From NCBI GenBank assembly GCA_022794255.1, contig JAAWEL010000027.1, positions 1,676 through 65,675 of the forward strand: 64,000 nucleotides of DNA, read 5' to 3'. The notes beneath the pieces were generated by a model. It was not told the DNA's origin. It was given only the letters and a program-made list of their open reading frames with translations, and ran no database searches. Made by a program: the position numbers and the translations under genes. This DNA is from Lachnospiraceae bacterium (GTDB lineage: Bacteria; Bacillota; Clostridia; Lachnospirales; Lachnospiraceae). Positions 1 through 64,000 of this stretch are shown here, piece after piece. Position 1 is the first letter of the stretch. Each line of letters begins with the position of its first letter.

Positions 1-174
1 CCAAAGTCCAATGTGCTGTATTTTGATTTAGAGGGGGATGCCTGGTGCTGTATCCGCCCTTCAGGGACCGAGCCAAAGGTGAAGTTTTATATGGGAGTTA
101 AGGGCGAGAGCCGAAAAGAGGCAGAGAAAAAACTGGAAGAGCTGACAGAGGCTGTTCGGGGGTTAGCGGGTTGA
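1..174 (+). CDS. phosphoglucomutase/phosphomannomutase, C-terminal end (partial)
   Basis: Frame 1 reads [30 protein letters not shown]..., with the RPSGTEPK motif of alpha-D-phosphohexomutase domain IV; stop TGA at 172-174. Confidence 0.9.
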
Positions 175-210
175 CAGAACAGAAACTGCCACTGCCAGAA
201 GAGTGAGAAC

Positions 211-250
211 AAAAGGAGGCGCAGAACATTTTTGTCTGCGGCCTCTTTTT
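211..250 (+). terminator. probable intrinsic terminator
   Basis: aaaaggaggc-gcaga...tctgcg-gcctcttttt hairpin with T tract after the mutase gene. Confidence 0.7.
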
Positions 251-414
251 ATTATCCCCTTGTCCAGGGAGGGTGTTCTTATTTTCAGTCAAAGAGACCA
301 AAGAAGGAGAAACAAAAGAAGGGGACAAAAGCTATGGACATTTTCTTTAAATACCAGTAAACTAGTGTATTAAAGACAACAACAGAAAACTTGACAATGA
401 GGGGATAAATTATT

Positions 415-711
415 ATGATTGATCTACATGGACAGATTTCCATGGCTTTTTTGAAGAAAAGCCGGTTTACGGGAAGTTATCAGGGAATGCGTTACCTTCT
501 TCAAAAAACGGAGCGGGTGGTGGAAAAGTCCGGGGATGGTCAGCAAGAGGAGCGAGAGAACGTGTTAGAGGCAGTGATCTGGCCGGAACCTTATAATTAT
601 GAGATGACCAAAGAGGAGAAAAAGCATAGCCAGGATTTTCCTTTTTGTCAGGAAGGGCTTTGGGAAGCCGTGGACTGGCTGAACAGGGAATTTGAGGCGG
701 GGAATTTTTAG
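415..711 (+). CDS. small hypothetical protein
   Basis: 98-aa ORF with GAGGGG RBS; no recognisable motif. Confidence 0.65.
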   Translation: MIDLHGQISMAFLKKSRFTGSYQGMRYLLQKTERVVEKSGDGQQEERENVLEAVIWPEPYNYEMTKEEKKHSQDFPFCQEGLWEAVDWLNREFEAGNF

Positions 712-757
712 AGAGCTTTTATGACAGACAGGCGGGAGAGACTAGGAGGATGGAGCG

Positions 758-1540
758 ATGAACATAAAGCAGATTACCAGGGTGTATTTTAGCCCTACGG
801 AGAATACAAAGACAGTGGTGAGGCTGATTGCAGAGCCCCTTTTTGGACATCAGGATTCATTGGATCTGACGGATGCAGGAGGAAGGCCGGATTATTACTT
901 TATGGAAAATGAAGCAGTAGTTGTAGGAGTGCCGGTTTATGGGGGACGGGTGCCGGCAACCGCTGCTGAGAGGTTAAAAAAGCTTCATGGGCGGAAAACC
1001 GCTGCAGTTTTGGTGGTGACTTATGGAAACAGGGCCTATGAGGATGCCCTTTTAGAGCTGAAGCTGATTATGCAGCGGCAGGGTTTTTGTCCCATGGCGG
1101 CAGCAGCCGTTCCGGCAGAGCACAATATTGTCCGCAGCATTGGGGCGGGGAGACCGGACAAGGCGGACAGAAAAAGGCTCAGACATTTTGGAAAAGAGCT
1201 GGGGAAGCGGTTCTGGGAGCTGCCTAGCAATTACCGGATTGGAGATTTAAAAGTTCCGGGCAATCGGCCCTTTAGAAAATTCCGGGGTGTGGCTTTAAAG
1301 ATCAAGGTGGGCCTTTCCTGCAAGAATTGCGGCGTTTGTATCCGCAAATGTCCGGTACAGGCTATCTCCCGGACGGATCCCAGAGTGACGGATACTCAGA
1401 GATGTATTACCTGTATGCGGTGTGTCAAAGAGTGTCCCTCAAAAGCCCGCAAGATCAATACTATGGTTATGTTGGCTGTGGGGCAGAAGCTGAAAAAGGT
1501 TTGCTCAGAACGCAGGGAGGCAGAATTTTTCATTTTGTAG
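758..1540 (+). CDS. flavodoxin-domain/4Fe-4S ferredoxin (EFR1-type)
   Basis: N-terminal YFSPTENT and GVPVYGG flavodoxin-like motifs; two CxxCxxCxxxCP motifs; AGGAGG RBS. Confidence 0.85.
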   Translation: MNIKQITRVYFSPTENTKTVVRLIAEPLFGHQDSLDLTDAGGRPDYYFMENEAVVVGVPVYGGRVPATAAERLKKLHGRKTAAVLVVTYGNRAYEDALLELKLIMQRQGFCPMAAAAVPAEHNIVRSIGAGRPDKADRKRLRHFGKELGKRFWELPSNYRIGDLKVPGNRPFRKFRGVALKIKVGLSCKNCGVCIRKCPVQAISRTDPRVTDTQRCITCMRCVKECPSKARKINTMVMLAVGQKLKKVCSERREAEFFIL

Positions 1541-1553
1541 GCGGAGGTGTGTC

Positions 1554-1823
1554 ATGAAGGTGAGAAAGCATTTTTATTTTTCCGGACGAGTCCAGGGAGT
1601 TGGATTTCGCTATCAGGCCTGCCGGATTGCCAGAAGCCTGGGGCTGACCGGCTATGTACAAAATCTTTGGGATCAGAGGGTGGAGTTAGAGGCCCAGGGG
1701 GAAGAGAGTGTGATTTGGGATATGGTAAGTACCCTTCACAGGCAGCCTTATATCCAGATCGAGGATATGGAAGTGGCTGATATGGAGCTAAAGACAGACC
1801 GGGGCTTTCAGATGGCCAATTAA
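1554..1823 (+). CDS. acyP: acylphosphatase
   Basis: SGRVQGVGFR and GYVQNL signature motifs, 89 aa. Confidence 0.9.
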   Translation: MKVRKHFYFSGRVQGVGFRYQACRIARSLGLTGYVQNLWDQRVELEAQGEESVIWDMVSTLHRQPYIQIEDMEVADMELKTDRGFQMAN

Positions 1824-1865
1824 GAAGCTGCGCAAAGAGTATATAAGATAAAGGAGAGAAGTGGA

Positions 1866-2885
1866 ATGACACAGAAAGAAGTGTTAGAGCACGCAAGAAC
1901 CTGCCTGGGACCTTACTGTAAGGGCTGTCTGGTGTGTGACGGACGAGCCTGTAAAAACCAGATTCCGGGGCCGGGAGCAAAGGGCGTGGGGGATACAGCC
2001 ATCCGCAATTACAACAAATGGAAAGAAGTCCGTGTACAGATGGATACTCTGTGCGAAAACCGGCCGGCAGATACCAGCTGCCAGATGTTTGGAAGAAAGT
2101 TTTCTTACCCGTTTTTTGCAGGTCCGGTGGGAGCGGTAAAGCTTCATTACGGAGATAAATATGGGGATAATCAGTATAATGATATATTGGTTTCTGCATG
2201 TGCCAAGGAAGGAATTGCCGCCTTTACAGGAGACGGAACCGATCCGCAGGTGATGGAAGCGGCCACAGAGGCCATCCAGGCTGCAAAAGGAGTTGGTGTG
2301 CCGGTCATAAAGCCCTGGAATCCGGAAGTCATTGAGCAGAAGCTTACTCTTGTTCAGAAATCCATGGCTTTTGCTGTTGCCATGGATGTGGACGCGGCAG
2401 GGCTGCCCTTTCTGAAAAACATGACTCCTCCGGCAGGAAGCAAGACAGAAAAGGAACTGGCAGAGATTATAAAGAAGGCTAAGCTTCCTTTTATTGTCAA
2501 GGGAATCATGACCGTAAAAGGTGCGTTAAAGGCGAAGGCGGCAGGGGCGGCAGCTATTGTGGTTTCCAACCATGGCGGGCGTGTGTTAGACCAGTGTCCG
2601 GCGACAGCAGAGGTGCTTCCGGCCATAGCAGAGGCAGTAGGGGATTCCATGACCGTGCTGGTGGATGGTGGGATCCGCAGCGGAACAGATATTTTTAAGG
2701 CATTGGCTCTGGGGGCAGACGGAGTGCTGATCTGTCGGCCCTTTGTGACTGCAGTGTATGGGGGTGGAGAAGAAGGGGTGAAAGAGCTCATCGGGCGGCT
2801 TGCCTCAGAATTAAAGGATACCATGGCTATGTGCGGAGCCCATTCCCTGTCAGAGATTTCCTCTGACATGATAATGAGACCATAG
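1866..2885 (+). CDS. FMN-dependent alpha-hydroxy-acid oxidase/dehydrogenase
   Basis: VKGI, SNHGGR and DGGIRSGTD motifs; Cys-rich N-terminus. Confidence 0.9.
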   Translation: MTQKEVLEHARTCLGPYCKGCLVCDGRACKNQIPGPGAKGVGDTAIRNYNKWKEVRVQMDTLCENRPADTSCQMFGRKFSYPFFAGPVGAVKLHYGDKYGDNQYNDILVSACAKEGIAAFTGDGTDPQVMEAATEAIQAAKGVGVPVIKPWNPEVIEQKLTLVQKSMAFAVAMDVDAAGLPFLKNMTPPAGSKTEKELAEIIKKAKLPFIVKGIMTVKGALKAKAAGAAAIVVSNHGGRVLDQCPATAEVLPAIAEAVGDSMTVLVDGGIRSGTDIFKALALGADGVLICRPFVTAVYGGGEEGVKELIGRLASELKDTMAMCGAHSLSEISSDMIMRP

Positions 2886-2961
2886 ACAAAACATAGCTTT
2901 TTAGAGAGGGCTGTGTGATCTGTCATAACCTGAAGGAATCATATACATTCCTTTTATATAG

Positions 2962-2990
2962 TTGACAAATAGAAGCAGGATTGCTATTAT
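2962..2990 (+). promoter_or_regulatory. sigmaA-type promoter of ilvN-ilvC
   Basis: TTGACA-N17-TATTAT with TG extended -10. Confidence 0.7.
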
Positions 2991-3024
2991 TATATGAACG
3001 TGATAGAAAGGGTGACAAAATACC

Positions 3025-3525
3025 ATGGATAGGATCGTATTATCATTGCTGGTAGACAATACTGCCGGTGTTTTGAGCCGGGTGGCCGGACTGTTCAGCC
3101 GCCGGGGTTACAATATTGAGAGCCTTACGGTGGGCGTCACCGCTGATGAGCGGTATTCCCGTATGACCGTGGTGTCCCTGGGAGATCAGGAGATATTGGA
3201 GCAGATCGAGAAACAGCTGCGCAAACTGGAGGATGTCCGGGATATCAAGGAGCTGAGGCCTGGACAGTCGGTATACCGGGAGCTCATTATGGTAAAGGTT
3301 AAGGCAAATGCCAGTGAACGCCAGGCCATTGGTGCGATTTCTGATATTTTCCGTGCCACCATTGTGGATGTGGGCAAAGATTCTCTTACAGTAATGCTGA
3401 CAGGGGATCAGTCTAAACTGGATGCGCTGATTAACCTGCTGGAGGATTACGAGATTTTGGAGCTGGCAAGGACTGGCCTTACCGGACTCTCCAGAGGCTC
3501 TCAGGATGTCCGTTATCTTCCTTAA
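3025..3525 (+). CDS. ilvN: acetolactate synthase small (regulatory) subunit
   Basis: GVLSRVAGLFSRRGYNIESLTV ACT-domain motif; ELARTG C-terminus. Confidence 0.95.
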   Translation: MDRIVLSLLVDNTAGVLSRVAGLFSRRGYNIESLTVGVTADERYSRMTVVSLGDQEILEQIEKQLRKLEDVRDIKELRPGQSVYRELIMVKVKANASERQAIGAISDIFRATIVDVGKDSLTVMLTGDQSKLDALINLLEDYEILELARTGLTGLSRGSQDVRYLP

Positions 3526-4653
<1,128 letters not shown>

Positions 4654-4658
4654 GATCA

Positions 4659-4703
4659 AAAATAAGGGGAAATCAGGGGAAGCCTTGATTTCCCCCTTAT
4701 TTT
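4659..4703. terminator. bidirectional terminator between ilvC and lysR
   Basis: aaaataaggggaaatcagg...ccttgatttcccccttatttt inverted repeat between convergent genes. Confidence 0.8.
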
Positions 4704-5597
4704 TCAGGTGTCATATTCCTGACAGAACCGGATAAAAGTATCCAGGGCCTTGGTGGCGTGACCTGCCTGATAGACAAAGCCTATGGTCCTTTTGCAGATG
4801 GGGGTTTCGGGCTGAATCTCCATTAGCTGACCGTTTTCCAGATATTCCTGGACAAATTCCCGGATAACACAGCCAATGCCAAGGCCTATGCGGGCAAACT
4901 CAATCAATAAATCCATGGTAGTAACCTGAAGGAGATTGTTAGCCTGAATGTGATTGGAACTCATATAGTCATCGATATAGGTGCGGGTAAGATTGTGCTT
5001 GTCTAAAAGCATAATATTGCCTGTCTGGAAAAGGTCAGCATTCGCTCCCTCCCGAAGTCTTAGATTCTCCAGATAACTGGGGGCGGCCACAAAGGTATCC
5101 TGGATTTCCATAATCGGAAGGAACACCAAATTTTTGGAGGCCTTAGGCTCAGCGGTCAGGCCGATATCGATTCGCTGCTGTTCCAGCATGGTCAGAGTGT
5201 GAGTGCTGGACTGGCTTTCAATTGTAATCTTCATATGAGGATATTTTTCAATAAAGCCCTTCAGATAGGATACCATAATAAAACGGCACAGGGTGTTGCT
5301 GACACCGATGCGGATGTGGCCTAAGTTAAATTCCCGGATCCGCTTTAACTCCCTCTCCCCTGAGGCCAGCTCCTCAAAAGCTGCTTTTGTATGGGAAAAA
5401 AGAATCCTCCCTTCTTCGGTGAGCTGCACTCCCCGGGAGTTGCGGGTGAACAACGTGGTGTTTAAGCTGTCCTCTAACTTGCTGATGGCCTTGCTGATGG
5501 CAGGCTGGCTGATATAAAGCTCTCTGGCAGCTTTTGAGATGTTGCCGGCCTGGGCAACTGCGTGAAAGATTCGGTATTGAGAAAGATTCTGATCCAT
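4704..5597 (-). CDS. LysR-family transcriptional regulator
   Basis: NISKAARELYISQPAISKAISKLE...LFTRNSRGVQLTEEG helix-turn-helix; 297 aa; divergent from the hydro-lyase genes. Confidence 0.95.
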   Translation of the reverse strand: MDQNLSQYRIFHAVAQAGNISKAARELYISQPAISKAISKLEDSLNTTLFTRNSRGVQLTEEGRILFSHTKAAFEELASGERELKRIREFNLGHIRIGVSNTLCRFIMVSYLKGFIEKYPHMKITIESQSSTHTLTMLEQQRIDIGLTAEPKASKNLVFLPIMEIQDTFVAAPSYLENLRLREGANADLFQTGNIMLLDKHNLTRTYIDDYMSSNHIQANNLLQVTTMDLLIEFARIGLGIGCVIREFVQEYLENGQLMEIQPETPICKRTIGFVYQAGHATKALDTFIRFCQEYDT

Positions 5598-5788
5598 TTT
5601 TCCTCCATTGATATAAAAGGTTCTGTTTTTGTCCGGCGTGCCTGCTGTGAACGATAACTATATAACTGTGTATTATAATAAATATGAGCATTATGTATTG
5701 TTATTATATCAGTTTCGATGATATAATGCAATCATACCCTCAGTGGACAAGGGGACACAGGAAAAAGACATTGTTACAGGAGGAAGTT

Positions 5789-6268
5789 ATGGCTGTGGGA
5801 AAAATTTTTAAATTTCACAACGATCTGGATACAGATCAGATTATTGCATCTCAGTATCTGCTGCTGCCTACGATTGAGGAGATGAAAGCTCACACCTTCG
5901 AGTCTCTGGACCCAGACTTTTCGTCTAAGGTAAGGCCAGGGGACTATGTGGTGGGAGGAGAGAACTTTGGGTGTGGTTCTTCCAGAGAACAGGCACCGGG
6001 CGTGCTAAAGGCCTTGGGAGTGGAGGCTGTGGTTGCCAAGTCCTTTGCCCGGATTTTTTACCGGAACGCCATCAATATCGGGCTGCCGGTGATCGTGTGC
6101 AAGGACTTGCCGGATCAGGTTGAGACCGGGGATGAGATGGAGCTTTCTTTAAGTGACGGGGTGGCAAGAGCCAGGGGTGTTAAATATTCCTGTACCAGGC
6201 TGCCGGAATACATGCAAAAGATTTTAAATCAGGGGGGACTGATTGCATCCCTGAACAAGGAGGTGTAG
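5789..6268 (+). CDS. leuD: 3-isopropylmalate dehydratase/homoaconitase-family small subunit (copy 1)
   Basis: DLDTDQII, NFGCGSSREQA and FARIFYRNAINIGL motifs; start after AGGAGG. Confidence 0.85.
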   Translation: MAVGKIFKFHNDLDTDQIIASQYLLLPTIEEMKAHTFESLDPDFSSKVRPGDYVVGGENFGCGSSREQAPGVLKALGVEAVVAKSFARIFYRNAINIGLPVIVCKDLPDQVETGDEMELSLSDGVARARGVKYSCTRLPEYMQKILNQGGLIASLNKEV

Positions 6269-6270
6269 GG

Positions 6271-7521
6271 ATGGGAATGACGATTGCAGAGAAGATTATT
6301 GCACGGGCGGCTGGTGTGGATAAGGTGCGGACAGGAGATATCCACACAGTAACCTTAGACCGGATGATGAGCAATGACGGGACTACCCATCTGACGGTGG
6401 ATATGTACAATAATAAGCTGAAAAATCCTCAGATTGCTGATGCCAGGAAAATGGTGTTTATTGTAGATCACAATGTTCCCTCAGACAGTCCCAAGACTGC
6501 TGCCTCTCAGAAAAAAATGCGGGATTTTGCCAGGGAGCATGGGATTGATTTCTGGGAGGGCAAGGGTGTTTGTCATCAGATCATGATGGAACATTATGTG
6601 TGTCCGGGGGAATTGATTTTTGGAGCGGACAGCCATACCTGCACCTATGGAGCCCTGGGAGCCTTTGGAACCGGTGTGGGCTGTACGGATCTTTTGTACG
6701 GCATGGTGACAGGAACCTCCTGGGTGCTGGTGCCGGAGACAGTGAAGTTTAATCTTGTTGGAAAACTGCAAAAGGGAGTGTATCCCCGGGATCTGATGCT
6801 GACCATTATCGGAGAGATCGGAGCGAATGGCGTCAATTATCAGGTGATGGAGTTTTGCGGGGAGGGGGCTAAGACATTAAGCGTCAATGACCGGATGGTG
6901 CTGTGCAATCTGGCAGTGGAGGCCGGGGCAAAGACCGCGATTTTTGAGGCGGATGAGATTGCCCTTGACTATTTAAAGGCCAGAGGCCGGGAGCCAAAGG
7001 CTGTATTCACCAGCGATCCGGACGCTGTTTATGCCCGGGAATATACCTTTGATTTATCGAATATTTGCCCGGTGGCAGCCCGGCCGGATTTTGTGGATGA
7101 TGTGGTGCCGGCAAAGGAGGTTTGCGGCATTCGGATTGATGAGGCATTTCTTGGCTCCTGCAACAACGGCCGGATTGATGAGCTGCGGGTGGGAGCTGCT
7201 ATTGTGAAAGGAAAAAAGGTGGCGGATCACGTCCGCTTTCTGGTGGTTCCTGCCAGCCAGGAGGTGTATCTGCAGGCTATGGAGGAGGGACTGATCCAGA
7301 TCTTTATGGAAAGCGGAGCCATTGTGATGAATCCGAATTGCAGCGTCTGCTGGGGAAGCTGTCAGGGAGTGATCGGTGAAAGGGAGGTTCTGATCAGTAC
7401 CGGGACCCGAAACTTTAAGGGACGGGCAGGCCATCCCAGCTCCAAGGTATACCTGGGCTCAGCGGCTACAGTGGCGGCATCTGCGGTTAGAGGAGAGATC
7501 TGCACGGCAGACATGCTGTAG
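6271..7521 (+). CDS. leuC: 3-isopropylmalate dehydratase/homoaconitase-family large subunit (copy 1)
   Basis: DH, GVCH, DSHT, GSCNNG, PNCSVC and RNFKGR aconitase-family motifs. Confidence 0.85.
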   Translation: MGMTIAEKIIARAAGVDKVRTGDIHTVTLDRMMSNDGTTHLTVDMYNNKLKNPQIADARKMVFIVDHNVPSDSPKTAASQKKMRDFAREHGIDFWEGKGVCHQIMMEHYVCPGELIFGADSHTCTYGALGAFGTGVGCTDLLYGMVTGTSWVLVPETVKFNLVGKLQKGVYPRDLMLTIIGEIGANGVNYQVMEFCGEGAKTLSVNDRMVLCNLAVEAGAKTAIFEADEIALDYLKARGREPKAVFTSDPDAVYAREYTFDLSNICPVAARPDFVDDVVPAKEVCGIRIDEAFLGSCNNGRIDELRVGAAIVKGKKVADHVRFLVVPASQEVYLQAMEEGLIQIFMESGAIVMNPNCSVCWGSCQGVIGEREVLISTGTRNFKGRAGHPSSKVYLGSAATVAASAVRGEICTADML

Positions 7522-7591
7522 AATATAAGGGACAGTGGCCGGATTTGAAAGAGGGACTTTTCTATTTAATTAAAAGAAAAAGAGGGAAAGT

Positions 7592-8083
7592 ATGGAACAA
7601 TTTACTGGAAGGGTATGGGTTCTCGGTGATGACATTGACACGGATATTATTATTCCCACAGAGTACCTTGCCATGAAAACGATTGACGACATGAAAAAAT
7701 ACGGTTTTTCTCCCCTGAGGCCGGAGCTGGCATCTCAGATTAAGCCAGGAGATATGATTGTGGCAGGAAAGAATTTTGGATGTGGTTCATCCCGGGAACA
7801 AGCGCCGGAGGTGGTAAAGGCCCTGGGAATCCGCTGTGTAATAGCCAAGTCTTTCGCACGTATTTTTTTTCGCAATGCTATCAACAACGGGCTGCTTTTG
7901 ATTGAACAGCCAGATCTTTATGATGACGTGGAGGAAGGGGATACCATCACGGTTACGGTAAATCAGGATGTGAATCATAAGGGAAGGCAATATCCCATTG
8001 CCGCTTTGCCGGAAAATCTGGTGGAGATTATTGAGGCCGGGGGGCTGGTGAAGGCCATGCGCCGGCGAAACGGACTTGACTGA
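7592..8083 (+). CDS. leuD: 3-isopropylmalate dehydratase/homoaconitase-family small subunit (copy 2)
   Basis: DDIDTDIIIP, NFGCGSSREQA and FARIFFRNAINNGL motifs. Confidence 0.85.
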   Translation: MEQFTGRVWVLGDDIDTDIIIPTEYLAMKTIDDMKKYGFSPLRPELASQIKPGDMIVAGKNFGCGSSREQAPEVVKALGIRCVIAKSFARIFFRNAINNGLLLIEQPDLYDDVEEGDTITVTVNQDVNHKGRQYPIAALPENLVEIIEAGGLVKAMRRRNGLD

Positions 8084-8102
8084 GAGCGGAGGATAGGAAG
8101 AG

Positions 8103-9398
8103 ATGGGACAGACGGTGGTTGAAAAGATCCTGGCCCGCAATATAGGGGTTCAGGCTGTAAAGCCGGGGGATATTGTGACAGTAAATGTAGATCGGGTAAT
8201 GCTGGATGATATTATGATTCCTTTCATTGTAGATAAATTTCATGAGATGGGATTTGAAAAGGTGTGGGATCCGGACAAGGTAGTGTTGATTTATGACCAT
8301 TTGGTGCCAGCCAGCCAGCAGGATGATACCCGTCATTACCGGGTGGGAGATGAATTTGTGGAGGAGTGTGGGTTGACCCATGTGCATCGCAGTGATGGTA
8401 TCTGCCATCAGCTGATGACAGAGGCCGGGTATGTAAAGCCGGGGGATATAGTGTTTGGTACGGACAGTCATACCACCACCTATGGATGTGTGGGAGCATT
8501 TTCCACTGGCATTGGCTATACGGAGATGGCAGCGATCTTGGGAACCGGAACCTTGTGGGTGAAGGTGCCTGAGACTATTCGGGTGGTCATTGACGGAAAA
8601 CTGCCTGAGGGAGTGATGTCCAAGGACATTATTCTGCGTCTGATCGGTGATCTGGGCGCAGATGGGGCTACTTACCGGGCACTGGAGTTTGCTGGCACCA
8701 CGGTGGAGGAGATGAGTGTGGCCAGCCGTATGACTATGGCTAACATGGCGATAGAGGCCGGCGCTAAATGTGCAGTGTTTACGCCAGATGAAAAGACAAT
8801 GGAATACTGTGAACAATCCAGAGAAAATTATGGAGGATGTGGTGCGCAGGAGTCCCTCATGTCTTTGGAACAGGTACAAAAGGACTTGATGGGGGACCCG
8901 GATGCTGTCTATTATCAGACGATTACTTACCAGGCAGAGGATTTCCAGCCAGTTATGGCTTGTCCATCTCAGGTGGACAATATTTGTAATGTGAGCCAGC
9001 TGGAAGGGATAACCGTTGATCAGGTATTTATCGGTTCTTGTACCAATGGACGGCTGGAGGATCTGCAGGCGGCGGCCAGTGTGTTAGAGGGGAAAAAGGT
9101 GGCGCCCTTTGTGAAACTGATTGTCACACCAGCCAGCCGGAAAGTGTATGAGGATGCCCTGGCTTGTGGTGCATTGCAGACTCTAATGAGAGCAGGGGCG
9201 ATTATTACTCATCCAGGCTGTGGCCTTTGCTGCGGCAGAACAGGTGGGATTTTAAGTGACGGGGAGAGGGTGGTAGCCACCAACAACCGGAATTTTCTGG
9301 GACGGATGGGAACCTCTAAGGTAGAAATCTATCTAGCATCTCCTATGACGGCTGCTGCTTGCGCGGCGGCCGGAAAGATTACGGCAGCGAAGGGATGA
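8103..9398 (+). CDS. leuC: 3-isopropylmalate dehydratase/homoaconitase-family large subunit (copy 2)
   Basis: DH, GICH, DSHT, GSCTNG, PGCGLC and RNFLGRMG motifs. Confidence 0.85.
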   Translation: MGQTVVEKILARNIGVQAVKPGDIVTVNVDRVMLDDIMIPFIVDKFHEMGFEKVWDPDKVVLIYDHLVPASQQDDTRHYRVGDEFVEECGLTHVHRSDGICHQLMTEAGYVKPGDIVFGTDSHTTTYGCVGAFSTGIGYTEMAAILGTGTLWVKVPETIRVVIDGKLPEGVMSKDIILRLIGDLGADGATYRALEFAGTTVEEMSVASRMTMANMAIEAGAKCAVFTPDEKTMEYCEQSRENYGGCGAQESLMSLEQVQKDLMGDPDAVYYQTITYQAEDFQPVMACPSQVDNICNVSQLEGITVDQVFIGSCTNGRLEDLQAAASVLEGKKVAPFVKLIVTPASRKVYEDALACGALQTLMRAGAIITHPGCGLCCGRTGGILSDGERVVATNNRNFLGRMGTSKVEIYLASPMTAAACAAAGKITAAKG

Positions 9399-9445
9399 AG
9401 CGGTGAAAAGGGCAGAGGTGGGAAATCCTGTCATATAGTTTGCAT

Positions 9446-9478
9446 AAAAAAAGAGCTGGCAAAAGTCAGTTCTTTTTT
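9446..9478 (+). terminator. intrinsic terminator
   Basis: aaaaaaagagctggc-aaaa-gtcagttctttttt. Confidence 0.8.
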
Positions 9479-9640
9479 ATATTGCCACATTTAACAAAAA
9501 TGTAATATATTCGTAATGCAAGTACGGAAAATATTGATAAAAAACAGAGATATAATAGAGAATAGTTTATGAATAAATAATAAATTTGATGATTTCCAAA
9601 AAAACTAAGTGTAAATTATAACAAAAATATTAAAAAACCA

Positions 9641-9670
9641 TTGACATTTTTCAATGTTCCCCACTATAAT
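9641..9670 (+). promoter_or_regulatory. sigmaA promoter of the cell-wall hydrolase gene
   Basis: Perfect TTGACA-N18-TATAAT; CATTGA-N6-TCAATG inverted repeat overlaps the -35. Confidence 0.7.
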
Positions 9671-9779
9671 ATCAAACAAAGCAAAAATAAAAAAGATTTT
9701 TGGTTTTATTCCCCACTTTCGACAAAAAAATGGTAATTTTTTGGGAAGTGATTATTTATCAGAGAGAGGTGTGCTTTGT

Positions 9780-10715
9780 ATGCGGATATTGGAATTGTGC
9801 AGGGGCTTTATAAAAAGAATCATGTGGCTTCTGATGGCTGCAGGCAGGTACATGGCCATGGTGGTGGCAGGAGGATTCCTTGCAGGCGCTTTAATGCTTA
9901 CGATTGCCCGGTTGGATGAGGATGGCAGGACGGCATTGACTGTATACGCCAAGACTGCTTCGGTCATACCGGTGGAGCATTCTGCTTTGGAATTCGGGAA
10001 AGCGCAGGTGGGACAAAAGGAAGAGACCGGTCACATACAGTGGGAAACTGTCAGGGAGGGACGGCTTTTAGCCGGAAATACAGTGGCCAGAGAGGTATTT
10101 GCCTTAAGAGAGGCAAGGCGGCAGAGACAGGATTATATTGAGCAGGCAAAGGAAGGCGGGGCTTGGGAAGAAGCAAAGGAAGGTACAGCCGGCGGAGAAC
10201 CAGAGAAAGAACAAGGCCTGTCAGAGGTTAAACTTGCCGGGCAGAAGAAATCTGAGGAAAAGCTGTCCCAGGAAGAGAGCAGCAGGGGGCCGGGAGTGGA
10301 AGAAGAGAAGGAGGACAGCCAGCAGGTATCCTCTGTGATCAGCTATTCCCAGCAGGATTATGAGGTGCTGAAGCGGATTGTGGAGGCGGAGGCAGGAATC
10401 TGTGATACAAAAGGAAGGATCCTGGTGGCCAATGTGGTGATTAATCGGGTGAGGAGTGATGAATTTCCGGACACAATCACTGGTGTGGTGTACCAAAAGT
10501 CCCAGTTTTCACCAGTAAATGATGGCTCCCTTAATTCTTGTATTGTGACGCCGGAGACTGTGGAGGCAGTGGACCGGGCCCTGGCTGGGGAGGACTATTC
10601 CCAGGGCGCCTTATATTTTATGAACCGCGTAAGATCCAGATCGGGAAATGTAAGCTGGTTTGACAGAAGTCTGACTTTTTTGTTTCAGCATGATCGGCAT
10701 GAATTCTTTAAATAG
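9780..10715 (+). CDS. cell wall hydrolase (SleB/CwlJ, Hydrolase_2 family) with N-terminal membrane anchor
   Basis: RIVEAEAG, VANVVINRV, FPDTITGVVYQKSQFSPV and GALYF motifs; hydrophobic N-terminal segment; start after GAGGTG. Confidence 0.88.
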   Translation: MRILELCRGFIKRIMWLLMAAGRYMAMVVAGGFLAGALMLTIARLDEDGRTALTVYAKTASVIPVEHSALEFGKAQVGQKEETGHIQWETVREGRLLAGNTVAREVFALREARRQRQDYIEQAKEGGAWEEAKEGTAGGEPEKEQGLSEVKLAGQKKSEEKLSQEESSRGPGVEEEKEDSQQVSSVISYSQQDYEVLKRIVEAEAGICDTKGRILVANVVINRVRSDEFPDTITGVVYQKSQFSPVNDGSLNSCIVTPETVEAVDRALAGEDYSQGALYFMNRVRSRSGNVSWFDRSLTFLFQHDRHEFFK

Positions 10716-10739
10716 GGTTAAAAATCTTTGAGAATGTAC

Positions 10740-10768
10740 TTGCATTTTCAGGGGAATTCTGGTATACT
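10740..10768 (+). promoter_or_regulatory. sigmaA promoter of the tRNA operon
   Basis: TTGCAT-N17-TATACT with TG extension, ending 23 nt before the first tRNA. Confidence 0.65.
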
Positions 10769-10791
10769 GGTTATCGTTCGTTGAGGAACAT

Positions 10792-10864
10792 TCCTCGATA
10801 GCTCAGTCGGTAGAGCACGCGGCTGTTAACCGCGCTGTCGTAGGTTCAAGTCCTACTCGGGGAG
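10792..10864 (+). tRNA. tRNA-Asn (GTT)
   Basis: Acceptor stem TCCTCGA/TCGGGGA, anticodon arm CGCGG-CTGTTAA-CCGCG, GGTTCAAGTCC T arm. Confidence 0.97.
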
Positions 10865-10891
10865 TTTGGTCCATGGTGACCGGTATACTCT

Positions 10892-10963
10892 GGCCCCATG
10901 GTCAAGCGGTTAAGACATCGCCCTTTCACGGCGGTAACACGAGTTCGAATCTCGTTGGGGTCA
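10892..10963 (+). tRNA. tRNA-Glu (TTC)
   Basis: GGCCCCA/TGGGGTC acceptor, anticodon loop CTTTCAC, GTTCGAATC. Confidence 0.97.
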
Positions 10964-10978
10964 TTTGCAGTTTGTTTC

Positions 10979-11052
10979 GGACCTTTAGCTCAGTTGGTTA
11001 GAGCAACCGGCTCATAACCGGTCGGTCCTGGGTTCGAGTCCCCGAAGGTCCA
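10979..11052 (+). tRNA. tRNA with CAT anticodon, probably tRNA-Ile2 (lysidine type)
   Basis: GGACCTT/AAGGTCC acceptor and CTCATAA loop; the GGACCTTTAGCTCAG start resembles Firmicutes tRNA-Ile2 rather than tRNA-Met. Confidence 0.9.
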
Positions 11053-11085
11053 TTATTCGTTCTTTTTAACTGCATAAAGGTTTGT

Positions 11086-11159
11086 GGCCCGGTGGCTCAG
11101 CTGGTTAGAGCGCCGCCCTGTCACGGCGGAGGTCGTGGGTTCGAATCCCATCCGGGTCG
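11086..11159 (+). tRNA. tRNA-Asp (GTC)
   Basis: GGCCCGG/CCGGGTC acceptor, CCGCC-CTGTCAC-GGCGG anticodon arm. Confidence 0.97.
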
Positions 11160-11215
11160 TTATCTGATAAGACGCGCTAAAGGCGCGTTTTGTTGGGTGA
11201 AAAAGTGTGTCACAG

Positions 11216-11299
11216 GCGGGTATGGTGGAATAGGCAGACACAAGAGACTTAAAATCTCTCGGGAGCAATCCCGTGCCGGTTCAAGTCCGGCTACCCGCA
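11216..11299 (+). tRNA. tRNA-Leu (TAA)
   Basis: GCGGGTA/TACCCGC acceptor, CTTAAAA loop, long variable arm GGGA-GCAA-TCCC. Confidence 0.97.
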
Positions 11300-11305
11300 T
11301 TTCAG

Positions 11306-11342
11306 AGCGCGAAGTACAATGAAAATTGACTTCGCGCTTTTT
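11306..11342 (+). terminator. terminator of the tRNA operon
   Basis: agcgcgaagt...acttcgcgct followed by a T run. Confidence 0.8.
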
Positions 11343-11423
11343 GCTGTATTTTCTTCTATTGCCTGAAAAAATGATTTATGCTATTATTAAAAAACAAAAG
11401 ATCAGGAAGAAGAGGATCATACT

Positions 11424-12731
11424 ATGTACAAGATTGTTTCCAGGTTGTTAATTTATGGCGATATGCCCAAGGATACGATTCTGATGGAGCTGGCGGATAT
11501 TGTGCGGCGGATGGATGACGGGAGCCAGAAGAAAGAGGAGCTGATGACCCGGGTGTTTACCCAGATAAAGCATCTTTTGCAGGTGGCCACAGACTATGGA
11601 TTTGACAAGAATTTGTGGCATAATTATCTTACATTTCTTCTGATTACCAGTGAAAATCCCTTTAGTATCACATGTGAAAAGGTAGGGGCCAATGAGGGAA
11701 GCGTCAACGATTTTGCAAAAGGGGATTTCCGTGCTTTCAAACAGCTGTTTGCTTATGATTTTAACAGGCTGGAGGAGTTTTTAGGGGTGGATTGCTTTAG
11801 CAGGATTTCCAATTATCAGGCAATCGGCAAAAAGGAATTGATGTATAATAAGAATGTCAGCGAGAAGGTACAGGCCCTAAGCCTTCGCTTGGAGGAAGCA
11901 AGGGACGAAAATGAGTTTTTTGACTGCGTTACCGGATTTTACCGGGATTATGGAGTGGGGATGTTTGGCCTTAATAAGGCTTTTCGGATATCTTCCGGAG
12001 CGGACGGGCAGGTAGTGTTCCATGCCATTAACAATATGGAAGCAGTAATGTTGGAGGATTTAGTGGGCTATGAGATCCAAAAGAAAAAGCTGATCGATAA
12101 TACCATGGCTTTTGTCCAGGGAAGAAAAGCCAACAATGTGCTGCTGTTTGGAGACAGCGGTACGGGGAAATCCACCAGTGTGAAGGCAATCGTCAATGCC
12201 TTTTATCCTCAGGGCCTGCGGATGATTGAGATATATAAGCATCAGTTTAAAGACTTGTCGTCTGTGATTGCACAGATCAAGAACAGGAATTATAAATTTA
12301 TCATCTATATGGATGACCTTTCTTTTGAGGAGTTTGAGGTGGAGTATAAGTTTCTCAAAGCGGTTATTGAAGGCGGTGTGGAGACAAGGCCGGATAATAT
12401 TCTCATCTATGCCACATCGAACCGGCGCCATCTTATTAAAGAAAACTGGAGTGACCGGGATGATATGGAAAGCGGCAATGGATTGCACCGGTCGGATACC
12501 ATGGAGGAAAAATTGTCTCTGGTAAACCGGTTTGGCGTGACAATCAGCTATTCAAAGCCATCCCAAAAGGAGTATTTCCATATTGTGACCGAGCTGGCAA
12601 GGCGGGCCGGGATTGATATGGAGGAGAAGGAGCTTTGTGCAGAGGCAAATAAATGGGAGCTGAGTCATGGAGGGATCTCAGGAAGGACAGCGCAGCAGTT
12701 TGTGAATTATCTTTTGGGGAGAATTGTCTGA
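11424..12731 (+). CDS. AAA+ ATPase (DUF815-like)
   Basis: Walker A GDSGTGKST, Walker B IIYMDDLSF, YATSNRRHL, SGRTAQQF. Confidence 0.88.
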   Translation: MYKIVSRLLIYGDMPKDTILMELADIVRRMDDGSQKKEELMTRVFTQIKHLLQVATDYGFDKNLWHNYLTFLLITSENPFSITCEKVGANEGSVNDFAKGDFRAFKQLFAYDFNRLEEFLGVDCFSRISNYQAIGKKELMYNKNVSEKVQALSLRLEEARDENEFFDCVTGFYRDYGVGMFGLNKAFRISSGADGQVVFHAINNMEAVMLEDLVGYEIQKKKLIDNTMAFVQGRKANNVLLFGDSGTGKSTSVKAIVNAFYPQGLRMIEIYKHQFKDLSSVIAQIKNRNYKFIIYMDDLSFEEFEVEYKFLKAVIEGGVETRPDNILIYATSNRRHLIKENWSDRDDMESGNGLHRSDTMEEKLSLVNRFGVTISYSKPSQKEYFHIVTELARRAGIDMEEKELCAEANKWELSHGGISGRTAQQFVNYLLGRIV

Positions 12732-12781
12732 GGTGGGGCAAGAGGAATCGTTACGAGGAAAAGCCAATATGAAAAAAGTAG

Positions 12782-12810
12782 TTGACAAATTCGGAAAATA
12801 GGATTAGGAT
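12782..12810 (+). promoter_or_regulatory. sigmaA promoter upstream of the T-box leader
   Basis: TTGACA-N17-TAGGAT. Confidence 0.6.
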
Positions 12811-12865
12811 ATGTGTTGATTCGATCCGGTTTTTGGATGATAAGTATGGGAGAAATTATAAAAGA

Positions 12866-13127
12866 AACCGTTGAAAAAGAGGAGTAGGCATTTTTCGGAA
12901 ATTACAGAGAGCCGCAGGCGGTGGGATTGCGGTATGGATGAATTTGCTGAATGGACTTTTGAGGGCAGTTCTGAAATGAGAAAAGTAGGGACTGACGGAG
13001 ACCACAACCGTTATCTGGTGGCGTATATGTCAGTATACGAGAAAAGTGGGCTTATGCCAATTTTGAGTGGTACCGCGGACAATCGTTCGTCTCAGATGCA
13101 GGAAACTGTGTCTGGGGCGTTTTTTTG
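12866..13127 (+). promoter_or_regulatory. T-box riboswitch, Trp (UGG) specifier
   Basis: Stem I with AGTA, AGAGA and GGTG boxes; specifier loop GAA-TGG-A at about 12949-12955; stem II AGTA; CCGTTA; T-box GAGTGGTACCGCG (13065-13077); terminator cgtctcaga...tctggggcg-ttttttt. Confidence 0.92.
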
Positions 13128-13290
13128 TTTTGTGGGACATACAGGTTTGGAGCTTTATTTCCTGAAAAGTGACCTTCGCTCCGGGCCAAAAAAGGAATGC
13201 ACGTTTATTTTATCGTAAAAAAACCAGACTAAAAGCAGTGGGAAGAATGTTTGAGAAATGGAGTTTCACGATTCAAGAAGGAGGAAAAAT

Positions 13291-14403
13291 ATGAAAAAGA
13301 GTGTGAAGATGGCAGCGGCAGCGGTTATGGCAGCAGTGATGATGGCAGGATGTTCTTCGGGAAACACGACCAATAACACCACGGCAAACGGGGGAGAAGG
13401 GAAGGATGCCCTTGGCATGGCAGGGACAGAGGCTGCAGCAGGGGAGGATTCTAACAAGGGAGGGGAACAGGATGGCGGGTCAGCAGACTCCTATGTGATC
13501 GGCATCGGTCAGTTTGCGGAGCATGGATCTTTAGACAACTGCCGGGAGGGATTTTTGAAGGGTCTGGCGGAGGAAGGGATTTTTGAAGGGCAGAATCTTA
13601 CGATCCTTTATGAAAATGCTCAGACTGACGGGGGAACAGCCAGTCAGATCATGGCGAATTTCCTGGCAAAGGATGTAGATATGATCTGTGCGATTGCCAC
13701 ACCGATTGCCCAGAGCGCATACAGTGCAGCCAGGGACACCGGTGTGCCGGTTATCTATACAGCGGTGACGGATCCGGTTTTGGCAGAATTGGCAAAGGAG
13801 GATAAAACCCCGGTGGGAGAGATCACGGGAACCAGTGACAAGCTTCCGGTGGAGAAACAGCTAGAGATGATCCGGGTCCTGCTGCCGGATGCAAAAACGA
13901 TTGGTATTTTGTACAGTACCAGTGAGATCAATTCAGTATCTGCCATTGAGGAGTACAAGGCTGCTGCTGATGATTATGGGTTTGAGATTGTGGAAAGTGG
14001 GATTTCGGGAACAGCAGATATTCCTCTGGCGACTGACAGCCTTTTAGAAAAGGTGGACTGTCTAAGCAACCTGACAGACAATACGGTGGTCAGTGTGCTT
14101 CCCATGATCCTGGATAAGGCAGCAAAAAAGAACATTCCAGTGTTCGGAAGTGAGGTGGAGCAGGTGAAAATCGGCTGTCTGGCCACTGTGGGTCTGGACT
14201 ATGTGGATCTTGGGGCTCAGACAGGACGGATGGCGGCTCAGGTGCTGAAAGGGGAGAAAAAGGCCGGGGAGATGAAATTTGAGGTGATTACCGAAGCTTC
14301 CTTTTACGGCAATACCAAGGTGGCAGAGAATCTGGGGGTGGTCATTCCCCAGGAGCTAATATCCTCGGCAGCAGAGCTTTTTGACAAGATTGAAGCAGAG
14401 TAA
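13291..14403 (+). CDS. ABC transporter substrate-binding lipoprotein (TrpX-like, probable aromatic amino acid/Trp)
   Basis: Lipobox MAGC; QFAEHGSLD, AIATP and AVTDP motifs; under a Trp T-box. Confidence 0.88.
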   Translation: MKKSVKMAAAAVMAAVMMAGCSSGNTTNNTTANGGEGKDALGMAGTEAAAGEDSNKGGEQDGGSADSYVIGIGQFAEHGSLDNCREGFLKGLAEEGIFEGQNLTILYENAQTDGGTASQIMANFLAKDVDMICAIATPIAQSAYSAARDTGVPVIYTAVTDPVLAELAKEDKTPVGEITGTSDKLPVEKQLEMIRVLLPDAKTIGILYSTSEINSVSAIEEYKAAADDYGFEIVESGISGTADIPLATDSLLEKVDCLSNLTDNTVVSVLPMILDKAAKKNIPVFGSEVEQVKIGCLATVGLDYVDLGAQTGRMAAQVLKGEKKAGEMKFEVITEASFYGNTKVAENLGVVIPQELISSAAELFDKIEAE

Positions 14404-14417
14404 GTCAGGAGGATACT

Positions 14418-15356
14418 ATGTCAATCATTATTGGAATTTTAGAGGAGGGGCTGATTTACGCGATTCTGGCCCTGGGGGTTTACATTACCTACAAGATTCT
14501 GGATTTTCCGGATCTGTCTGTGGACGGCACGTTTCCAATGGGGGCGGCAGTTACGGCTATGCTGATTATGAAGGGAGTCCCTCCTCTTCTCACTTTGTTT
14601 TTGGCATTTCTGGCAGGGGCATTGGCCGGATGTGTGACGGGATTTATCCATGTAAAGCTGCGGGTACGAGATCTTTTGTCCGGTATTATCATGATGACAG
14701 CGCTATATTCCCTGAACCTGAGGATCGCCGGGAAGGCTAACCTGCCTATCTTCAGCAAGGATACGATCTTTGACAACGGATTTTTGGAACAGGTGGTGCC
14801 AGAGCCGGTAAAGCCTTATCTGGTGGTATTGATTCTGCTTCTGATCACGATAGTGTGCAAGATATTGCTGGATCTGTACCTGAATACCCGGTCCGGATAT
14901 CTTTTGCGGGCTGTAGGAGACAATGAGGTTCTGGTCACATCCCTGGCCAGGGATAAGGGGATGGTGAAGCTGGCAGGACTGGCTGTTGCCAATGGCTTTG
15001 TGGCTCTGGCAGGTTGCGTATATTGTCAGCAAAAGGGATTTTTTGAAATCAGCACAGGAACGGGAGCGATTGTGATTGGTCTTGCCAATGTGATTATTGG
15101 GACAAAGCTGTTTAAAAATTTTCATTGGTTTTTTGGGCGTGTGAAAGGGGATAAGGGCAAAGAGATAAAACCGCGGGACGGACTTCGGGCCACCACGGCG
15201 GTCATTCTGGGCTCCTTGGTATACAGGAGCTGTGTGGCTTTGGCTATTTCCCTGGGAATGGCCGCATCGGATTTAAAACTGGTGACAGCTGTTTTGTTCC
15301 TTATTATCCTGGTTTTAAGCAGCAAGAAGGGAAAGAAGGTAAATGGCCATGCTTGA
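14418..15356 (+). CDS. ABC transporter permease (TrpY-like)
   Basis: Multiple TM segments; ILDFPDLSVDGTF motif. Confidence 0.88.
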   Translation: MSIIIGILEEGLIYAILALGVYITYKILDFPDLSVDGTFPMGAAVTAMLIMKGVPPLLTLFLAFLAGALAGCVTGFIHVKLRVRDLLSGIIMMTALYSLNLRIAGKANLPIFSKDTIFDNGFLEQVVPEPVKPYLVVLILLLITIVCKILLDLYLNTRSGYLLRAVGDNEVLVTSLARDKGMVKLAGLAVANGFVALAGCVYCQQKGFFEISTGTGAIVIGLANVIIGTKLFKNFHWFFGRVKGDKGKEIKPRDGLRATTAVILGSLVYRSCVALAISLGMAASDLKLVTAVLFLIILVLSSKKGKKVNGHA

Positions 15357-16122
15357 GCTGAATCATATTGAGAAATATTACAATGCAGGAACAGTCCATG
15401 AGATGTGTATGTTTCATGATTTTTCTATGAAAATAGCAAAAGGACAGTTTGTGTCAGTGGTGGGGAGCAATGGGTCAGGAAAAACCTCTCTGCTGAACAT
15501 CATCTGCGGAAGTATTCCATTGGACGGGGGGAATATTCTGATAAACGGCAGGGATATCACCCGCATGCCTGAGTATCAGAGGCAGAGGCGCATTGGACGG
15601 GTGTACCAGAATCCGGCTATGGGGACCTGTCCTAGTATGACGATTCTGGAAAATATGTCCCTGGCGGATAATAAGGGAAAGGCCTTTAATCTGCGAAGGG
15701 GAACGGATAAAAGGCGGATTGATTTTTACAGAGAACAGCTTCGCTTTTTGGGACTGGGACTGGAGGATAAGCTTCATGTAAAGGTGGGGGTTCTGTCCGG
15801 CGGACAGCGGCAGGCAATGGCTCTTTTGATGTCAACCATGACCAAGATTGAATTTCTTATTTTGGATGAACACACAGCAGCCCTGGATCCCAAGACGGCA
15901 GAGCTTATCATGGAACTGACAGGGCGAGTGGTAAAAGAGAAGAAGCTTACTACGATTATGGTGACGCACAATCTGCGGTATGCGGTGGAGTATGGGGACC
16001 GGCTGGTGATGATGCATCAGGGCCAGGCAATTATAGATGAGGCGGGAGAGGCAAAGAGGGCCATCCAAACCAAGGATATTTTGGATAAATTTAACGAAAT
16101 TAGCATTGAATGCGGAAATTAA
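15349..16122 (+). CDS. ABC transporter ATP-binding protein (TrpZ-like)
   Basis: GSNGSGKT, LSGGQRQ, LILDEHTAALDP. Confidence 0.92.
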   Translation: MLELNHIEKYYNAGTVHEMCMFHDFSMKIAKGQFVSVVGSNGSGKTSLLNIICGSIPLDGGNILINGRDITRMPEYQRQRRIGRVYQNPAMGTCPSMTILENMSLADNKGKAFNLRRGTDKRRIDFYREQLRFLGLGLEDKLHVKVGVLSGGQRQAMALLMSTMTKIEFLILDEHTAALDPKTAELIMELTGRVVKEKKLTTIMVTHNLRYAVEYGDRLVMMHQGQAIIDEAGEAKRAIQTKDILDKFNEISIECGN

Positions 16123-16282
16123 TTGTAACTTATTTGGAAAATTTAGAATAGTTTTATAAACAAAACGCATTTCTTATGGTATACTAATTATTTAAGAGGA
16201 ACATAACCTTTTGTGAATCGTGCTTGGTTGTGGTAAAAGTTCTCTTCTTGATAATCATCTGCCGGAAAGGAGTGCGTTTTTT

Positions 16283-17395
16283 ATGAAGATGCGGAGCCGG
16301 TTGCTGATCGCATTTCTGACCTTCAGTATTTTGCCCATTATATTTGCTGGAATGCTGATTTCCATGAATAAGCTTTTTTTACTGTACCGGTTTGATGATT
16401 TCGAGCCGGAGGTCAAGAGCATGGTGGTTCAGATGCTGGTGTCAGGGGTGTTTATGCTGGTATTTATCTCAGCGGCTCTGACCATGTGGGTCTACCGTTC
16501 GGTGGTGCAGCCAGTAAGCAAGCTTCAGGAGGCTGTCCGCAAGATTCGGGATGGGGATTTGGATTTTACCATGGATGTGGAGGATGATGATGAGATCGGA
16601 CAGCTTTGTCAGGACTTTGAGGAGATGCGTATGCGCTTAAAGGAAAATGCGGAGGGGAAGATCCAGGATGATTTGGAGAGCAAGGAGCTGATCAGTAATA
16701 TTTCCCATGATTTAAAGACTCCTATCACAGCTATCAAAGGCTATGTGGAGGGGATTATGGATGGGGTGGCTTCCTCACCAGAGAAGCTGGACAAATATAT
16801 CCGTACCATTTACAACAAGGCGAATGATATGGACCGTCTGATCGATGAGCTGACCTTCTACTCTAAGATCGACACGAACAAGATTCCCTATGCCTTTTCC
16901 AAGATCAATGTAGGTGGATATTTTCGGGACTGTGCTGAGGAGGTTGGCTTAGACATGGAGTCCCGGGGTATTGAGTTTGGATATTTTAACTATGTAAGTG
17001 ACGATGTGACGGTGATTGCGGATGCGGAGCAGATGAAACGGGTGATTAACAACATTATCGGCAATTCGGTTAAATATATGGACAAGGATCGGGGGATTCT
17101 TAATATCCGGATCAAGGATGTGGGAGATTTTGTTCAGGTGGAGATTGAGGATAACGGGCGGGGGATTGCTCCAAAGGATCTGCCCAATATCTTTGATCGT
17201 TTTTACCGGACTGATTCCTCCCGCAATTCCTCTCAGGGAGGAAGCGGGATTGGCCTATCCATTGTGCGCAAGATTATTGAGGATCATGGAGGGCGGATCT
17301 GGGCTACCAGCAAGGAGGGAATGGGTACAGAGATGCATTTTGTTTTGAGAAAATATCAGGAGGTTTTACAGCATGAGCAGGATACTGATCATTGA
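16283..17395 (+). CDS. HAMP-domain sensor histidine kinase
   Basis: Two TM segments, HAMP domain, ISHDLKTP H-box, N, G1, F and G2 boxes. Confidence 0.95.
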   Translation: MKMRSRLLIAFLTFSILPIIFAGMLISMNKLFLLYRFDDFEPEVKSMVVQMLVSGVFMLVFISAALTMWVYRSVVQPVSKLQEAVRKIRDGDLDFTMDVEDDDEIGQLCQDFEEMRMRLKENAEGKIQDDLESKELISNISHDLKTPITAIKGYVEGIMDGVASSPEKLDKYIRTIYNKANDMDRLIDELTFYSKIDTNKIPYAFSKINVGGYFRDCAEEVGLDMESRGIEFGYFNYVSDDVTVIADAEQMKRVINNIIGNSVKYMDKDRGILNIRIKDVGDFVQVEIEDNGRGIAPKDLPNIFDRFYRTDSSRNSSQGGSGIGLSIVRKIIEDHGGRIWATSKEGMGTEMHFVLRKYQEVLQHEQDTDH

Positions 17396-18062
17396 GGATG
17401 AGACCAGCATTGCGGAGCTGGAGCGGGACTATCTGGAACTGAGTGATTTTGAGGTGGAGCTGGAGGAGGACGGCCTGAAAGGCCTGGAACGTGCTCTGAA
17501 TGAGGATTTTGACCTGATGATTCTGGACCTGATGCTGCCAGGAATGGATGGATTTGAGATATGCAAAAAGTTTCGGGAGGTAAAGAACACACCGATCATT
17601 ATTATCTCCGCCAAGAAGGAGGATATTGACAAGATCCGCGGCCTGGGATTAGGGGCTGATGACTATATGACAAAACCTTTTAGTCCCAGTGAGATGGTGG
17701 CCCGGGTGAAAGCGCACTTAGCCAGGTATGAAAGGCTGATCGGCAGCGGAAGCCCGGAGAATGAATTGATCGAGATCCGCGGGTTAAAGATTGATAAGAC
17801 AGCACGCCGGGTATGGATCAACGGGGAAGAGAAAAATTTCACCACAAAGGAATTTGACCTTCTCACATTCCTTGCGCAAAATCCCAATCATGTATATACC
17901 AAAGAGGAACTGTTTTCTAAGATCTGGGATATGGAATCCATTGGGGACATTGCTACGGTGACTGTTCATATCAAAAAGATCCGGGAGAAGATTGAGTTCA
18001 ACACTGCCAAACCTCAGTATATTGAGACTATATGGGGGGTGGGATACCGGTTTAAGGTGTAA
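17373..18062 (+). CDS. OmpR-family response regulator
   Basis: ILDLMLP receiver, GADDYMTKPF, IETIWGVGYRF winged helix. Confidence 0.95.
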   Translation: MSRILIIEDETSIAELERDYLELSDFEVELEEDGLKGLERALNEDFDLMILDLMLPGMDGFEICKKFREVKNTPIIIISAKKEDIDKIRGLGLGADDYMTKPFSPSEMVARVKAHLARYERLIGSGSPENELIEIRGLKIDKTARRVWINGEEKNFTTKEFDLLTFLAQNPNHVYTKEELFSKIWDMESIGDIATVTVHIKKIREKIEFNTAKPQYIETIWGVGYRFKV

Positions 18063-18106
18063 AGAAGATTTTAAAACTTTTATTTATAGGACAGGAGGGA
18101 GCTATT

Positions 18107-18841
18107 ATGGTATTTGAACCAGATGATAAGCTGAAGCAGAAAATGTCCAAAAACGGCAGTGTGCTTCGGTATATGTACTGTGTGGCAGGAGCAGGAAAGG
18201 GACTGGCTGCCATGGGAGGAATGCTGATTTTTATTGGTATATTGCTGGCTGCTGCGCTTTTTAATGTTATGGGAATTGAGAGAGTTATAAGATTGGCGGT
18301 TGCAATTGTAGTTTCTGGTATTTTGTTGATTGTACTGGGATGTTTTATGCAGCAAAAAAGAGGAAATGGCTGGGTAGATGGATACAGAAAGAGAAGCTCA
18401 TTAACAGCGGAGGATTTGCATCAGGCAGACCAGGAATTTAAGCAGCCTGGGACCATTCTGTTTTCTCTGGATAAAGGCAAGGATAGTAACAGCTTAAAAA
18501 GAATGGGATTTATCACAGCGAATTATGTCAAATTTCCGGGACCAAAGCCCTCTATTTTTCGGTTGGAGGATATAGTAACATGTTTGTATACAAAGAAAAT
18601 GCTATGTGCGGACGGAGGTTATGAACGGGCGCTGATTGCCTATGGGGTGGATGGGGAATGGGGATTTCTTTACACCAGCCCGCCGGAGAAGGCCAGTTTA
18701 GAGATTGTGAAAACCATTGGAGAGCACAATCCCAGAATCATTACAGATCATCACTTTGTATATGAAGGAAAAGAATATGATGCGGTGCAGGAGGTGGATA
18801 AAGTCATTGCTCTTCATAAGCAGGTTTATGGGAAAAGATAA
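18107..18841 (+). CDS. hypothetical membrane protein (2 TM)
   Basis: 244-aa ORF, GGAGGG RBS, two hydrophobic helices. Confidence 0.7.
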   Translation: MVFEPDDKLKQKMSKNGSVLRYMYCVAGAGKGLAAMGGMLIFIGILLAAALFNVMGIERVIRLAVAIVVSGILLIVLGCFMQQKRGNGWVDGYRKRSSLTAEDLHQADQEFKQPGTILFSLDKGKDSNSLKRMGFITANYVKFPGPKPSIFRLEDIVTCLYTKKMLCADGGYERALIAYGVDGEWGFLYTSPPEKASLEIVKTIGEHNPRIITDHHFVYEGKEYDAVQEVDKVIALHKQVYGKR

Positions 18842-18903
18842 CCGTTTGTTTTATTGAGCATCAGTGTGATAAGGGTTAGAAAAATTTAGGAGATCGGGTT
18901 GAA

Positions 18904-19275
18904 ATGACAGAATTAACATGCCCTTTTTGTGGAGGAAAGCTGGAGCCTGATAAGAAAAATTCAAATATAGAGATATGCAATCCATGTAATAAAAAGTACA
19001 TTGTTGAATGTATTTATTCTCAGGCTACAGGAGAAAACAGAATTGAGTTAAGGCTTGTCCCGGAAAAGATGGCCTATGAGCCAGTGGAAAAGAAGGAGTC
19101 CAAGAAAACTGGCTGGGAGCCTTATGGATGGAAAAGAGGAGTGGCTTTGGTGATCTTGTTTTTTGTGCTGATGGGGATGATGTATGGACCAAAGGTATAT
19201 CAGCGCTATCAGATGGACCACGGAGGGATGCAAACAGAGGCCGGACAAGAGGACGTACCCATCCGCGAACCATAA
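18904..19275 (+). CDS. zinc-ribbon membrane protein, hypothetical
   Basis: CPFC...CNPC zinc ribbon plus one TM helix. Confidence 0.65.
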   Translation: MTELTCPFCGGKLEPDKKNSNIEICNPCNKKYIVECIYSQATGENRIELRLVPEKMAYEPVEKKESKKTGWEPYGWKRGVALVILFFVLMGMMYGPKVYQRYQMDHGGMQTEAGQEDVPIREP

Positions 19276-19364
19276 TCTTTCTTGCATCCAGTGAAGCAGG
19301 ATCTGCTATGATTATAAGTACATAACCACTAAAAAGTTGAGAGTGAAATATATATTGTAAAATA

Positions 19365-19393
19365 TTGCTTATTTTATCCAAAAGGCGTATAAT
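19365..19393 (+). promoter_or_regulatory. sigmaA-type promoter
   Basis: TTGCTT-N17-TATAAT upstream of the HAD gene. Confidence 0.55.
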
Positions 19394-19506
19394 GGGAATG
19401 TTCGTCTGACAATTATCGGAAAACCGAGGCAGAGGGGTGTGTAACAAGATAAATGGGAAGTGGTATACAGACAGGCAGAAAATAGCCTGAGAGAAAGGGT
19501 AGAGGT

Positions 19507-20304
19507 ATGGAAAAGGAACAGGTACTTAGGGAGACAGAACTTTTTGTGCTGGATATGGATGGAACGTTTTATCTGGGAGACCAGATCCTTTTGGGAGCTT
19601 TGGAATTTCTGGAACAAGTAAAAAGGCTGGGAAAACGGTTTGTGTTTTTTACAAACAATTCATCCAGATCACCGAGGGAGTATATTGACAAGTTAGCCCG
19701 CATGGATTGTAAGATCACAAGGCAGCAAATTATTACTTCGGGAGATGTAATGATTCGGTATCTGAAGCATTTCTATCCAGGAAAATCCATATATCTGTTA
19801 GGAACACCTGCCCTGGAGGAGAATTTTCGGGAAAATGGGATTATTCTGACACAAGATATGCCGGATGCGGTGGTGGTGGGGTTTGATATGACCCTTACTT
19901 ATGAAAAGCTGGAACGGGCCTGCACGTATATTCGGAACGGGGCGGATTTTCTTGCCACGCATCTGGATATTAACTGTCCTACAAAAGACGGATTTATTCC
20001 GGATTGCGGCGCCATGTGTGCCTGTATTGGTCTGTCAACAGGCAAAGAGCCTAAATATGTGGGAAAGCCTTTTGGGGAGACTGTGGATATGGTGCTGGAT
20101 CTGACAAGAGCAAAGCGAGAGCAGGTAGCTTTTGTGGGAGATCGGCTGTATACAGATGTTAAGACAGGAGTTGCCCATGGAGCCAGGGGGATTTTAGTGC
20201 TTTCCGGTGAGGCCACTCTGGAAGATGTTGCAGATTCGGATGTAAAGCCAGATGCAATATTTGCCGGATTGGGAGAGATGGGAGAGATTCTGAAGGGATT
20301 TTAG
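19507..20304 (+). CDS. HAD-IIA family hydrolase (NagD-like)
   Basis: LDMDGT, FTNNS, GKP and VGDRLYTD motifs. Confidence 0.92.
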   Translation: MEKEQVLRETELFVLDMDGTFYLGDQILLGALEFLEQVKRLGKRFVFFTNNSSRSPREYIDKLARMDCKITRQQIITSGDVMIRYLKHFYPGKSIYLLGTPALEENFRENGIILTQDMPDAVVVGFDMTLTYEKLERACTYIRNGADFLATHLDINCPTKDGFIPDCGAMCACIGLSTGKEPKYVGKPFGETVDMVLDLTRAKREQVAFVGDRLYTDVKTGVAHGARGILVLSGEATLEDVADSDVKPDAIFAGLGEMGEILKGF

Positions 20305-20481
20305 GCAATGCTGTGCCGGATAAGAGACAGCAGACGGATCCGAACAGAATTTTCAGACAGACGAATTTGCGACATGCAGAAAACAAAGCAGGAAAAACAA
20401 AAGATAAGCTGTGACAGCCGGAAAATACAAGGAAGCTGAAAAACAGGAGAATGAAAAACGGTTAAAGAGGAGGATCGGGAA

Positions 20482-21084
20482 ATGATTGAGAAGTTAGCGG
20501 ATATGGTGGGAGTGACCCCCCAGGTATTTATCATTACAATTGCTATTTTGGTAGTGATGTTCATTATTATCTGGATTAAGATCACTTTGGATGAAAAGAA
20601 GGGGGTTAACAGCCAGGAGAAAGAAGATATCCGCAAAATCATTACCAATTTGGTTCCCAACGGGGATCAATACACAGCCGCCTATGCCCACAGCAAAGAG
20701 GTATATGGCACGGCACGGATGCGGCGGGAAGTGTATCACTACTATGCGGTAGGCTTTAAGATGGATCAGCCGAATCATTTGTGGGTGGTACCGATCGGTG
20801 TGGAGGGCGGAAAGATCGTCTATACGGAGCCGATCAAGGCAAGCTCAGAGAATGTTAATTATGTAGGCGGCAACAGCGCACAGCTGCAGCTTCATTTTCC
20901 GGGCGGCAAGAACAATGTATATCTGATCACGGTGGATAGTAGCAACACAAAACTGGGAAAAGAGTGTCAGGTAAATATTCAGCAGCCGGAGGAGGCCAAG
21001 GCTTTTAAGGAATTTGCAGAAAAATTCCAGGCAGCGGTTAATGCTGAGCGTGGTGTGGATAAGAAAGGACGGGTAGTCAGATAA
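20482..21084 (+). CDS. hypothetical protein with N-terminal TM helix
   Basis: 200-aa ORF with GAGGAGG RBS. Confidence 0.7.
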   Translation: MIEKLADMVGVTPQVFIITIAILVVMFIIIWIKITLDEKKGVNSQEKEDIRKIITNLVPNGDQYTAAYAHSKEVYGTARMRREVYHYYAVGFKMDQPNHLWVVPIGVEGGKIVYTEPIKASSENVNYVGGNSAQLQLHFPGGKNNVYLITVDSSNTKLGKECQVNIQQPEEAKAFKEFAEKFQAAVNAERGVDKKGRVVR

Positions 21085-21088
21085 ATTG

Positions 21089-21124
21089 ATTCCGGGCTGA
21101 TCCTAATGCTGATTGGCCCGGAAT
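21089..21124 (+). terminator. hairpin, probable terminator
   Basis: attccgggctgatc-N8-gattggcccggaat. Confidence 0.6.
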
Positions 21125-21187
21125 TTGTCTGATATTCTGTTTTATATAGAGATTTTTATGGAAGAATGGCTCAAGGAGGGACGAGAA

Positions 21188-21859
21188 TTGAAGATAGGGA
21201 ATATTTTAAGGGGATTTAGTCAAAAGGTGTTGATCCTTTTGGCATTTGGAGGCACAATGATGTACATGTGCATACCAGATTTAATTGTGTCATTCAAGCC
21301 AGCTGTCAGCTTTGAGGAGCTTCTTTGGGAGGATGGAAGGGATATTAAGCCTGGGAGTCATGTGAAGGGAAATGTGGTTTATGTCCTGGATTATTTTGCA
21401 TCGGAGAGCACCTACACCAGACGCCAGGATGGATCTCGCAGTGGAAACCGTCCGACAGGAAATTATTATCTGGTCCCCACGGCAGACAGCTATATTGGGG
21501 TGAAGAGCCGTCAGGCGGATGTGGAGGCGCTTAATCAGCTATCAGAGGAGACATTTGAATATTTGACTACTGGTGAAGAACCAAAGACAGAGTGCTTTAT
21601 GGAGGGAAAGGTGGAGCTTTTGGAGGATAAGCTGGTAAAGTATTATCAGGAATATCTGGAGGAGCTTGGAGTCGAAAAAGAAGAGATTGAGGCTATGGGA
21701 GTTCCATTGGTAGTTCGGTATGTAAATTTTACAGCTGTGCGGGTGATGACAGCAATCGGAGCTGTGTTGCTTCTTTTGGCCGTGCTGCTTTACCGGCGGA
21801 GATATTTGCGTGAGGCGAGAGGATCAGGACTGCAAAGGGCGGAAGATTTGCCTGGGTGA
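21188..21859 (+). CDS. hypothetical membrane protein (N- and C-terminal TM)
   Basis: TTG start after AAGGAGG; two terminal hydrophobic helices. Confidence 0.65.
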   Translation: MKIGNILRGFSQKVLILLAFGGTMMYMCIPDLIVSFKPAVSFEELLWEDGRDIKPGSHVKGNVVYVLDYFASESTYTRRQDGSRSGNRPTGNYYLVPTADSYIGVKSRQADVEALNQLSEETFEYLTTGEEPKTECFMEGKVELLEDKLVKYYQEYLEELGVEKEEIEAMGVPLVVRYVNFTAVRVMTAIGAVLLLLAVLLYRRRYLREARGSGLQRAEDLPG

Positions 21860-21991
21860 GAGTACCGTCTGTTTCCAGTTTCCACGCGAAACCTGGTGCT
21901 GCCCAGGACAGGCTTGAGGCAGTTTGACGTTTTAAGCTGTTACAGACAAGCAACTCCTGAAAGAGTGAATTTGCTACATTACTCTTTTGGG

Positions 21992-22017
21992 CGTATATCA
22001 TGAATTCATGATATACG
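21992..22017. repeat. perfect 26-bp palindrome
   Basis: CGTATATCATGAATTCATGATATACG is its own reverse complement. Confidence 0.95.
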
Positions 22018-22025
22018 GCCGAATG

Positions 22026-22265
22026 CCTTCGCCCGTCCTCCGCAGTACTACCCACGGGAGTATCTGGTACGCTGTGCCATTGTTGCCATCCAATGAAGCC
22101 ATGCACGCAGGCGCTCGTATAGTCTGTTCTGTTCCAACTGTTGAGAAATACAGACGCCCTTGGCTATGGGCATCCCACGGAATGAAGCATCAGCCCCTTT
22201 ACCATAATCTTCCTCCCTGCCGTATAGCAGGGATTTCCTGTCAAAAATGACTGCACCAGCTTTAT
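22026..22265 (-). pseudogene. phage N-acetylmuramoyl-L-alanine amidase (endolysin) pseudogene
   Basis: Reads IKLVQSFLTGNPCYTAGRKIMVKGLMLHSVGCP*PRASVFLNSWNRTDYTSACVHGFI, frameshift, DGNNGTAYQILPW; ATA in place of the start codon, an in-frame TAG, and truncated; follows the holin. Confidence 0.85.
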
Positions 22266-22283
22266 AATCAATCATCTCCCTTT

Positions 22284-22688
22284 TCATTTCTCCTCCCGGT
22301 CATGAAGCTGCTCTAGCACCTCCTTCATCTTCTCCGGGATGGGAAGTCCTAAGTGCGCCGCATTCTCCAAAAGGCTCACGCCCTCATTGGAGATATAGAA
22401 GAAAATCACTGCAGTACGCAGCACGCTCCCTGTCCCGATAACCTGCACTTCGAGGATGTTGGCAATCCCCACAAGCAGGAAAATCATCACCTTCTGGCAG
22501 ATGCCTTTAAATCCCACCTCGCTGGACAACCTCTTGTCCGCCACCGCGCACATCACGCCTGTGACATAATCCACCACAGCAAATGCGATCAGCGCATACA
22601 GCAGACCGTCACAGCCTCCCAAGAAGTAGCCGAGCCACCCTCCAATGGCTACAAAAATGAGCTGGATCGTGTTCCAAAATTCTTTCAT
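22284..22688 (-). CDS. phage holin (toxin secretion/phage lysis holin family)
   Basis: GGWLGYFLGG, VDYVTG, LSSEVGFKG and NEGVSLLENAAHLGLPIP motifs; AAGGAGG RBS. Confidence 0.92.
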   Translation of the reverse strand: MKEFWNTIQLIFVAIGGWLGYFLGGCDGLLYALIAFAVVDYVTGVMCAVADKRLSSEVGFKGICQKVMIFLLVGIANILEVQVIGTGSVLRTAVIFFYISNEGVSLLENAAHLGLPIPEKMKEVLEQLHDREEK

Positions 22689-22983
22689 AGAGAAACCTCC
22701 TTTAAATGATTTTTTGTATAAAAACGTTTACATCCCCCGGAGGGTTTTTGCTCTATAGGACACACTTTCCTATAGAACAAAAAAATCCCCGCTGTATCGT
22801 CAGCAGAGGCTTTTTGATGATCCTGATAATGGAATTTTTCACAGCTGATCCACCAATTCCGCTGCCAAATCAATATCATTTTTCTCGCGAGATACTACCT
22901 GTGAACAGCAACAAATATGCCACATTCTCATAGTAGATGTATTCAAGCTTCAGAATCGAATCGATTCTTCTGTTTCACCATCC

Positions 22984-23581
22984 TTAATCCAGCTTGCGGA
23001 CGGTTATGGATGTGTTGTCTGCCCTACTGACAGTCGCCAAGGAAGTTGTTCGAGGAATTACAGCATTATTAGCGGTAAGATGCACACCAACCAGAACCGG
23101 CGAATTAACAGAGGCCGAATTAGTGCCAACCGTATGATACGAAATCTCATAAGTTCCGTTTGCCACCAGGGAAAACCTACCAGTATTCACAGGATGTACA
23201 ATATCCGTGCCCTTGATAAACAAAGAATCTGTAAAGTAAATGAGCCCATTCCTTCCCGGAGCCTGCGCTACATCACTAACTGACATCAACGCATGCAGCA
23301 CAGGAGCTGGACCTGCAGCTCCCGGAATCCCCTGGGGGCCCTGGGCTCCGGTAGGACCAGTTGGTCCGGTAGACCCTACCGCGTTCACCAGATCAAAGTC
23401 CGGGGACGTTCCCAGCACTCTTACCGGGGAATTTTTGTTTGCACGGTACAAGGTGCCATTCCAGTAAACCAGATCCCCCTGCAGCATCCTCTATTACCAC
23501 AGTTCTGGTTAGTTGTGCAGTTCTAATTACTTCCACAGTTTATATTTCCCCACACCCGGAAGCCATTGGATCATAATACAT
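22984..23581 (-). pseudogene. collagen-like (BclA-type) spore surface protein, disrupted
   Basis: RBS AAGGAG plus MYYDPMASGCG start at 23581, Cys-rich frameshifted segment with stops, then an ORF with GPT/GPQ triplets and a BclA-C-like tail ending SITVRKLD. Confidence 0.65.
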
Positions 23582-23679
23582 ATCATCACTCCTTCTATTT
23601 GTTTCCAGCTGGCTTACTATATGATATGTCCTCAGGTGATTTTGGTTCGTCCCAACGCGGCGGTTTTGTAACCTCTACA

Positions 23680-23935
23680 GAACATAAGGTGAAAAAACCT
23701 GTCCCTCTGGATGAAATCGCCGCTGCTTTGGATGTGATTGACCGCAACACCGCTACGGGTAAGCGTGACTATGCAATGATTATGACAGAGCCTGTCACCG
23801 GGATAAGGTCTGTTGATATCATAAACCTGACTTTTGACGCGATTGACTGGATTAACGGGGAAAACGCTTGCACTTCCTTTAACGACAGACGTTGGAGAAG
23901 CCATTCAGGACTATATATTGAAAGGAACACCTTAA
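23680..23935 (+). pseudogene. tyrosine recombinase/integrase fragment
   Basis: IDRNTATGKRDYAMI...TGIRSVDIINLTFDAIDW (box I Arg), then in another frame LALPLTTDVGEAIQDYILKG; no C-terminal H-x-x-R or Tyr. Confidence 0.8.
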
Positions 23936-24151
23936 TGCTACACGTTATAAAGTCAGCGATGAAGAACTATTAAAAAGGCTTAGCGGCCTAAAATTTATCA
24001 GAAATTTTTATAGTGCTGTTTTCTTGAAACAATGGCCTCACTCATTGTTTTTCTGATAACTCTTTTTTTCTGATAAGGGAGCTTTTTTAACTGGCAATTC
24101 AGGTGTATAAGATGTATAAACGCAAATGCTCTTGTTCATTAAGGGAGTATT

Positions 24152-24330
24152 TGGCAAAATAAAAAATCCCAAAAAGTGTAGTTTTTGGGAATATTCTACT
24201 TATAAAATTTTATAGGCAAATATCCATAGAAAAAAGATTAAGTTTATTGATATTTTGACGATATTATGATAAAGTATAGCTGATTTGTGGCAAAATAAAA
24301 AATCCCAAAAACTACACTTTTTGGGAATAT
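24152..24330. repeat. two 43-bp direct repeats (24152-24194, 24288-24330) whose 24-bp cores (24167-24190, 24303-24326) are perfect inverted repeats
   Basis: TGGCAAAATAAAAAATCCCAAAAA-[GTGTAG or CTACAC]-TTTTTGGGAATAT; only the central hexamer differs, and the two hexamers are reverse complements. Confidence 0.95.
24238..24275 (+). promoter_or_regulatory. sigma28 (FliA/SigD)-like promoter with an overlapping sigmaA-like promoter
   Basis: TTAAGTTT-N11-GACGATAT (24238-24264) vs consensus TAAAGTTT-N11-GCCGATAW; also TTGATA-N17-TAAAGT with TG (24247-24275). Confidence 0.6.
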
Positions 24331-24397
24331 AATGAGAGAACTTGGAAATGCGTTGCAATTTATATTTATAAGCTTCAGAGGCAAAAAGAGAGGAAGA

Positions 24398-25777
24398 ATG
24401 TCATCAGATAAGATATGTAAAACGGTTCGTCAATATAATAAAGTTCCAATTTCTAAAGAAGATATGGGAAAGCTGCAGGATATAGCGATTGACTACAGCA
24501 AAGTAAAAAATTATGTCTATGACCGTTTTGGCGGAATTGGAAGTCTTTCAAAGCTGTACCCGGGATATACGATACAAAATGAGATGACTGCCACAGATCT
24601 GAGAAAAATATTGGGATTGCCAAGTGTTTATTTTTATCTTGCAATTTTTGAGGCGCTGGCTGATATCAAAGGGCAATGGAACCGGACTAAATCCAAGTTA
24701 TTGCTGCTCATAGGAACCAATGATAATTTCACATCAGAGGAAAAGCATTATCTTCGGTTTGTTTTGAAGGTTAATAATGCTTTTTCGGCAATACTTAATC
24801 AGAAGCCTATGGAACTTTCTCAGGAGATACAGAAAAAATATGAGGAGGTAGCCATTGGCATTAATAAGGAAAGGCTTCATCGCTATCTGTGCAGGCAGGT
24901 AAGAAAATATCATGTTAAACAGCATACGGACGGAGCAAAGGGATTCGCTATTACAGAACGGGCTTACCGGTATGGAAATCATGGAATCTATCTGTCCACG
25001 AAACAAAACCGAAAACGGATTTTTGTGCCATTGACAGACAACAACCAGTATAAGAGCCAGCTGTACATAAAGCTTTATCCGGACAGGGAAAGCATTGAGA
25101 TTATGGTGCCCGTTTATATGGAGCCCCGCTCCTTTGAAGAATATACCAATCAAATAGGTATTTCTATTGGCATGTTTACTATGTTGACTACCAACGATGG
25201 TCATTGCTATGGAAAAGAATTTGGAAAATATCAGACCTATTACTCAGAGTGGATTCGGAATCAGACTATAAGCTACAGCTGCAACCGGGGAGATAATCCG
25301 GGAAGAAGAAAATATTATGCAAAAAAGAAAAAACTTGAAGAACAGCTCCATGCCTATATTAATCAGGAGCTTAATCTCTTTTTTAGACAGGAGAAGCCGC
25401 AGACTATTTATATGGCTAAGCTCCCCGAGCCCCAAAAAAGTGGGGCGGTTCCCAAGATCAATAATCAGGTGACTATGTGGCAGAGAGGGTATATCCGCAG
25501 CCGTCTGATACAAAAATCCAGAGAAAAATCTGTGGAGGTTGTGGAGGTGTTGGGAAAAGACATTAGCAGAGAGTGCAGCCAATGCAGGGAGATGGGGAGT
25601 CAAAAAGACGGAATCTTTATCTGCGAACGATGTGGGTATTCAGCGGATAAAAAGCTAAATACTGCTCAAAACGTATGGAAGCGTGGAGTGGAAGGAAGGA
25701 TCATAAGAACAACAGTTTGGATGAATGCTGGTTCCAAACCAGGATTTTACCGCAAGGACCAGACAGAAGGTTCATGA
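24398..25777 (+). CDS. TnpB/Cas12f-like protein with inactivated RuvC (TldR-like), 459 aa
   Basis: RuvC-I IGISIG (D replaced by S256), RuvC-II IYMAKL (E replaced by A340), intact Zn finger CSQC...CERC, RuvC-III DKKLNTAQNV (D replaced by K419); no tnpA nearby. Confidence 0.82.
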   Translation: MSSDKICKTVRQYNKVPISKEDMGKLQDIAIDYSKVKNYVYDRFGGIGSLSKLYPGYTIQNEMTATDLRKILGLPSVYFYLAIFEALADIKGQWNRTKSKLLLLIGTNDNFTSEEKHYLRFVLKVNNAFSAILNQKPMELSQEIQKKYEEVAIGINKERLHRYLCRQVRKYHVKQHTDGAKGFAITERAYRYGNHGIYLSTKQNRKRIFVPLTDNNQYKSQLYIKLYPDRESIEIMVPVYMEPRSFEEYTNQIGISIGMFTMLTTNDGHCYGKEFGKYQTYYSEWIRNQTISYSCNRGDNPGRRKYYAKKKKLEEQLHAYINQELNLFFRQEKPQTIYMAKLPEPQKSGAVPKINNQVTMWQRGYIRSRLIQKSREKSVEVVEVLGKDISRECSQCREMGSQKDGIFICERCGYSADKKLNTAQNVWKRGVEGRIIRTTVWMNAGSKPGFYRKDQTEGS

Positions 25778-26000
25778 TATAAAAAACAAACGGCATTAGA
25801 AGGCAGGAAAAGCCTGCGCATTGGGTATGCCAAGACCTTGGGAACATCGATTCTTTTTCAAGGAGAGATGACGTAGCAGGGAGCGAAGTGAAGCTGTCCG
25901 AGCGGCTCCTTCACATCACACAAAAAGTGACCAATATGCCTTATTTTAAAAGCTATGCACAAGACAGACCAAAATTGCGGGTATAACAAAAAGAATGGAA
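25727..26000 (+). ncRNA. candidate omega/guide RNA of the TnpB-like gene
   Basis: Series of hairpins directly downstream of and overlapping the gene end, where TnpB omegaRNAs lie; boundaries uncertain. Confidence 0.4.
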
Positions 26001-26007
26001 GATAACA

Positions 26008-28566
26008 ATGAGAAGGACATACAAAAAGCAGGCAGAAGATTTTATCAAGCTGTTAGAACAGGTGCATACAGAGATAAAAAAGTCTATAGAAGCAAAAAAG
26101 TATAATACAGCCATGGAGCTTTTAGGTCAATGCCAGGAAGGCGCCATTGGGCTGGGTAATCTGATAGAGAAAGAGGAGGGAGAAGATTTTGTCACGATTC
26201 CTCTTTTACAGTCTTACTGTGAAGTTACCTATCAATTGTACAAAGGCCTGTACCAAAAGGAAGATTTGCCTGGAAACAGGGCATACAAAAATCTCAAAAA
26301 GGCTTTGATCCAGATAGAAAACAGTGTAAGAAATGATATCAAAGGACGGCTGGAAATCGTGTTTCTTCCTTATAAGGCATCCATGTGGGACAGCATGGAA
26401 AGTGTCTGGCAGGCAGCAGCAGCGGATCCGGACTGCAGCACCTATGTTGTGCCGATTCCATACTATGAGAGAAACGAAGAGGGTGTGCTGAACAAATACT
26501 GCTATGAGGGAGATCAAATGCCGGATTATGTGCCAGTGACCTCCTATAATGCCTACAATTTCAAAGATCAAATGCCAGATGTGATCTATATTCACAATCC
26601 ATACGACCAGGGGAATTATGTGACCAGTATTGACCCCAGATTTTATTCTGGTGAATTAAAAAAATGCACTTCATGTCTTGTATATATTCCCTATTATAGT
26701 ACTGCGGGTGGAATGGGCGAGGGACAAAGCCTTTGTCAGGCGTATTTTAATGTGGACCATATTGTCGTCCAGTCAAAGAAATTCATCAAATTCTTTGACC
26801 CGGTTATTCCGGAAGAAAAGTTTTTGCCCTTGGGTTCTCCCAAATTTGACCGGGTGATTCAAATGTGCAGCAATCCGCCGAAAGCGCCAGAAAGCTGGAA
26901 GAAAAAAATGGAAGGCCGGAAGGTTTATTTTTATAACACAAGCATTAACGGAATGTTGGCAGATACAAAGACCTTTCTGAAAAAAATGGAATATGTGTTC
27001 CAATGTTTTGAGAACCGGCCGGATTCCTGTCTGTTGTGGCGTCCTCATCCTCTGCTGGAATCCACCTTTGCGTCTATGAGGAAAGAGTATAAGCCCTGGT
27101 ATGACCGGCTGAAAAAGCAATTTGCAGATGCAAATCTGGGAATATACGATGACACTTCAGATATCACCAGCACAATTGCCCTGTCAGATGCTTATATCGG
27201 GGACGCAGGAACAAGTGTCACCTCTCTTTTTGGCATTGTGGGAAAACCCCTGTTTATATTCAATAACCAGATTAACACTCTTCCCCAGTCCGATGACTGG
27301 AGGGGCGAAAAGATTAATCTGGCGTTGGACGTTTGGGAAAATGACCGATACCAGATTACCCAAAATAACCAGCTGTGGTTTTCTGAAAAAAATGATTACC
27401 ACTATAAATTTTATATGGATCTGGGAACCGGATATTCGGGAGGCAGCTATTACATAAGAGCCCTGGAAATCAAAGATAAGATATATGTCCTTCCGGGAAA
27501 CGCTCAGAATCTGCTGATTATTGAAAACAAAAAAATAAGAAGGATTGATTTTAAGACAAAAATCCCACAGCCGGGAGCTTTTTACAGTTACTGGTACAAT
27601 GAAAAATATATTTTCCTGATTCCCTTTCAGTATCCGCTGCTTCTCCGGTTCAATATAGAAACAGAAGAATTGCAGGGGATAGAGGGCATCCGGCCGTTCA
27701 ATGTGCGAAATATAAATGGAGAATGGCGGGCCGGAGGTGTGGGTATATACGGCAATGAACTGGTTTTTGCCTCCCCAAAGGACAATGAATTTATCTTCAT
27801 AGATATAAATACATTGCGGGCCAGAGGGTTGTGCAGCCATTCCCATTGTAATCTTGGAACCCAGGGAATCATAAATGAAGGGGATGAGTTGTGGCTGATG
27901 CCCATGAACGGCATGACTATTACCTGTTGGAATCCAAAGACAGGACAGGTGAGAGAATATGATGATCTGCCCGGTGATTTTAAGTCTGTTCGGTGGCCAC
28001 AGGAGCAGGAATGTAGGGAACGGCCCTTTTTGAATCTGGTATTTTGGAGAGTGAGCGGGAAAGAAAATATTGTCATAGCTCCATGTTGGGGGAATATGTA
28101 TCTGACTCTGGACCGGGAGACTGGAAAAATGGAGAAATGGGAGCCGCCGGTTCCTTTTGTTAATCGTGGAAAAAACGGCTATTTTGCTGCCTCAGGTATG
28201 GGGAGTTTCTGTGTCACCTACCCACGGATGGGAAAGGCTGACTGCCGGATCTGGTATGCGCCAGAGAGAAAGCTCTATGATATCAACATTGACACAAAGG
28301 AATATAAAGAGATCGAAATCAATTTTGATTACCAGGATCTTCGGGAGCATGAGTGCGGATTTATGGAGGAATCGGAGTGGATGCAGTATTGTCTCAATGA
28401 AAGTGCATTTAACTCTCTGAAAGATTTTCTGGATGGAAGGATAACCGGCAATCCCTTTGACAGAGAAAGGCAGATCCGGGCGTTTTCAAAAATAAACGCA
28501 TCAACAGACGGGGCCTGCGGGAAGCGGATTCACCGTTTTGTAAAGGGAAGGCTGGGGGATTGCTGA
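26008..28566 (+). CDS. CDP-glycerol glycerophosphotransferase-like protein with N-terminal helical bundle and C-terminal beta-rich domain
   Basis: FLPYKASMWDS, YIHNPYD, LGSPKFD, LWRPHPL and SDAYIGD motifs. Confidence 0.75.
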   Translation: MRRTYKKQAEDFIKLLEQVHTEIKKSIEAKKYNTAMELLGQCQEGAIGLGNLIEKEEGEDFVTIPLLQSYCEVTYQLYKGLYQKEDLPGNRAYKNLKKALIQIENSVRNDIKGRLEIVFLPYKASMWDSMESVWQAAAADPDCSTYVVPIPYYERNEEGVLNKYCYEGDQMPDYVPVTSYNAYNFKDQMPDVIYIHNPYDQGNYVTSIDPRFYSGELKKCTSCLVYIPYYSTAGGMGEGQSLCQAYFNVDHIVVQSKKFIKFFDPVIPEEKFLPLGSPKFDRVIQMCSNPPKAPESWKKKMEGRKVYFYNTSINGMLADTKTFLKKMEYVFQCFENRPDSCLLWRPHPLLESTFASMRKEYKPWYDRLKKQFADANLGIYDDTSDITSTIALSDAYIGDAGTSVTSLFGIVGKPLFIFNNQINTLPQSDDWRGEKINLALDVWENDRYQITQNNQLWFSEKNDYHYKFYMDLGTGYSGGSYYIRALEIKDKIYVLPGNAQNLLIIENKKIRRIDFKTKIPQPGAFYSYWYNEKYIFLIPFQYPLLLRFNIETEELQGIEGIRPFNVRNINGEWRAGGVGIYGNELVFASPKDNEFIFIDINTLRARGLCSHSHCNLGTQGIINEGDELWLMPMNGMTITCWNPKTGQVREYDDLPGDFKSVRWPQEQECRERPFLNLVFWRVSGKENIVIAPCWGNMYLTLDRETGKMEKWEPPVPFVNRGKNGYFAASGMGSFCVTYPRMGKADCRIWYAPERKLYDINIDTKEYKEIEINFDYQDLREHECGFMEESEWMQYCLNESAFNSLKDFLDGRITGNPFDRERQIRAFSKINASTDGACGKRIHRFVKGRLGDC

Positions 28567-28669
28567 TTCATGACTCAGACTGGTTTTATACAACAAAGGA
28601 CTGCACCGCTCTAAGGCCTGAATGATCGCTGGCTTTAAAATACAGGGAGAGGAGCATTTGGGAAGGATT

Positions 28670-30004
28670 ATGACAAAGGTAATAACATATGGAACATTTG
28701 ACCTCTTCCACGAAGGTCATTACCGGCTTCTTCAAAGAGCAAAAGCGCTGGGAGATTATCTGATTGTAGGAGTGACCACAGAGGCCTATGATAAGGCACG
28801 GGGAAAGTTGAATGTGGTGGATTCTTTGATGACCCGGATTGAGAATGTGAAAAAGGCAGGCTTTGCCGATGAAGTCATCATCGAGGAGGAGCTGGGGCAG
28901 AAGATCAATGACATTAAAAAGTTTCAGATTGATATTTTTACCGTTGGCTCTGACTGGGCGGGAAGCTTTGATTATCTGATGGATTATTGTAAGGTAGTAT
29001 ATCTGGAGCGAACAAAAAACATATCCAGTACCATGCTGCGGGAGAAAAACAGCTGTATCCAGAGAATCGGGATTATAGGAACCGGGCGGATTGCACAGCG
29101 GTTTATTCCAGAGGCCAGGTTAGTCAGCGGAGTCAGTACCCAGGGAGTCTACAATCCTCATATCACGAGTGCAAGACGGTTTGCTGACAAGTGGGAAATT
29201 AATGCGTATACCGATCTGGAAGAATTTTACAGTGCAGTGGATGTGGTTTACATTGCCTCGCCTCACGAGACGCATTATGAATATATCCGGTCTGCCCTAA
29301 ACCATGGCAAACATGTCCTTTGTGAAAAGCCTATGGTGCTGAAAAAAGCGCAGGCAGAGGAGCTTTTTGAGCTGGCAAGAGAGAAAAAAAAGGTTTTGTT
29401 TGAGGGGATCAAGACAGCCTACTGCCCGGGATTTCACAAGCTTTTAGGCGTTGCCGGCAGCGGAACGGTGGGAATGATCCGGAATGTGGAGGCTTGTTTT
29501 ACAAAGCTGGAACAAGAGAACAGCCGGGAGCTGACTGCTCCGGTGTACGGGGGAAGTTTTCTGGAGTTGGGAAGCTATGTGATGCTTCCGATTCTTAAGC
29601 TTTTCGGAAAGGATTTTGAAGAGATCCGGTTTGATACCATTAAGGGAGAAAACGGGCTGGATCTTTTTACAAAAGCTTCTCTTTGTTATCCAACAGGGGT
29701 GGCTACCGCTACTTGCGGGCTGGGGGTCAAGTCGGAGGGAAGATTGTTGATTGCCGGAACAAAAGGATATATTGTGGCGGAGGCGCCCTGGTGGAAAACC
29801 TCCTATTTTGAGGTTCACTATGAAAATCCAGGGGAGGTCGACAAGTATTCGGAACGGTTTTTAGGGGACGGGCTGCGGTATGAGATCAGTGATTTTCTTT
29901 CCATGATTAACGGGAACAGCAGCAGCGAATTTAAGCTGACCCGGGGAGAGTCGGTGGCATTGGCTGGGGTGATGGAGCGGTTTATGGAGGAGAGAGAGGG
30001 ATGA
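28670..30004 (+). CDS. TagD-like cytidylyltransferase fused to a Gfo/Idh/MocA oxidoreductase
   Basis: ITYGTFDLFHEGH, GSDW and RTKNISST motifs, then GIIGTGRIA and HVLCEKP. Confidence 0.88.
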   Translation: MTKVITYGTFDLFHEGHYRLLQRAKALGDYLIVGVTTEAYDKARGKLNVVDSLMTRIENVKKAGFADEVIIEEELGQKINDIKKFQIDIFTVGSDWAGSFDYLMDYCKVVYLERTKNISSTMLREKNSCIQRIGIIGTGRIAQRFIPEARLVSGVSTQGVYNPHITSARRFADKWEINAYTDLEEFYSAVDVVYIASPHETHYEYIRSALNHGKHVLCEKPMVLKKAQAEELFELAREKKKVLFEGIKTAYCPGFHKLLGVAGSGTVGMIRNVEACFTKLEQENSRELTAPVYGGSFLELGSYVMLPILKLFGKDFEEIRFDTIKGENGLDLFTKASLCYPTGVATATCGLGVKSEGRLLIAGTKGYIVAEAPWWKTSYFEVHYENPGEVDKYSERFLGDGLRYEISDFLSMINGNSSSEFKLTRGESVALAGVMERFMEEREG

Positions 30005-30918
30005 GAGGGATGGGGTGCGGGAGTGTATCGGAAGCTTATGTTAGTCCAAAATCATCCCCCTATTTTGCTTTTAATATATGGAGCATCGAATCTGCAAAAG
30101 CGGTGCTTGACGGTTCCGCAAAAGCAGGCCGGGACGTGATTCTGCAGACCTCCATGAAAGCATTTCTAAGATTGGATAAAGAAGAGCTCCGCAGATTTGT
30201 CACCAGCTATATGCATAAAAAACAGATTCGGGCTTACCTGCATTTAGATCACTGCAAAGATCCGGATCAGATAAAAGAGGCTATAAGTCATGGCTGGGAT
30301 TCCGTGATGATCGATGCCTCCCACAAGCCATTGGAAGAGAATATTGCAATGACCAATCTTGTATGCAGGATGGCAGAAGGAACCGGGATATTAGTGGAAG
30401 CAGAGATCGGGCAGATCTTTAAGGCCGGGGATGACATCCACAATGCAGAAACAGGAATTGCCAGGATAGAAGATATTAAAACCTTTGTGAAAAACACCAG
30501 GGCCCATATTCTTGCAGCAGCAGTAGGCACATCCCATGGTTTATACAAAGGCCTGCCAAAGATTCACTATGACCTGATAGAAGAAATAGCAGCTTTTACC
30601 AATATTCCTCTGGCAATCCATGGGGGCACAGGCCTTACGGACGAGATGTTTTTAAAACTGTTATCCCATGAAAACGTTAAAAAAATCAATATTTCAACGG
30701 ATGTAAAGATGGCCTTTAGGCAGGGAATTATGGAAAGCCTTCAAAAAGGATCGATGAGCGAAGGCGGTTTTGATCCTATGAAGGTAGAAGAGGCGATCCA
30801 TGATTTTCTGGAAGAAATGGCGGTAAATAAATTGAGATTATTAAGGAAAGACGGTAACCATGAAGACAATTCTTGTTCTGAATATGGGTATGAAAAGTAT
30901 CCGGAGCATTATCTTTGA
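30001..30918 (+). CDS. class II fructose/tagatose-bisphosphate aldolase family protein
   Basis: LHLDH, SVMIDAS, VEAEIG, GTSHG, IHGGTG and KINIST motifs. Confidence 0.9.
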   Translation: MRGMGCGSVSEAYVSPKSSPYFAFNIWSIESAKAVLDGSAKAGRDVILQTSMKAFLRLDKEELRRFVTSYMHKKQIRAYLHLDHCKDPDQIKEAISHGWDSVMIDASHKPLEENIAMTNLVCRMAEGTGILVEAEIGQIFKAGDDIHNAETGIARIEDIKTFVKNTRAHILAAAVGTSHGLYKGLPKIHYDLIEEIAAFTNIPLAIHGGTGLTDEMFLKLLSHENVKKINISTDVKMAFRQGIMESLQKGSMSEGGFDPMKVEEAIHDFLEEMAVNKLRLLRKDGNHEDNSCSEYGYEKYPEHYL

Positions 30919-32392
30919 CAGCGAGGGCAATAAACTGGCCTCATTTGCAGTGCCCATAGAAACCTCCCTTACCGGCGATACCGTTACCCAGGCCCCGTCC
31001 GAGTGGTGGGAGAAGGCATGCAGGGTGATAAGGGAGTCTCTGGCAGATGCAGGGAATATTTCGGTTGACTATCTGACTGTGACCACATCTTCCTCCTGCC
31101 TGGTATGTGTGGACAGGGAAGGGGAGGCGCTTCTTCCCTGTATGATGGTATCAGACAAGAGGGCAGTGAAAGAGAGTGCTTTGCTAAAAGAGGCAAAGGC
31201 CTTTGAGAAAGTAAAGACAAGAACAGGGCTGGGGGCAGACCCGTCTCTGATGATTCCAAAAGCCTTATGGGTGAAGAGAAACCGGCCGGAAATATTGGAC
31301 CAGGTGTATCAGCTGTTATCGCCCAATGATTTTCTCATTGCGAAATTTACTGGCCGGTATGTGACCGATTATATGAATGCCCAGAAATGGCATTATGATG
31401 TGGAGAACCGCTGCTATCCCCTGGAATTATTGCAGGAGGTGGGAATCCCCCAGCAGTTTCTCCCCAAAGTGGCAGTTCCCGGCGCTTGTGTGGGAAATGT
31501 GCTGTGTGCGGCTGCAAAGAAAACAGGGCTTTCCACAAACACCCAGGTAATCGCAAGTACCTATGATGCCATATGCTCTTTTATTGGAAGCGGCGCCTTA
31601 AGTGAAGGGGAGGCAAGCGATGTTTCGGGAACTGTTACTGTGTTCCGGGCAGCCTCCCAAAAGAAGATAGAAAAGCCGTTGGACAAGATACAGCAGCTTC
31701 CTTACTATGAAGGCGGCGTCCACATCATTGGCGGTTCCAACAATTTAGGAGGCGGTTTGATCGAATGGGTAAAGCAGTGCTATTACCAGAATGAAGCGCT
31801 TCCCTATGAGCTTATGGAAAAAGATGCAGGGGAGGCATCTTTAGGAGCAGGAGGAATCATTTTCCTGCCTTATCTTTTGGGAGAGCGGGCGCCCATATGG
31901 GACAATAATGCCAGAGGGGTGTTTTTTGGATTGGAGAGAATGCACACCAGAAAGGAAATGACAAGAGCTGTTTTTGAAAGCGCAGGATTCATAGACCTGG
32001 ATATGATCGGAGCGATTGAAAAGACAGGGTTATCGGTCCATACCATCCGGCTTTCCGGGGGACTGGCCAGACTGAATCTGATTTCCCAGATTAAAGCGGA
32101 TATTACAGGGAGGGAGGTCTGGGTGCTTTCGGAATTTGAGACTACAGCCACCGGGGCGGCAATGATTGCGCTGTACGGACAAGGGGTTTATCAGTCTTTG
32201 CGGGAGGCAGTGGACCGATTCGTGCAGATCCGCATGATGATCCGGCCGAACCAGAAAAACCATGAAAAATACACAGAGCTGTATCAATTATATAAGGAGA
32301 CCTACCACACCCTAAAACCGCTGTTCCCAAAGAGAATGGAATTGACGGAACGCTTGTATGGAATAAAAAGGATTAAGATAGAAAATCTTTGA
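30860..32392 (+). CDS. FGGY-family carbohydrate kinase (xylulokinase-like)
   Basis: DKRA, SGT, FLPYLLGERAPIWD, SGGLAR and QIKADITG motifs. Confidence 0.9.
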   Translation: MKTILVLNMGMKSIRSIIFDSEGNKLASFAVPIETSLTGDTVTQAPSEWWEKACRVIRESLADAGNISVDYLTVTTSSSCLVCVDREGEALLPCMMVSDKRAVKESALLKEAKAFEKVKTRTGLGADPSLMIPKALWVKRNRPEILDQVYQLLSPNDFLIAKFTGRYVTDYMNAQKWHYDVENRCYPLELLQEVGIPQQFLPKVAVPGACVGNVLCAAAKKTGLSTNTQVIASTYDAICSFIGSGALSEGEASDVSGTVTVFRAASQKKIEKPLDKIQQLPYYEGGVHIIGGSNNLGGGLIEWVKQCYYQNEALPYELMEKDAGEASLGAGGIIFLPYLLGERAPIWDNNARGVFFGLERMHTRKEMTRAVFESAGFIDLDMIGAIEKTGLSVHTIRLSGGLARLNLISQIKADITGREVWVLSEFETTATGAAMIALYGQGVYQSLREAVDRFVQIRMMIRPNQKNHEKYTELYQLYKETYHTLKPLFPKRMELTERLYGIKRIKIENL

Positions 32393-32405
32393 TAAAGGGG
32401 AGCTT

Positions 32406-33557
32406 ATGAAACCATATCCGTTGAATATTCCCACAAAAGTTTATTTTGGAAGAGATATATGGAGAGAGGCTGTAAAAGCCCTGGAACCTTTCTTTAGAGG
32501 AAATATTATGCTTGTGACTACCGGGCGTTCCCTTACCCGCCTGGGTTATGTGGAAGAACTGGCGGAAACAATAAAAAAGTGCCCTTTGGCAGAGCGCGTG
32601 ATAATTTTTGATTCCGTCAGCGCCAATCCCAGACTTTCAGAGGTGAGAAAGGGGATTGGGTCAGGAAAAGAAAACAGGGTAAGTGTGATTCTGGGGTTTG
32701 GTGGAGGAAGCGCTTTGGATGCAGCCAAGGCCATAGCAGCCGGTATGGGGATTGAAGAGGACATCGGAGCGCTTTTTTATGGCAGGAAGGAGCCGGGAAA
32801 GAACACGCTGCCAGTGATCGCCATTCCCACAACAGCCGGAACTGGAAGTGAGCTGAGCAAAGCCGCTATTATCACGGATGAACAGACCAGGAAAAAGGGA
32901 GGAATCCGGGGCGCGGCTCTTTATCCAAAGGCTGCGATTGTGGATTCTGTATTTACAGATTCCATCCCCCTTCGTGTGACCATGGAAACAGGATTTGACG
33001 TGTTTGCCCATGGGATGGAAAGCTATCTGTCCCTGGCAGGATCTCCATACACAAGAATGCAGTCTGAGTATGGAATCCAGATTGTAGGAAAATATCTTCC
33101 GCGGCTGTTTTTTGATCTGGAGGATAAGGAGGCAAGAGACAAGTTAAGCTTTGCCAGTATGATTATGGGAATCAACTTGGGGAATGCCAGCACCTGCCTT
33201 GTACACAGGCTTCAGTATCCTTTAGGAGCCCATACGGATACCAGCCACGGAGCCGGGTTAGCTGCTCTGTTTCCAGCGTGGACAAGCTTTGAGCATAGAT
33301 ATGCGCCCCATATGGTAGAGAGGGGAGTCAGCCTGCTTTGGGGACAGGATATCTGCGGGCAGCAGGCATGTATGGAGAAAATTCGCTGTTTTATAGAAAA
33401 ACTGGAACTTCCCCTGTCTTTAAAAGCCCTGGGGGTGAAACGAGAGCTTTTGCAGGTTATGGCATCCGAGGTGACAGGAAATGTGAAAAATGATCCGGCG
33501 TCACAGGAGGAAGACATTATTATGAAATTATATACTATGTCTTTTGACGGGCATTGA
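32406..33557 (+). CDS. iron-containing alcohol dehydrogenase
   Basis: GGGSALDAAK, IPTTAGTGSE, DVFAHGME, LVH and SHG motifs. Confidence 0.92.
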   Translation: MKPYPLNIPTKVYFGRDIWREAVKALEPFFRGNIMLVTTGRSLTRLGYVEELAETIKKCPLAERVIIFDSVSANPRLSEVRKGIGSGKENRVSVILGFGGGSALDAAKAIAAGMGIEEDIGALFYGRKEPGKNTLPVIAIPTTAGTGSELSKAAIITDEQTRKKGGIRGAALYPKAAIVDSVFTDSIPLRVTMETGFDVFAHGMESYLSLAGSPYTRMQSEYGIQIVGKYLPRLFFDLEDKEARDKLSFASMIMGINLGNASTCLVHRLQYPLGAHTDTSHGAGLAALFPAWTSFEHRYAPHMVERGVSLLWGQDICGQQACMEKIRCFIEKLELPLSLKALGVKRELLQVMASEVTGNVKNDPASQEEDIIMKLYTMSFDGH

Positions 33558-33591
33558 ATGAAAAGTAAATGGAATGAGAGGAATCGGATCG

Positions 33592-34329
33592 ATGCAGGCA
33601 ATCATTATGGCTGCCGGGAAGGGCAGCAGACTGGGAAAAATAACAGAAGGAAAGCCAAAATCTTTCGCAGAAATAAAGGGAAAGAAATTGATTGAGTATA
33701 ATCTGCAGCTTTTAAAAAAGTATGGGATTGAAGATATCTTTATTGTGACAGGGTATTGTTGTGAGGCGTTTGAAAAGCTGACAGAAAATATGGAGGGAGT
33801 ACATCTGATCTACAATCCTTTTTATGAGATGATGAATGTACTTGGCTCCTTTTACATGGGAATGGATGTTCTGAAAGATGATTTTGTCTATCTTCATGCA
33901 GATACTTTGTGTGAGCCTGTTATATTTGAAAAGCTGATTCATATGGCTTCTGATGCAGACGCAGTTCTTCCCGTGGATTATGGTCCCTGCAATGAGGAGG
34001 CTATGAAGGTAAAAACCATAGCAGGGAATATTGTGCAGATCACCAAGCAGATACCGGTGGAAGAGGCAGAGGGAGAGTTTATCGGTATGGCAGCCTTTCG
34101 GAGAGAGCTGATACCGGCGCTTAAGGACAGGACAAAAAGGCTTTTGCAGGAAAAGAATTTTAACGAATATTTTGAACGTGCAGTTCAGAGGCTTATTGAC
34201 GAAGAAAATTACCGGATCAAAGCAGTTCCCACAGCAGGCGCTTTCTGGACAGAGATTGATTTTATGGAAGACTATGAAAAAGCGGTGGCGTGTATACCGG
34301 AGAGTCTGACAGGAATTTTTGAAAGGTAG
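33592..34329 (+). CDS. LicC-like NTP transferase (phosphocholine/sugar-phosphate cytidylyltransferase family)
   Basis: MAAGKGSRL...KPK, EEAMKV, GEFIG and WTEIDF motifs. Confidence 0.88.
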   Translation: MQAIIMAAGKGSRLGKITEGKPKSFAEIKGKKLIEYNLQLLKKYGIEDIFIVTGYCCEAFEKLTENMEGVHLIYNPFYEMMNVLGSFYMGMDVLKDDFVYLHADTLCEPVIFEKLIHMASDADAVLPVDYGPCNEEAMKVKTIAGNIVQITKQIPVEEAEGEFIGMAAFRRELIPALKDRTKRLLQEKNFNEYFERAVQRLIDEENYRIKAVPTAGAFWTEIDFMEDYEKAVACIPESLTGIFER

Positions 34330-34357
34330 TTTCATTCACACAAGGAAATGGCAGAAA

Positions 34358-35584
34358 ATGGGATATAACGAAAAAAGCGATTTATCAGAAAGAATTTATA
34401 TTGCAAAGCGGAGAGGGAAGGCATTTCTTCACAGTCTGGTATTTGATCTGTGCCGGATTTTTCCCATAGATCCGAAAAAGGTGGTCATGTGGACCTTTGA
34501 GTGCGGAGGCGGGTATGGGTGCAGCCCCAAATATGTGGCAGAGGAAATACTAAGGCAGAACCGGGAGGGGAATACGGATTATAAAATTGTCTGGCTCATG
34601 AATGATACCGATAAGGAGTTTCCAAAGGAGATAAAAAAAGTAAAGAATACCCTTTGGCATCGGGCATACCATCTGAGTACTGCCAGTATTTGGGTCAGCA
34701 ATACCAGAACCTTCTACGGCACCAAAAAGAGAAACAAGCAGTGTTATATCCAGACATGGCATGCAACCATGTGTATAAAGCCAATCGGAAAATACCGGGG
34801 CAACCTGCTGCCTAAAATGGCATATATTGTCAGCAAATATGATTCCGGCCTGATTGACTATGTGCTGTCCGGATCAAAATGGTGCGATCATATGTACCGG
34901 AAGGGACTGATTTATAAGGGAAGGATTGTAAGAACAGGAACGCCCAGATGTGATGTGCTCATAAACCAAAAGGAGGAGAAGCACAGGCAGATGAGGGAGG
35001 AATGCAAGATTCCCCCAATGGCAAAGATCTTACTGTACGCGCCCACATTCCGCGGGGGAAGTCAGAGTGGAAAGCGGTCTGTGAACGGGGAGGAGACAAC
35101 GGTTGATTTCAAACGCCTTATAGAAAGCCTGAAAAAAAGATTTGGCGGCCAATGGTACATATTTTTGCGGCTTCATCCCCAACTGGCAGTGAATACAGAA
35201 GGGATTCATACCGGACAGACATCCGAACGCCTGATTGATGTGAGCCAGAGACCGGATATGAATGAGATCATAGCTGGAGCAGATGCCTTTCTGACAGACT
35301 ATTCCAGTGCTGTTTTTGAGGCGGCTATGGCCGGGATACCCGGATTTATCTATGCGGATGATCTGGAAGAGTATATAAAGGACCGGGGAGATTTGATGTT
35401 TGATATGAAGAAACTACCCTTTCCTGTGGCTTTGGACAATGATGGCCTGATGAGAAATATCGCAGAGTTTGACAGCGAGAAGTATGAGAGAGCGGTAAAA
35501 GCATTTATGGAAAAGGTGGGAAACGAGGAAGATGGGAAGGCAAGCGGGCGAGTTGTGGAATTGATCAGGAGAGGAAGAAAATAA
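34358..35584 (+). CDS. TagF-like CDP-alditol phosphotransferase
   Basis: CSPKY, IQTWHA, GTPRCD, LYAPTFRG, RLHP and LTDYSS motifs. Confidence 0.9.
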   Translation: MGYNEKSDLSERIYIAKRRGKAFLHSLVFDLCRIFPIDPKKVVMWTFECGGGYGCSPKYVAEEILRQNREGNTDYKIVWLMNDTDKEFPKEIKKVKNTLWHRAYHLSTASIWVSNTRTFYGTKKRNKQCYIQTWHATMCIKPIGKYRGNLLPKMAYIVSKYDSGLIDYVLSGSKWCDHMYRKGLIYKGRIVRTGTPRCDVLINQKEEKHRQMREECKIPPMAKILLYAPTFRGGSQSGKRSVNGEETTVDFKRLIESLKKRFGGQWYIFLRLHPQLAVNTEGIHTGQTSERLIDVSQRPDMNEIIAGADAFLTDYSSAVFEAAMAGIPGFIYADDLEEYIKDRGDLMFDMKKLPFPVALDNDGLMRNIAEFDSEKYERAVKAFMEKVGNEEDGKASGRVVELIRRGRK

Positions 35585-35639
35585 AAATGGGGAGATAGTG
35601 GTTTGCTTTGCTGTTTAAGTATTTGAATGTTTGATAAAG

Positions 35640-35837
35640 AAATCCAGGTGGTGATCCATTTTCCATGCTGCTTATGGAATTGAGATAAAATGGAAAAAAA
35701 GCGCAAAGAGTGCGATTGAGTGGGGCAGGGACAAGAAATATTCTCAGATGTTTGAAGGTTTTGGGAGCGATATTTTGATGGCGGGAATCAGTTATGATGA
35801 GAATACGAAGAAGTATGGGTATTTGATTGAGAGATAG
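35640..35837 (+). pseudogene. C-terminal remnant of an AAA-ATPase/PD-(D/E)XK nuclease-domain gene
   Basis: Frameshifted pieces LLMEL / KWKKSAKSAIE / FEGFGSDILMAGISYDENTKKYGYLIER* resemble that family's C-terminus. Confidence 0.55.
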
Positions 35838-36023
35838 GGAAAGTTATTGAAATCGGCTTGTTATATTTATTGTGATATGAATGAATAGATGGGAGGAATT
35901 AAACAGAATACCAGGATGTTTTCTAAGGGTAAGAACAGCCATAACTTATGGAAAGAATGGTATTTTTGTGTAAGATAAGAACGGAAATGAAGATACTAAG
36001 TTAGAAAAGAGAGGGATATTATA

Positions 36024-37604
36024 TTGGCAATACTGAATGATAGAATCGTTGTTGGAACATCAATAGCACCTGTAAATATTGAACATCAAATGTTAGCTAT
36101 TAAATCATGGATAAAAAATGGTTTTCAAGTTGTATCATGCAATGTAAAGGAAGAAATAGAAATTATTAAACCGTTTTTTGAAGGAATAGATATAGAGTTT
36201 GAAGAAATTCCATGTGTGATTGATTCAGTACGAACAAAACCTCTGCCGTATCTTCAGGATATTTTATTAGCAGCAAATAGGAGAACAGAAGGGGTGGTAG
36301 GATTTATTAATTCAGATATCTACCTTGATAGGATCACATCTGAGTTTTATGATTTTTTGATGAAAGAGACCAAAAACAGTTTGGTCTTTATTAGAAGAAA
36401 TGAGATAGATGATATTGAGGATATAAGAGAAATAAACTGGACAATTCATTTTGACGGAATCGACATGTTTCTAATCGACAGCAAATTTGTCTGTGAATTT
36501 TATGATGATGGATTTTTTGTACAATCTTGTTGGGATCATTGTATTTTGATAAAGGCTGAAATGCAGGGAATACAGATAAAGGAATTAATGAATCCTATTG
36601 CATTTCATAAACGACATAAGCAAAGGTGGAATTTTGAAACTTCCAATATTCTAGTTGAACGATTTTGGGAGAAATATTATAAAAAAGATGAACATGTTTT
36701 CGAAAAAGTTATGGATAAATTTTATGATATTTTATTAACATGCAGACAAATTTGTTTTCTAAAAGAAGAAAAGATCTCTTGTTTGTGTGTTGTAGATCCA
36801 AAAGATAACAGAATTGTTACTAATCTGGAATCTCAAGAATTAGATATGATAGATATTACTATTCAGTATGATGATCAAAATATAGAAAGATATAAATATG
36901 TTTTTTACATTCCTGTGAATACAAGAGTGTCACCAGTATTCTGTAAAACTATAATCTATATTATGTATTCTTTCGGATGTTCAAGTCTGGAAGCTGGCAA
37001 GTTTTATGTTTTGAAGGTAAATGAAAAATATCATAATAGTAGTTTGAATCGCAATATTCACTATTTAGAAGAAATTCAAGAAGAATGTCGAAATAGTACA
37101 ATTATATACAGGATAGAAAAAAATTTTAAAAGAAACAATATTTATTTAAAAAAAGTACTGAGACCGATTATTTATGAAAATATAAGTATCGAAAATCGGA
37201 ATATTTTCAGAAAAATAAAACCAAAGGGAAAATACTATATAGCACCAGCTGGTATACGTGCAGCGCAGTGGTATACAGCTAACAATTATAAAATGATTAC
37301 TATGCAATTTGCAGGATTTATTGATAGTAATAAAAAAGGAAAGAATAACTATGGGATAATTTATCCTATGGATATTTTACTAAATGATTCAGAAGCTTAT
37401 GTAATTATAGCAAGTAAATATTATGCAAAAGAAATTATCGAACGAACAATGGAGTTTATAAATGAAGACAGATTACTAAATGCGGGAAATATTTGTTATA
37501 TAAGTCCAGAAGGAGATCTTTTCTATTTTGATTTAGAACAATATAAAAGAACTTTAAAAAGTGAATTATTGAGTGAAGATTGGGATACGAACAAATCTTC
37601 TTGA
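36024..37604 (+). CDS. hypothetical glycosyltransferase-like protein with C-terminal Rossmann-like module
   Basis: GFINSDI (DxD-like) and GIDMF motifs; AT-rich; TTG start. Confidence 0.6.
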   Translation: MAILNDRIVVGTSIAPVNIEHQMLAIKSWIKNGFQVVSCNVKEEIEIIKPFFEGIDIEFEEIPCVIDSVRTKPLPYLQDILLAANRRTEGVVGFINSDIYLDRITSEFYDFLMKETKNSLVFIRRNEIDDIEDIREINWTIHFDGIDMFLIDSKFVCEFYDDGFFVQSCWDHCILIKAEMQGIQIKELMNPIAFHKRHKQRWNFETSNILVERFWEKYYKKDEHVFEKVMDKFYDILLTCRQICFLKEEKISCLCVVDPKDNRIVTNLESQELDMIDITIQYDDQNIERYKYVFYIPVNTRVSPVFCKTIIYIMYSFGCSSLEAGKFYVLKVNEKYHNSSLNRNIHYLEEIQEECRNSTIIYRIEKNFKRNNIYLKKVLRPIIYENISIENRNIFRKIKPKGKYYIAPAGIRAAQWYTANNYKMITMQFAGFIDSNKKGKNNYGIIYPMDILLNDSEAYVIIASKYYAKEIIERTMEFINEDRLLNAGNICYISPEGDLFYFDLEQYKRTLKSELLSEDWDTNKSS

Positions 37605-37617
37605 AAAGGAATATTTT

Positions 37618-38736
37618 ATGAATAAAAGTATTGCAGTACTAATTCCAAGTTACGCAGAATCATTGACTTCAAATGAGATGATTTCACTAATACAAGTAAG
37701 AAAAATTCTACGAGAATATGATATCTTTTTTATACTTCCAACTTCATTGAAAATTGATTATTCATGTGAAGATATTATTGAAAAAAGATATCCAAATGAG
37801 TATTTTTCTTCTCGCAGAGCATATAGTCGTTTTATGTTGGAACCAATATTATATAAGGATTTTATAGAATATGATTATATATTAGTGTATCAATTAGATG
37901 CCTTTGTATTTTGGAATCGACTCAAGTATTTTTATGATTTGGGTTATGATTATATTGGTGCACCGTGGATCGATGGGATTTATTTCAAAAAGAATAGAAG
38001 AGAATATAAATGGCATGTGGGAAATGGCGGGCTATCTCTAAGAAGAACTTCTGCTTTTTTGAAATGGATTGAACACGAAGAATTTTTTCCGTATATTGAT
38101 TTTATAAATGAAGACATATTGATTGCAGTGTATGGGTATCCATATCTCAATATTGCGCCATTGGATATAGCAGCTTCTTTTTCATTCGAGATGGATTATG
38201 AACAATGTATAAAGTTGACAGAAGGAAAGATGCCGTTTGGTTGTCATGGATGGGAAAAATATGATTTTGATTTTTGGAAACCACTGATTGAAAAACAGGG
38301 ATATAAAGTGGAGACCGCAGAGAAGAACGAAATAGAAAATGCTAATGCAGTTAAAGTGTTAAATAAGTTTTGTTGTAGAAAATATACATATGACGAAATC
38401 CGAAAGATGATACCTCTTTCTTATCAAAATCGTATGCAAGGAGTATATATATGGGGAGTTGGTTTTTGGGGAATTTCATTAATGCAAAAATTACTAGATA
38501 GTGAAGTATTCGTTTCTGGCTTTGTTGATAATGATAGCAGACAATTTGGAAAAAAAATCTTATCATATCCAATAATACAGCCAGAATTTTTTTATAATAC
38601 AAAAAAACCAATCATTATTGCTATAGAAAAGAAATCAGAAGAGGTAGAAAAACAGTTACAGAAATATGGATATAAAAGAAAAAGGGATTACATTGTATTG
38701 GGTGATATAATAAAAGAGATACTAAATGAAAGATAA
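37618..38736 (+). CDS. DUF5672-like putative glycosyltransferase plus Rossmann-like module
   Basis: YQLDAFV, YDYIGAPW, GNGGLSLR, NED and PFGCH motifs. Confidence 0.8.
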   Translation: MNKSIAVLIPSYAESLTSNEMISLIQVRKILREYDIFFILPTSLKIDYSCEDIIEKRYPNEYFSSRRAYSRFMLEPILYKDFIEYDYILVYQLDAFVFWNRLKYFYDLGYDYIGAPWIDGIYFKKNRREYKWHVGNGGLSLRRTSAFLKWIEHEEFFPYIDFINEDILIAVYGYPYLNIAPLDIAASFSFEMDYEQCIKLTEGKMPFGCHGWEKYDFDFWKPLIEKQGYKVETAEKNEIENANAVKVLNKFCCRKYTYDEIRKMIPLSYQNRMQGVYIWGVGFWGISLMQKLLDSEVFVSGFVDNDSRQFGKKILSYPIIQPEFFYNTKKPIIIAIEKKSEEVEKQLQKYGYKRKRDYIVLGDIIKEILNER

Positions 38737-39850
38737 ATTAAGTATGAAAAGAATAGGAATTTTTGCGTTTTTTGATGGATGTGGGATAGTAGATGATTAT
38801 AAGTTGTATTTATTGGATAGTTTGAATTATATTCTTTCAGAAATAATTATTATAATTAATGGATTCATACAAGAAGAATCGCTTGCAAGATTATATGATT
38901 ATACAAATCATATTTATATCAGAGAGAATATGGGATTTGATGCTGGTGCTTATAAAGATATTTTAATGGGTAATATAACATGCATAGAATGGGATTTATG
39001 GGATGAAATTATATTACTAAATGATACCTTTTATGGTCCATTATATCCTTGGGAAGAGATATTTCTGACAATGGATAAAGAAATACTTGATTTTTGGGGC
39101 TTTAGCCGATTTAGTAGTGGAAAACTATGGGATGGTTCAACTATAACACAACATATTCAGGCATATTTCATAGCAGTAAGAAAAAGTATGTTCAGTACTT
39201 TACAATGGAAAAAATTTTGGGAGGGTTTTGAATATCCATCCTCCTATATGGAGGCAATCAAAAAATTTGAAATCAGTTTTACAGATTATTTTTCAAAAGA
39301 AGGATTTTGTTATTCAACATGGATGGATAAAAATGATGGGGAATCCTATATTAAAGAAAATTTAAATCCCTATATGGAGTTTGCATATGATCTTGTTAAA
39401 TACTGTAGATTTCCTATAGTCAAGTATCGGGCATGCTCAGTCGTTAGGTATTCATCAACAAAAGCACTTTTGAATTATATTGAGAACAACACTGATTATG
39501 ATAAAAGGTTAATACTAAAGCATGTTGAACGGATGGATAAAGAAATGAGATTAAAACCATTTGGTATTTCAGAATTAAAACAGTTTGTTAATTCTCATAA
39601 TAGAATATTTATTTTTGGCCATGGAAAATATGGAAAGGGATTAGAAGAATATTTTCAAGAAAAAGGTTGGAAGATAAGTGGATTCATTATGTCAGTTCCT
39701 AATTCGCAGCACAGAAATGAAATAGCACTACAGGATATAGAAATTAGAAAAACAGATGGATTAATTGTTGCTGTAGCGAATGGAGATGAAATTAGACCAG
39801 TTTTAAATAAGAAATTTGAAGATAAGCAATTGTTATTTGCAAGATTTTAA
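38726..39850 (+). CDS. RgpF (rhamnan synthesis F)-like protein plus Rossmann-like module
   Basis: RENMGFDAGAYK, LNDTFYGP, DFWG and HIQAYF motifs. Confidence 0.82.
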   Translation: MKDKLSMKRIGIFAFFDGCGIVDDYKLYLLDSLNYILSEIIIIINGFIQEESLARLYDYTNHIYIRENMGFDAGAYKDILMGNITCIEWDLWDEIILLNDTFYGPLYPWEEIFLTMDKEILDFWGFSRFSSGKLWDGSTITQHIQAYFIAVRKSMFSTLQWKKFWEGFEYPSSYMEAIKKFEISFTDYFSKEGFCYSTWMDKNDGESYIKENLNPYMEFAYDLVKYCRFPIVKYRACSVVRYSSTKALLNYIENNTDYDKRLILKHVERMDKEMRLKPFGISELKQFVNSHNRIFIFGHGKYGKGLEEYFQEKGWKISGFIMSVPNSQHRNEIALQDIEIRKTDGLIVAVANGDEIRPVLNKKFEDKQLLFARF

Positions 39851-40024
39851 AAAGGCTATATAATCGTTAGTTTATCAAAATGAAATGTAAATCAATATTA
39901 AAAGTCTGAAGCAGTTAATAGCTGATTTTGTAATTAGCTATATTCTTTTTTAGAGAGTGTGAGTGGGAATGGTCTTTGGAATAACTTTAACTGAGTAATG
40001 ATGGATGGGAGTAGCAAATTTATT

Positions 40025-41206
40025 ATGTTAATATCTGTAATAGTGCCTATATTTAATACAGGACAATATTTATATGATTGTTTGAATAGTATTTTAAGAC
40101 AAACTTATAAGAATATTGAAATCATCCTTGTAGATGACGGATCAACGGATGCGAGTTATCAAATTTGTATTGAATACGCAAAAAGAGACTCAAGAATTGT
40201 AACTATACGAAGTGAACATCAGGGGTTAATTTCGGCCAGAAAATTGGGTTTGGAAAAATCGAAAGGTGAGTATTGTTTATTTGTAGACAGTGATGATTGG
40301 ATTGCAGAAGATTTGTTGAGTTCAATAGTTCCACTTACAGACAATGGAGCAGTTGATATTGTTAATTATAATATAAAAAGTGTAAAAAATACGATTATTA
40401 CTGAGTGGAAATATACAATTCCAGATGGAGTATACAAATATCAACAGTTAGAGAATATTTATAGGAAAATGATGTTTGACTTTGATAGTGGATGTCCAGG
40501 AATCATTCAATCTTTATGCAGTAAATTAATAAAAAAAGATATCTTGTTAAAAAGCATGGAATTTATAGATACAAGAATTACAATGGGAGAGGATGCTGCA
40601 GTAACATATAATGCAATGTTGTTGGCAAAGAAGGTTGCAATTGTTGGTGGAAGCTATTTTTATTTTTATAGAGTGCGTCAAAATTCCATATGTAGTTCAA
40701 AAGATAGTAATATATTTTTGAAAATTTGCTATTTTCAGAAATATATGCAGAATATTTTTGAAAAATATGATGAAAAATATGATTTATATAAGCAATTACA
40801 GGCGTATTTAATCGCTTTTATTCAGAAAGGAATGTCTGATGTTTTCTCAATAAAAATGCAGAGCATATACCATTTGCCATTTAGCTGGACAGTTATGGGT
40901 CAAAAGATTATCTTATATGGTGCAGGAACTGTTGGGAGATCCTATTATAAACAATTAAAACAAATTTCGGGTATTGATATTATAGCTTGGGTGGATAGTG
41001 AATTAGTTGAACATCAGATATATGATTATAGGATAGATTCACCGAAGGTTATTGTTCATAGCAATTTTGACAAAATCGTAATAGCTATAAAAAATCGAAG
41101 TATTGCAGAAAAAATTAAAAATGACTTATGCCAATATATTTCTAAAGAAAAAATTTTATGGGAAGAGCCGCGAATAAACTGGTGGGAAAAAGAAATAGAT
41201 GTCTAA
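40025..41206 (+). CDS. GT2 glycosyltransferase plus Rossmann-like module
   Basis: ISVIVPIFN, VDDGSTD, FVDSDD and MGED motifs. Confidence 0.92.
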   Translation: MLISVIVPIFNTGQYLYDCLNSILRQTYKNIEIILVDDGSTDASYQICIEYAKRDSRIVTIRSEHQGLISARKLGLEKSKGEYCLFVDSDDWIAEDLLSSIVPLTDNGAVDIVNYNIKSVKNTIITEWKYTIPDGVYKYQQLENIYRKMMFDFDSGCPGIIQSLCSKLIKKDILLKSMEFIDTRITMGEDAAVTYNAMLLAKKVAIVGGSYFYFYRVRQNSICSSKDSNIFLKICYFQKYMQNIFEKYDEKYDLYKQLQAYLIAFIQKGMSDVFSIKMQSIYHLPFSWTVMGQKIILYGAGTVGRSYYKQLKQISGIDIIAWVDSELVEHQIYDYRIDSPKVIVHSNFDKIVIAIKNRSIAEKIKNDLCQYISKEKILWEEPRINWWEKEIDV

Positions 41207-41259
41207 AAATTATGGCAAGGAAATATAAAGGGCATTGTAAAGCATAGGGAGATTAGATT

Positions 41260-42435
41260 TTGATAAAAAGTAAAGACCTGATAAGTATAATAGTTCCGAT
41301 ATATAATGTAGAAAATTATGTAGAGAAATGTATTTTAAGTATTATAAATCAAACTTATTCAAATTTACAGATTATTTTAGTTGATGATGGTTCTTCAGAT
41401 AAATCTGGAAATATTTGCGATTTTTACGCCGAACAGGATCAAAGAATCCAGGTGATTCATCAAAAAAATTCAGGATTGGTTAGAGCAAGGAAAAGCGGCC
41501 TAGAACAAGCAAAAGGAAAATATATAGGATTTGTGGACGGGGATGATTATATAAACGAAAGCATGTATGAAAATATGCTACAGAGCATTTTACGATCCCA
41601 CGCAGATTTTGTACATACAGGTTATTTTGAAGAACAGTTGAATGGTGTTAAGGAAAGGATTGATTATAAGGAACAAATTTATGACATTAGAAATAACAGG
41701 ATACAATTTTTAAGTAATTATGTAATTAATGAAAGTCAAGCAAAGAAAATGACTTTTAGTATATGGTCAAAATTATTTAAGAGGGAATTGATCGTAAGGT
41801 GTTATCAAAAAATTCCAGATTATCAATCTTATGGAGAAGATATGTTAGCACTGTTGGCTTGTGTGATGGAAAGTGATTTGATTTATATGAAAAGGGAGGC
41901 ATATTATCACTATGTGCACAGAAACGATTCTATAACAAATGAAAACTGGATAAAAGTTATAGGTGATTTGGTTTCATTATATGTATGTGTTAAAAATTTA
42001 CTACAAGATTATAATATATATGATAACCTATCTAATCAAATCGAACAATGGCTTCAAATACAAGTAATTGGTAATGTTGTTTCATCGCCAAAGGTTCGTT
42101 TTAGTGTCCAACGGTATTTTTATCCAGATATTATGTCTTTGCAGGGAAAGAAAATTGTTATATACGGAGCAGGAACTGTAGGCCAGGATTTTTACGCTCA
42201 GATCTGCAGATATCGAGATTGCAGGATTGTAGCTTGGGTTGATAAATATGATTCTAATTATAAATATGATTATATGGAAGTAGTTGGAAAAGAGGAATTG
42301 AAAAAATATGACTATGATATACTGGTTATCGCTGTAAACAGTAACGAAATAGCAATGCAAATAAGATCAGAATTAATAAAAGATGGTATAGATAAAAATA
42401 AAATAAGATGGTTAAAGCCGCAGTATTTCTTGTGA
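41260..42435 (+). CDS. GT2 glycosyltransferase plus Rossmann-like module
   Basis: ISIIVPIYN, VDDGSSD, FVDGDD and YGED motifs. Confidence 0.92.
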   Translation: MIKSKDLISIIVPIYNVENYVEKCILSIINQTYSNLQIILVDDGSSDKSGNICDFYAEQDQRIQVIHQKNSGLVRARKSGLEQAKGKYIGFVDGDDYINESMYENMLQSILRSHADFVHTGYFEEQLNGVKERIDYKEQIYDIRNNRIQFLSNYVINESQAKKMTFSIWSKLFKRELIVRCYQKIPDYQSYGEDMLALLACVMESDLIYMKREAYYHYVHRNDSITNENWIKVIGDLVSLYVCVKNLLQDYNIYDNLSNQIEQWLQIQVIGNVVSSPKVRFSVQRYFYPDIMSLQGKKIVIYGAGTVGQDFYAQICRYRDCRIVAWVDKYDSNYKYDYMEVVGKEELKKYDYDILVIAVNSNEIAMQIRSELIKDGIDKNKIRWLKPQYFL

Positions 42436-42458
42436 AGAAAGTTGGGGATGTTTTTGGT

Positions 42459-43661
42459 ATGGAAATTGGAAAAAAAGCTAAAAACGAAATCGTGATTTGG
42501 GGTACAGGAAAATATGGAGAGTTAGCATATTATTATTACAAAGACAGTTGTAATATAAAATACTATATTGATACAGATGAGAAAAAATGGGGAAAATTAT
42601 TTTACGGAATCGAGATTTGTCCACCAAATAAAATATATAAATTAGATTCTAAGATTGCGATAGTAGTAGCTATAAAATATAATGAAGAAATAATTAATCA
42701 ATTGAAAGCCAATCCCCCGAAGAATTCTATAAACTTGTTTCAAGTATCAAATAGTCCATATGAAGTGGAAAATAAGAGGGGAATTATTGATGAGAACGCT
42801 ATAATAATTTCATTTTGTGGCGGCTTAGGCAACCAAATGTTTCAGTATGCTTTATTTAGAAAGTTGCAATCTGATGGAAAAACGGTATTTGGGGATTTGG
42901 AGTTTTATTTATATCCCGGGACGACCAGGGCATTCCTGTTGCCGAATGTGTTTCCAAATATAAAAATTGAGAATTATTCAATAGAACAAAAACGTAAATT
43001 TCTGCTTGAAAATTTAAACACTTCTAAAAGCAAAAAGTTTATGATTTATAGGGAATTTGATATTAAAGAAGAAAAAAGAAAAAGAGCGGAACTGTTTTTG
43101 CTGGATATCATGGGAGGATATATTCAGGGATATCATCAAAGTTCTTGGTTTGCGGAAAGCATTAGAGATATATTGCTAAAGGATTTTGAGTTTAGATTAC
43201 CAGAAGATTTAGGATTCGATAATATTCGCAAAAAGATACAAAGTAAAAATATTGTATCTGTACATGTTCGGCGAGGAGATTATTTAGAAAAAGAAAATGT
43301 AAATATATATGGAAATATCTGTACAGATTTATATTATAAACGGGCAATTCAGTATTTAAGGGAGCGGCTTAATGATGTGGTCCTATGTTTCTTTTCAAAT
43401 GATATAGAATGGGTGAAAAGCGAATATAGAGATGAGAAAAATGCTATATTTATAGGGCCGGAATGCTTTGACAATTATCATGATTGGTATGATATGTATT
43501 TAATGAGTCAATGTAATCATAATATTATTGCAAATAGTACTTTTAGCTGGTGGGGAGCATGGTTAAATCCTAATCCAGGAAAAATTGTAATCGCGCCAGA
43601 GCAATGGGTGAATAACTGTGTATATGAAGATATATATCCTGAGAAATGGATAAAATTATAA
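42459..43661 (+). CDS. GT11 alpha-1,2-fucosyltransferase-like protein with N-terminal Rossmann-like module
   Basis: GGLGNQMFQYA, GYHQS, VHVRRGDY and IIANSTFSWWGAWL motifs. Confidence 0.92.
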   Translation: MEIGKKAKNEIVIWGTGKYGELAYYYYKDSCNIKYYIDTDEKKWGKLFYGIEICPPNKIYKLDSKIAIVVAIKYNEEIINQLKANPPKNSINLFQVSNSPYEVENKRGIIDENAIIISFCGGLGNQMFQYALFRKLQSDGKTVFGDLEFYLYPGTTRAFLLPNVFPNIKIENYSIEQKRKFLLENLNTSKSKKFMIYREFDIKEEKRKRAELFLLDIMGGYIQGYHQSSWFAESIRDILLKDFEFRLPEDLGFDNIRKKIQSKNIVSVHVRRGDYLEKENVNIYGNICTDLYYKRAIQYLRERLNDVVLCFFSNDIEWVKSEYRDEKNAIFIGPECFDNYHDWYDMYLMSQCNHNIIANSTFSWWGAWLNPNPGKIVIAPEQWVNNCVYEDIYPEKWIKL

Positions 43662-43677
43662 TGGAGAAAATATAATC

Positions 43678-45006
43678 ATGAAAAAAAATCTACCCGATGT
43701 TTCGATTATTGTGCCAATTCATAATTCAGAAAAATATTTAGAGAGATGTTTAGATAGTGTATGTGGACAGACCTATAAAAATATTGAAATTATATGTGTG
43801 GATGGAGGAAGCAAGGACAATTCACCAAGTATATTAAAAAGATATAAAGAAAAAGATTTAAGAATAAAAATTATAAATGATAGCAATACCAGTTATGGAC
43901 ATAAGATAAATATAGGGTTTCAGTCTGCAAAAGGTGAGTATGTAGGAATTTTGGAATCAGATGATAAATATTGTATTGATATGGTGGGAAATTTATACAG
44001 CATTGCACAGAAATACCCGTTAGATGTTGTTGGGGGAAATATACGTCAGATTTTTGATTATAGAGGTGTGGAGACAGGGTATGAAGTGCAGACATACAAA
44101 GATGATTCGTATTATAATCGCTTGATTGTTAAACAAGAGGAACCGATTATATATGCTCATGGAGCCATATTTGCGTCATTGTATAGAAAGAGTTTTTTAA
44201 TGGAAAAGGAAATTAAAGTTAATGAAACGCCAGGGGCAGCTTTCCAAGATCAAGGTTTTTCATTTTTGACAGATATTTTAGCAGAGACGGCATATTATAT
44301 AAAAAAGCCGGTATATGAATATAGGATTGATAATATAGGAAGTTCTGTACATGATGATAAAAAGATTTTTGAGATAACTTGGGAAATGAGTTTTATAGAA
44401 CGGGAACTTAAAGATAGAAAAATAATAAATAAAGATATATGGAATGAATTTTGGCATCTTAAATATTTATCTTATATTGATAAAATGCAAAGTCTTTCAC
44501 AATTTGGACGTGACCAATTTAAAAGAGAATTCAGATGTGATTTGGAAAGGGATATTCAATACGGCATATTGGAAAAAAATATTTTTAATAAAGAACAAAC
44601 AGCGATTTTGCAAGGCTTTAGGGAGGACAACGATTTTTTTGAAAAAAGAATCCCTTATAAAGACAGTATGGTTGTAAAAAAAATTCAGGCATTGTTGGAT
44701 TGTGTATTGAATAAACCAGTTGTAATATTCGGAGCAGGGAAACAGGGAATATATTTTTTTAATACCGTAAAAAAAATTTGTGATAGTTTACCAGGTGCCC
44801 ATACAGAAATAAAATGTTTTTGTGATAATTCTGCTGAGTTGTATGGGAGGGATATTGAAGGAAAAATAATAATATCTGTTGATCAGGCTGTAAATGATTT
44901 TCCAGAGGCAGTATTTGTAATTGCGAATGCAAAGCATTATAAAGAAATGATGAATCAATTAAAAAAATATAATATCGATGAAAGCAGAATATGCTTTTTG
45001 TGGTAA
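43678..45006 (+). CDS. GT2 glycosyltransferase plus Rossmann-like module
   Basis: VSIIVPIHN, ILESDD and ETPGAAFQD motifs. Confidence 0.9.
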   Translation: MKKNLPDVSIIVPIHNSEKYLERCLDSVCGQTYKNIEIICVDGGSKDNSPSILKRYKEKDLRIKIINDSNTSYGHKINIGFQSAKGEYVGILESDDKYCIDMVGNLYSIAQKYPLDVVGGNIRQIFDYRGVETGYEVQTYKDDSYYNRLIVKQEEPIIYAHGAIFASLYRKSFLMEKEIKVNETPGAAFQDQGFSFLTDILAETAYYIKKPVYEYRIDNIGSSVHDDKKIFEITWEMSFIERELKDRKIINKDIWNEFWHLKYLSYIDKMQSLSQFGRDQFKREFRCDLERDIQYGILEKNIFNKEQTAILQGFREDNDFFEKRIPYKDSMVVKKIQALLDCVLNKPVVIFGAGKQGIYFFNTVKKICDSLPGAHTEIKCFCDNSAELYGRDIEGKIIISVDQAVNDFPEAVFVIANAKHYKEMMNQLKKYNIDESRICFLW

Positions 45007-45050
45007 ATATATAAGAATCTGAAAATGAACAAGGGACAGGGAATTATTTT

Positions 45051-47309
45051 ATGTATTCTTTCGATGTTTTTGATACATTGATAACACGCAGTACTGTGAC
45101 TCCTAATGGTATTTTTACTCTGATACAGAAGCTAATACGTAAAAATGGAAAGTATGATCCATTTATTACTTCTAATTTTTATGAGTTGCGTATAGGCGCG
45201 GAACAGTTGGCACATGAATTGTCTGGATCAAATGGCAAACAAGAAGTAACGCTAGATGACATCTATGAAGTATTATCCATGACTGTCGGCCTACCAGATT
45301 GCCGAAAGGAGGAACTTAAAAAGCTTGAAATAGAAACGGAATGCAGCAATGTATTGGGAATCACAAAAAACATTGCCCTTTTAAAAAAATTAAAGAAACA
45401 GGGAGAGCGTGTGGTGTTAATTTCAGATATGTATCTGGACGAAGCGGCTATCCGCCGGATGCTGTATTTGATAGATCCTGTTTTTAGAGAGATTCCCCTT
45501 TATGTGTCTTCGACTTATGGAAAAACCAAAGGGAGTGGAGCACTTTTTAAAATTGTTCAAAAACAGGAAAACGTGGATTTTTCAGATTGGACACATTATG
45601 GTGATAATCCTTGTGTGGATATAGAACCAGCGCTTAAATTAGGGATAAAGGCCGTACATCTGCTTCCGGAATCAATGAAAGAATATGAAAATCCAGGAAA
45701 AAGTCTGGATCACCAGTTGTCAACAGGAATTTCAAGATATATAAGAAGCTTGGGAAACGATAGCCCTGCCGGTGAGGTGGGTTCCTCTCTGGCAGGGCCG
45801 ATTTTATATCCTTATGTCAGCTGGGTATTAAAAGAAAGTATGAGACAGGGGATTGAAAGACTTTATTTTGTAGCTCGTGACGGTTGGATATTGTGGAAGA
45901 TAGCAGAGGTTATTATTCGGGAGGAAGGGTATCCTGTAAAAACTTCTTATATTTACGGTTCCAGAACAGCTTGGCGGTTTCCGTTTTATGATGGTTCCAA
46001 GAAAGACTTGGGCAGGATTCTTTATTATTCCAATATGGAAGAAATTCTATCCATGAATGACATGGCAGAACTTTTTCAATTGTCTTTGGATGAACTGAGA
46101 AAATTTTTGCCAGAACGATTAAAGGAAATTGAAGGGGGAAAAAGGGTATCAAAGGCACAAGTGGATACTGTGGCAAAATGGCTTCAGGAAAATGGGAAAT
46201 TCCGCAAATATTTGGTGGAGAGCCAGAAAGAAAAAAGAATACTTGTTATTCAATATCTTCATCAGGAAATTGATGTCTCCAATGATAGATTTGGGTTTGT
46301 TGAACTATCAGGAACAGGTTTTACTCAATATTGTCTTGCCAAATTAATAGGAAATTTTTACGAAGGAAAGATCAAAAATTTTTTTTACCGGTTAGATGAG
46401 ATACAGGAAGATGGACCATGCGAGTTTTTTCAGTTTTATCCCAGTAATCTGAAACGGTATATGCTGGAGCTTTTGTGCCGGGCACCCCACGGACAGACAG
46501 AAGGATATAGAGAAGAAGGCAAAAAGATAATACCTGTCTTAGAACAGAAGGAAGGAGAGCAGATCAAAGCTTACAATATAGAGGAATATCTTAAGGGGGT
46601 ATTAGACTATGTGGTAAGTATGGAACGGATCTATGCCCGGAATGGCTTAACGTATGTGCCGAGACTTGATATTGCCAGAGAATATATGGAATTTATAGCG
46701 GAGTATCCATCTGAAAGAATAGCCAGATATTTTTGCCATATGCCTTTTTCTTCCGGTGGAAGGAAAAACTCAATGGTCGAGTTTGCTCCGGCTGTCTCTA
46801 AGAAACAGTTAAGAGTCATATATTTTTGGAACAATGGAGAAAATGTCCGACAGGTTTACCACGGTGATTTTATAGAATATGCATTGATTCGATCAGCTGA
46901 AGCGAAAAAATATAAGGAAAGATGTCAGGAATATCGAAAATATGGAATCGGAAAATGGCTGACAGACTGGAACCGATATTTACATACCCATCTGAAGCCG
47001 GGAATTGAATATTTTTGTCCATGGGAGCTGTTAAAAGGAAGTATTGTCATCTACGGTGCCGGGAAAGTGGGCAGGTCTTTTGTAAAGCAGGCAAAACAAA
47101 GGTATGCTAGATGCAAACGTTTACTGTGGGTTGACAGTAATTATATGGAACTGCAGGCAACAGGGATGGATGTGAAATCTCCACAGGAGATCATGAATGA
47201 TTCTTTTGACAGGGTTATCATAGCAATCCGCAATGTCCGGACCAGGGAAGAGATATGGGACAGGCTTCGGGACATGGGGATTGAAACGGAGAAAATATAT
47301 TATGGTTAG
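45051..47309 (+). CDS. HAD phosphatase plus PRTase-like domain (candidate dual-domain ribofuranosyltransferase) plus Rossmann-like module
   Basis: SFDVFDTL, ISDMYL, HYGDN..D, then FVARDG and VELSGTGFTQ. Confidence 0.65.
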   Translation: MYSFDVFDTLITRSTVTPNGIFTLIQKLIRKNGKYDPFITSNFYELRIGAEQLAHELSGSNGKQEVTLDDIYEVLSMTVGLPDCRKEELKKLEIETECSNVLGITKNIALLKKLKKQGERVVLISDMYLDEAAIRRMLYLIDPVFREIPLYVSSTYGKTKGSGALFKIVQKQENVDFSDWTHYGDNPCVDIEPALKLGIKAVHLLPESMKEYENPGKSLDHQLSTGISRYIRSLGNDSPAGEVGSSLAGPILYPYVSWVLKESMRQGIERLYFVARDGWILWKIAEVIIREEGYPVKTSYIYGSRTAWRFPFYDGSKKDLGRILYYSNMEEILSMNDMAELFQLSLDELRKFLPERLKEIEGGKRVSKAQVDTVAKWLQENGKFRKYLVESQKEKRILVIQYLHQEIDVSNDRFGFVELSGTGFTQYCLAKLIGNFYEGKIKNFFYRLDEIQEDGPCEFFQFYPSNLKRYMLELLCRAPHGQTEGYREEGKKIIPVLEQKEGEQIKAYNIEEYLKGVLDYVVSMERIYARNGLTYVPRLDIAREYMEFIAEYPSERIARYFCHMPFSSGGRKNSMVEFAPAVSKKQLRVIYFWNNGENVRQVYHGDFIEYALIRSAEAKKYKERCQEYRKYGIGKWLTDWNRYLHTHLKPGIEYFCPWELLKGSIVIYGAGKVGRSFVKQAKQRYARCKRLLWVDSNYMELQATGMDVKSPQEIMNDSFDRVIIAIRNVRTREEIWDRLRDMGIETEKIYYG

Positions 47310-48756
47310 CAATAAGCTTAAAAATGTGAAAATATTTTTTTTTGGAGCGGGAAAGATAGGAAGGTATTGGATAAAGCAATCTAAGACTTTTGGAATGGTG
47401 CCTAAGGGAATCCTTGATAACAACAAGGATTTGTGGGGAACTGTGTGTGATGATATAGTGATTTATGATCCGGATATAATAAAGACACTCTATTTTGATT
47501 ATATTTTTGTCACTTGCAGCAGAGAGAAAGAAATAATTCAACAGCTTTTAAACATGGGAGCAGCTGAAAAAAAAATTATTACCAGTTATCATGACATTTT
47601 GAATCATTTACTGTTCTGTGCTGCAGGAAAGATGAAATTTTCGGAGAATACAGTCGATATTCATGACAAATATCAGGAAAGAAAAATTCTGTTTGATTTA
47701 TATAACGGAATGGTTTTAGGAGGCGTAGAATCATGGAGTTATGCCACGGCAAGACGGTTATATAAGAAGAATTATTGTGGAATGTATCTCACTACAGACG
47801 CGGCCGGACCGGCTGTGACAGATGAAACCTACCCAGCCTATATGCTAAAGTATTACGGAGTTGAGAAGGAAAAAGAAAAAATCGAAATGTGTGTGGAGAA
47901 GATAAAAGAGAATCTTCCATGTACAATTATATGTAATTTTCCGCAGCATATATTTTGGTCGGCATGTATTGCTAAACAACGATTTCCAGAGCAGATAAGG
48001 CTCATAGCTGTTCAGCATAGTGATGACTTCCCATATTATAGTGCGTATAGTTTATGGCAACAATACATTGACAGATGTATGGTAATCAGTTCCAGAATAA
48101 AACAGAAATTGCTTTCACACGGAATGGAGCAAATTAAAATGGATTATTTGGAATGGGATATATCTTGTAAAGAAAAGGTAGAAAGGATAATGAATGAAAA
48201 AAAAGAATGTTTGCAGATAGGATATGCAGGCAGAGTGACTGTAACACAGAAAAGAGCCGATTTGCTTATAGAATTATCCAAAAAATTGCGGAAAAAAAAT
48301 ATAGATTTCCAGATGAACATAGCAGGAACCGGAGATTACAGTGAAATTTTGGACCGGAGAATCCGAGAGGAAAATTTACAGGAATCCGTGATTTTGACAG
48401 GGTATTTGGACAGAAAAAACATTCCGGACTTTTGGAGCAGACAAGATATTATGGTAAGCTGCTCTGAATGTGAGGGCCACAGCATCTCCCAATCCGAGGC
48501 CATGGCAGAGGGCGCGGTCCCTGTCATCACAGATGTATCCGGCGCACGGGATGATGTGACAAATGGATACAATGGATATGTGGTGGATGTGGGCGATATC
48601 GATGCCCTTGCAGACAGAATCCAGGAGCTGTATCTTGATCGGGACAAACGGAATGAGATGAGTATGCGCGCTCATGATACAATCTGTAAACGGCAAAAAA
48701 ACATGGATCAGACAGTCTTTTGGGATAATTTGATAGAGAAGGTGTGGCAGGAATGA
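47302..48756 (+). CDS. GT4 glycosyltransferase with N-terminal Rossmann-like module
   Basis: GGVE, YAGRV...QKR and SECEGHSISQSEAMAEG (E-x7-E) motifs. Confidence 0.9.
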   Translation: MVSNKLKNVKIFFFGAGKIGRYWIKQSKTFGMVPKGILDNNKDLWGTVCDDIVIYDPDIIKTLYFDYIFVTCSREKEIIQQLLNMGAAEKKIITSYHDILNHLLFCAAGKMKFSENTVDIHDKYQERKILFDLYNGMVLGGVESWSYATARRLYKKNYCGMYLTTDAAGPAVTDETYPAYMLKYYGVEKEKEKIEMCVEKIKENLPCTIICNFPQHIFWSACIAKQRFPEQIRLIAVQHSDDFPYYSAYSLWQQYIDRCMVISSRIKQKLLSHGMEQIKMDYLEWDISCKEKVERIMNEKKECLQIGYAGRVTVTQKRADLLIELSKKLRKKNIDFQMNIAGTGDYSEILDRRIREENLQESVILTGYLDRKNIPDFWSRQDIMVSCSECEGHSISQSEAMAEGAVPVITDVSGARDDVTNGYNGYVVDVGDIDALADRIQELYLDRDKRNEMSMRAHDTICKRQKNMDQTVFWDNLIEKVWQE

Positions 48757-50117
48757 ATAAAAAAGTGCCAAAGGTATCCGTTATATTGCCATCCTTAAAC
48801 GTGGCAGAATACATAGAAGCGTGTATGGAAAGTGTGGTTCATCAGACTTTGCAGGATTTGGAGATGATCTGTGTCGATGCAGGTTCCACAGATGGAACAA
48901 GGGAAATCTTAGAAAGATATGCCAGGGAGGATTCCAGAATTGTGGTTTTACACAGCGACACAAAAAGTTACGGCAGGCAGGTAAACATGGGATTAGATCG
49001 TGCCACTGGTGAATATGTAGCCATTCTGGAAACAGATGATTGGATCGAGCCGGATATGTATCAATACTTGTATGACAACGGAGCAGCTGAGAGTCTGGAC
49101 TATGTAGCTTCTGATTTTGACCTGCTATATCGGCTTCAGAACGGGGCGGATTACTTGATCCGGCAACGGTTGTTTCATGGCGATAAGCAGGACTGGTATG
49201 GCCGGATATTGGATTCCGATGAGATAGCCACTCTGCGGTCAGCGGATTATGTGTTGTGGAAGGGGCTCTATAGACGGGAATTTCTCAATTCTCACCATAT
49301 AAGGCTGCATCCGTCTCCCGGAGCGGCTTTTCAGGACATGGGTTTTTTGCAGCAGGTAAAGACCTATGCGAAGCAGGCGAAATATCTGGATAAAAGCTTT
49401 TACCGGTACAGGCAGGACCGGGAGGAGGCCTCGTCAAAGGGGCTGGATGGCCTTCGATATTATGAAAATGAATTTCGGTGGATCAATGGTGAGCTTAGAT
49501 TGTGTCATCTTTTGAATCCTATTCACAGGAAATATTATTATTTTGCCATGAGTATTTCATTCATCACAAAATATGATCAGATTCTTGTAAAATTGAACGG
49601 AGATTGGCAAGATAAGAGACTTGCGGATTCCTGTGAATGGTTCAGCCGTCAGATCTCTGAGGCGGTCCGTATCGGCCTTTTGGATAAAGCCATGTATGGA
49701 AATGAGTTGTGGGAAAGGCTGATGCTTTTACTTGCCTCTCAGGAGGCTTACAGCCAGCTGGTTATGGAGCAGGAAAAGGGGAAACAGGACGGTTTGCAGA
49801 AGCTTTTGGGGAGAATAAAAAATCGTCCGGTTATGATATTCGGATGTGGAATCCGTGGAGAACGGCTGATGTTTTATTGCGACAGTAACCACATAAAAAT
49901 TCACAGTTTTTGTGATAATAATCTGGCGTTGTTTGGTAAAGAAAAGTGTGGCTTTCCTATCCTATCTCCATCTGATTTGAAAAATGAGGCAGATAGTAAG
50001 GATGGGGTGATTTTATTGTCTATGAAAATTGGCCAGGAAGAAGTATACCGACAACTGATCGCAACCGGAATTGAGGATGACCGGATTATCCAATGTCACA
50101 CTAAGGCAGAGATTTAA
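48753..50117 (+). CDS. GT2 glycosyltransferase plus Rossmann-like module
   Basis: VSVILPSLN, ILETDD and SPGAAFQD motifs. Confidence 0.9.
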   Translation: MNKKVPKVSVILPSLNVAEYIEACMESVVHQTLQDLEMICVDAGSTDGTREILERYAREDSRIVVLHSDTKSYGRQVNMGLDRATGEYVAILETDDWIEPDMYQYLYDNGAAESLDYVASDFDLLYRLQNGADYLIRQRLFHGDKQDWYGRILDSDEIATLRSADYVLWKGLYRREFLNSHHIRLHPSPGAAFQDMGFLQQVKTYAKQAKYLDKSFYRYRQDREEASSKGLDGLRYYENEFRWINGELRLCHLLNPIHRKYYYFAMSISFITKYDQILVKLNGDWQDKRLADSCEWFSRQISEAVRIGLLDKAMYGNELWERLMLLLASQEAYSQLVMEQEKGKQDGLQKLLGRIKNRPVMIFGCGIRGERLMFYCDSNHIKIHSFCDNNLALFGKEKCGFPILSPSDLKNEADSKDGVILLSMKIGQEEVYRQLIATGIEDDRIIQCHTKAEI

Positions 50118-50157
50118 AGATTCGATTGCTATCATACCTGATGATTATTTTGATTTT

Positions 50158-50202
50158 ATCTGATGCAACCGATGGGATTGTTGTACGGTGCATCAGATTT
50201 TT
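50158..50202 (+). terminator. intergenic hairpin, possible internal terminator or processing site
   Basis: atctgatgcaaccg...cggtgcatcagat followed by tttt. Confidence 0.5.
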
Positions 50203-50218
50203 CAATAGGAGGTAAGCC

Positions 50219-51583
50219 ATGCCCAAAATTTCTATTATCATGCCATCCTTAAACGTGGCAGATTATATTCGTGAATCAGTGGAAAGTGTGATCAGCCAGA
50301 CATTGACGGACATTGAGATATTATGCATTGATGCCGGTTCTACAGACGGCACTCTTCAAATTTTAGAGAAATATGCCAGGCAGGATCCAAGGATTCAGAT
50401 TATTCATTCGGACAAAAAAAGCTACGGCTATCAGATAAATCTGGGAATTGATATGGCTCTTGGCGAGTATCTTGGGATTGTGGAGACAGATGATTATATT
50501 GCGGCAAATATGTATGAGGAGCTGTATAAGACAGCTGAAGAAAGGAATTTGGATTTTGTAAAGGCAGGCTTTGATGTGTTTGTTACGCCGGGAGCAGAGG
50601 AATCGTATCATCTGAGTGTTTCTCTTCCCGATTGTAATCAGGTTATTTCATCCGAATATTTTACAGAAAGAGAGCTTTCAAGCGATATTTATATATGGAA
50701 CGGTATATATAAGCTGTCGTTTCTGCGGGAACATGGTGTCCGTCTAAATGAAAGCCCGGGGGCGGCATTTCAGGATAGTGGTTTCCGGTATTTGGCAGAC
50801 ATAAATCTGAGACGAGGAATGTTTTTAGATCAGTCTTTTTACCGGTACCGGCGGGATAATGGTTCTTCCTCTACTTATAATCCCAATTGTGTCAAATATA
50901 ATCTGGCAGAATGTAGATATTTGCGCAGACGGATCGAGGAGGATGGAATTACAGAGAGAAAAATCCGCTCCTTTATTGCCCGGGAAACAGTAATGATGGC
51001 ATTGGAGCCTTATCTGACCTTTCGGGGTGTTGGCGAACCGGATGATGGGACGAGGGAAGCGCTGGATGAGTTTCGGAGGATCATCCGGGGAGACAGGGAG
51101 GCAGGACTTCTAAGACAGGAGGAAATGTTTCCGAAGCATTGGCTGGAAATGCGGTTGTTTACGGAAAATCCGGAGGCTTTTGAGGCCTATATCACCATCT
51201 GTGCGGAGGCAAGATATGCACCGTACCGGCATTTTATCAGAAAGATGTCCGGGCAGAAGCAAATCGTGGTGTTTGGGGCCGGGAAGGTGGCTGCCTATGC
51301 CCTTTGCCTGATGCGGATGAACGGAATTGAAACGATTCAGGCTTTCTGTGACAATGACCAGACCAGATGGGGGAGCCAGTATCTGGGGTATGCGATATTG
51401 TCGCCAGAGGAAGCGCTCAGACGATATCCAAAGGCGCATTATCTGATAACTAATCGTGCCCATGGCAGAAAGATCCGGGAACAGATCGGAGGACAGGGGG
51501 TGACAGGGCAAAATGTTTCTGTGTATTCGCTTCCTTTGCTGCCTATGGAGAGTACCAATTATTTTATGAAGCTTTATGAGTAG
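50219..51583 (+). CDS. GT2 glycosyltransferase plus Rossmann-like module
   Basis: ISIIMPSLN, IVETDD and ESPGAAFQD motifs; AGGAGG RBS. Confidence 0.9.
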   Translation: MPKISIIMPSLNVADYIRESVESVISQTLTDIEILCIDAGSTDGTLQILEKYARQDPRIQIIHSDKKSYGYQINLGIDMALGEYLGIVETDDYIAANMYEELYKTAEERNLDFVKAGFDVFVTPGAEESYHLSVSLPDCNQVISSEYFTERELSSDIYIWNGIYKLSFLREHGVRLNESPGAAFQDSGFRYLADINLRRGMFLDQSFYRYRRDNGSSSTYNPNCVKYNLAECRYLRRRIEEDGITERKIRSFIARETVMMALEPYLTFRGVGEPDDGTREALDEFRRIIRGDREAGLLRQEEMFPKHWLEMRLFTENPEAFEAYITICAEARYAPYRHFIRKMSGQKQIVVFGAGKVAAYALCLMRMNGIETIQAFCDNDQTRWGSQYLGYAILSPEEALRRYPKAHYLITNRAHGRKIREQIGGQGVTGQNVSVYSLPLLPMESTNYFMKLYE

Positions 51584-51602
51584 CTGAGAGGATGGATGGA
51601 CA

Positions 51603-54023
51603 ATGATTTCAAAAAATGGCCAATGGAGCGAGTTGCATAGGAGGGCAGAGAAGCTGATATACGAACTGCCTAAGGGGCTGATCAAATGGTATGCATTTAA
51701 AAAAGGCGGACGTGCTTTGTGTATTGCAGTGGATACAAAACGGGATCAGGCATTGACAGAGGCGCTGATGGAAAGCGGGATGGAGACAGAACGGATGATA
51801 ATAAAAAATGCAGGTGATCTTGCCCCCATCTCCCCGGAAAAATACGACATCATTCTCATTGCCGATGCCATCACCCGACTTACAATACCAGAAATCGGGG
51901 GTTTATTAAAGCAGGCCCGAGAGGGGCTTAAAAAGGATGGCAGGCTTTTTGTGTGTGCAGACAACCGTTTCGGAATCCGCTATTTTTGCGGGGATAGAGA
52001 TCCGTTTACAGACCGAAATTTTGACGGTATAGAAAATTACAGACGAATCAGTGACCGGGACCGGGAAAACCAGGCGGGAAGGCTGTATGCCAGGGCGGAG
52101 CTCTCTGACCTGCTTGCTCAATCAGGCTTTACAAATCACCGGTTCTACTCCGTTTTTCCGGATATCATGTGTCCCCAGATCTTGTTTGCGGAGGATTATA
52201 TGCCCGGGGAGGAGTTAAAGATACGGATTTTCCCCCATTATCACAATCCGGATACGGTATTTTTGGAGGAGGAAAATCTGTATACATCTCTGATCCAAAA
52301 CGGCATGTTTCACCCTATGGCCAACGGATTTTTGATTGAGTGCCCGGTGGACGGGCGGTTTGCGGATGCCAATCAGATCACCGTTTCCATGGACCGGGGA
52401 AGGGAAAATGCTTTATACACCGTCATAACCCGCAGCAAAAGAGTGATGAAGCTTCCGGCTTATGAGGAAGGGAAGGGAAAGATTGAAAAGCTTTTGGAGA
52501 ACAACTGTTATCTAAAGCAGCATGGGGTGAAAATGATTGAGGCAGAGACAGAGGGGGATGCATTTGTCATGCCTTATGTGGAAGGAATGCCGCTGGCTAA
52601 GTATTTCCGCCACCTGGCATTGACAGACCGGCCAGAGTTTTTCCGGCAGTTTGACAAATTGTGGAAGCTGATTTTGTCATCCTCGGATCAGGCTTCTTAT
52701 GATAATGTGGATTGGGAACACTTCAACCCCTGGTGGGATGAGGGAAGGGATGAGAAGACGAAAAGCAGAATTGACAGAAGTCAATGGAGAAAGGTTGCCT
52801 TTGGCACAGAGGAGGAGCGGGAAAATCTTGGACCGGTGTTGGAGCGCGGATATCTGGATTTGGTGCTGATCAATGGCTTTGCGATAAAGGATGATTTTGT
52901 ATTTTATGATCAGGAGGTGTATGTGGAGAATCTGCCTGCGAAGGCGATTATGCTGAGGAATATTGATTTTCTCTATCACGGGGATGCACAGCTTCAGAAG
53001 GCTCTGCCAAGGGCGGAGCTTTTAGAGCGGTATGGAATGGAGAAATATCAGGAAATTTACTCGGCCCACATTGGCTATTTTCTTACAAAGCTGCGCAATG
53101 ATGACCTTTTAAGGGATTATCATGAGGCTCACAGGCGCAATGACGAGATCGTCCACTCTAATCGCCAGAGGATGAATTATTCAGCCGGAGAGTATCAGCG
53201 GTTGTTTGTTGATATTTTTAAGAATATGGATAACAGGAAAATATATCTTTTCGGCTCGGGAAAATTTACGAAAAAATTTCTGGCCCTATATAAGGAAGAT
53301 TATGAGATAGCAGGGATCTTGGACAATGACCAGTCAAAATGGGAAAGTGTTATGGAAGGGATTCGGGTTACATCTCCAGAGGTTTTAAAGGGACTGGATG
53401 GCAGCACGTATAAGGTGATTATCTGTATCAAAAATTATACAGGGGTGTTAAGGCAGGTGAGAGGGCTTGGAGCCATAAATATCGGCATTTATGACACCAA
53501 TATGGAATATCCCGGGAGGCAGAGAATGGCGCTTGTTCTGGAAGGGAAGGAGACGAGAGGGGAAGGAAAGACGGCAGGGAAAAAAACAGAGAAAAAGAAG
53601 TATCATGTGGGGTATGTGGCAGGGGTGTTTGATTTGTTTCACATTGGCCATTTGAATCTGCTGCGGCGGGCAAAAGAACAGTGTGACTATCTGATTGCCG
53701 GGGTGGTGACGGATGAGGGAGTGAGAAAGTTTAAAAATACGGAAAGCTTCATTCCCTTTAAGGAGCGCTTAGAGATTGTGGAGGCCTGCAAATATGTGGA
53801 TCAGGCAGTGGGGATACCCCTGGAATTTTATGACACCAAGGATGCTTATCTGAAATTCCAGTTTGATGTGCAGTTTTCGGGAAGTGATTATTCAGAGGAT
53901 CCGGTGTGGCAGAAAAAACGGGAATTTTTGCGGGAGCATGGGGCTGAGTTGGTGTTCTTTCCTTACACAGAGAGCACCAGTTCCACCAATATTAAAGCGA
54001 TGATTGAAAGAAAGCTGATGTGA
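51603..54023 (+). CDS. multidomain protein: degenerate SAM-methyltransferase-like, kinase-like, Rossmann module and TagD-like cytidylyltransferase
   Basis: LKKDGRLF..DNRFGIRYFCG; VMKL..MPYVEG..DLVLIN..YDQE; FGSGKF; GVFDLFHIGH, GSDY and YTESTSST. Confidence 0.75.
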   Translation: MISKNGQWSELHRRAEKLIYELPKGLIKWYAFKKGGRALCIAVDTKRDQALTEALMESGMETERMIIKNAGDLAPISPEKYDIILIADAITRLTIPEIGGLLKQAREGLKKDGRLFVCADNRFGIRYFCGDRDPFTDRNFDGIENYRRISDRDRENQAGRLYARAELSDLLAQSGFTNHRFYSVFPDIMCPQILFAEDYMPGEELKIRIFPHYHNPDTVFLEEENLYTSLIQNGMFHPMANGFLIECPVDGRFADANQITVSMDRGRENALYTVITRSKRVMKLPAYEEGKGKIEKLLENNCYLKQHGVKMIEAETEGDAFVMPYVEGMPLAKYFRHLALTDRPEFFRQFDKLWKLILSSSDQASYDNVDWEHFNPWWDEGRDEKTKSRIDRSQWRKVAFGTEEERENLGPVLERGYLDLVLINGFAIKDDFVFYDQEVYVENLPAKAIMLRNIDFLYHGDAQLQKALPRAELLERYGMEKYQEIYSAHIGYFLTKLRNDDLLRDYHEAHRRNDEIVHSNRQRMNYSAGEYQRLFVDIFKNMDNRKIYLFGSGKFTKKFLALYKEDYEIAGILDNDQSKWESVMEGIRVTSPEVLKGLDGSTYKVIICIKNYTGVLRQVRGLGAINIGIYDTNMEYPGRQRMALVLEGKETRGEGKTAGKKTEKKKYHVGYVAGVFDLFHIGHLNLLRRAKEQCDYLIAGVVTDEGVRKFKNTESFIPFKERLEIVEACKYVDQAVGIPLEFYDTKDAYLKFQFDVQFSGSDYSEDPVWQKKREFLREHGAELVFFPYTESTSSTNIKAMIERKLM

Positions 54024-54084
54024 CAGGAAGGATTAGGCGCCAGGGTGGGAGCTTGAATGGCTTGTTTGTAAGAGGAGATATAGT

Positions 54085-54122
54085 AGGCCGGGAATCTGAA
54101 AAACAGGTTTCCGGCTTTTTTT
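54085..54122 (+). terminator. terminator at the end of the island
   Basis: aggccgggaatctg-aaaaa-caggtttccggctttttt. Confidence 0.8.
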
Positions 54123-54401
54123 CAGGAGACTTACGGAAAGCTAAAGGAAGCCAATGGTTGCCTTGATAAATCCTGTTTTCCGTGATAAGATGAAGATGGG
54201 ATAAAGGAAGTAGATAATCAGGATTATATATTAGTAAAACAAATAAAATGAATAAGATATATTAATTTTATTTATAAAATAACTTGTGATATGATTAGAA
54301 ACCAGGAAACTAGTGCTGAATATACCGGTATTTCGGCAAGTTATTTGGCAAAATTATGAACATGTCAGCACATCACAAAGTGTTTTACAGGAGGACAAAC
54401 A

Positions 54402-57400
54402 ATGAGTGTAAGACGGGTTTTTGTGGAGAAAAAGCCGCAGTTTGCGGTGAAAGCGAAGGAGCTTTCTCAGGAGATCGGAAGCTATTTAAACATTGACACG
54501 GTAAGCAATGTGCGGGTGCTGATCCGGTATGATGTGGAGAATCTGTCGGAGCATGTGTACCGCCAGGCACTGACCACCGTGTTTTCGGAGCCGCCGGTGG
54601 ATTTTGTGTATGAGGAGACATTTCCGGCAGAGGACGGAGACACGGTGTTTTCTGTAGAGTATCTCCCAGGTCAGTTTGACCAGCGGGCGGACTCGGCAGA
54701 GCAGTGTGTAAAGCTTTTGAAGGAGGATGAGGAGCCGGTGATCCACACCGCCACTACCTATGTGCTGACAGGAACTTTGACTGAGGCGCAGATTATGGCG
54801 GTTAAGTCCTTTTGCATCAATCCGGTGGATTCCAGAGAGGCAAAAGAGGACAAGCCAGAAACATTGGTGACAGTTTTTGATACACCAGAGGATGTGGCAT
54901 CGGTTGAGGGCTTTTTAGTATATGGGAAAGAGGAGCTTAAGGGGCTGTATGATTCTTTTAACCTGGCTATGACCTTTAAGGATTTCCTTCATATTCAGAA
55001 ATATTATCAGGAGGAGGAGCTTCGGGATCCTACGGTGACGGAGATCCGGGTTTTGGATACCTACTGGTCTGACCACTGTCGTCACACCACCTTTTCCACA
55101 GAGCTTAAGGATGTAACCATCACAGACGGAGATTATAAAAAGCCGATTCAGAGGGCTTATGAGCAGTATCTTGCGGACAGGGAAACGCTTTATAAAGGGA
55201 GGAAGGACAAGTTTGTCTGCCTGATGGATCTGGCCCTTCTGGCCATGAAAAAGCTTCGGGCTGAGGGAAAACTAGAGGATCTGGAGGAGTCCGAGGAGAT
55301 CAATGCCTGCAGCATTGTGGTTCCGGTAGAGATCGATGGTAAGACAGAGGAGTGGCTGGTGAATTTTAAGAATGAGACACACAATCACCCTACAGAGATT
55401 GAGCCCTTTGGTGGTGCGGCCACCTGCCTTGGAGGTGCGATTCGGGATCCTTTATCCGGGCGGACTTATGTGTACCAGGCTATGCGGATCACCGGGGCGG
55501 CAGACCCAACGGTGTCTCTTGATAAGACCATGAAGGGCAAACTTTCTCAGAAAAAGCTGGTGAGCGGCGCTGCTTCTGGCTACAGCTCCTACGGCAACCA
55601 GATCGGCCTTGCCACCGGATACGTAAAGGAGATCTATCACCCGGATTACGCGGCCAAGAGAATGGAGATCGGGGCGGTCATGGGGGCGGCTCCCAGAAAA
55701 TATGTAAAGAGGATGACCTCGGATCCCGGGGACATCATTGTCCTCTTAGGAGGCAGGACCGGCAGGGACGGAATTGGAGGAGCCACCGGCTCTTCAAAGG
55801 TACACACAGAGGCATCCATTGAAGTTTGCGGAGCTGAGGTGCAGAAGGGAAATGCACCTACAGAGAGAAAGATTCAGCGGTTGTTCCGCCGTCCGGAGGT
55901 CAGCAGCATCATTAAAAAGTGCAATGATTTTGGCGCAGGAGGTGTGTCAGTTGCCATCGGGGAGCTGGCGGCAGGACTTAAAATTGATCTGGATCAGGTG
56001 CCGAAAAAGTATGCAGGGCTGGACGGGACGGAGATTGCCATCTCTGAGTCTCAGGAGCGGATGGCTGTGGTGTTGTCACCGGAGGATGTGGACCGCTTCC
56101 TGACCTGGGCAGGGGAGGAGAACTTAGAGGCAGTTCCGGTGGCTGTGGTGACAGAGGAGCCAAGGCTTGTGATGCACTGGCGGGGAAAGACGATTGTGGA
56201 TATCAGCCGGGCATTTCTGGACACCAATGGGGCACATCAGGAGGCAGAGGTGATCTTAGAGGTTCCCTCCAAAGAGGGAAGTCCTTTTGCGCAAGAGGAT
56301 GTGCCGGATGTGAGAAAAAAATGGCTGGAGGTTCTTTCAAACCTGAATGTATGCTCTCAGAAGGGGCTTGTGGAAATGTTTGACGGTTCCATTGGCGCTG
56401 GTTCCGTGCTTATGCCCTATGGCGGCAGATATCAGCTGACAGAAACCCAGGCCATGGTGGCCAAGCTTCCGGTGCTTTCCGGGACCACAGATACCGTGAC
56501 AATGATGAGCTATGGCTTTGATCCTTACTTGTCTAGCTGGAGTCCTTATCATGGGGCTATCTATGCCGTGACTTCTTCTGTGGCCAAGATTGTGGCATCC
56601 GGCGGAGACTTTAGGAAGATCCGGTTTACCTTCCAGGAATACTTTAAGAGAATGACCGAGGATGCACACCGCTGGGGCGCTCCCTTCGGGGCGCTTTTGG
56701 GGGCTTATGAAGCGCAGCTGGGGTTTGGCCTTCCTTCCATTGGCGGCAAGGACAGTATGTCAGGCACTTTTAATGATGAGCAGCACGGAGAGATCAATGT
56801 GCCGCCTACCCTGGTGTCCTTTGCCGTGGATGTGGCCAGCCATAAGGATATCGTCACGCCGGAGCTTAAAAGGCCGGGAAGTAAGCTTGTGGTGTTTAAG
56901 GTCCCAAAAGATGAATATGATTTGCCTCTTTACGACCAGCTTACAGATGGTTATGGAAAGCTTCTTTTGGACATGCGGGCCGGCCGGGTGATTTCCGCCT
57001 ACGGGGTGGAGCGATTTGGCCTGGCAGAGGCGGTCAGCAAGATGGCTTTTGGCAATAAGCTGGGGGTAAAGATCGAGCATAATGTGGATCCTAGGGATTT
57101 CTTCAAAGCGGCATGGGGAGATATTGTCTGCGAGGTGGCCGAGGGAAAAGTTGGAGAACTGGCCATGACCTACACGGTGATCGGAGAAGTGACAGACCGG
57201 GCGATGCTGGAATATGGCCCGGTGAGCATCTCTCTGGATGAGGCCATTGGCTGCTGGACAGATACTTTGGAGAAGGTGTTCCCCACCCGGTCCGGGGTGG
57301 AGCAGACAGGGGTTTCTCATGACTTATTTAGGGCCGATTCTGTTTATGTGTGCAGTCATAAGCTGGCACGGCCTACCGTGTTTATTCCGGTGTTCCCGGG

Positions 57401-58166
57401 AACTAACTGTGAGTATGACAGCGCCAAAGCTTTTGAGCGGGCCGGAGGGAAGGTAGTGACCCGGGTGTTTAAAAATCTTTCAGCCGGGGATATCCGTCAG
57501 TCGGTGGAGCTATACAAAAAGGAGATTTCCCAGGCTCAGATCCTTATGTTTCCGGGGGGATTTTCGGCAGGTGATGAGCCTGAGGGAAGTGCGAAATTTT
57601 TTGCTGCAGTGTTTCGCAATCCGGTGATCAGGGAGGAGATTGAAAAGCTTCTCACACAGAGGGATGGCTTGATGCTCGGTATCTGCAACGGCTTCCAGGC
57701 ACTTATTAAGTTAGGGCTGGTGCCGGAGGGACGGATTGTGGAGCAGCAGGAAGATACTCCGACTCTGGCCATGAATACCATTGGGCGCCATGTGTCCAAA
57801 ATGGTTTATACCAAGGTGGTTTCCAATAAATCCCCATGGCTTAGTAAGGCTGTTTTAGGTGGAGTGTACTGCAATCCAACGTCCCACGGAGAGGGCCGGT
57901 TTGTGGCAGATAAGCAGTGGCTGAAAAAGCTTTTTGAAAACGGACAGGTGGCCACTCAGTATGTGAATGATCAGGGGGAAGCCACTATGGATGAGTTCTG
58001 GAATCCTAATGGTTCTTATGAGGCTATTGAGGGAATTACCAGCCCCGATGGACGGATCTTTGGAAAGATGGCCCATTCAGAGCGGCGGGGAGAAGCGGTT
58101 GCCATCAATATTTATGGGGAACAGGATATGAAAATTTTTGAGTCGGGAGTGGATTATTTCCGGTAA
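54402..58166 (+). CDS. purL: phosphoribosylformylglycinamidine synthase (fused large type)
   Basis: WSDHCRH, ETHNHPTEIEPFGGA, DFGAGG, SESQERM, FPGTNCE, GICNGFQ and MAHSER motifs. Confidence 0.97.
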   Translation: MSVRRVFVEKKPQFAVKAKELSQEIGSYLNIDTVSNVRVLIRYDVENLSEHVYRQALTTVFSEPPVDFVYEETFPAEDGDTVFSVEYLPGQFDQRADSAEQCVKLLKEDEEPVIHTATTYVLTGTLTEAQIMAVKSFCINPVDSREAKEDKPETLVTVFDTPEDVASVEGFLVYGKEELKGLYDSFNLAMTFKDFLHIQKYYQEEELRDPTVTEIRVLDTYWSDHCRHTTFSTELKDVTITDGDYKKPIQRAYEQYLADRETLYKGRKDKFVCLMDLALLAMKKLRAEGKLEDLEESEEINACSIVVPVEIDGKTEEWLVNFKNETHNHPTEIEPFGGAATCLGGAIRDPLSGRTYVYQAMRITGAADPTVSLDKTMKGKLSQKKLVSGAASGYSSYGNQIGLATGYVKEIYHPDYAAKRMEIGAVMGAAPRKYVKRMTSDPGDIIVLLGGRTGRDGIGGATGSSKVHTEASIEVCGAEVQKGNAPTERKIQRLFRRPEVSSIIKKCNDFGAGGVSVAIGELAAGLKIDLDQVPKKYAGLDGTEIAISESQERMAVVLSPEDVDRFLTWAGEENLEAVPVAVVTEEPRLVMHWRGKTIVDISRAFLDTNGAHQEAEVILEVPSKEGSPFAQEDVPDVRKKWLEVLSNLNVCSQKGLVEMFDGSIGAGSVLMPYGGRYQLTETQAMVAKLPVLSGTTDTVTMMSYGFDPYLSSWSPYHGAIYAVTSSVAKIVASGGDFRKIRFTFQEYFKRMTEDAHRWGAPFGALLGAYEAQLGFGLPSIGGKDSMSGTFNDEQHGEINVPPTLVSFAVDVASHKDIVTPELKRPGSKLVVFKVPKDEYDLPLYDQLTDGYGKLLLDMRAGRVISAYGVERFGLAEAVSKMAFGNKLGVKIEHNVDPRDFFKAAWGDIVCEVAEGKVGELAMTYTVIGEVTDRAMLEYGPVSISLDEAIGCWTDTLEKVFPTRSGVEQTGVSHDLFRADSVYVCSHKLARPTVFIPVFPGTNCEYDSAKAFERAGGKVVTRVFKNLSAGDIRQSVELYKKEISQAQILMFPGGFSAGDEPEGSAKFFAAVFRNPVIREEIEKLLTQRDGLMLGICNGFQALIKLGLVPEGRIVEQQEDTPTLAMNTIGRHVSKMVYTKVVSNKSPWLSKAVLGGVYCNPTSHGEGRFVADKQWLKKLFENGQVATQYVNDQGEATMDEFWNPNGSYEAIEGITSPDGRIFGKMAHSERRGEAVAINIYGEQDMKIFESGVDYFR

Positions 58167-58191
58167 AAATAATTTTGATGGAGAGAATACA

Positions 58192-59511
58192 ATGAAGAAG
58201 GTTGTAAAATTTGGCGGAAGTTCCCTGGCCAGCACCAGGCAGTTTAAGAAGGTAGGTGAGATCATCCGGTCGGATAAGACCAGGCGGTATGTGATCCCCT
58301 CAGCGCCGGGGAAGCGCAATGATCAGGACGAGAAGGTGACGGATATGCTGTATGCCTGCTATGATGCGGCCAGCACCGGAGTTGCTTATAAGAAATTGTT
58401 AAACCGGATCAAGGACCGTTATATGGAGATTATCAACGGGTTAGATCTGAATCTGAACCTGGATTTTGAGTTTGACCGGATTGAGGAGAATTTTGTCAAG
58501 GGAATCGGGCGGGATTATGCGGCTTCCCGGGGAGAATATTTAAATGGTCTTGTGATGGCCAATTATCTGGGATACGAATTTATTGATGCGGCAGAGGTTA
58601 TCTTTTTTGACGACCAGGGGAATTTTGAGGCGGATTTCACCAACCGGGAGTTGGGAGAGCGGTTAGAGCATGTGGAGCGGGCGGTGATCCCGGGATTTTA
58701 CGGCGCTATGCATAACGGGACCATCAAAACCTTTTCCAGGGGTGGCTCGGACGTGACCGGCTCGATTGTGGCCAAAGCAATCCACGCAGATCTGTATGAA
58801 AACTGGACCGATGTGTCAGGATTTTTAGTGGCGGATCCACGGATTGTGTCAGAACCGGAGGTGATTGAGACGATCACTTACAAGGAGCTGCGGGAGCTGG
58901 CCTACATGGGAGCCAGTGTGCTGCACGAGGATGCGATTTTTCCGGTGAGAAGGGAAGGGATCCCCATCAATATCCGCAACACCAACAAACCCCAGGATAA
59001 GGGGACTCTGATTGTGGAGAGCACCTGCAGAAAACCTCGCTACACTATCACCGGAATCGCCGGAAAGAAGGGTTTTTGTGCCATCAATATTGAAAAGGCT
59101 ATGATGAATGCGGAGGTGGGCTTTGGGAGAAAGGTGCTGGAGGTCTTTGAGAAATACGGTATTTCTTTTGAGCATATGCCGTCTGGCATTGACACCATGA
59201 CCATTATGGTTCATCAGGATGAGTTTGAAGAATATGAGCAGTCGGTGATTGCGGGGATCCACCGGGCTGTGGAGCCGGACAGTGTGGATCTGGAATCGGA
59301 TCTGGCGTTGATTGCCGTGGTTGGACGGGGAATGAAGGGAACCAGAGGAACGGTGGGAAGAATCTTTTCCGCTCTGGCCCATGCCCGGATCAATGTGAAG
59401 ATGATTGATCAGGGCTCCAGCGAATTAAATATCATAATCGGTGTCAAGAATGTGGATTTTGAGATGGCAATCAAGGCAATCTATGATATTTTTATTACAG
59501 CAGAGATATAA
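58192..59511 (+). CDS. aspartate kinase
   Basis: KFGGSSLA, SAPGK, FSRGGSD and WTDV motifs; two C-terminal ACT domains. Confidence 0.95.
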   Translation: MKKVVKFGGSSLASTRQFKKVGEIIRSDKTRRYVIPSAPGKRNDQDEKVTDMLYACYDAASTGVAYKKLLNRIKDRYMEIINGLDLNLNLDFEFDRIEENFVKGIGRDYAASRGEYLNGLVMANYLGYEFIDAAEVIFFDDQGNFEADFTNRELGERLEHVERAVIPGFYGAMHNGTIKTFSRGGSDVTGSIVAKAIHADLYENWTDVSGFLVADPRIVSEPEVIETITYKELRELAYMGASVLHEDAIFPVRREGIPINIRNTNKPQDKGTLIVESTCRKPRYTITGIAGKKGFCAINIEKAMMNAEVGFGRKVLEVFEKYGISFEHMPSGIDTMTIMVHQDEFEEYEQSVIAGIHRAVEPDSVDLESDLALIAVVGRGMKGTRGTVGRIFSALAHARINVKMIDQGSSELNIIIGVKNVDFEMAIKAIYDIFITAEI

Positions 59512-59527
59512 TGGGAGTGTAAGGAAG

Positions 59528-59552
59528 GGAGTCCGGTTTGCCGGGCTCCTTT
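59528..59552 (+). terminator. probable terminator
   Basis: ggagtccgg-tttg-ccgggctcc-ttt. Confidence 0.6.
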
Positions 59553-59663
59553 GATTATAGCTGTTTATAGCCTGCCTGCTCAATTTGTCCTTTATAAACG
59601 AAAACAGATGTGGTATACTTGGATTGTTATACGATTGGAGAATCTGTCCGAAGGGAGAAGGTT

Positions 59664-61700
59664 ATGGACGGTTTGTACAAAGCCAGGCGGACATTTTTTT
59701 TAGAATTTATACTGGCTGTGGCATTTTTTACAGTCAGCTGCGCCGGGCCGTCTACCCGGGTGCTGCCCCGGGAGAGCAGGGAGGAATTGGTAGAGCAGGA
59801 GGAGCTTCTGGTTCTTGAGGAGGGGAACCCCTTTTATCTTCAGGAGGAGCTTGATTTTTTGGCTAAGTCTCCTTGTGTGGCAGGAAGTGAGAGAGAGAGG
59901 GAGTGTACGCACTATATCCGGCAGCTTCTGGAGGATTACGGGTATGATGTGACATTGCAGGGTTTTCTGTATGAGGAGGGATCCGGGGAGGAGAAAAGGA
60001 CAGGGACCAATGTGGTTGCTGTGAGGCAGACGGAGAATAAGGAAGGAGATATTCTGATTGTGGCAGCGCACCACGATACCCGTCCTTACAGTCCGGGGGC
60101 CGGTGACAGCGCTTGCGGCGTGGCAGTGCTTCTGGAGACAGCCCGGCTTCTTTCCCGGCTCCCTACAGATACAGAGCTCCGCTTTATCAGTTTTTCCGGC
60201 TATGTAGATGAGCAGGCAGGATGCCGGTATTACGTGGATTCTTTGATGGAGAGAGAGCAGGAGCGGGTGATTGGAGCTGTTCTCCTGGATGAGATGGGGT
60301 TTCATTTGGATGGGAGTATGACGCTGGCCACAGAGGATGGCCGTCCTACGCTGCTTGGCGACAGTATTCAGGATGCAGGCCAGGAGCTTTTGGGGGAAAA
60401 CTGGTCCTACATCAGGCAGGAGACGGGAGGACACAGCCGGTTTGTGCGGGGCAGGGTTCCGGCTGTGTCTGTCAGGCAGAAAAGGGAGGCCTTTGAGCTG
60501 GGTTCCCGTTTTGATAAGCCGGAACTTGTGAATATAGAACGGCTGACACAGGTGGTCAATGTATTAAGCCGTGCGGTGTCAGATATTATGAGTCCGGATA
60601 CTCCGTCTATGGTGGCAAAGTCCCGCCATTACAATCATCTGCGTGACAATGCGGCTGTGGAATATGTGGGGCTGCCGCTTCCCTTTGGGGAGGCGATTGC
60701 TCAGACAAAAGCACGCCTTGGGGTAGAAGGTGTTTTGGCTTCAGAAAATACAGACAATGAAGGAAAGCTTATCCAGTCCTATCAGTATCTGGTAAAGTGG
60801 TTTGGCGTGGATCAGCCACTTCTTACCAATTACTATTATAGCAGCGGCAAGCTGGATTTTGTGTCCATTGACGGGGATGGAGCTGGTGTGGAGTTTTCGG
60901 AAATGACAGGACGGGTCAAATCTGTCTATGGGGAACCGGTGCAGCGGAGTGAAGGGCCGGAGGGAACGGAGCTTGTCTGGCAGGACGGGATCAGCAGGAC
61001 AGATATCTCCCTCAGCCCGGAGGGAGATGGATACCGTCTGGTACTTCGGGAATACCAGCCCGGGAAGCAGCAGCTTGACAGTTATGAGATTTCTCCTCCT
61101 GCAGGACTTAATCCCCAGATGGGGCTGGGGCACAGGGAGGGAGAGGAGCCTGGGGCACAAGATTCCAGAACGAATGTGTTTTTGACACTGGTGCGTCAGT
61201 TTCTCCCCCTGGGGAATGAGACAAATCTCATCCGGATTGATTTATACACAGATGGGGTTGGCATGACACGAACCAGTCTGGATGTGATTTTGCCGGAAGA
61301 AGGTGGCGGGGCTGAGGCAGAACCAGCTTTTGTCTGGGGCTTTGATCTTGAGGATGCCTTAACAAGAGATGGAAAATGGCGCAATGAGACGGACATGGTG
61401 CGTCAGATTCTGCTGCTTTACGGAGAGATGCTTGATCAGACCAGACGCTATGGAATCGCTTTTACAGAGGCATTTCCAGAAGAAGATGATTCTGTGGAGC
61501 AGGTTCTCACCGGCTTAAGGCCAGGGGATATCCCGGAGCCCCTGCCGGATTTTAAGGAGAGTTTTATGTGGTTTGTGCTGACAGACCAGACAGAGGAGGC
61601 GGACGGTGAATGGGGAGCGAGAATCCGATTCTTTTATCAATATGAAGAATTGGCCGCATATCGGACGCTGATACGGAACAACCTTAAGATAGATCCATAA
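59664..61700 (+). CDS. M28-peptidase-like lipoprotein with C-terminal extension
   Basis: Lipobox-like TVSC; AHHD, GAGDSACG and LLDEMG motifs. Confidence 0.75.
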   Translation: MDGLYKARRTFFLEFILAVAFFTVSCAGPSTRVLPRESREELVEQEELLVLEEGNPFYLQEELDFLAKSPCVAGSERERECTHYIRQLLEDYGYDVTLQGFLYEEGSGEEKRTGTNVVAVRQTENKEGDILIVAAHHDTRPYSPGAGDSACGVAVLLETARLLSRLPTDTELRFISFSGYVDEQAGCRYYVDSLMEREQERVIGAVLLDEMGFHLDGSMTLATEDGRPTLLGDSIQDAGQELLGENWSYIRQETGGHSRFVRGRVPAVSVRQKREAFELGSRFDKPELVNIERLTQVVNVLSRAVSDIMSPDTPSMVAKSRHYNHLRDNAAVEYVGLPLPFGEAIAQTKARLGVEGVLASENTDNEGKLIQSYQYLVKWFGVDQPLLTNYYYSSGKLDFVSIDGDGAGVEFSEMTGRVKSVYGEPVQRSEGPEGTELVWQDGISRTDISLSPEGDGYRLVLREYQPGKQQLDSYEISPPAGLNPQMGLGHREGEEPGAQDSRTNVFLTLVRQFLPLGNETNLIRIDLYTDGVGMTRTSLDVILPEEGGGAEAEPAFVWGFDLEDALTRDGKWRNETDMVRQILLLYGEMLDQTRRYGIAFTEAFPEEDDSVEQVLTGLRPGDIPEPLPDFKESFMWFVLTDQTEEADGEWGARIRFFYQYEELAAYRTLIRNNLKIDP

Positions 61701-61729
61701 GAACATGTAAATTTGGAGGTAAATAAGGG

Positions 61730-63247
61730 ATGTTGGAGAAAATTGATTTGTCAAGAACTGTTAAGAAGGAAGTCTACAAAAAGGTTCAGGCAGAGGAGGG
61801 TGCAAAGCTGGGACAGCTTCAGAGGCGTTTAAAGGAGGCGGGGATCCCGGTGCTGATCCTGTTTGAGGGTATGGGGGCAGCAGGCAAGGGAACCCAGATC
61901 AATCGTCTGATTCAGGCATTGGATCCCAGAGGTTTTGACGTGTATGCCAGCAACCGTCCCACAGAAGAAGAGATTCTGCGGCCGTTTCTGTGGAAGTTCT
62001 GGACTGTGACGCCGGAGAACGGGCGCATAGCCATCTACGACCGGAGCTGGTATCAAAAGGTGCTGATTGACCGTTTTGACAAAGTGACAAAGAAAAAGGA
62101 GCTTCCGGAGGCATTCCGGGATATCTGTTCCTTTGAAAAACAGCTCAGTGATGGGGGCGCGGTGATCATCAAGCTGTTTTTGTATATCTCCCAGGAGGAG
62201 CAAAAAAAGCGTTTTAAGAAGCTGGAAAAATCTGTGGAGACCAAGTGGCATGTAAGTGAGGGAGACTGGGACAGAAACCGCAGGTACGAGGAGTATTTGC
62301 AGATTAATGAGGAGATGCTGGAGCGGACGGATACAGAATTTGCCCCATGGACTATCATTGAGGCTACAGACCGGAACTATGCGGCCATGAAGATATTAAA
62401 GTCTGTGACAGAGCGGCTGGAAAAGGTATTGGAGGAGAAGGCAGCAAAAAAGGGAACCCAGAAAGTCAATTCAGGAATTTCTCTGGATGCAGGAAGCCGC
62501 TATCAGAACGGTGTGCTGTCTGGTGTGGATTTGTCTAAGGCTCTCACCAGAGAAGAATATAAACAAAAGCTTGACAAGCTGCAGAAGCGGCTGGAGATTC
62601 TTCACAGTGACATTTATCGTCTGAGGATTCCTGTGGTATTGGGCTTTGAAGGCTGGGATGCAGGAGGCAAAGGCGGCGCCATCAAGCGTCTGACCAGCCA
62701 TCTGGATCCCAGAGGTTATCAGGTATGTCCCACAGCCTCTCCCAATGACATTGAGAAAAAGCATCATTATCTCTGGCGTTTCTGGAACAAGGTGCCAAAG
62801 GCAGGCCATGTGGCTATCTTTGACCGGACCTGGTACGGGCGGGTCATGGTGGAGCGGATTGAGGGCTTCTGCACAGAGGATGACTGGAAGCGGGCCTATC
62901 AGGAGATCAATGAGATGGAGGCTCACATGGCCAATGCAGGTGCTGTGGTGCTGAAATTCTGGCTTCACATTGACAAGGATGAGCAGGAGCGGCGCTTTAA
63001 GGAGCGGATGGAGATTCCGGAAAAACAGTGGAAAATCACAGACGAGGACTGGCGTAACCGGGAGAAATGGGATCAGTATGAGATTGCTGTCAATGAGATG
63101 CTGGTGCGCACCTCCACCACCTATGCACCGTGGATTGTGGTAGAGGGAAATAATAAGTATTATGCCCGGGTGAAGGTGCTTCAGACTGTGGTGGATGCCT
63201 TAGAGGAGAAAATCCGCCAGGTGAAAAAGGAGAGAAGCGAAGATTAA
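61730..63247 (+). CDS. pap: two-domain PPK2 polyphosphate:AMP phosphotransferase
   Basis: Tandem FEGMGAAGKG/DRSWY and FEGWDAGGKG/DRTWY PPK2 domains. Confidence 0.92.
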   Translation: MLEKIDLSRTVKKEVYKKVQAEEGAKLGQLQRRLKEAGIPVLILFEGMGAAGKGTQINRLIQALDPRGFDVYASNRPTEEEILRPFLWKFWTVTPENGRIAIYDRSWYQKVLIDRFDKVTKKKELPEAFRDICSFEKQLSDGGAVIIKLFLYISQEEQKKRFKKLEKSVETKWHVSEGDWDRNRRYEEYLQINEEMLERTDTEFAPWTIIEATDRNYAAMKILKSVTERLEKVLEEKAAKKGTQKVNSGISLDAGSRYQNGVLSGVDLSKALTREEYKQKLDKLQKRLEILHSDIYRLRIPVVLGFEGWDAGGKGGAIKRLTSHLDPRGYQVCPTASPNDIEKKHHYLWRFWNKVPKAGHVAIFDRTWYGRVMVERIEGFCTEDDWKRAYQEINEMEAHMANAGAVVLKFWLHIDKDEQERRFKERMEIPEKQWKITDEDWRNREKWDQYEIAVNEMLVRTSTTYAPWIVVEGNNKYYARVKVLQTVVDALEEKIRQVKKERSED

Positions 63248-63308
63248 GATTTTCCTTAAGAAGGAAAGAGAAAAGGCAAAAGCCGGGAAAGAGCAGAACA
63301 GGAAAAGT

Positions 63309-64000
63309 ATGAGCAATGTGGTGATTATTGGCGGCGGCGCGGCGGGAATGATGGCGGCCGCCGCCGCTGCTAAGGCCGGACATCAGGTCCGGTTATACGA
63401 GAAAAATGAAAAACTTGGCAAAAAGCTTTATATCACCGGCAAGGGTCGGTGTAATCTGACGAATGCCTGTGAGATGGAGGAATTGTTTGCATCGGTTATC
63501 CATAACCCCAAATTTTTATACAGCAGCTTTTATGCTTTTACCAACCAGAACGTGATGGATTTTATGGAGGAATATGGGTGTCCGGTTAAGGTGGAGCGAG
63601 GGAACCGGGTTTTTCCTTTATCCGATAAGTCCTCGGATGTGATCCGGGCCCTTTCCCGCGCTTTAAAGGAGCTGGGAGTTTCCGTCTGTCTGGGGGAGGA
63701 GGTGGATGCCTTAACGCTTAAGGAGGGGCAGATCACCGGGCTCCTCCTAAAAAAGGGCCGGTCTTTTGTAAATGCAGATCAGGTGATCGTGGCCACAGGA
63801 GGTCTCTCCTATCCTTCCACCGGATCCACTGGTGACGGCTACCGGTTTGCAGAACAGGCCGGTCATCAGGTGACAGAGTTAAACCCGGCTCTGGTGCCCT
63901 TTGAGGTGAGAGAGCTTTCGGTGGTGAAAGGGCTCCAGGGGCTTTCTCTGCGAAATGTGAAGGTTCAGGTGTTTCAGGGTAAAAAGCTTTTGTACGAAGA
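63309..64000 (+). CDS. HI0933-family NAD(P)/FAD-dependent oxidoreductase (partial)
   Basis: IIGGGAAG, LGKKLYITGKGRCNLTN and ATGGLSYPSTGSTGDGY motifs; runs off the window. Confidence 0.92.
   Translation, partial: MSNVVIIGGGAAGMMAAAAAAKAGHQVRLYEKNEKLGKKLYITGKGRCNLTNACEMEELFASVIHNPKFLYSSFYAFTNQNVMDFMEEYGCPVKVERGNRVFPLSDKSSDVIRALSRALKELGVSVCLGEEVDALTLKEGQITGLLLKKGRSFVNADQVIVATGGLSYPSTGSTGDGYRFAEQAGHQVTELNPALVPFEVRELSVVKGLQGLSLRNVKVQVFQGKKLLYE

Follow-up and report, generated by a model that had tools for sequence, protein, structure and literature searches.

A conserved gene cassette of a mouse-gut Lachnospiraceae bacterium, very probably making CDP-glycerol together with another CDP-activated small alcohol

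Among the closest described systems, TarI/TarJ, Bcs1 and TagD/TarD with TagF/TarL serve teichoic acids and capsules: they activate an alditol phosphate with CTP and then transfer it through a TagF-family enzyme, and these routes to CDP-ribitol and CDP-glycerol need neither a kinase nor an aldolase. CDP-D-arabinitol is made by AbpA/AbpB in S. pneumoniae 17F and CDP-6-D-glucitol in Campylobacter jejuni HS:5; in both cases a cytidylyltransferase acts first and a reductase then works on the CDP-ketose, again without kinase or aldolase. The type A flagellin modification genes CD0241-CD0244 of Clostridioides difficile combine a nucleotidyltransferase with a TagF-like protein and put N-methylthreonine phosphate on a protein-linked sugar through a phosphodiester. 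The pneumococcal CDP-2-glycerol pathway with WchX belongs to serotypes 15 and 23, and Wang et al. 2010 (J Bacteriol 192:5506) reportedly described its order as reductase (Gtp1), phosphotransferase (Gtp3) and finally cytidylyltransferase (Gtp2). Judging by gene order, Gtp1 would be G1P-dehydrogenase-like and Gtp3 a HAD-IIA protein. The pneumococcal genes are arranged as wchX-gtp1-gtp2-gtp3 (PMC5581491).

The locus analyzed here lies in a 64-kb window (the whole stretch of DNA examined, 64,000 nucleotides) from a mouse-gut Lachnospiraceae bacterium. All six genes of the block at 28670-35584 are present in one shared direction, and Pfam and NCBIfam profiles assigned their products to the predicted families: a TagD-Gfo/Idh/MocA fusion, a class II aldolase, an FGGY kinase, an Fe-ADH, a LicC-like nucleotidyltransferase and a TagF-like transferase. 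In 5' to 3' order the genes are separated by a 4-nt overlap, a 59-nt overlap, a 13-nt gap, a 16-nt gap and an 11-nt overlap, which bears out the tight coupling claimed in the original prediction, and no intrinsic-terminator-like site was found between 35584 and the next gene (36024). A literature search returned no published description of this cassette.

For comparison, we collected 67 related loci, each from a different species, covering Lachnospiraceae, Treponema, Selenomonas, Paenibacillaceae and Cohnella. Essentially all complete loci preserved the gene order of the kinase-ADH-nucleotidyltransferase trio, and the aldolase preceded it in 52 of the 67, being absent from the other 15; this recurrence means that the arrangement is not chance. 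A TagF-like gene followed the nucleotidyltransferase gene in 44 loci, and LicD-like genes occurred in 14, three of them together with a TagF-like gene and 11 in its place. In one Cohnella locus (L059) the partner was a CDP-OH_P_transf protein. All three transferase families use CDP-alcohol donors, and since one of them follows the cassette, its product appears to be a CDP-alcohol that is transferred as a phosphodiester. The cassette's place within a glycan operon, and the transferase of this type that accompanies it in every case, agree with the biosynthetic rather than catabolic role originally assigned. Some related loci also carry Maf/MptE-like, PseB-like, DegT and NeuB genes, as flagellin glycosylation islands typically do; no Maf-like or flagellin gene was found within the 64-kb window.

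The TagD-Gfo fusion behaved differently from the trio: it was found in 37 of the 67 loci, at a varying distance from the kinase gene, and TagD is lacking altogether from many loci that have the cassette. The original prediction had read the six genes as a single linear pathway. The trio is kept, but the fusion and the aldolase are variable, and co-variation across the 67 loci led us to reject the single pathway in favor of two modules. Module A joins the fusion to the TagF-like protein encoded upstream and, in other genomes, often to GDPD; module B comprises the aldolase, kinase, Fe-ADH and nucleotidyltransferase genes, with the block's own TagF-like gene behind it. We tentatively regard the block as the head of a long surface-glycan operon, devoted to supplying precursors and holding two modules that would each have a phosphotransferase of their own.

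Module A opens with the fusion gene (28670..30004, + strand; the ORF is open from 28622), whose translation likely starts at 28670, as in the original prediction, since Met17 is preceded by a GGGAAGGA ribosome site and residue 1 of TagD aligns at Met17. The CTP_transf_like domain spans residues 21-141 (E 1e-18) and the GFO_IDH_MocA domain residues 148-384 (E 2e-30). The TagD structures 2b7l and 1coz match residues 17-141 (E 1e-31), and TIGR01518 gave 109 bits, under its whole-protein cut-off of 165. The TagD domain carries complete catalytic motifs (HEGH and RTKNISST, of the HxGH and RTxGISTT types), and the Gfo/Idh/MocA domain carries GxGxxA and EKP. Because the module is separate and the motifs of a glycerol-3-phosphate cytidylyltransferase are complete, ordinary CDP-glycerol is probably made besides the second CDP-alcohol. 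The TagD domain would form it from sn-glycerol-3-phosphate and CTP, with glycerol-3-phosphate probably supplied by the fused Gfo/Idh/MocA domain (and by GDPD in other genomes). The fusion is reminiscent of the bifunctional reductase/cytidylyltransferase Bcs1, although the oxidoreductase joined to TagD is here a Gfo/Idh/MocA protein.

The probable consumer of this CDP-glycerol is an 852-aa TagF-like/beta-propeller protein encoded just outside the block (26008..28566, +) and found immediately 5' of TagD-Gfo in 18 loci. It had no Pfam, NCBIfam or PDB sequence match. An AlphaFold model built from an 18-sequence alignment (pLDDT 87) showed an N-terminal helical bundle, a TagF-like GT-B domain (~115-420) with the motifs WRPHPL and IGDxGTSVTSLF..GKP, and a C-terminal beta-propeller (~440-800), and a Foldseek search with this model matched TagF 3l7l, GT-B 2-epimerases and beta-propellers. 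The protein is the probable phosphotransferase partner of the fusion. TagD-Gfo, GDPD and this protein co-vary as a unit apart from module B: TagD-Gfo stood alongside in 21 of the 23 GDPD-bearing loci, and one locus (L025) has a Gfo-GDPD fusion.

What the sequences show are the families, catalytic motifs that are intact, a conserved cassette and its link to three kinds of CDP-alcohol transferase; substrates, reaction order and choice of nucleotide are inferred. In module B, the class II aldolase would cleave a ketose phosphate to yield DHAP plus a short aldehyde. Reduction of this aldehyde by the Fe-ADH would give a primary alcohol, a diol or polyol of C2-C4, and the atypical FGGY kinase would phosphorylate it. 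The LicC/Gtp2-like enzyme would then join the alcohol phosphate to CMP, and the adjacent TagF-like enzyme would move it onto a sugar acceptor as a phosphodiester, with release of CMP. The alcohol phosphate would not be sn-glycerol-3-phosphate, and the route would resemble the pneumococcal one to CDP-2-glycerol, carried out by non-orthologous enzymes. We consider it likely that the locus makes and transfers some CDP-alcohol distinct from CDP-sn-3-glycerol. The order of steps is offered more cautiously, as a somewhat uncertain choice; we favor it since every enzyme would perform the typical reaction of its family and since reductase, phosphotransferase and cytidylyltransferase would act in the order reported for Gtp1, Gtp3 and Gtp2. 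Against it, the aldolase is left with no obvious feedstock, as we know of no neutral-tailed ketose 1-phosphate among the central metabolites. A glycerol isomer (glycerol-2-P or sn-glycerol-1-P) would be our first, though doubtful, candidate for the alcohol phosphate. The non-standard alditol of the original prediction survives in part: the LicC-like enzyme is unlikely to make ordinary sn-glycerol-3-P-derived CDP-glycerol or CDP-ribitol, and there is no sign of a long or branched alditol.

The kinase (30860..32392, +), which begins MKTILVLNMGMKSIR, is the most conserved protein of the cassette. Both FGGY_N (PF00370, E 1e-35) and FGGY_C (PF02782, E 4e-31) are present, placing it in the FGGY family; its best NCBIfam equivalog, XylB TIGR01312, reached 279 bits against a cut-off of 380, and all other FGGY equivalogs scored lower. 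Its unusual first motif, LNMG, already noticed in the original prediction, proved to be a family hallmark: the phosphate-1 motif N8-M-G-M-K12-S-I-R15 (LNMGMKSIR) occurs in 64/64 orthologs, with N8, G10, K12, S13 and R15 invariant, and departs from the canonical DxGT[TS]xx[KR] (DLGTSGVK in XylB and DEGTTSAR in glycerol kinase at the aligned positions). The catalytic base D236 in YDAICSFIGSG and the adenosine motif GGLAR...Q.KAD are invariant as well. All the glycerol-binding residues of glycerol kinase are replaced, which would fit another substrate or another orientation. The change of Asp to Asn at the usual Mg site counts against our main reading.

The aldolase (30001..30918, +; PF01116, E 9e-68) scores beneath every NCBIfam equivalog cut-off. 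The Zn-binding His triad and catalytic Asp of class II are in place: D83, H84, H179 and H207, which correspond in the alignment to D109, H110, H226 and H264 of E. coli FbaA, do not vary among 51 orthologs. The DHAP phosphate site (FbaA G265, S267, N286) is retained in the HGG[ST]G loop and the invariant K228-I-N230. FbaA R331, which we take to bind the C6 phosphate, aligns with M260 here and with L/I/V/M/T/S in 51/51 orthologs; this distal-phosphate Arg (DPR motif in GatY) is retained in E. coli FbaA, GatY and the catabolic aldolase of L067. On the aldehyde side, W27 is invariant among the orthologs. These residues suggest a DHAP-dependent GatY/FBA IIb-type enzyme whose pocket is altered on the aldehyde side, where the hydrophobic residues and the Trp would fit an unphosphorylated short aldehyde. 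The role of the aldolase may be accessory, since the gene is missing in 15 of the 67 loci. The mobile-loop catalytic Glu (FbaA E182) is found in 44/51 orthologs and is missing from the window aldolase (G143, loop FKAGDD) as well as from L001, L023, L040, L062 and L029; its loss from the window copy counts against the proposed order. With the gene dispensable and this Glu lost, the aldol condensation first suggested for the pathway found no specific support.

The Fe-ADH (32406..33557, +; E 4e-40) belongs to group III, with the GGGS motif in GFGGGSALDAAKA and with D198, H202, H267 and H281 aligned to the metal ligands of FucO (26% identity). Glycerol-1-phosphate dehydrogenase was rejected as an identity: NF002022 gave 35 bits over the N-terminus only, against 265-311 bits for the dehydrogenases of sister Clostridia loci. 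The PsrA and SarD NCBIfam models scored 151-167 bits. The segment K164-G-G-I-R168-G is invariant and family-specific, and its strand presumably lines the substrate pocket. The invariant R168, in whose place FucO and four solved relatives carry a small or hydrophobic residue, would suit an anionic (phosphorylated) aldehyde over a neutral one and counts against an order with a neutral aldehyde.

The nucleotidyltransferase (33574..34329, +; NTP_transf_3/LicC-like) likely starts at Met7 (33592) and carries the nucleotide-binding signature AAGKGSRL. Its best solved relative, LicC 1jyk (E 4e-17), covers only residues 7-111, the N-terminal half, and no characterized relative matched the substrate half; the enzyme is probably a cytidylyltransferase. 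The single-domain TagF/TarF-like transferase (34319..35584, +; 421 aa) matches Glyphos_transf PF04464 over its full length (residues 46-416, 218 bits, E 3e-64), placing it in that family, while TarF (128 bits) and TarL (104 bits) stayed far under their cut-offs and the TarB cut-off was also missed. The nucleotidyltransferase shares 27-40% identity with transferases adjoining G1P-dehydrogenase-like genes in other Clostridia, where the order is TagF-like, G1P-dehydrogenase-like, nucleotidyltransferase, HAD-IIA. Since this is the wchX-gtp1-gtp2-gtp3 order, we see in the cassette a cousin of the CDP-2-glycerol pathway that is not orthologous to it, the likeness being drawn through these look-alike loci.

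A reductase, phosphotransferase, LicC-like cytidylyltransferase and TagF-type transferase occur in both systems, and the task of each would be to attach a small alcohol to a glycan through a phosphodiester. However, an orthologous set of Gtp1-3 and WchX is not present, only the cytidylyltransferase and the TagF-like transferase being common to both: the cassette has a group III Fe-ADH where Gtp has a G1P-dehydrogenase-like reductase, an FGGY kinase where Gtp has HAD-IIA, and a class II aldolase in addition. Where the TarI/TarJ route has an IspD/TarI-like nucleotidyltransferase and a TarJ-type MDR as reductase, module B has a LicC-like enzyme and an Fe-ADH. The AbpA/AbpB and HS:5 routes would share with it a dedication to unusual CDP-alditols from central ketose phosphates, in capsule loci, though the enzyme families differ. 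The C. difficile genes show a similar nucleotidyltransferase and TagF-like pairing but lack aldolase, FGGY kinase and Fe-ADH.

Another order, which we judge unlikely but worth weighing, puts the kinase first. A second phosphate would be added to a central ketose phosphate, the aldolase would release DHAP and a phosphorylated aldehyde, and the Fe-ADH and nucleotidyltransferase would follow, while DHAP could become CDP-glycerol through the TagD-Gfo fusion. By our reasoning, only this order starts at universal metabolites and requires all four enzymes, but to our knowledge no characterized FGGY kinase acts on a phosphorylated sugar. From xylulose-5-P or ribulose-5-P, glycolaldehyde phosphate would be reduced to 2-hydroxyethyl phosphate and yield CDP-ethylene glycol; a literature search found no ethylene glycol phosphate in a natural glycan, and we know of none. 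From sedoheptulose-7-P, the series would be erythrose-4-P, erythritol-4-P and CDP-erythritol, although erythrose-4-P is already a central metabolite. In the aldolase, Trp27 and the lack of the C6-phosphate Arg fit a shorter bisphosphate, yet the aldehyde-side pocket appears more hydrophobic, not more basic; housekeeping FBA could stand in where the aldolase has been lost. The Fe-ADH would speak for a phosphorylated aldehyde through its invariant Arg168 and Lys152 and through relatives that reduce phosphono- and sulfo-acetaldehyde (the PsrA and SarD models). The sister-locus G1P-dehydrogenase-like gene, for a phosphorylated carbonyl substrate, adjoins the nucleotidyltransferase gene, at times without a third enzyme. 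Gene order (aldolase and kinase, then ADH, then nucleotidyltransferase) and the 4-nt overlap of the TagD-Gfo gene with the aldolase start also agree with it. Fe-ADH-nucleotidyltransferase fusions (P0123, P0124) carry little weight, since a LicD-aldolase fusion of neighboring genes exists as well.

It is improbable that the locus makes ordinary donors only, with the LicC-like enzyme forming CDP-choline or CDP-glycerol and the aldolase, kinase and ADH boosting triose or glycerol supply. The TagD domain is convincing as a glycerol-3-phosphate cytidylyltransferase and the aldolase is dispensable, but more than 60 species keep a second cytidylyltransferase, of a different fold, in strict linkage with the peculiar kinase and the ADH; such an enzyme would be redundant if CDP-sn-3-glycerol were the product, and many loci have the cassette but no TagD. 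The automatic family name, 'phosphocholine cytidylyltransferase family protein', suggests CDP-choline, whereas choline kinase and transporter are absent and the LicC alignment stops at residue 111; the kinase, for its part, has none of the glycerol-binding residues of glycerol kinase. A catabolic operon in which kinase, aldolase and Fe-ADH break a ketose into DHAP and a diol, beside coincidental transferase neighbors, is very improbable: the trio resembles anaerobic fucose/rhamnose catabolism, and L067 holds a distant FGGY and PF01116 pair whose cluster, polyol-catabolic in type, also encodes an SDR dehydrogenase, an RpiR regulator and a sugar-binding protein, but no isomerase, transporter or regulator was found in any of the 67 loci, within glycan loci a nucleotidyltransferase and a CDP-alcohol transferase invariably accompany the cassette, and catabolic relatives are only 24-30% identical and keep canonical motifs. 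FucK/FucA/FucO likewise place an FGGY kinase, a DHAP-dependent metal aldolase and an Fe-ADH in series; here the aldolase has the other class II fold (PF01116 instead of the FucA type), and the context is biosynthetic, with nucleotidyltransferase and transferase coming after.

In our preferred reading of two modules, a surface sugar polymer very probably draws two activated units from this block, CDP-glycerol and another small alcohol linked to CDP. A speculative and rather unlikely extension is that one ketose phosphate is split and both halves are used, the aldehyde for CDP-ethylene glycol, CDP-tetritol or CDP-1,2-propanediol and DHAP for CDP-glycerol via TagD-Gfo; if true, this would mean a building block new to biology and two phosphodiester units on one phase-variable surface glycan. 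The second CDP-alcohol route would represent a widespread, uncharacterized pathway of four enzymes.

All six gene families that had been assigned to the block were matched in Pfam and NCBIfam by plus-strand products lying between 28.6 and 35.6 kb. The first gene, which likely does start at 28670 as originally predicted, encodes a fusion of a TagD-type cytidylyltransferase with a Gfo/Idh/MocA oxidoreductase, and it is followed on the same strand by genes for a class II aldolase, an FGGY kinase, an Fe-ADH, a LicC-like nucleotidyltransferase and a TagF-like phosphotransferase. The predicted tight coupling also holds, with neighbours overlapping by 4, 59 or 11 nt or lying 13 or 16 nt apart, and no terminator-like site was found between the block and the next gene at 36024. 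The 59-nt overlap is formed by a C-terminal extension of the aldolase (window 30860-30918) that runs over the kinase start and is not kept in orthologs; in the closest related locus, L001, the aldolase and kinase genes are a few bases apart. The reading of the block as a single linear pathway had to be replaced by one of two modules. Module A contains the TagD-Gfo fusion (28670-30004) with an 852-aa protein (26008-28566) as its probable partner, and module B, here called the cassette, contains the aldolase, kinase, Fe-ADH and nucleotidyltransferase (30001-34329).

This division comes from a search of species-representative genomes with the kinase as query, which gave 67 loci; the window proteins were mapped onto these loci and all locus ORFs were clustered. 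Conservation of the six genes as one unit was only partly borne out: the kinase, Fe-ADH and nucleotidyltransferase form an invariant trio in the same order, whereas the aldolase lies upstream of the kinase in 52/67 loci and the TagD-Gfo fusion, which behaves separately from the trio, is present in 37/67. Four aldolase-less loci (L003:6242-7882, L056:6039-7664, L010 and L061) have a 540-aa AAA-ATPase/PD-(D/E)XK gene in its place between TagD-Gfo and the kinase, perhaps a mobile or defence element by which the aldolase was displaced. The distant FGGY/aldolase pairs of L066 and L067 are catabolic and say nothing about the substrate of the cassette. We found the cassette in gut Clostridia, spirochaetes and Negativicutes, with no characterised member, and its occurrence is sporadic, as the nucleotidyltransferase had two close matches among 400 order-level genomes.

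The strongest argument about the product comes from the partner transferases. A TagF-like gene directly follows the nucleotidyltransferase in 44 loci, a LicD-family gene stands before the aldolase instead in 11 others (both are present in only 3), and in Cohnella a CDP-alcohol phosphatidyltransferase gene follows the nucleotidyltransferase. Three unrelated families of CDP-alcohol-using transferases are interchangeable partners of one cassette, which argues that its product is a CDP-activated alcohol phosphate. Two further kinds of observation were set aside. Gene fusions were discounted as evidence for the order of steps, since both an Fe-ADH-nucleotidyltransferase fusion (626 aa, 65% and 71% identical to the two window proteins) and a LicD-aldolase fusion of neighbouring genes (598 aa) occur naturally, the two types being covered by the metagenome and NCBI proteins P0123, P0124 and P0125. 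The locus L021 of a Blautia-like genome, without aldolase and Fe-ADH, was rejected as a demonstration that the transferase is supplied by the kinase, because a 25-residue N-terminal remnant of the Fe-ADH (G001:C33:151661-151735) lies between the intact kinase and nucleotidyltransferase genes, indicating a recent deletion.

In module A, the distance of the TagD-Gfo fusion to the kinase varies, sometimes with the two on opposite strands. Homologs of the 852-aa protein nearly always precede the fusion (18 loci), and a glycerophosphodiesterase (GDPD) gene often follows it; L025 has a fusion of Gfo with GDPD in place of the one with TagD. Both the HxGH and the RTxxISST motif occur in the TagD domain, which matched solved TagD/TarD structures at an E-value of 1e-31, so that ordinary CDP-glycerol is most likely what module A both provides and consumes. 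Pfam gave no match for the 852-aa protein; its alignment contains TagF-like motifs, and its AlphaFold model (pLDDT 87) consists of a GT-B domain matching TagF (3l7l) and a C-terminal beta-propeller. It is plausible that the Gfo domain and GDPD act as providers of glycerol-3-phosphate. GDPD was also considered as a substitute for the aldolase and rejected, since 21 of the 23 GDPD-bearing loci carry TagD-Gfo and GDPD co-occurs with the aldolase in 18 loci.

We aligned the aldolase family with FbaA and GatY, two class II aldolases of E. coli, and each residue of the FbaA numbering used (N35, S61, D109, H110, E182, H226, H264, N286, K325, R331) was verified on the E. coli sequence. The orthologs show no variation in the zinc ligands, the catalytic Asp or the DHAP-phosphate loop. 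The position of FbaA R331, which we take to be the binder of the C6 phosphate, and of the Arg in the DPR of GatY is occupied by L, I, V, M, T or S in 51/51 orthologs, and all share Trp27, a position held by Val in FbaA and by His in GatY. On these kept and changed residues, the aldolase is predicted to bind DHAP, and glyceraldehyde-3-phosphate would be a very unlikely aldehyde partner. The loop Glu aligned with FbaA E182 is missing from the window aldolase and five others. K236 was dismissed as a special residue, as E. coli GatY has it too.

Of the cassette proteins, the kinase shows the strongest conservation, with 53-89% identity across orders and hundreds of close relatives in metagenomes. 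Its odd first motif, already pointed out in the original prediction, is a property of the whole family: the phosphate-1 motif N-M-G-M-K-S-I-R is invariant among orthologs, with Asn replacing the metal-binding Asp, and the catalytic-base Asp and adenosine motif are retained. The glycerol-binding positions of glycerol kinase are Ser/Ser/Val/Ser here, and the best curated NCBIfam model, XylB, scored below its cut-off.

The Fe-ADH has an intact cofactor and metal site and is about equally close to butanol, lactaldehyde, sulfoacetaldehyde and phosphonoacetaldehyde reductases, so it is predicted to reduce a small aldehyde; it does not belong to the glycerol-1-phosphate dehydrogenase type. Its Arg168, invariant and family-specific, lies on the strand after the conserved Lys and aligns with Val in FucO, another Fe-ADH, while relatives of solved structure have Ser, Gly or Ala there. 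The strand of FucO V164 presumably lines the pocket, and if the Arg168 strand does the same, the substrate may be anionic, which we treat as a lead only. The LicC likeness of the nucleotidyltransferase is confined to its nucleotide-binding half, and ESM Atlas matches had generic names only. As read from the alignments, the residue signatures of aldolase, kinase and ADH would constrain the chemistry of the cassette without settling it.

With the nucleotidyltransferase as query, we also searched 400 phylum genomes and 400 order genomes. Distant homologs (27-40% identity) adjoin proteins scoring 265-311 bits on the glycerol-1-phosphate dehydrogenase model, with TagF-like, CDP-alcohol phosphatidyltransferase or LicD genes also nearby. 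In other Clostridia, genes for a G1P-dehydrogenase-like protein and a LicC-like nucleotidyltransferase, with or without HAD-IIA, are joined to TagF-like or CDP-alcohol phosphatidyltransferase genes in gtp-like cassettes (L084:6586-11405, L077:8794-11555 and L078:7953-13496). Pneumococcal loci with the genes gtp1-3 and the transferase gene wchX are said to make CDP-2-glycerol, reportedly in work by Wang et al. from 2010. Pneumococcal serogroup 23 loci have the gene order wchX-gtp1-gtp2-gtp3 (PMC5581491), and such loci make CDP-2-glycerol (PMC1391919). The same order recurs in L084 as TagF-like, G1P-dehydrogenase-like, nucleotidyltransferase and HAD-IIA genes. By these homologs and this gene order, the window cassette appears to be a relative of the gtp CDP-2-glycerol system, the comparison being indirect, through the gtp-like clostridial loci. 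The two systems have the cytidylyltransferase and the type of transferase in common, whereas the reductase and phosphotransferase come from other families and the aldolase is extra in the window cassette. Four kb before the operon starts, the window has a gene for a HAD-IIA (NagD/TIGR01457-like) phosphatase (19507-20304), which shares its HAD subfamily with gene three of the gtp-like locus L084.

Quite probably, the product of the cassette is a CDP-alcohol distinct from CDP-sn-3-glycerol, and its alcohol phosphate would be passed to a glycan by the neighbouring TagF-like enzyme. As to how the steps follow one another, we tentatively favour, at slightly under an even chance, a route in which the aldolase would act first, the Fe-ADH second and the kinase third, and the nucleotidyltransferase would activate the kinase product. 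This order is favoured because every enzyme keeps the reaction typical of its family, because it parallels the Gtp pathway, and because the aldehyde side of the aldolase seems fit for a short, uncharged aldehyde; what speaks against this order is that ketose 1-phosphates with a neutral tail are not known among the central metabolites. In the main rival, the kinase would act first on a ketose phosphate, followed by aldolase, Fe-ADH and nucleotidyltransferase. Such a route would start from universal metabolites, need all four enzymes and account for Arg168 of the Fe-ADH and the dispensable aldolase, and its DHAP co-product could serve the TagD-Gfo fusion, encoded by the gene that runs into the start of the aldolase gene. 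However, this route demands an FGGY kinase active on a phosphosugar and predicts 2-hydroxyethyl phosphate or erythritol-4-phosphate; to our knowledge no glycan with 2-hydroxyethyl phosphate is known, which counts against it, and we hold this route to be doubtful. A purely catabolic role, or production of only ordinary CDP-glycerol or CDP-choline, appears improbable even when these are taken jointly. As for the alcohol made by the cassette, an isomer of glycerol phosphate heads the ranking as a possible candidate, a C4 tetritol phosphate and a C2 unit follow on a par as rather unlikely ones, 1,2-propanediol phosphate stands lower still, and the remainder of the probability goes to other alcohols.

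Downstream of the block, the window carries glycosyltransferase genes (GT2, GT4, GT11, RgpF-like and DUF5672). The G+C content falls from about 45% to 28-30% directly after the block, over about 10 kb of glycosyltransferase genes (window 36000-46000), which suggests that a conserved precursor-supply head is joined to a variable transferase tail of recent acquisition. An 806-aa protein (window 51603-54023) ends in a TagD-like cytidylyltransferase domain (residues 672-798), the third nucleotidyltransferase domain in the operon; the preceding 670 or so residues match nothing in Pfam. Within the 64-kb window, we recognised no gene for a flippase, polymerase, priming transferase or flagellin, and the 526-aa protein after the block, considered as Maf-like, is not. 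A 167-aa ORF on the minus strand (window 22984-23487) weakly matches the BclA C-terminal domain. Behind the cassette of related loci come Maf/MptE-like, PseB-like, DegT, NeuB, radical-SAM and GmhA-like (SIS) genes and an HldE-like gene in reversed arrangement, cytidylyltransferase-like and then PfkB (L007:14065-15375, L044:13062-16055, L021:13292-14173, L002:14399-15931 and L047:12147-12722). The Maf/MptE, PseB, DegT, NeuB and GmhA/HldE set is typical of flagellin-glycosylation islands with nonulosonic-acid and heptose pathways.

Phosphodiester-linked small alcohols such as glycerol, ribitol and choline set surface charge, phage recognition and immune recognition, and their supply routes are regarded as well mapped. 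The cassette was not described anywhere in the literature that we searched, which covered sets of FGGY, cytidylyltransferase, aldolase and ADH genes, the CDP derivatives of erythritol, threitol, xylitol, arabinitol, mannitol and glucitol, FGGY with LicD/TagF, and glycans with ethylene-glycol or glycolaldehyde phosphate; the qim operon of S. pyogenes, considered as a related system, proved unrelated. New here are the two-module division, the recognition of the 852-aa protein as TagF-like, the counted interchangeable transferases, the sister relation to gtp-like loci, and the residue-level signatures of aldolase, kinase and ADH. The identity of the product would extend the known CDP-alcohols by one, or else reveal another way of making CDP-2-glycerol or CDP-sn-1-glycerol; it would explain an FGGY kinase subfamily with Asn for the metal-binding Asp, and would improve the reading of many unannotated glycan and flagellin-glycosylation loci in the gut microbiota.
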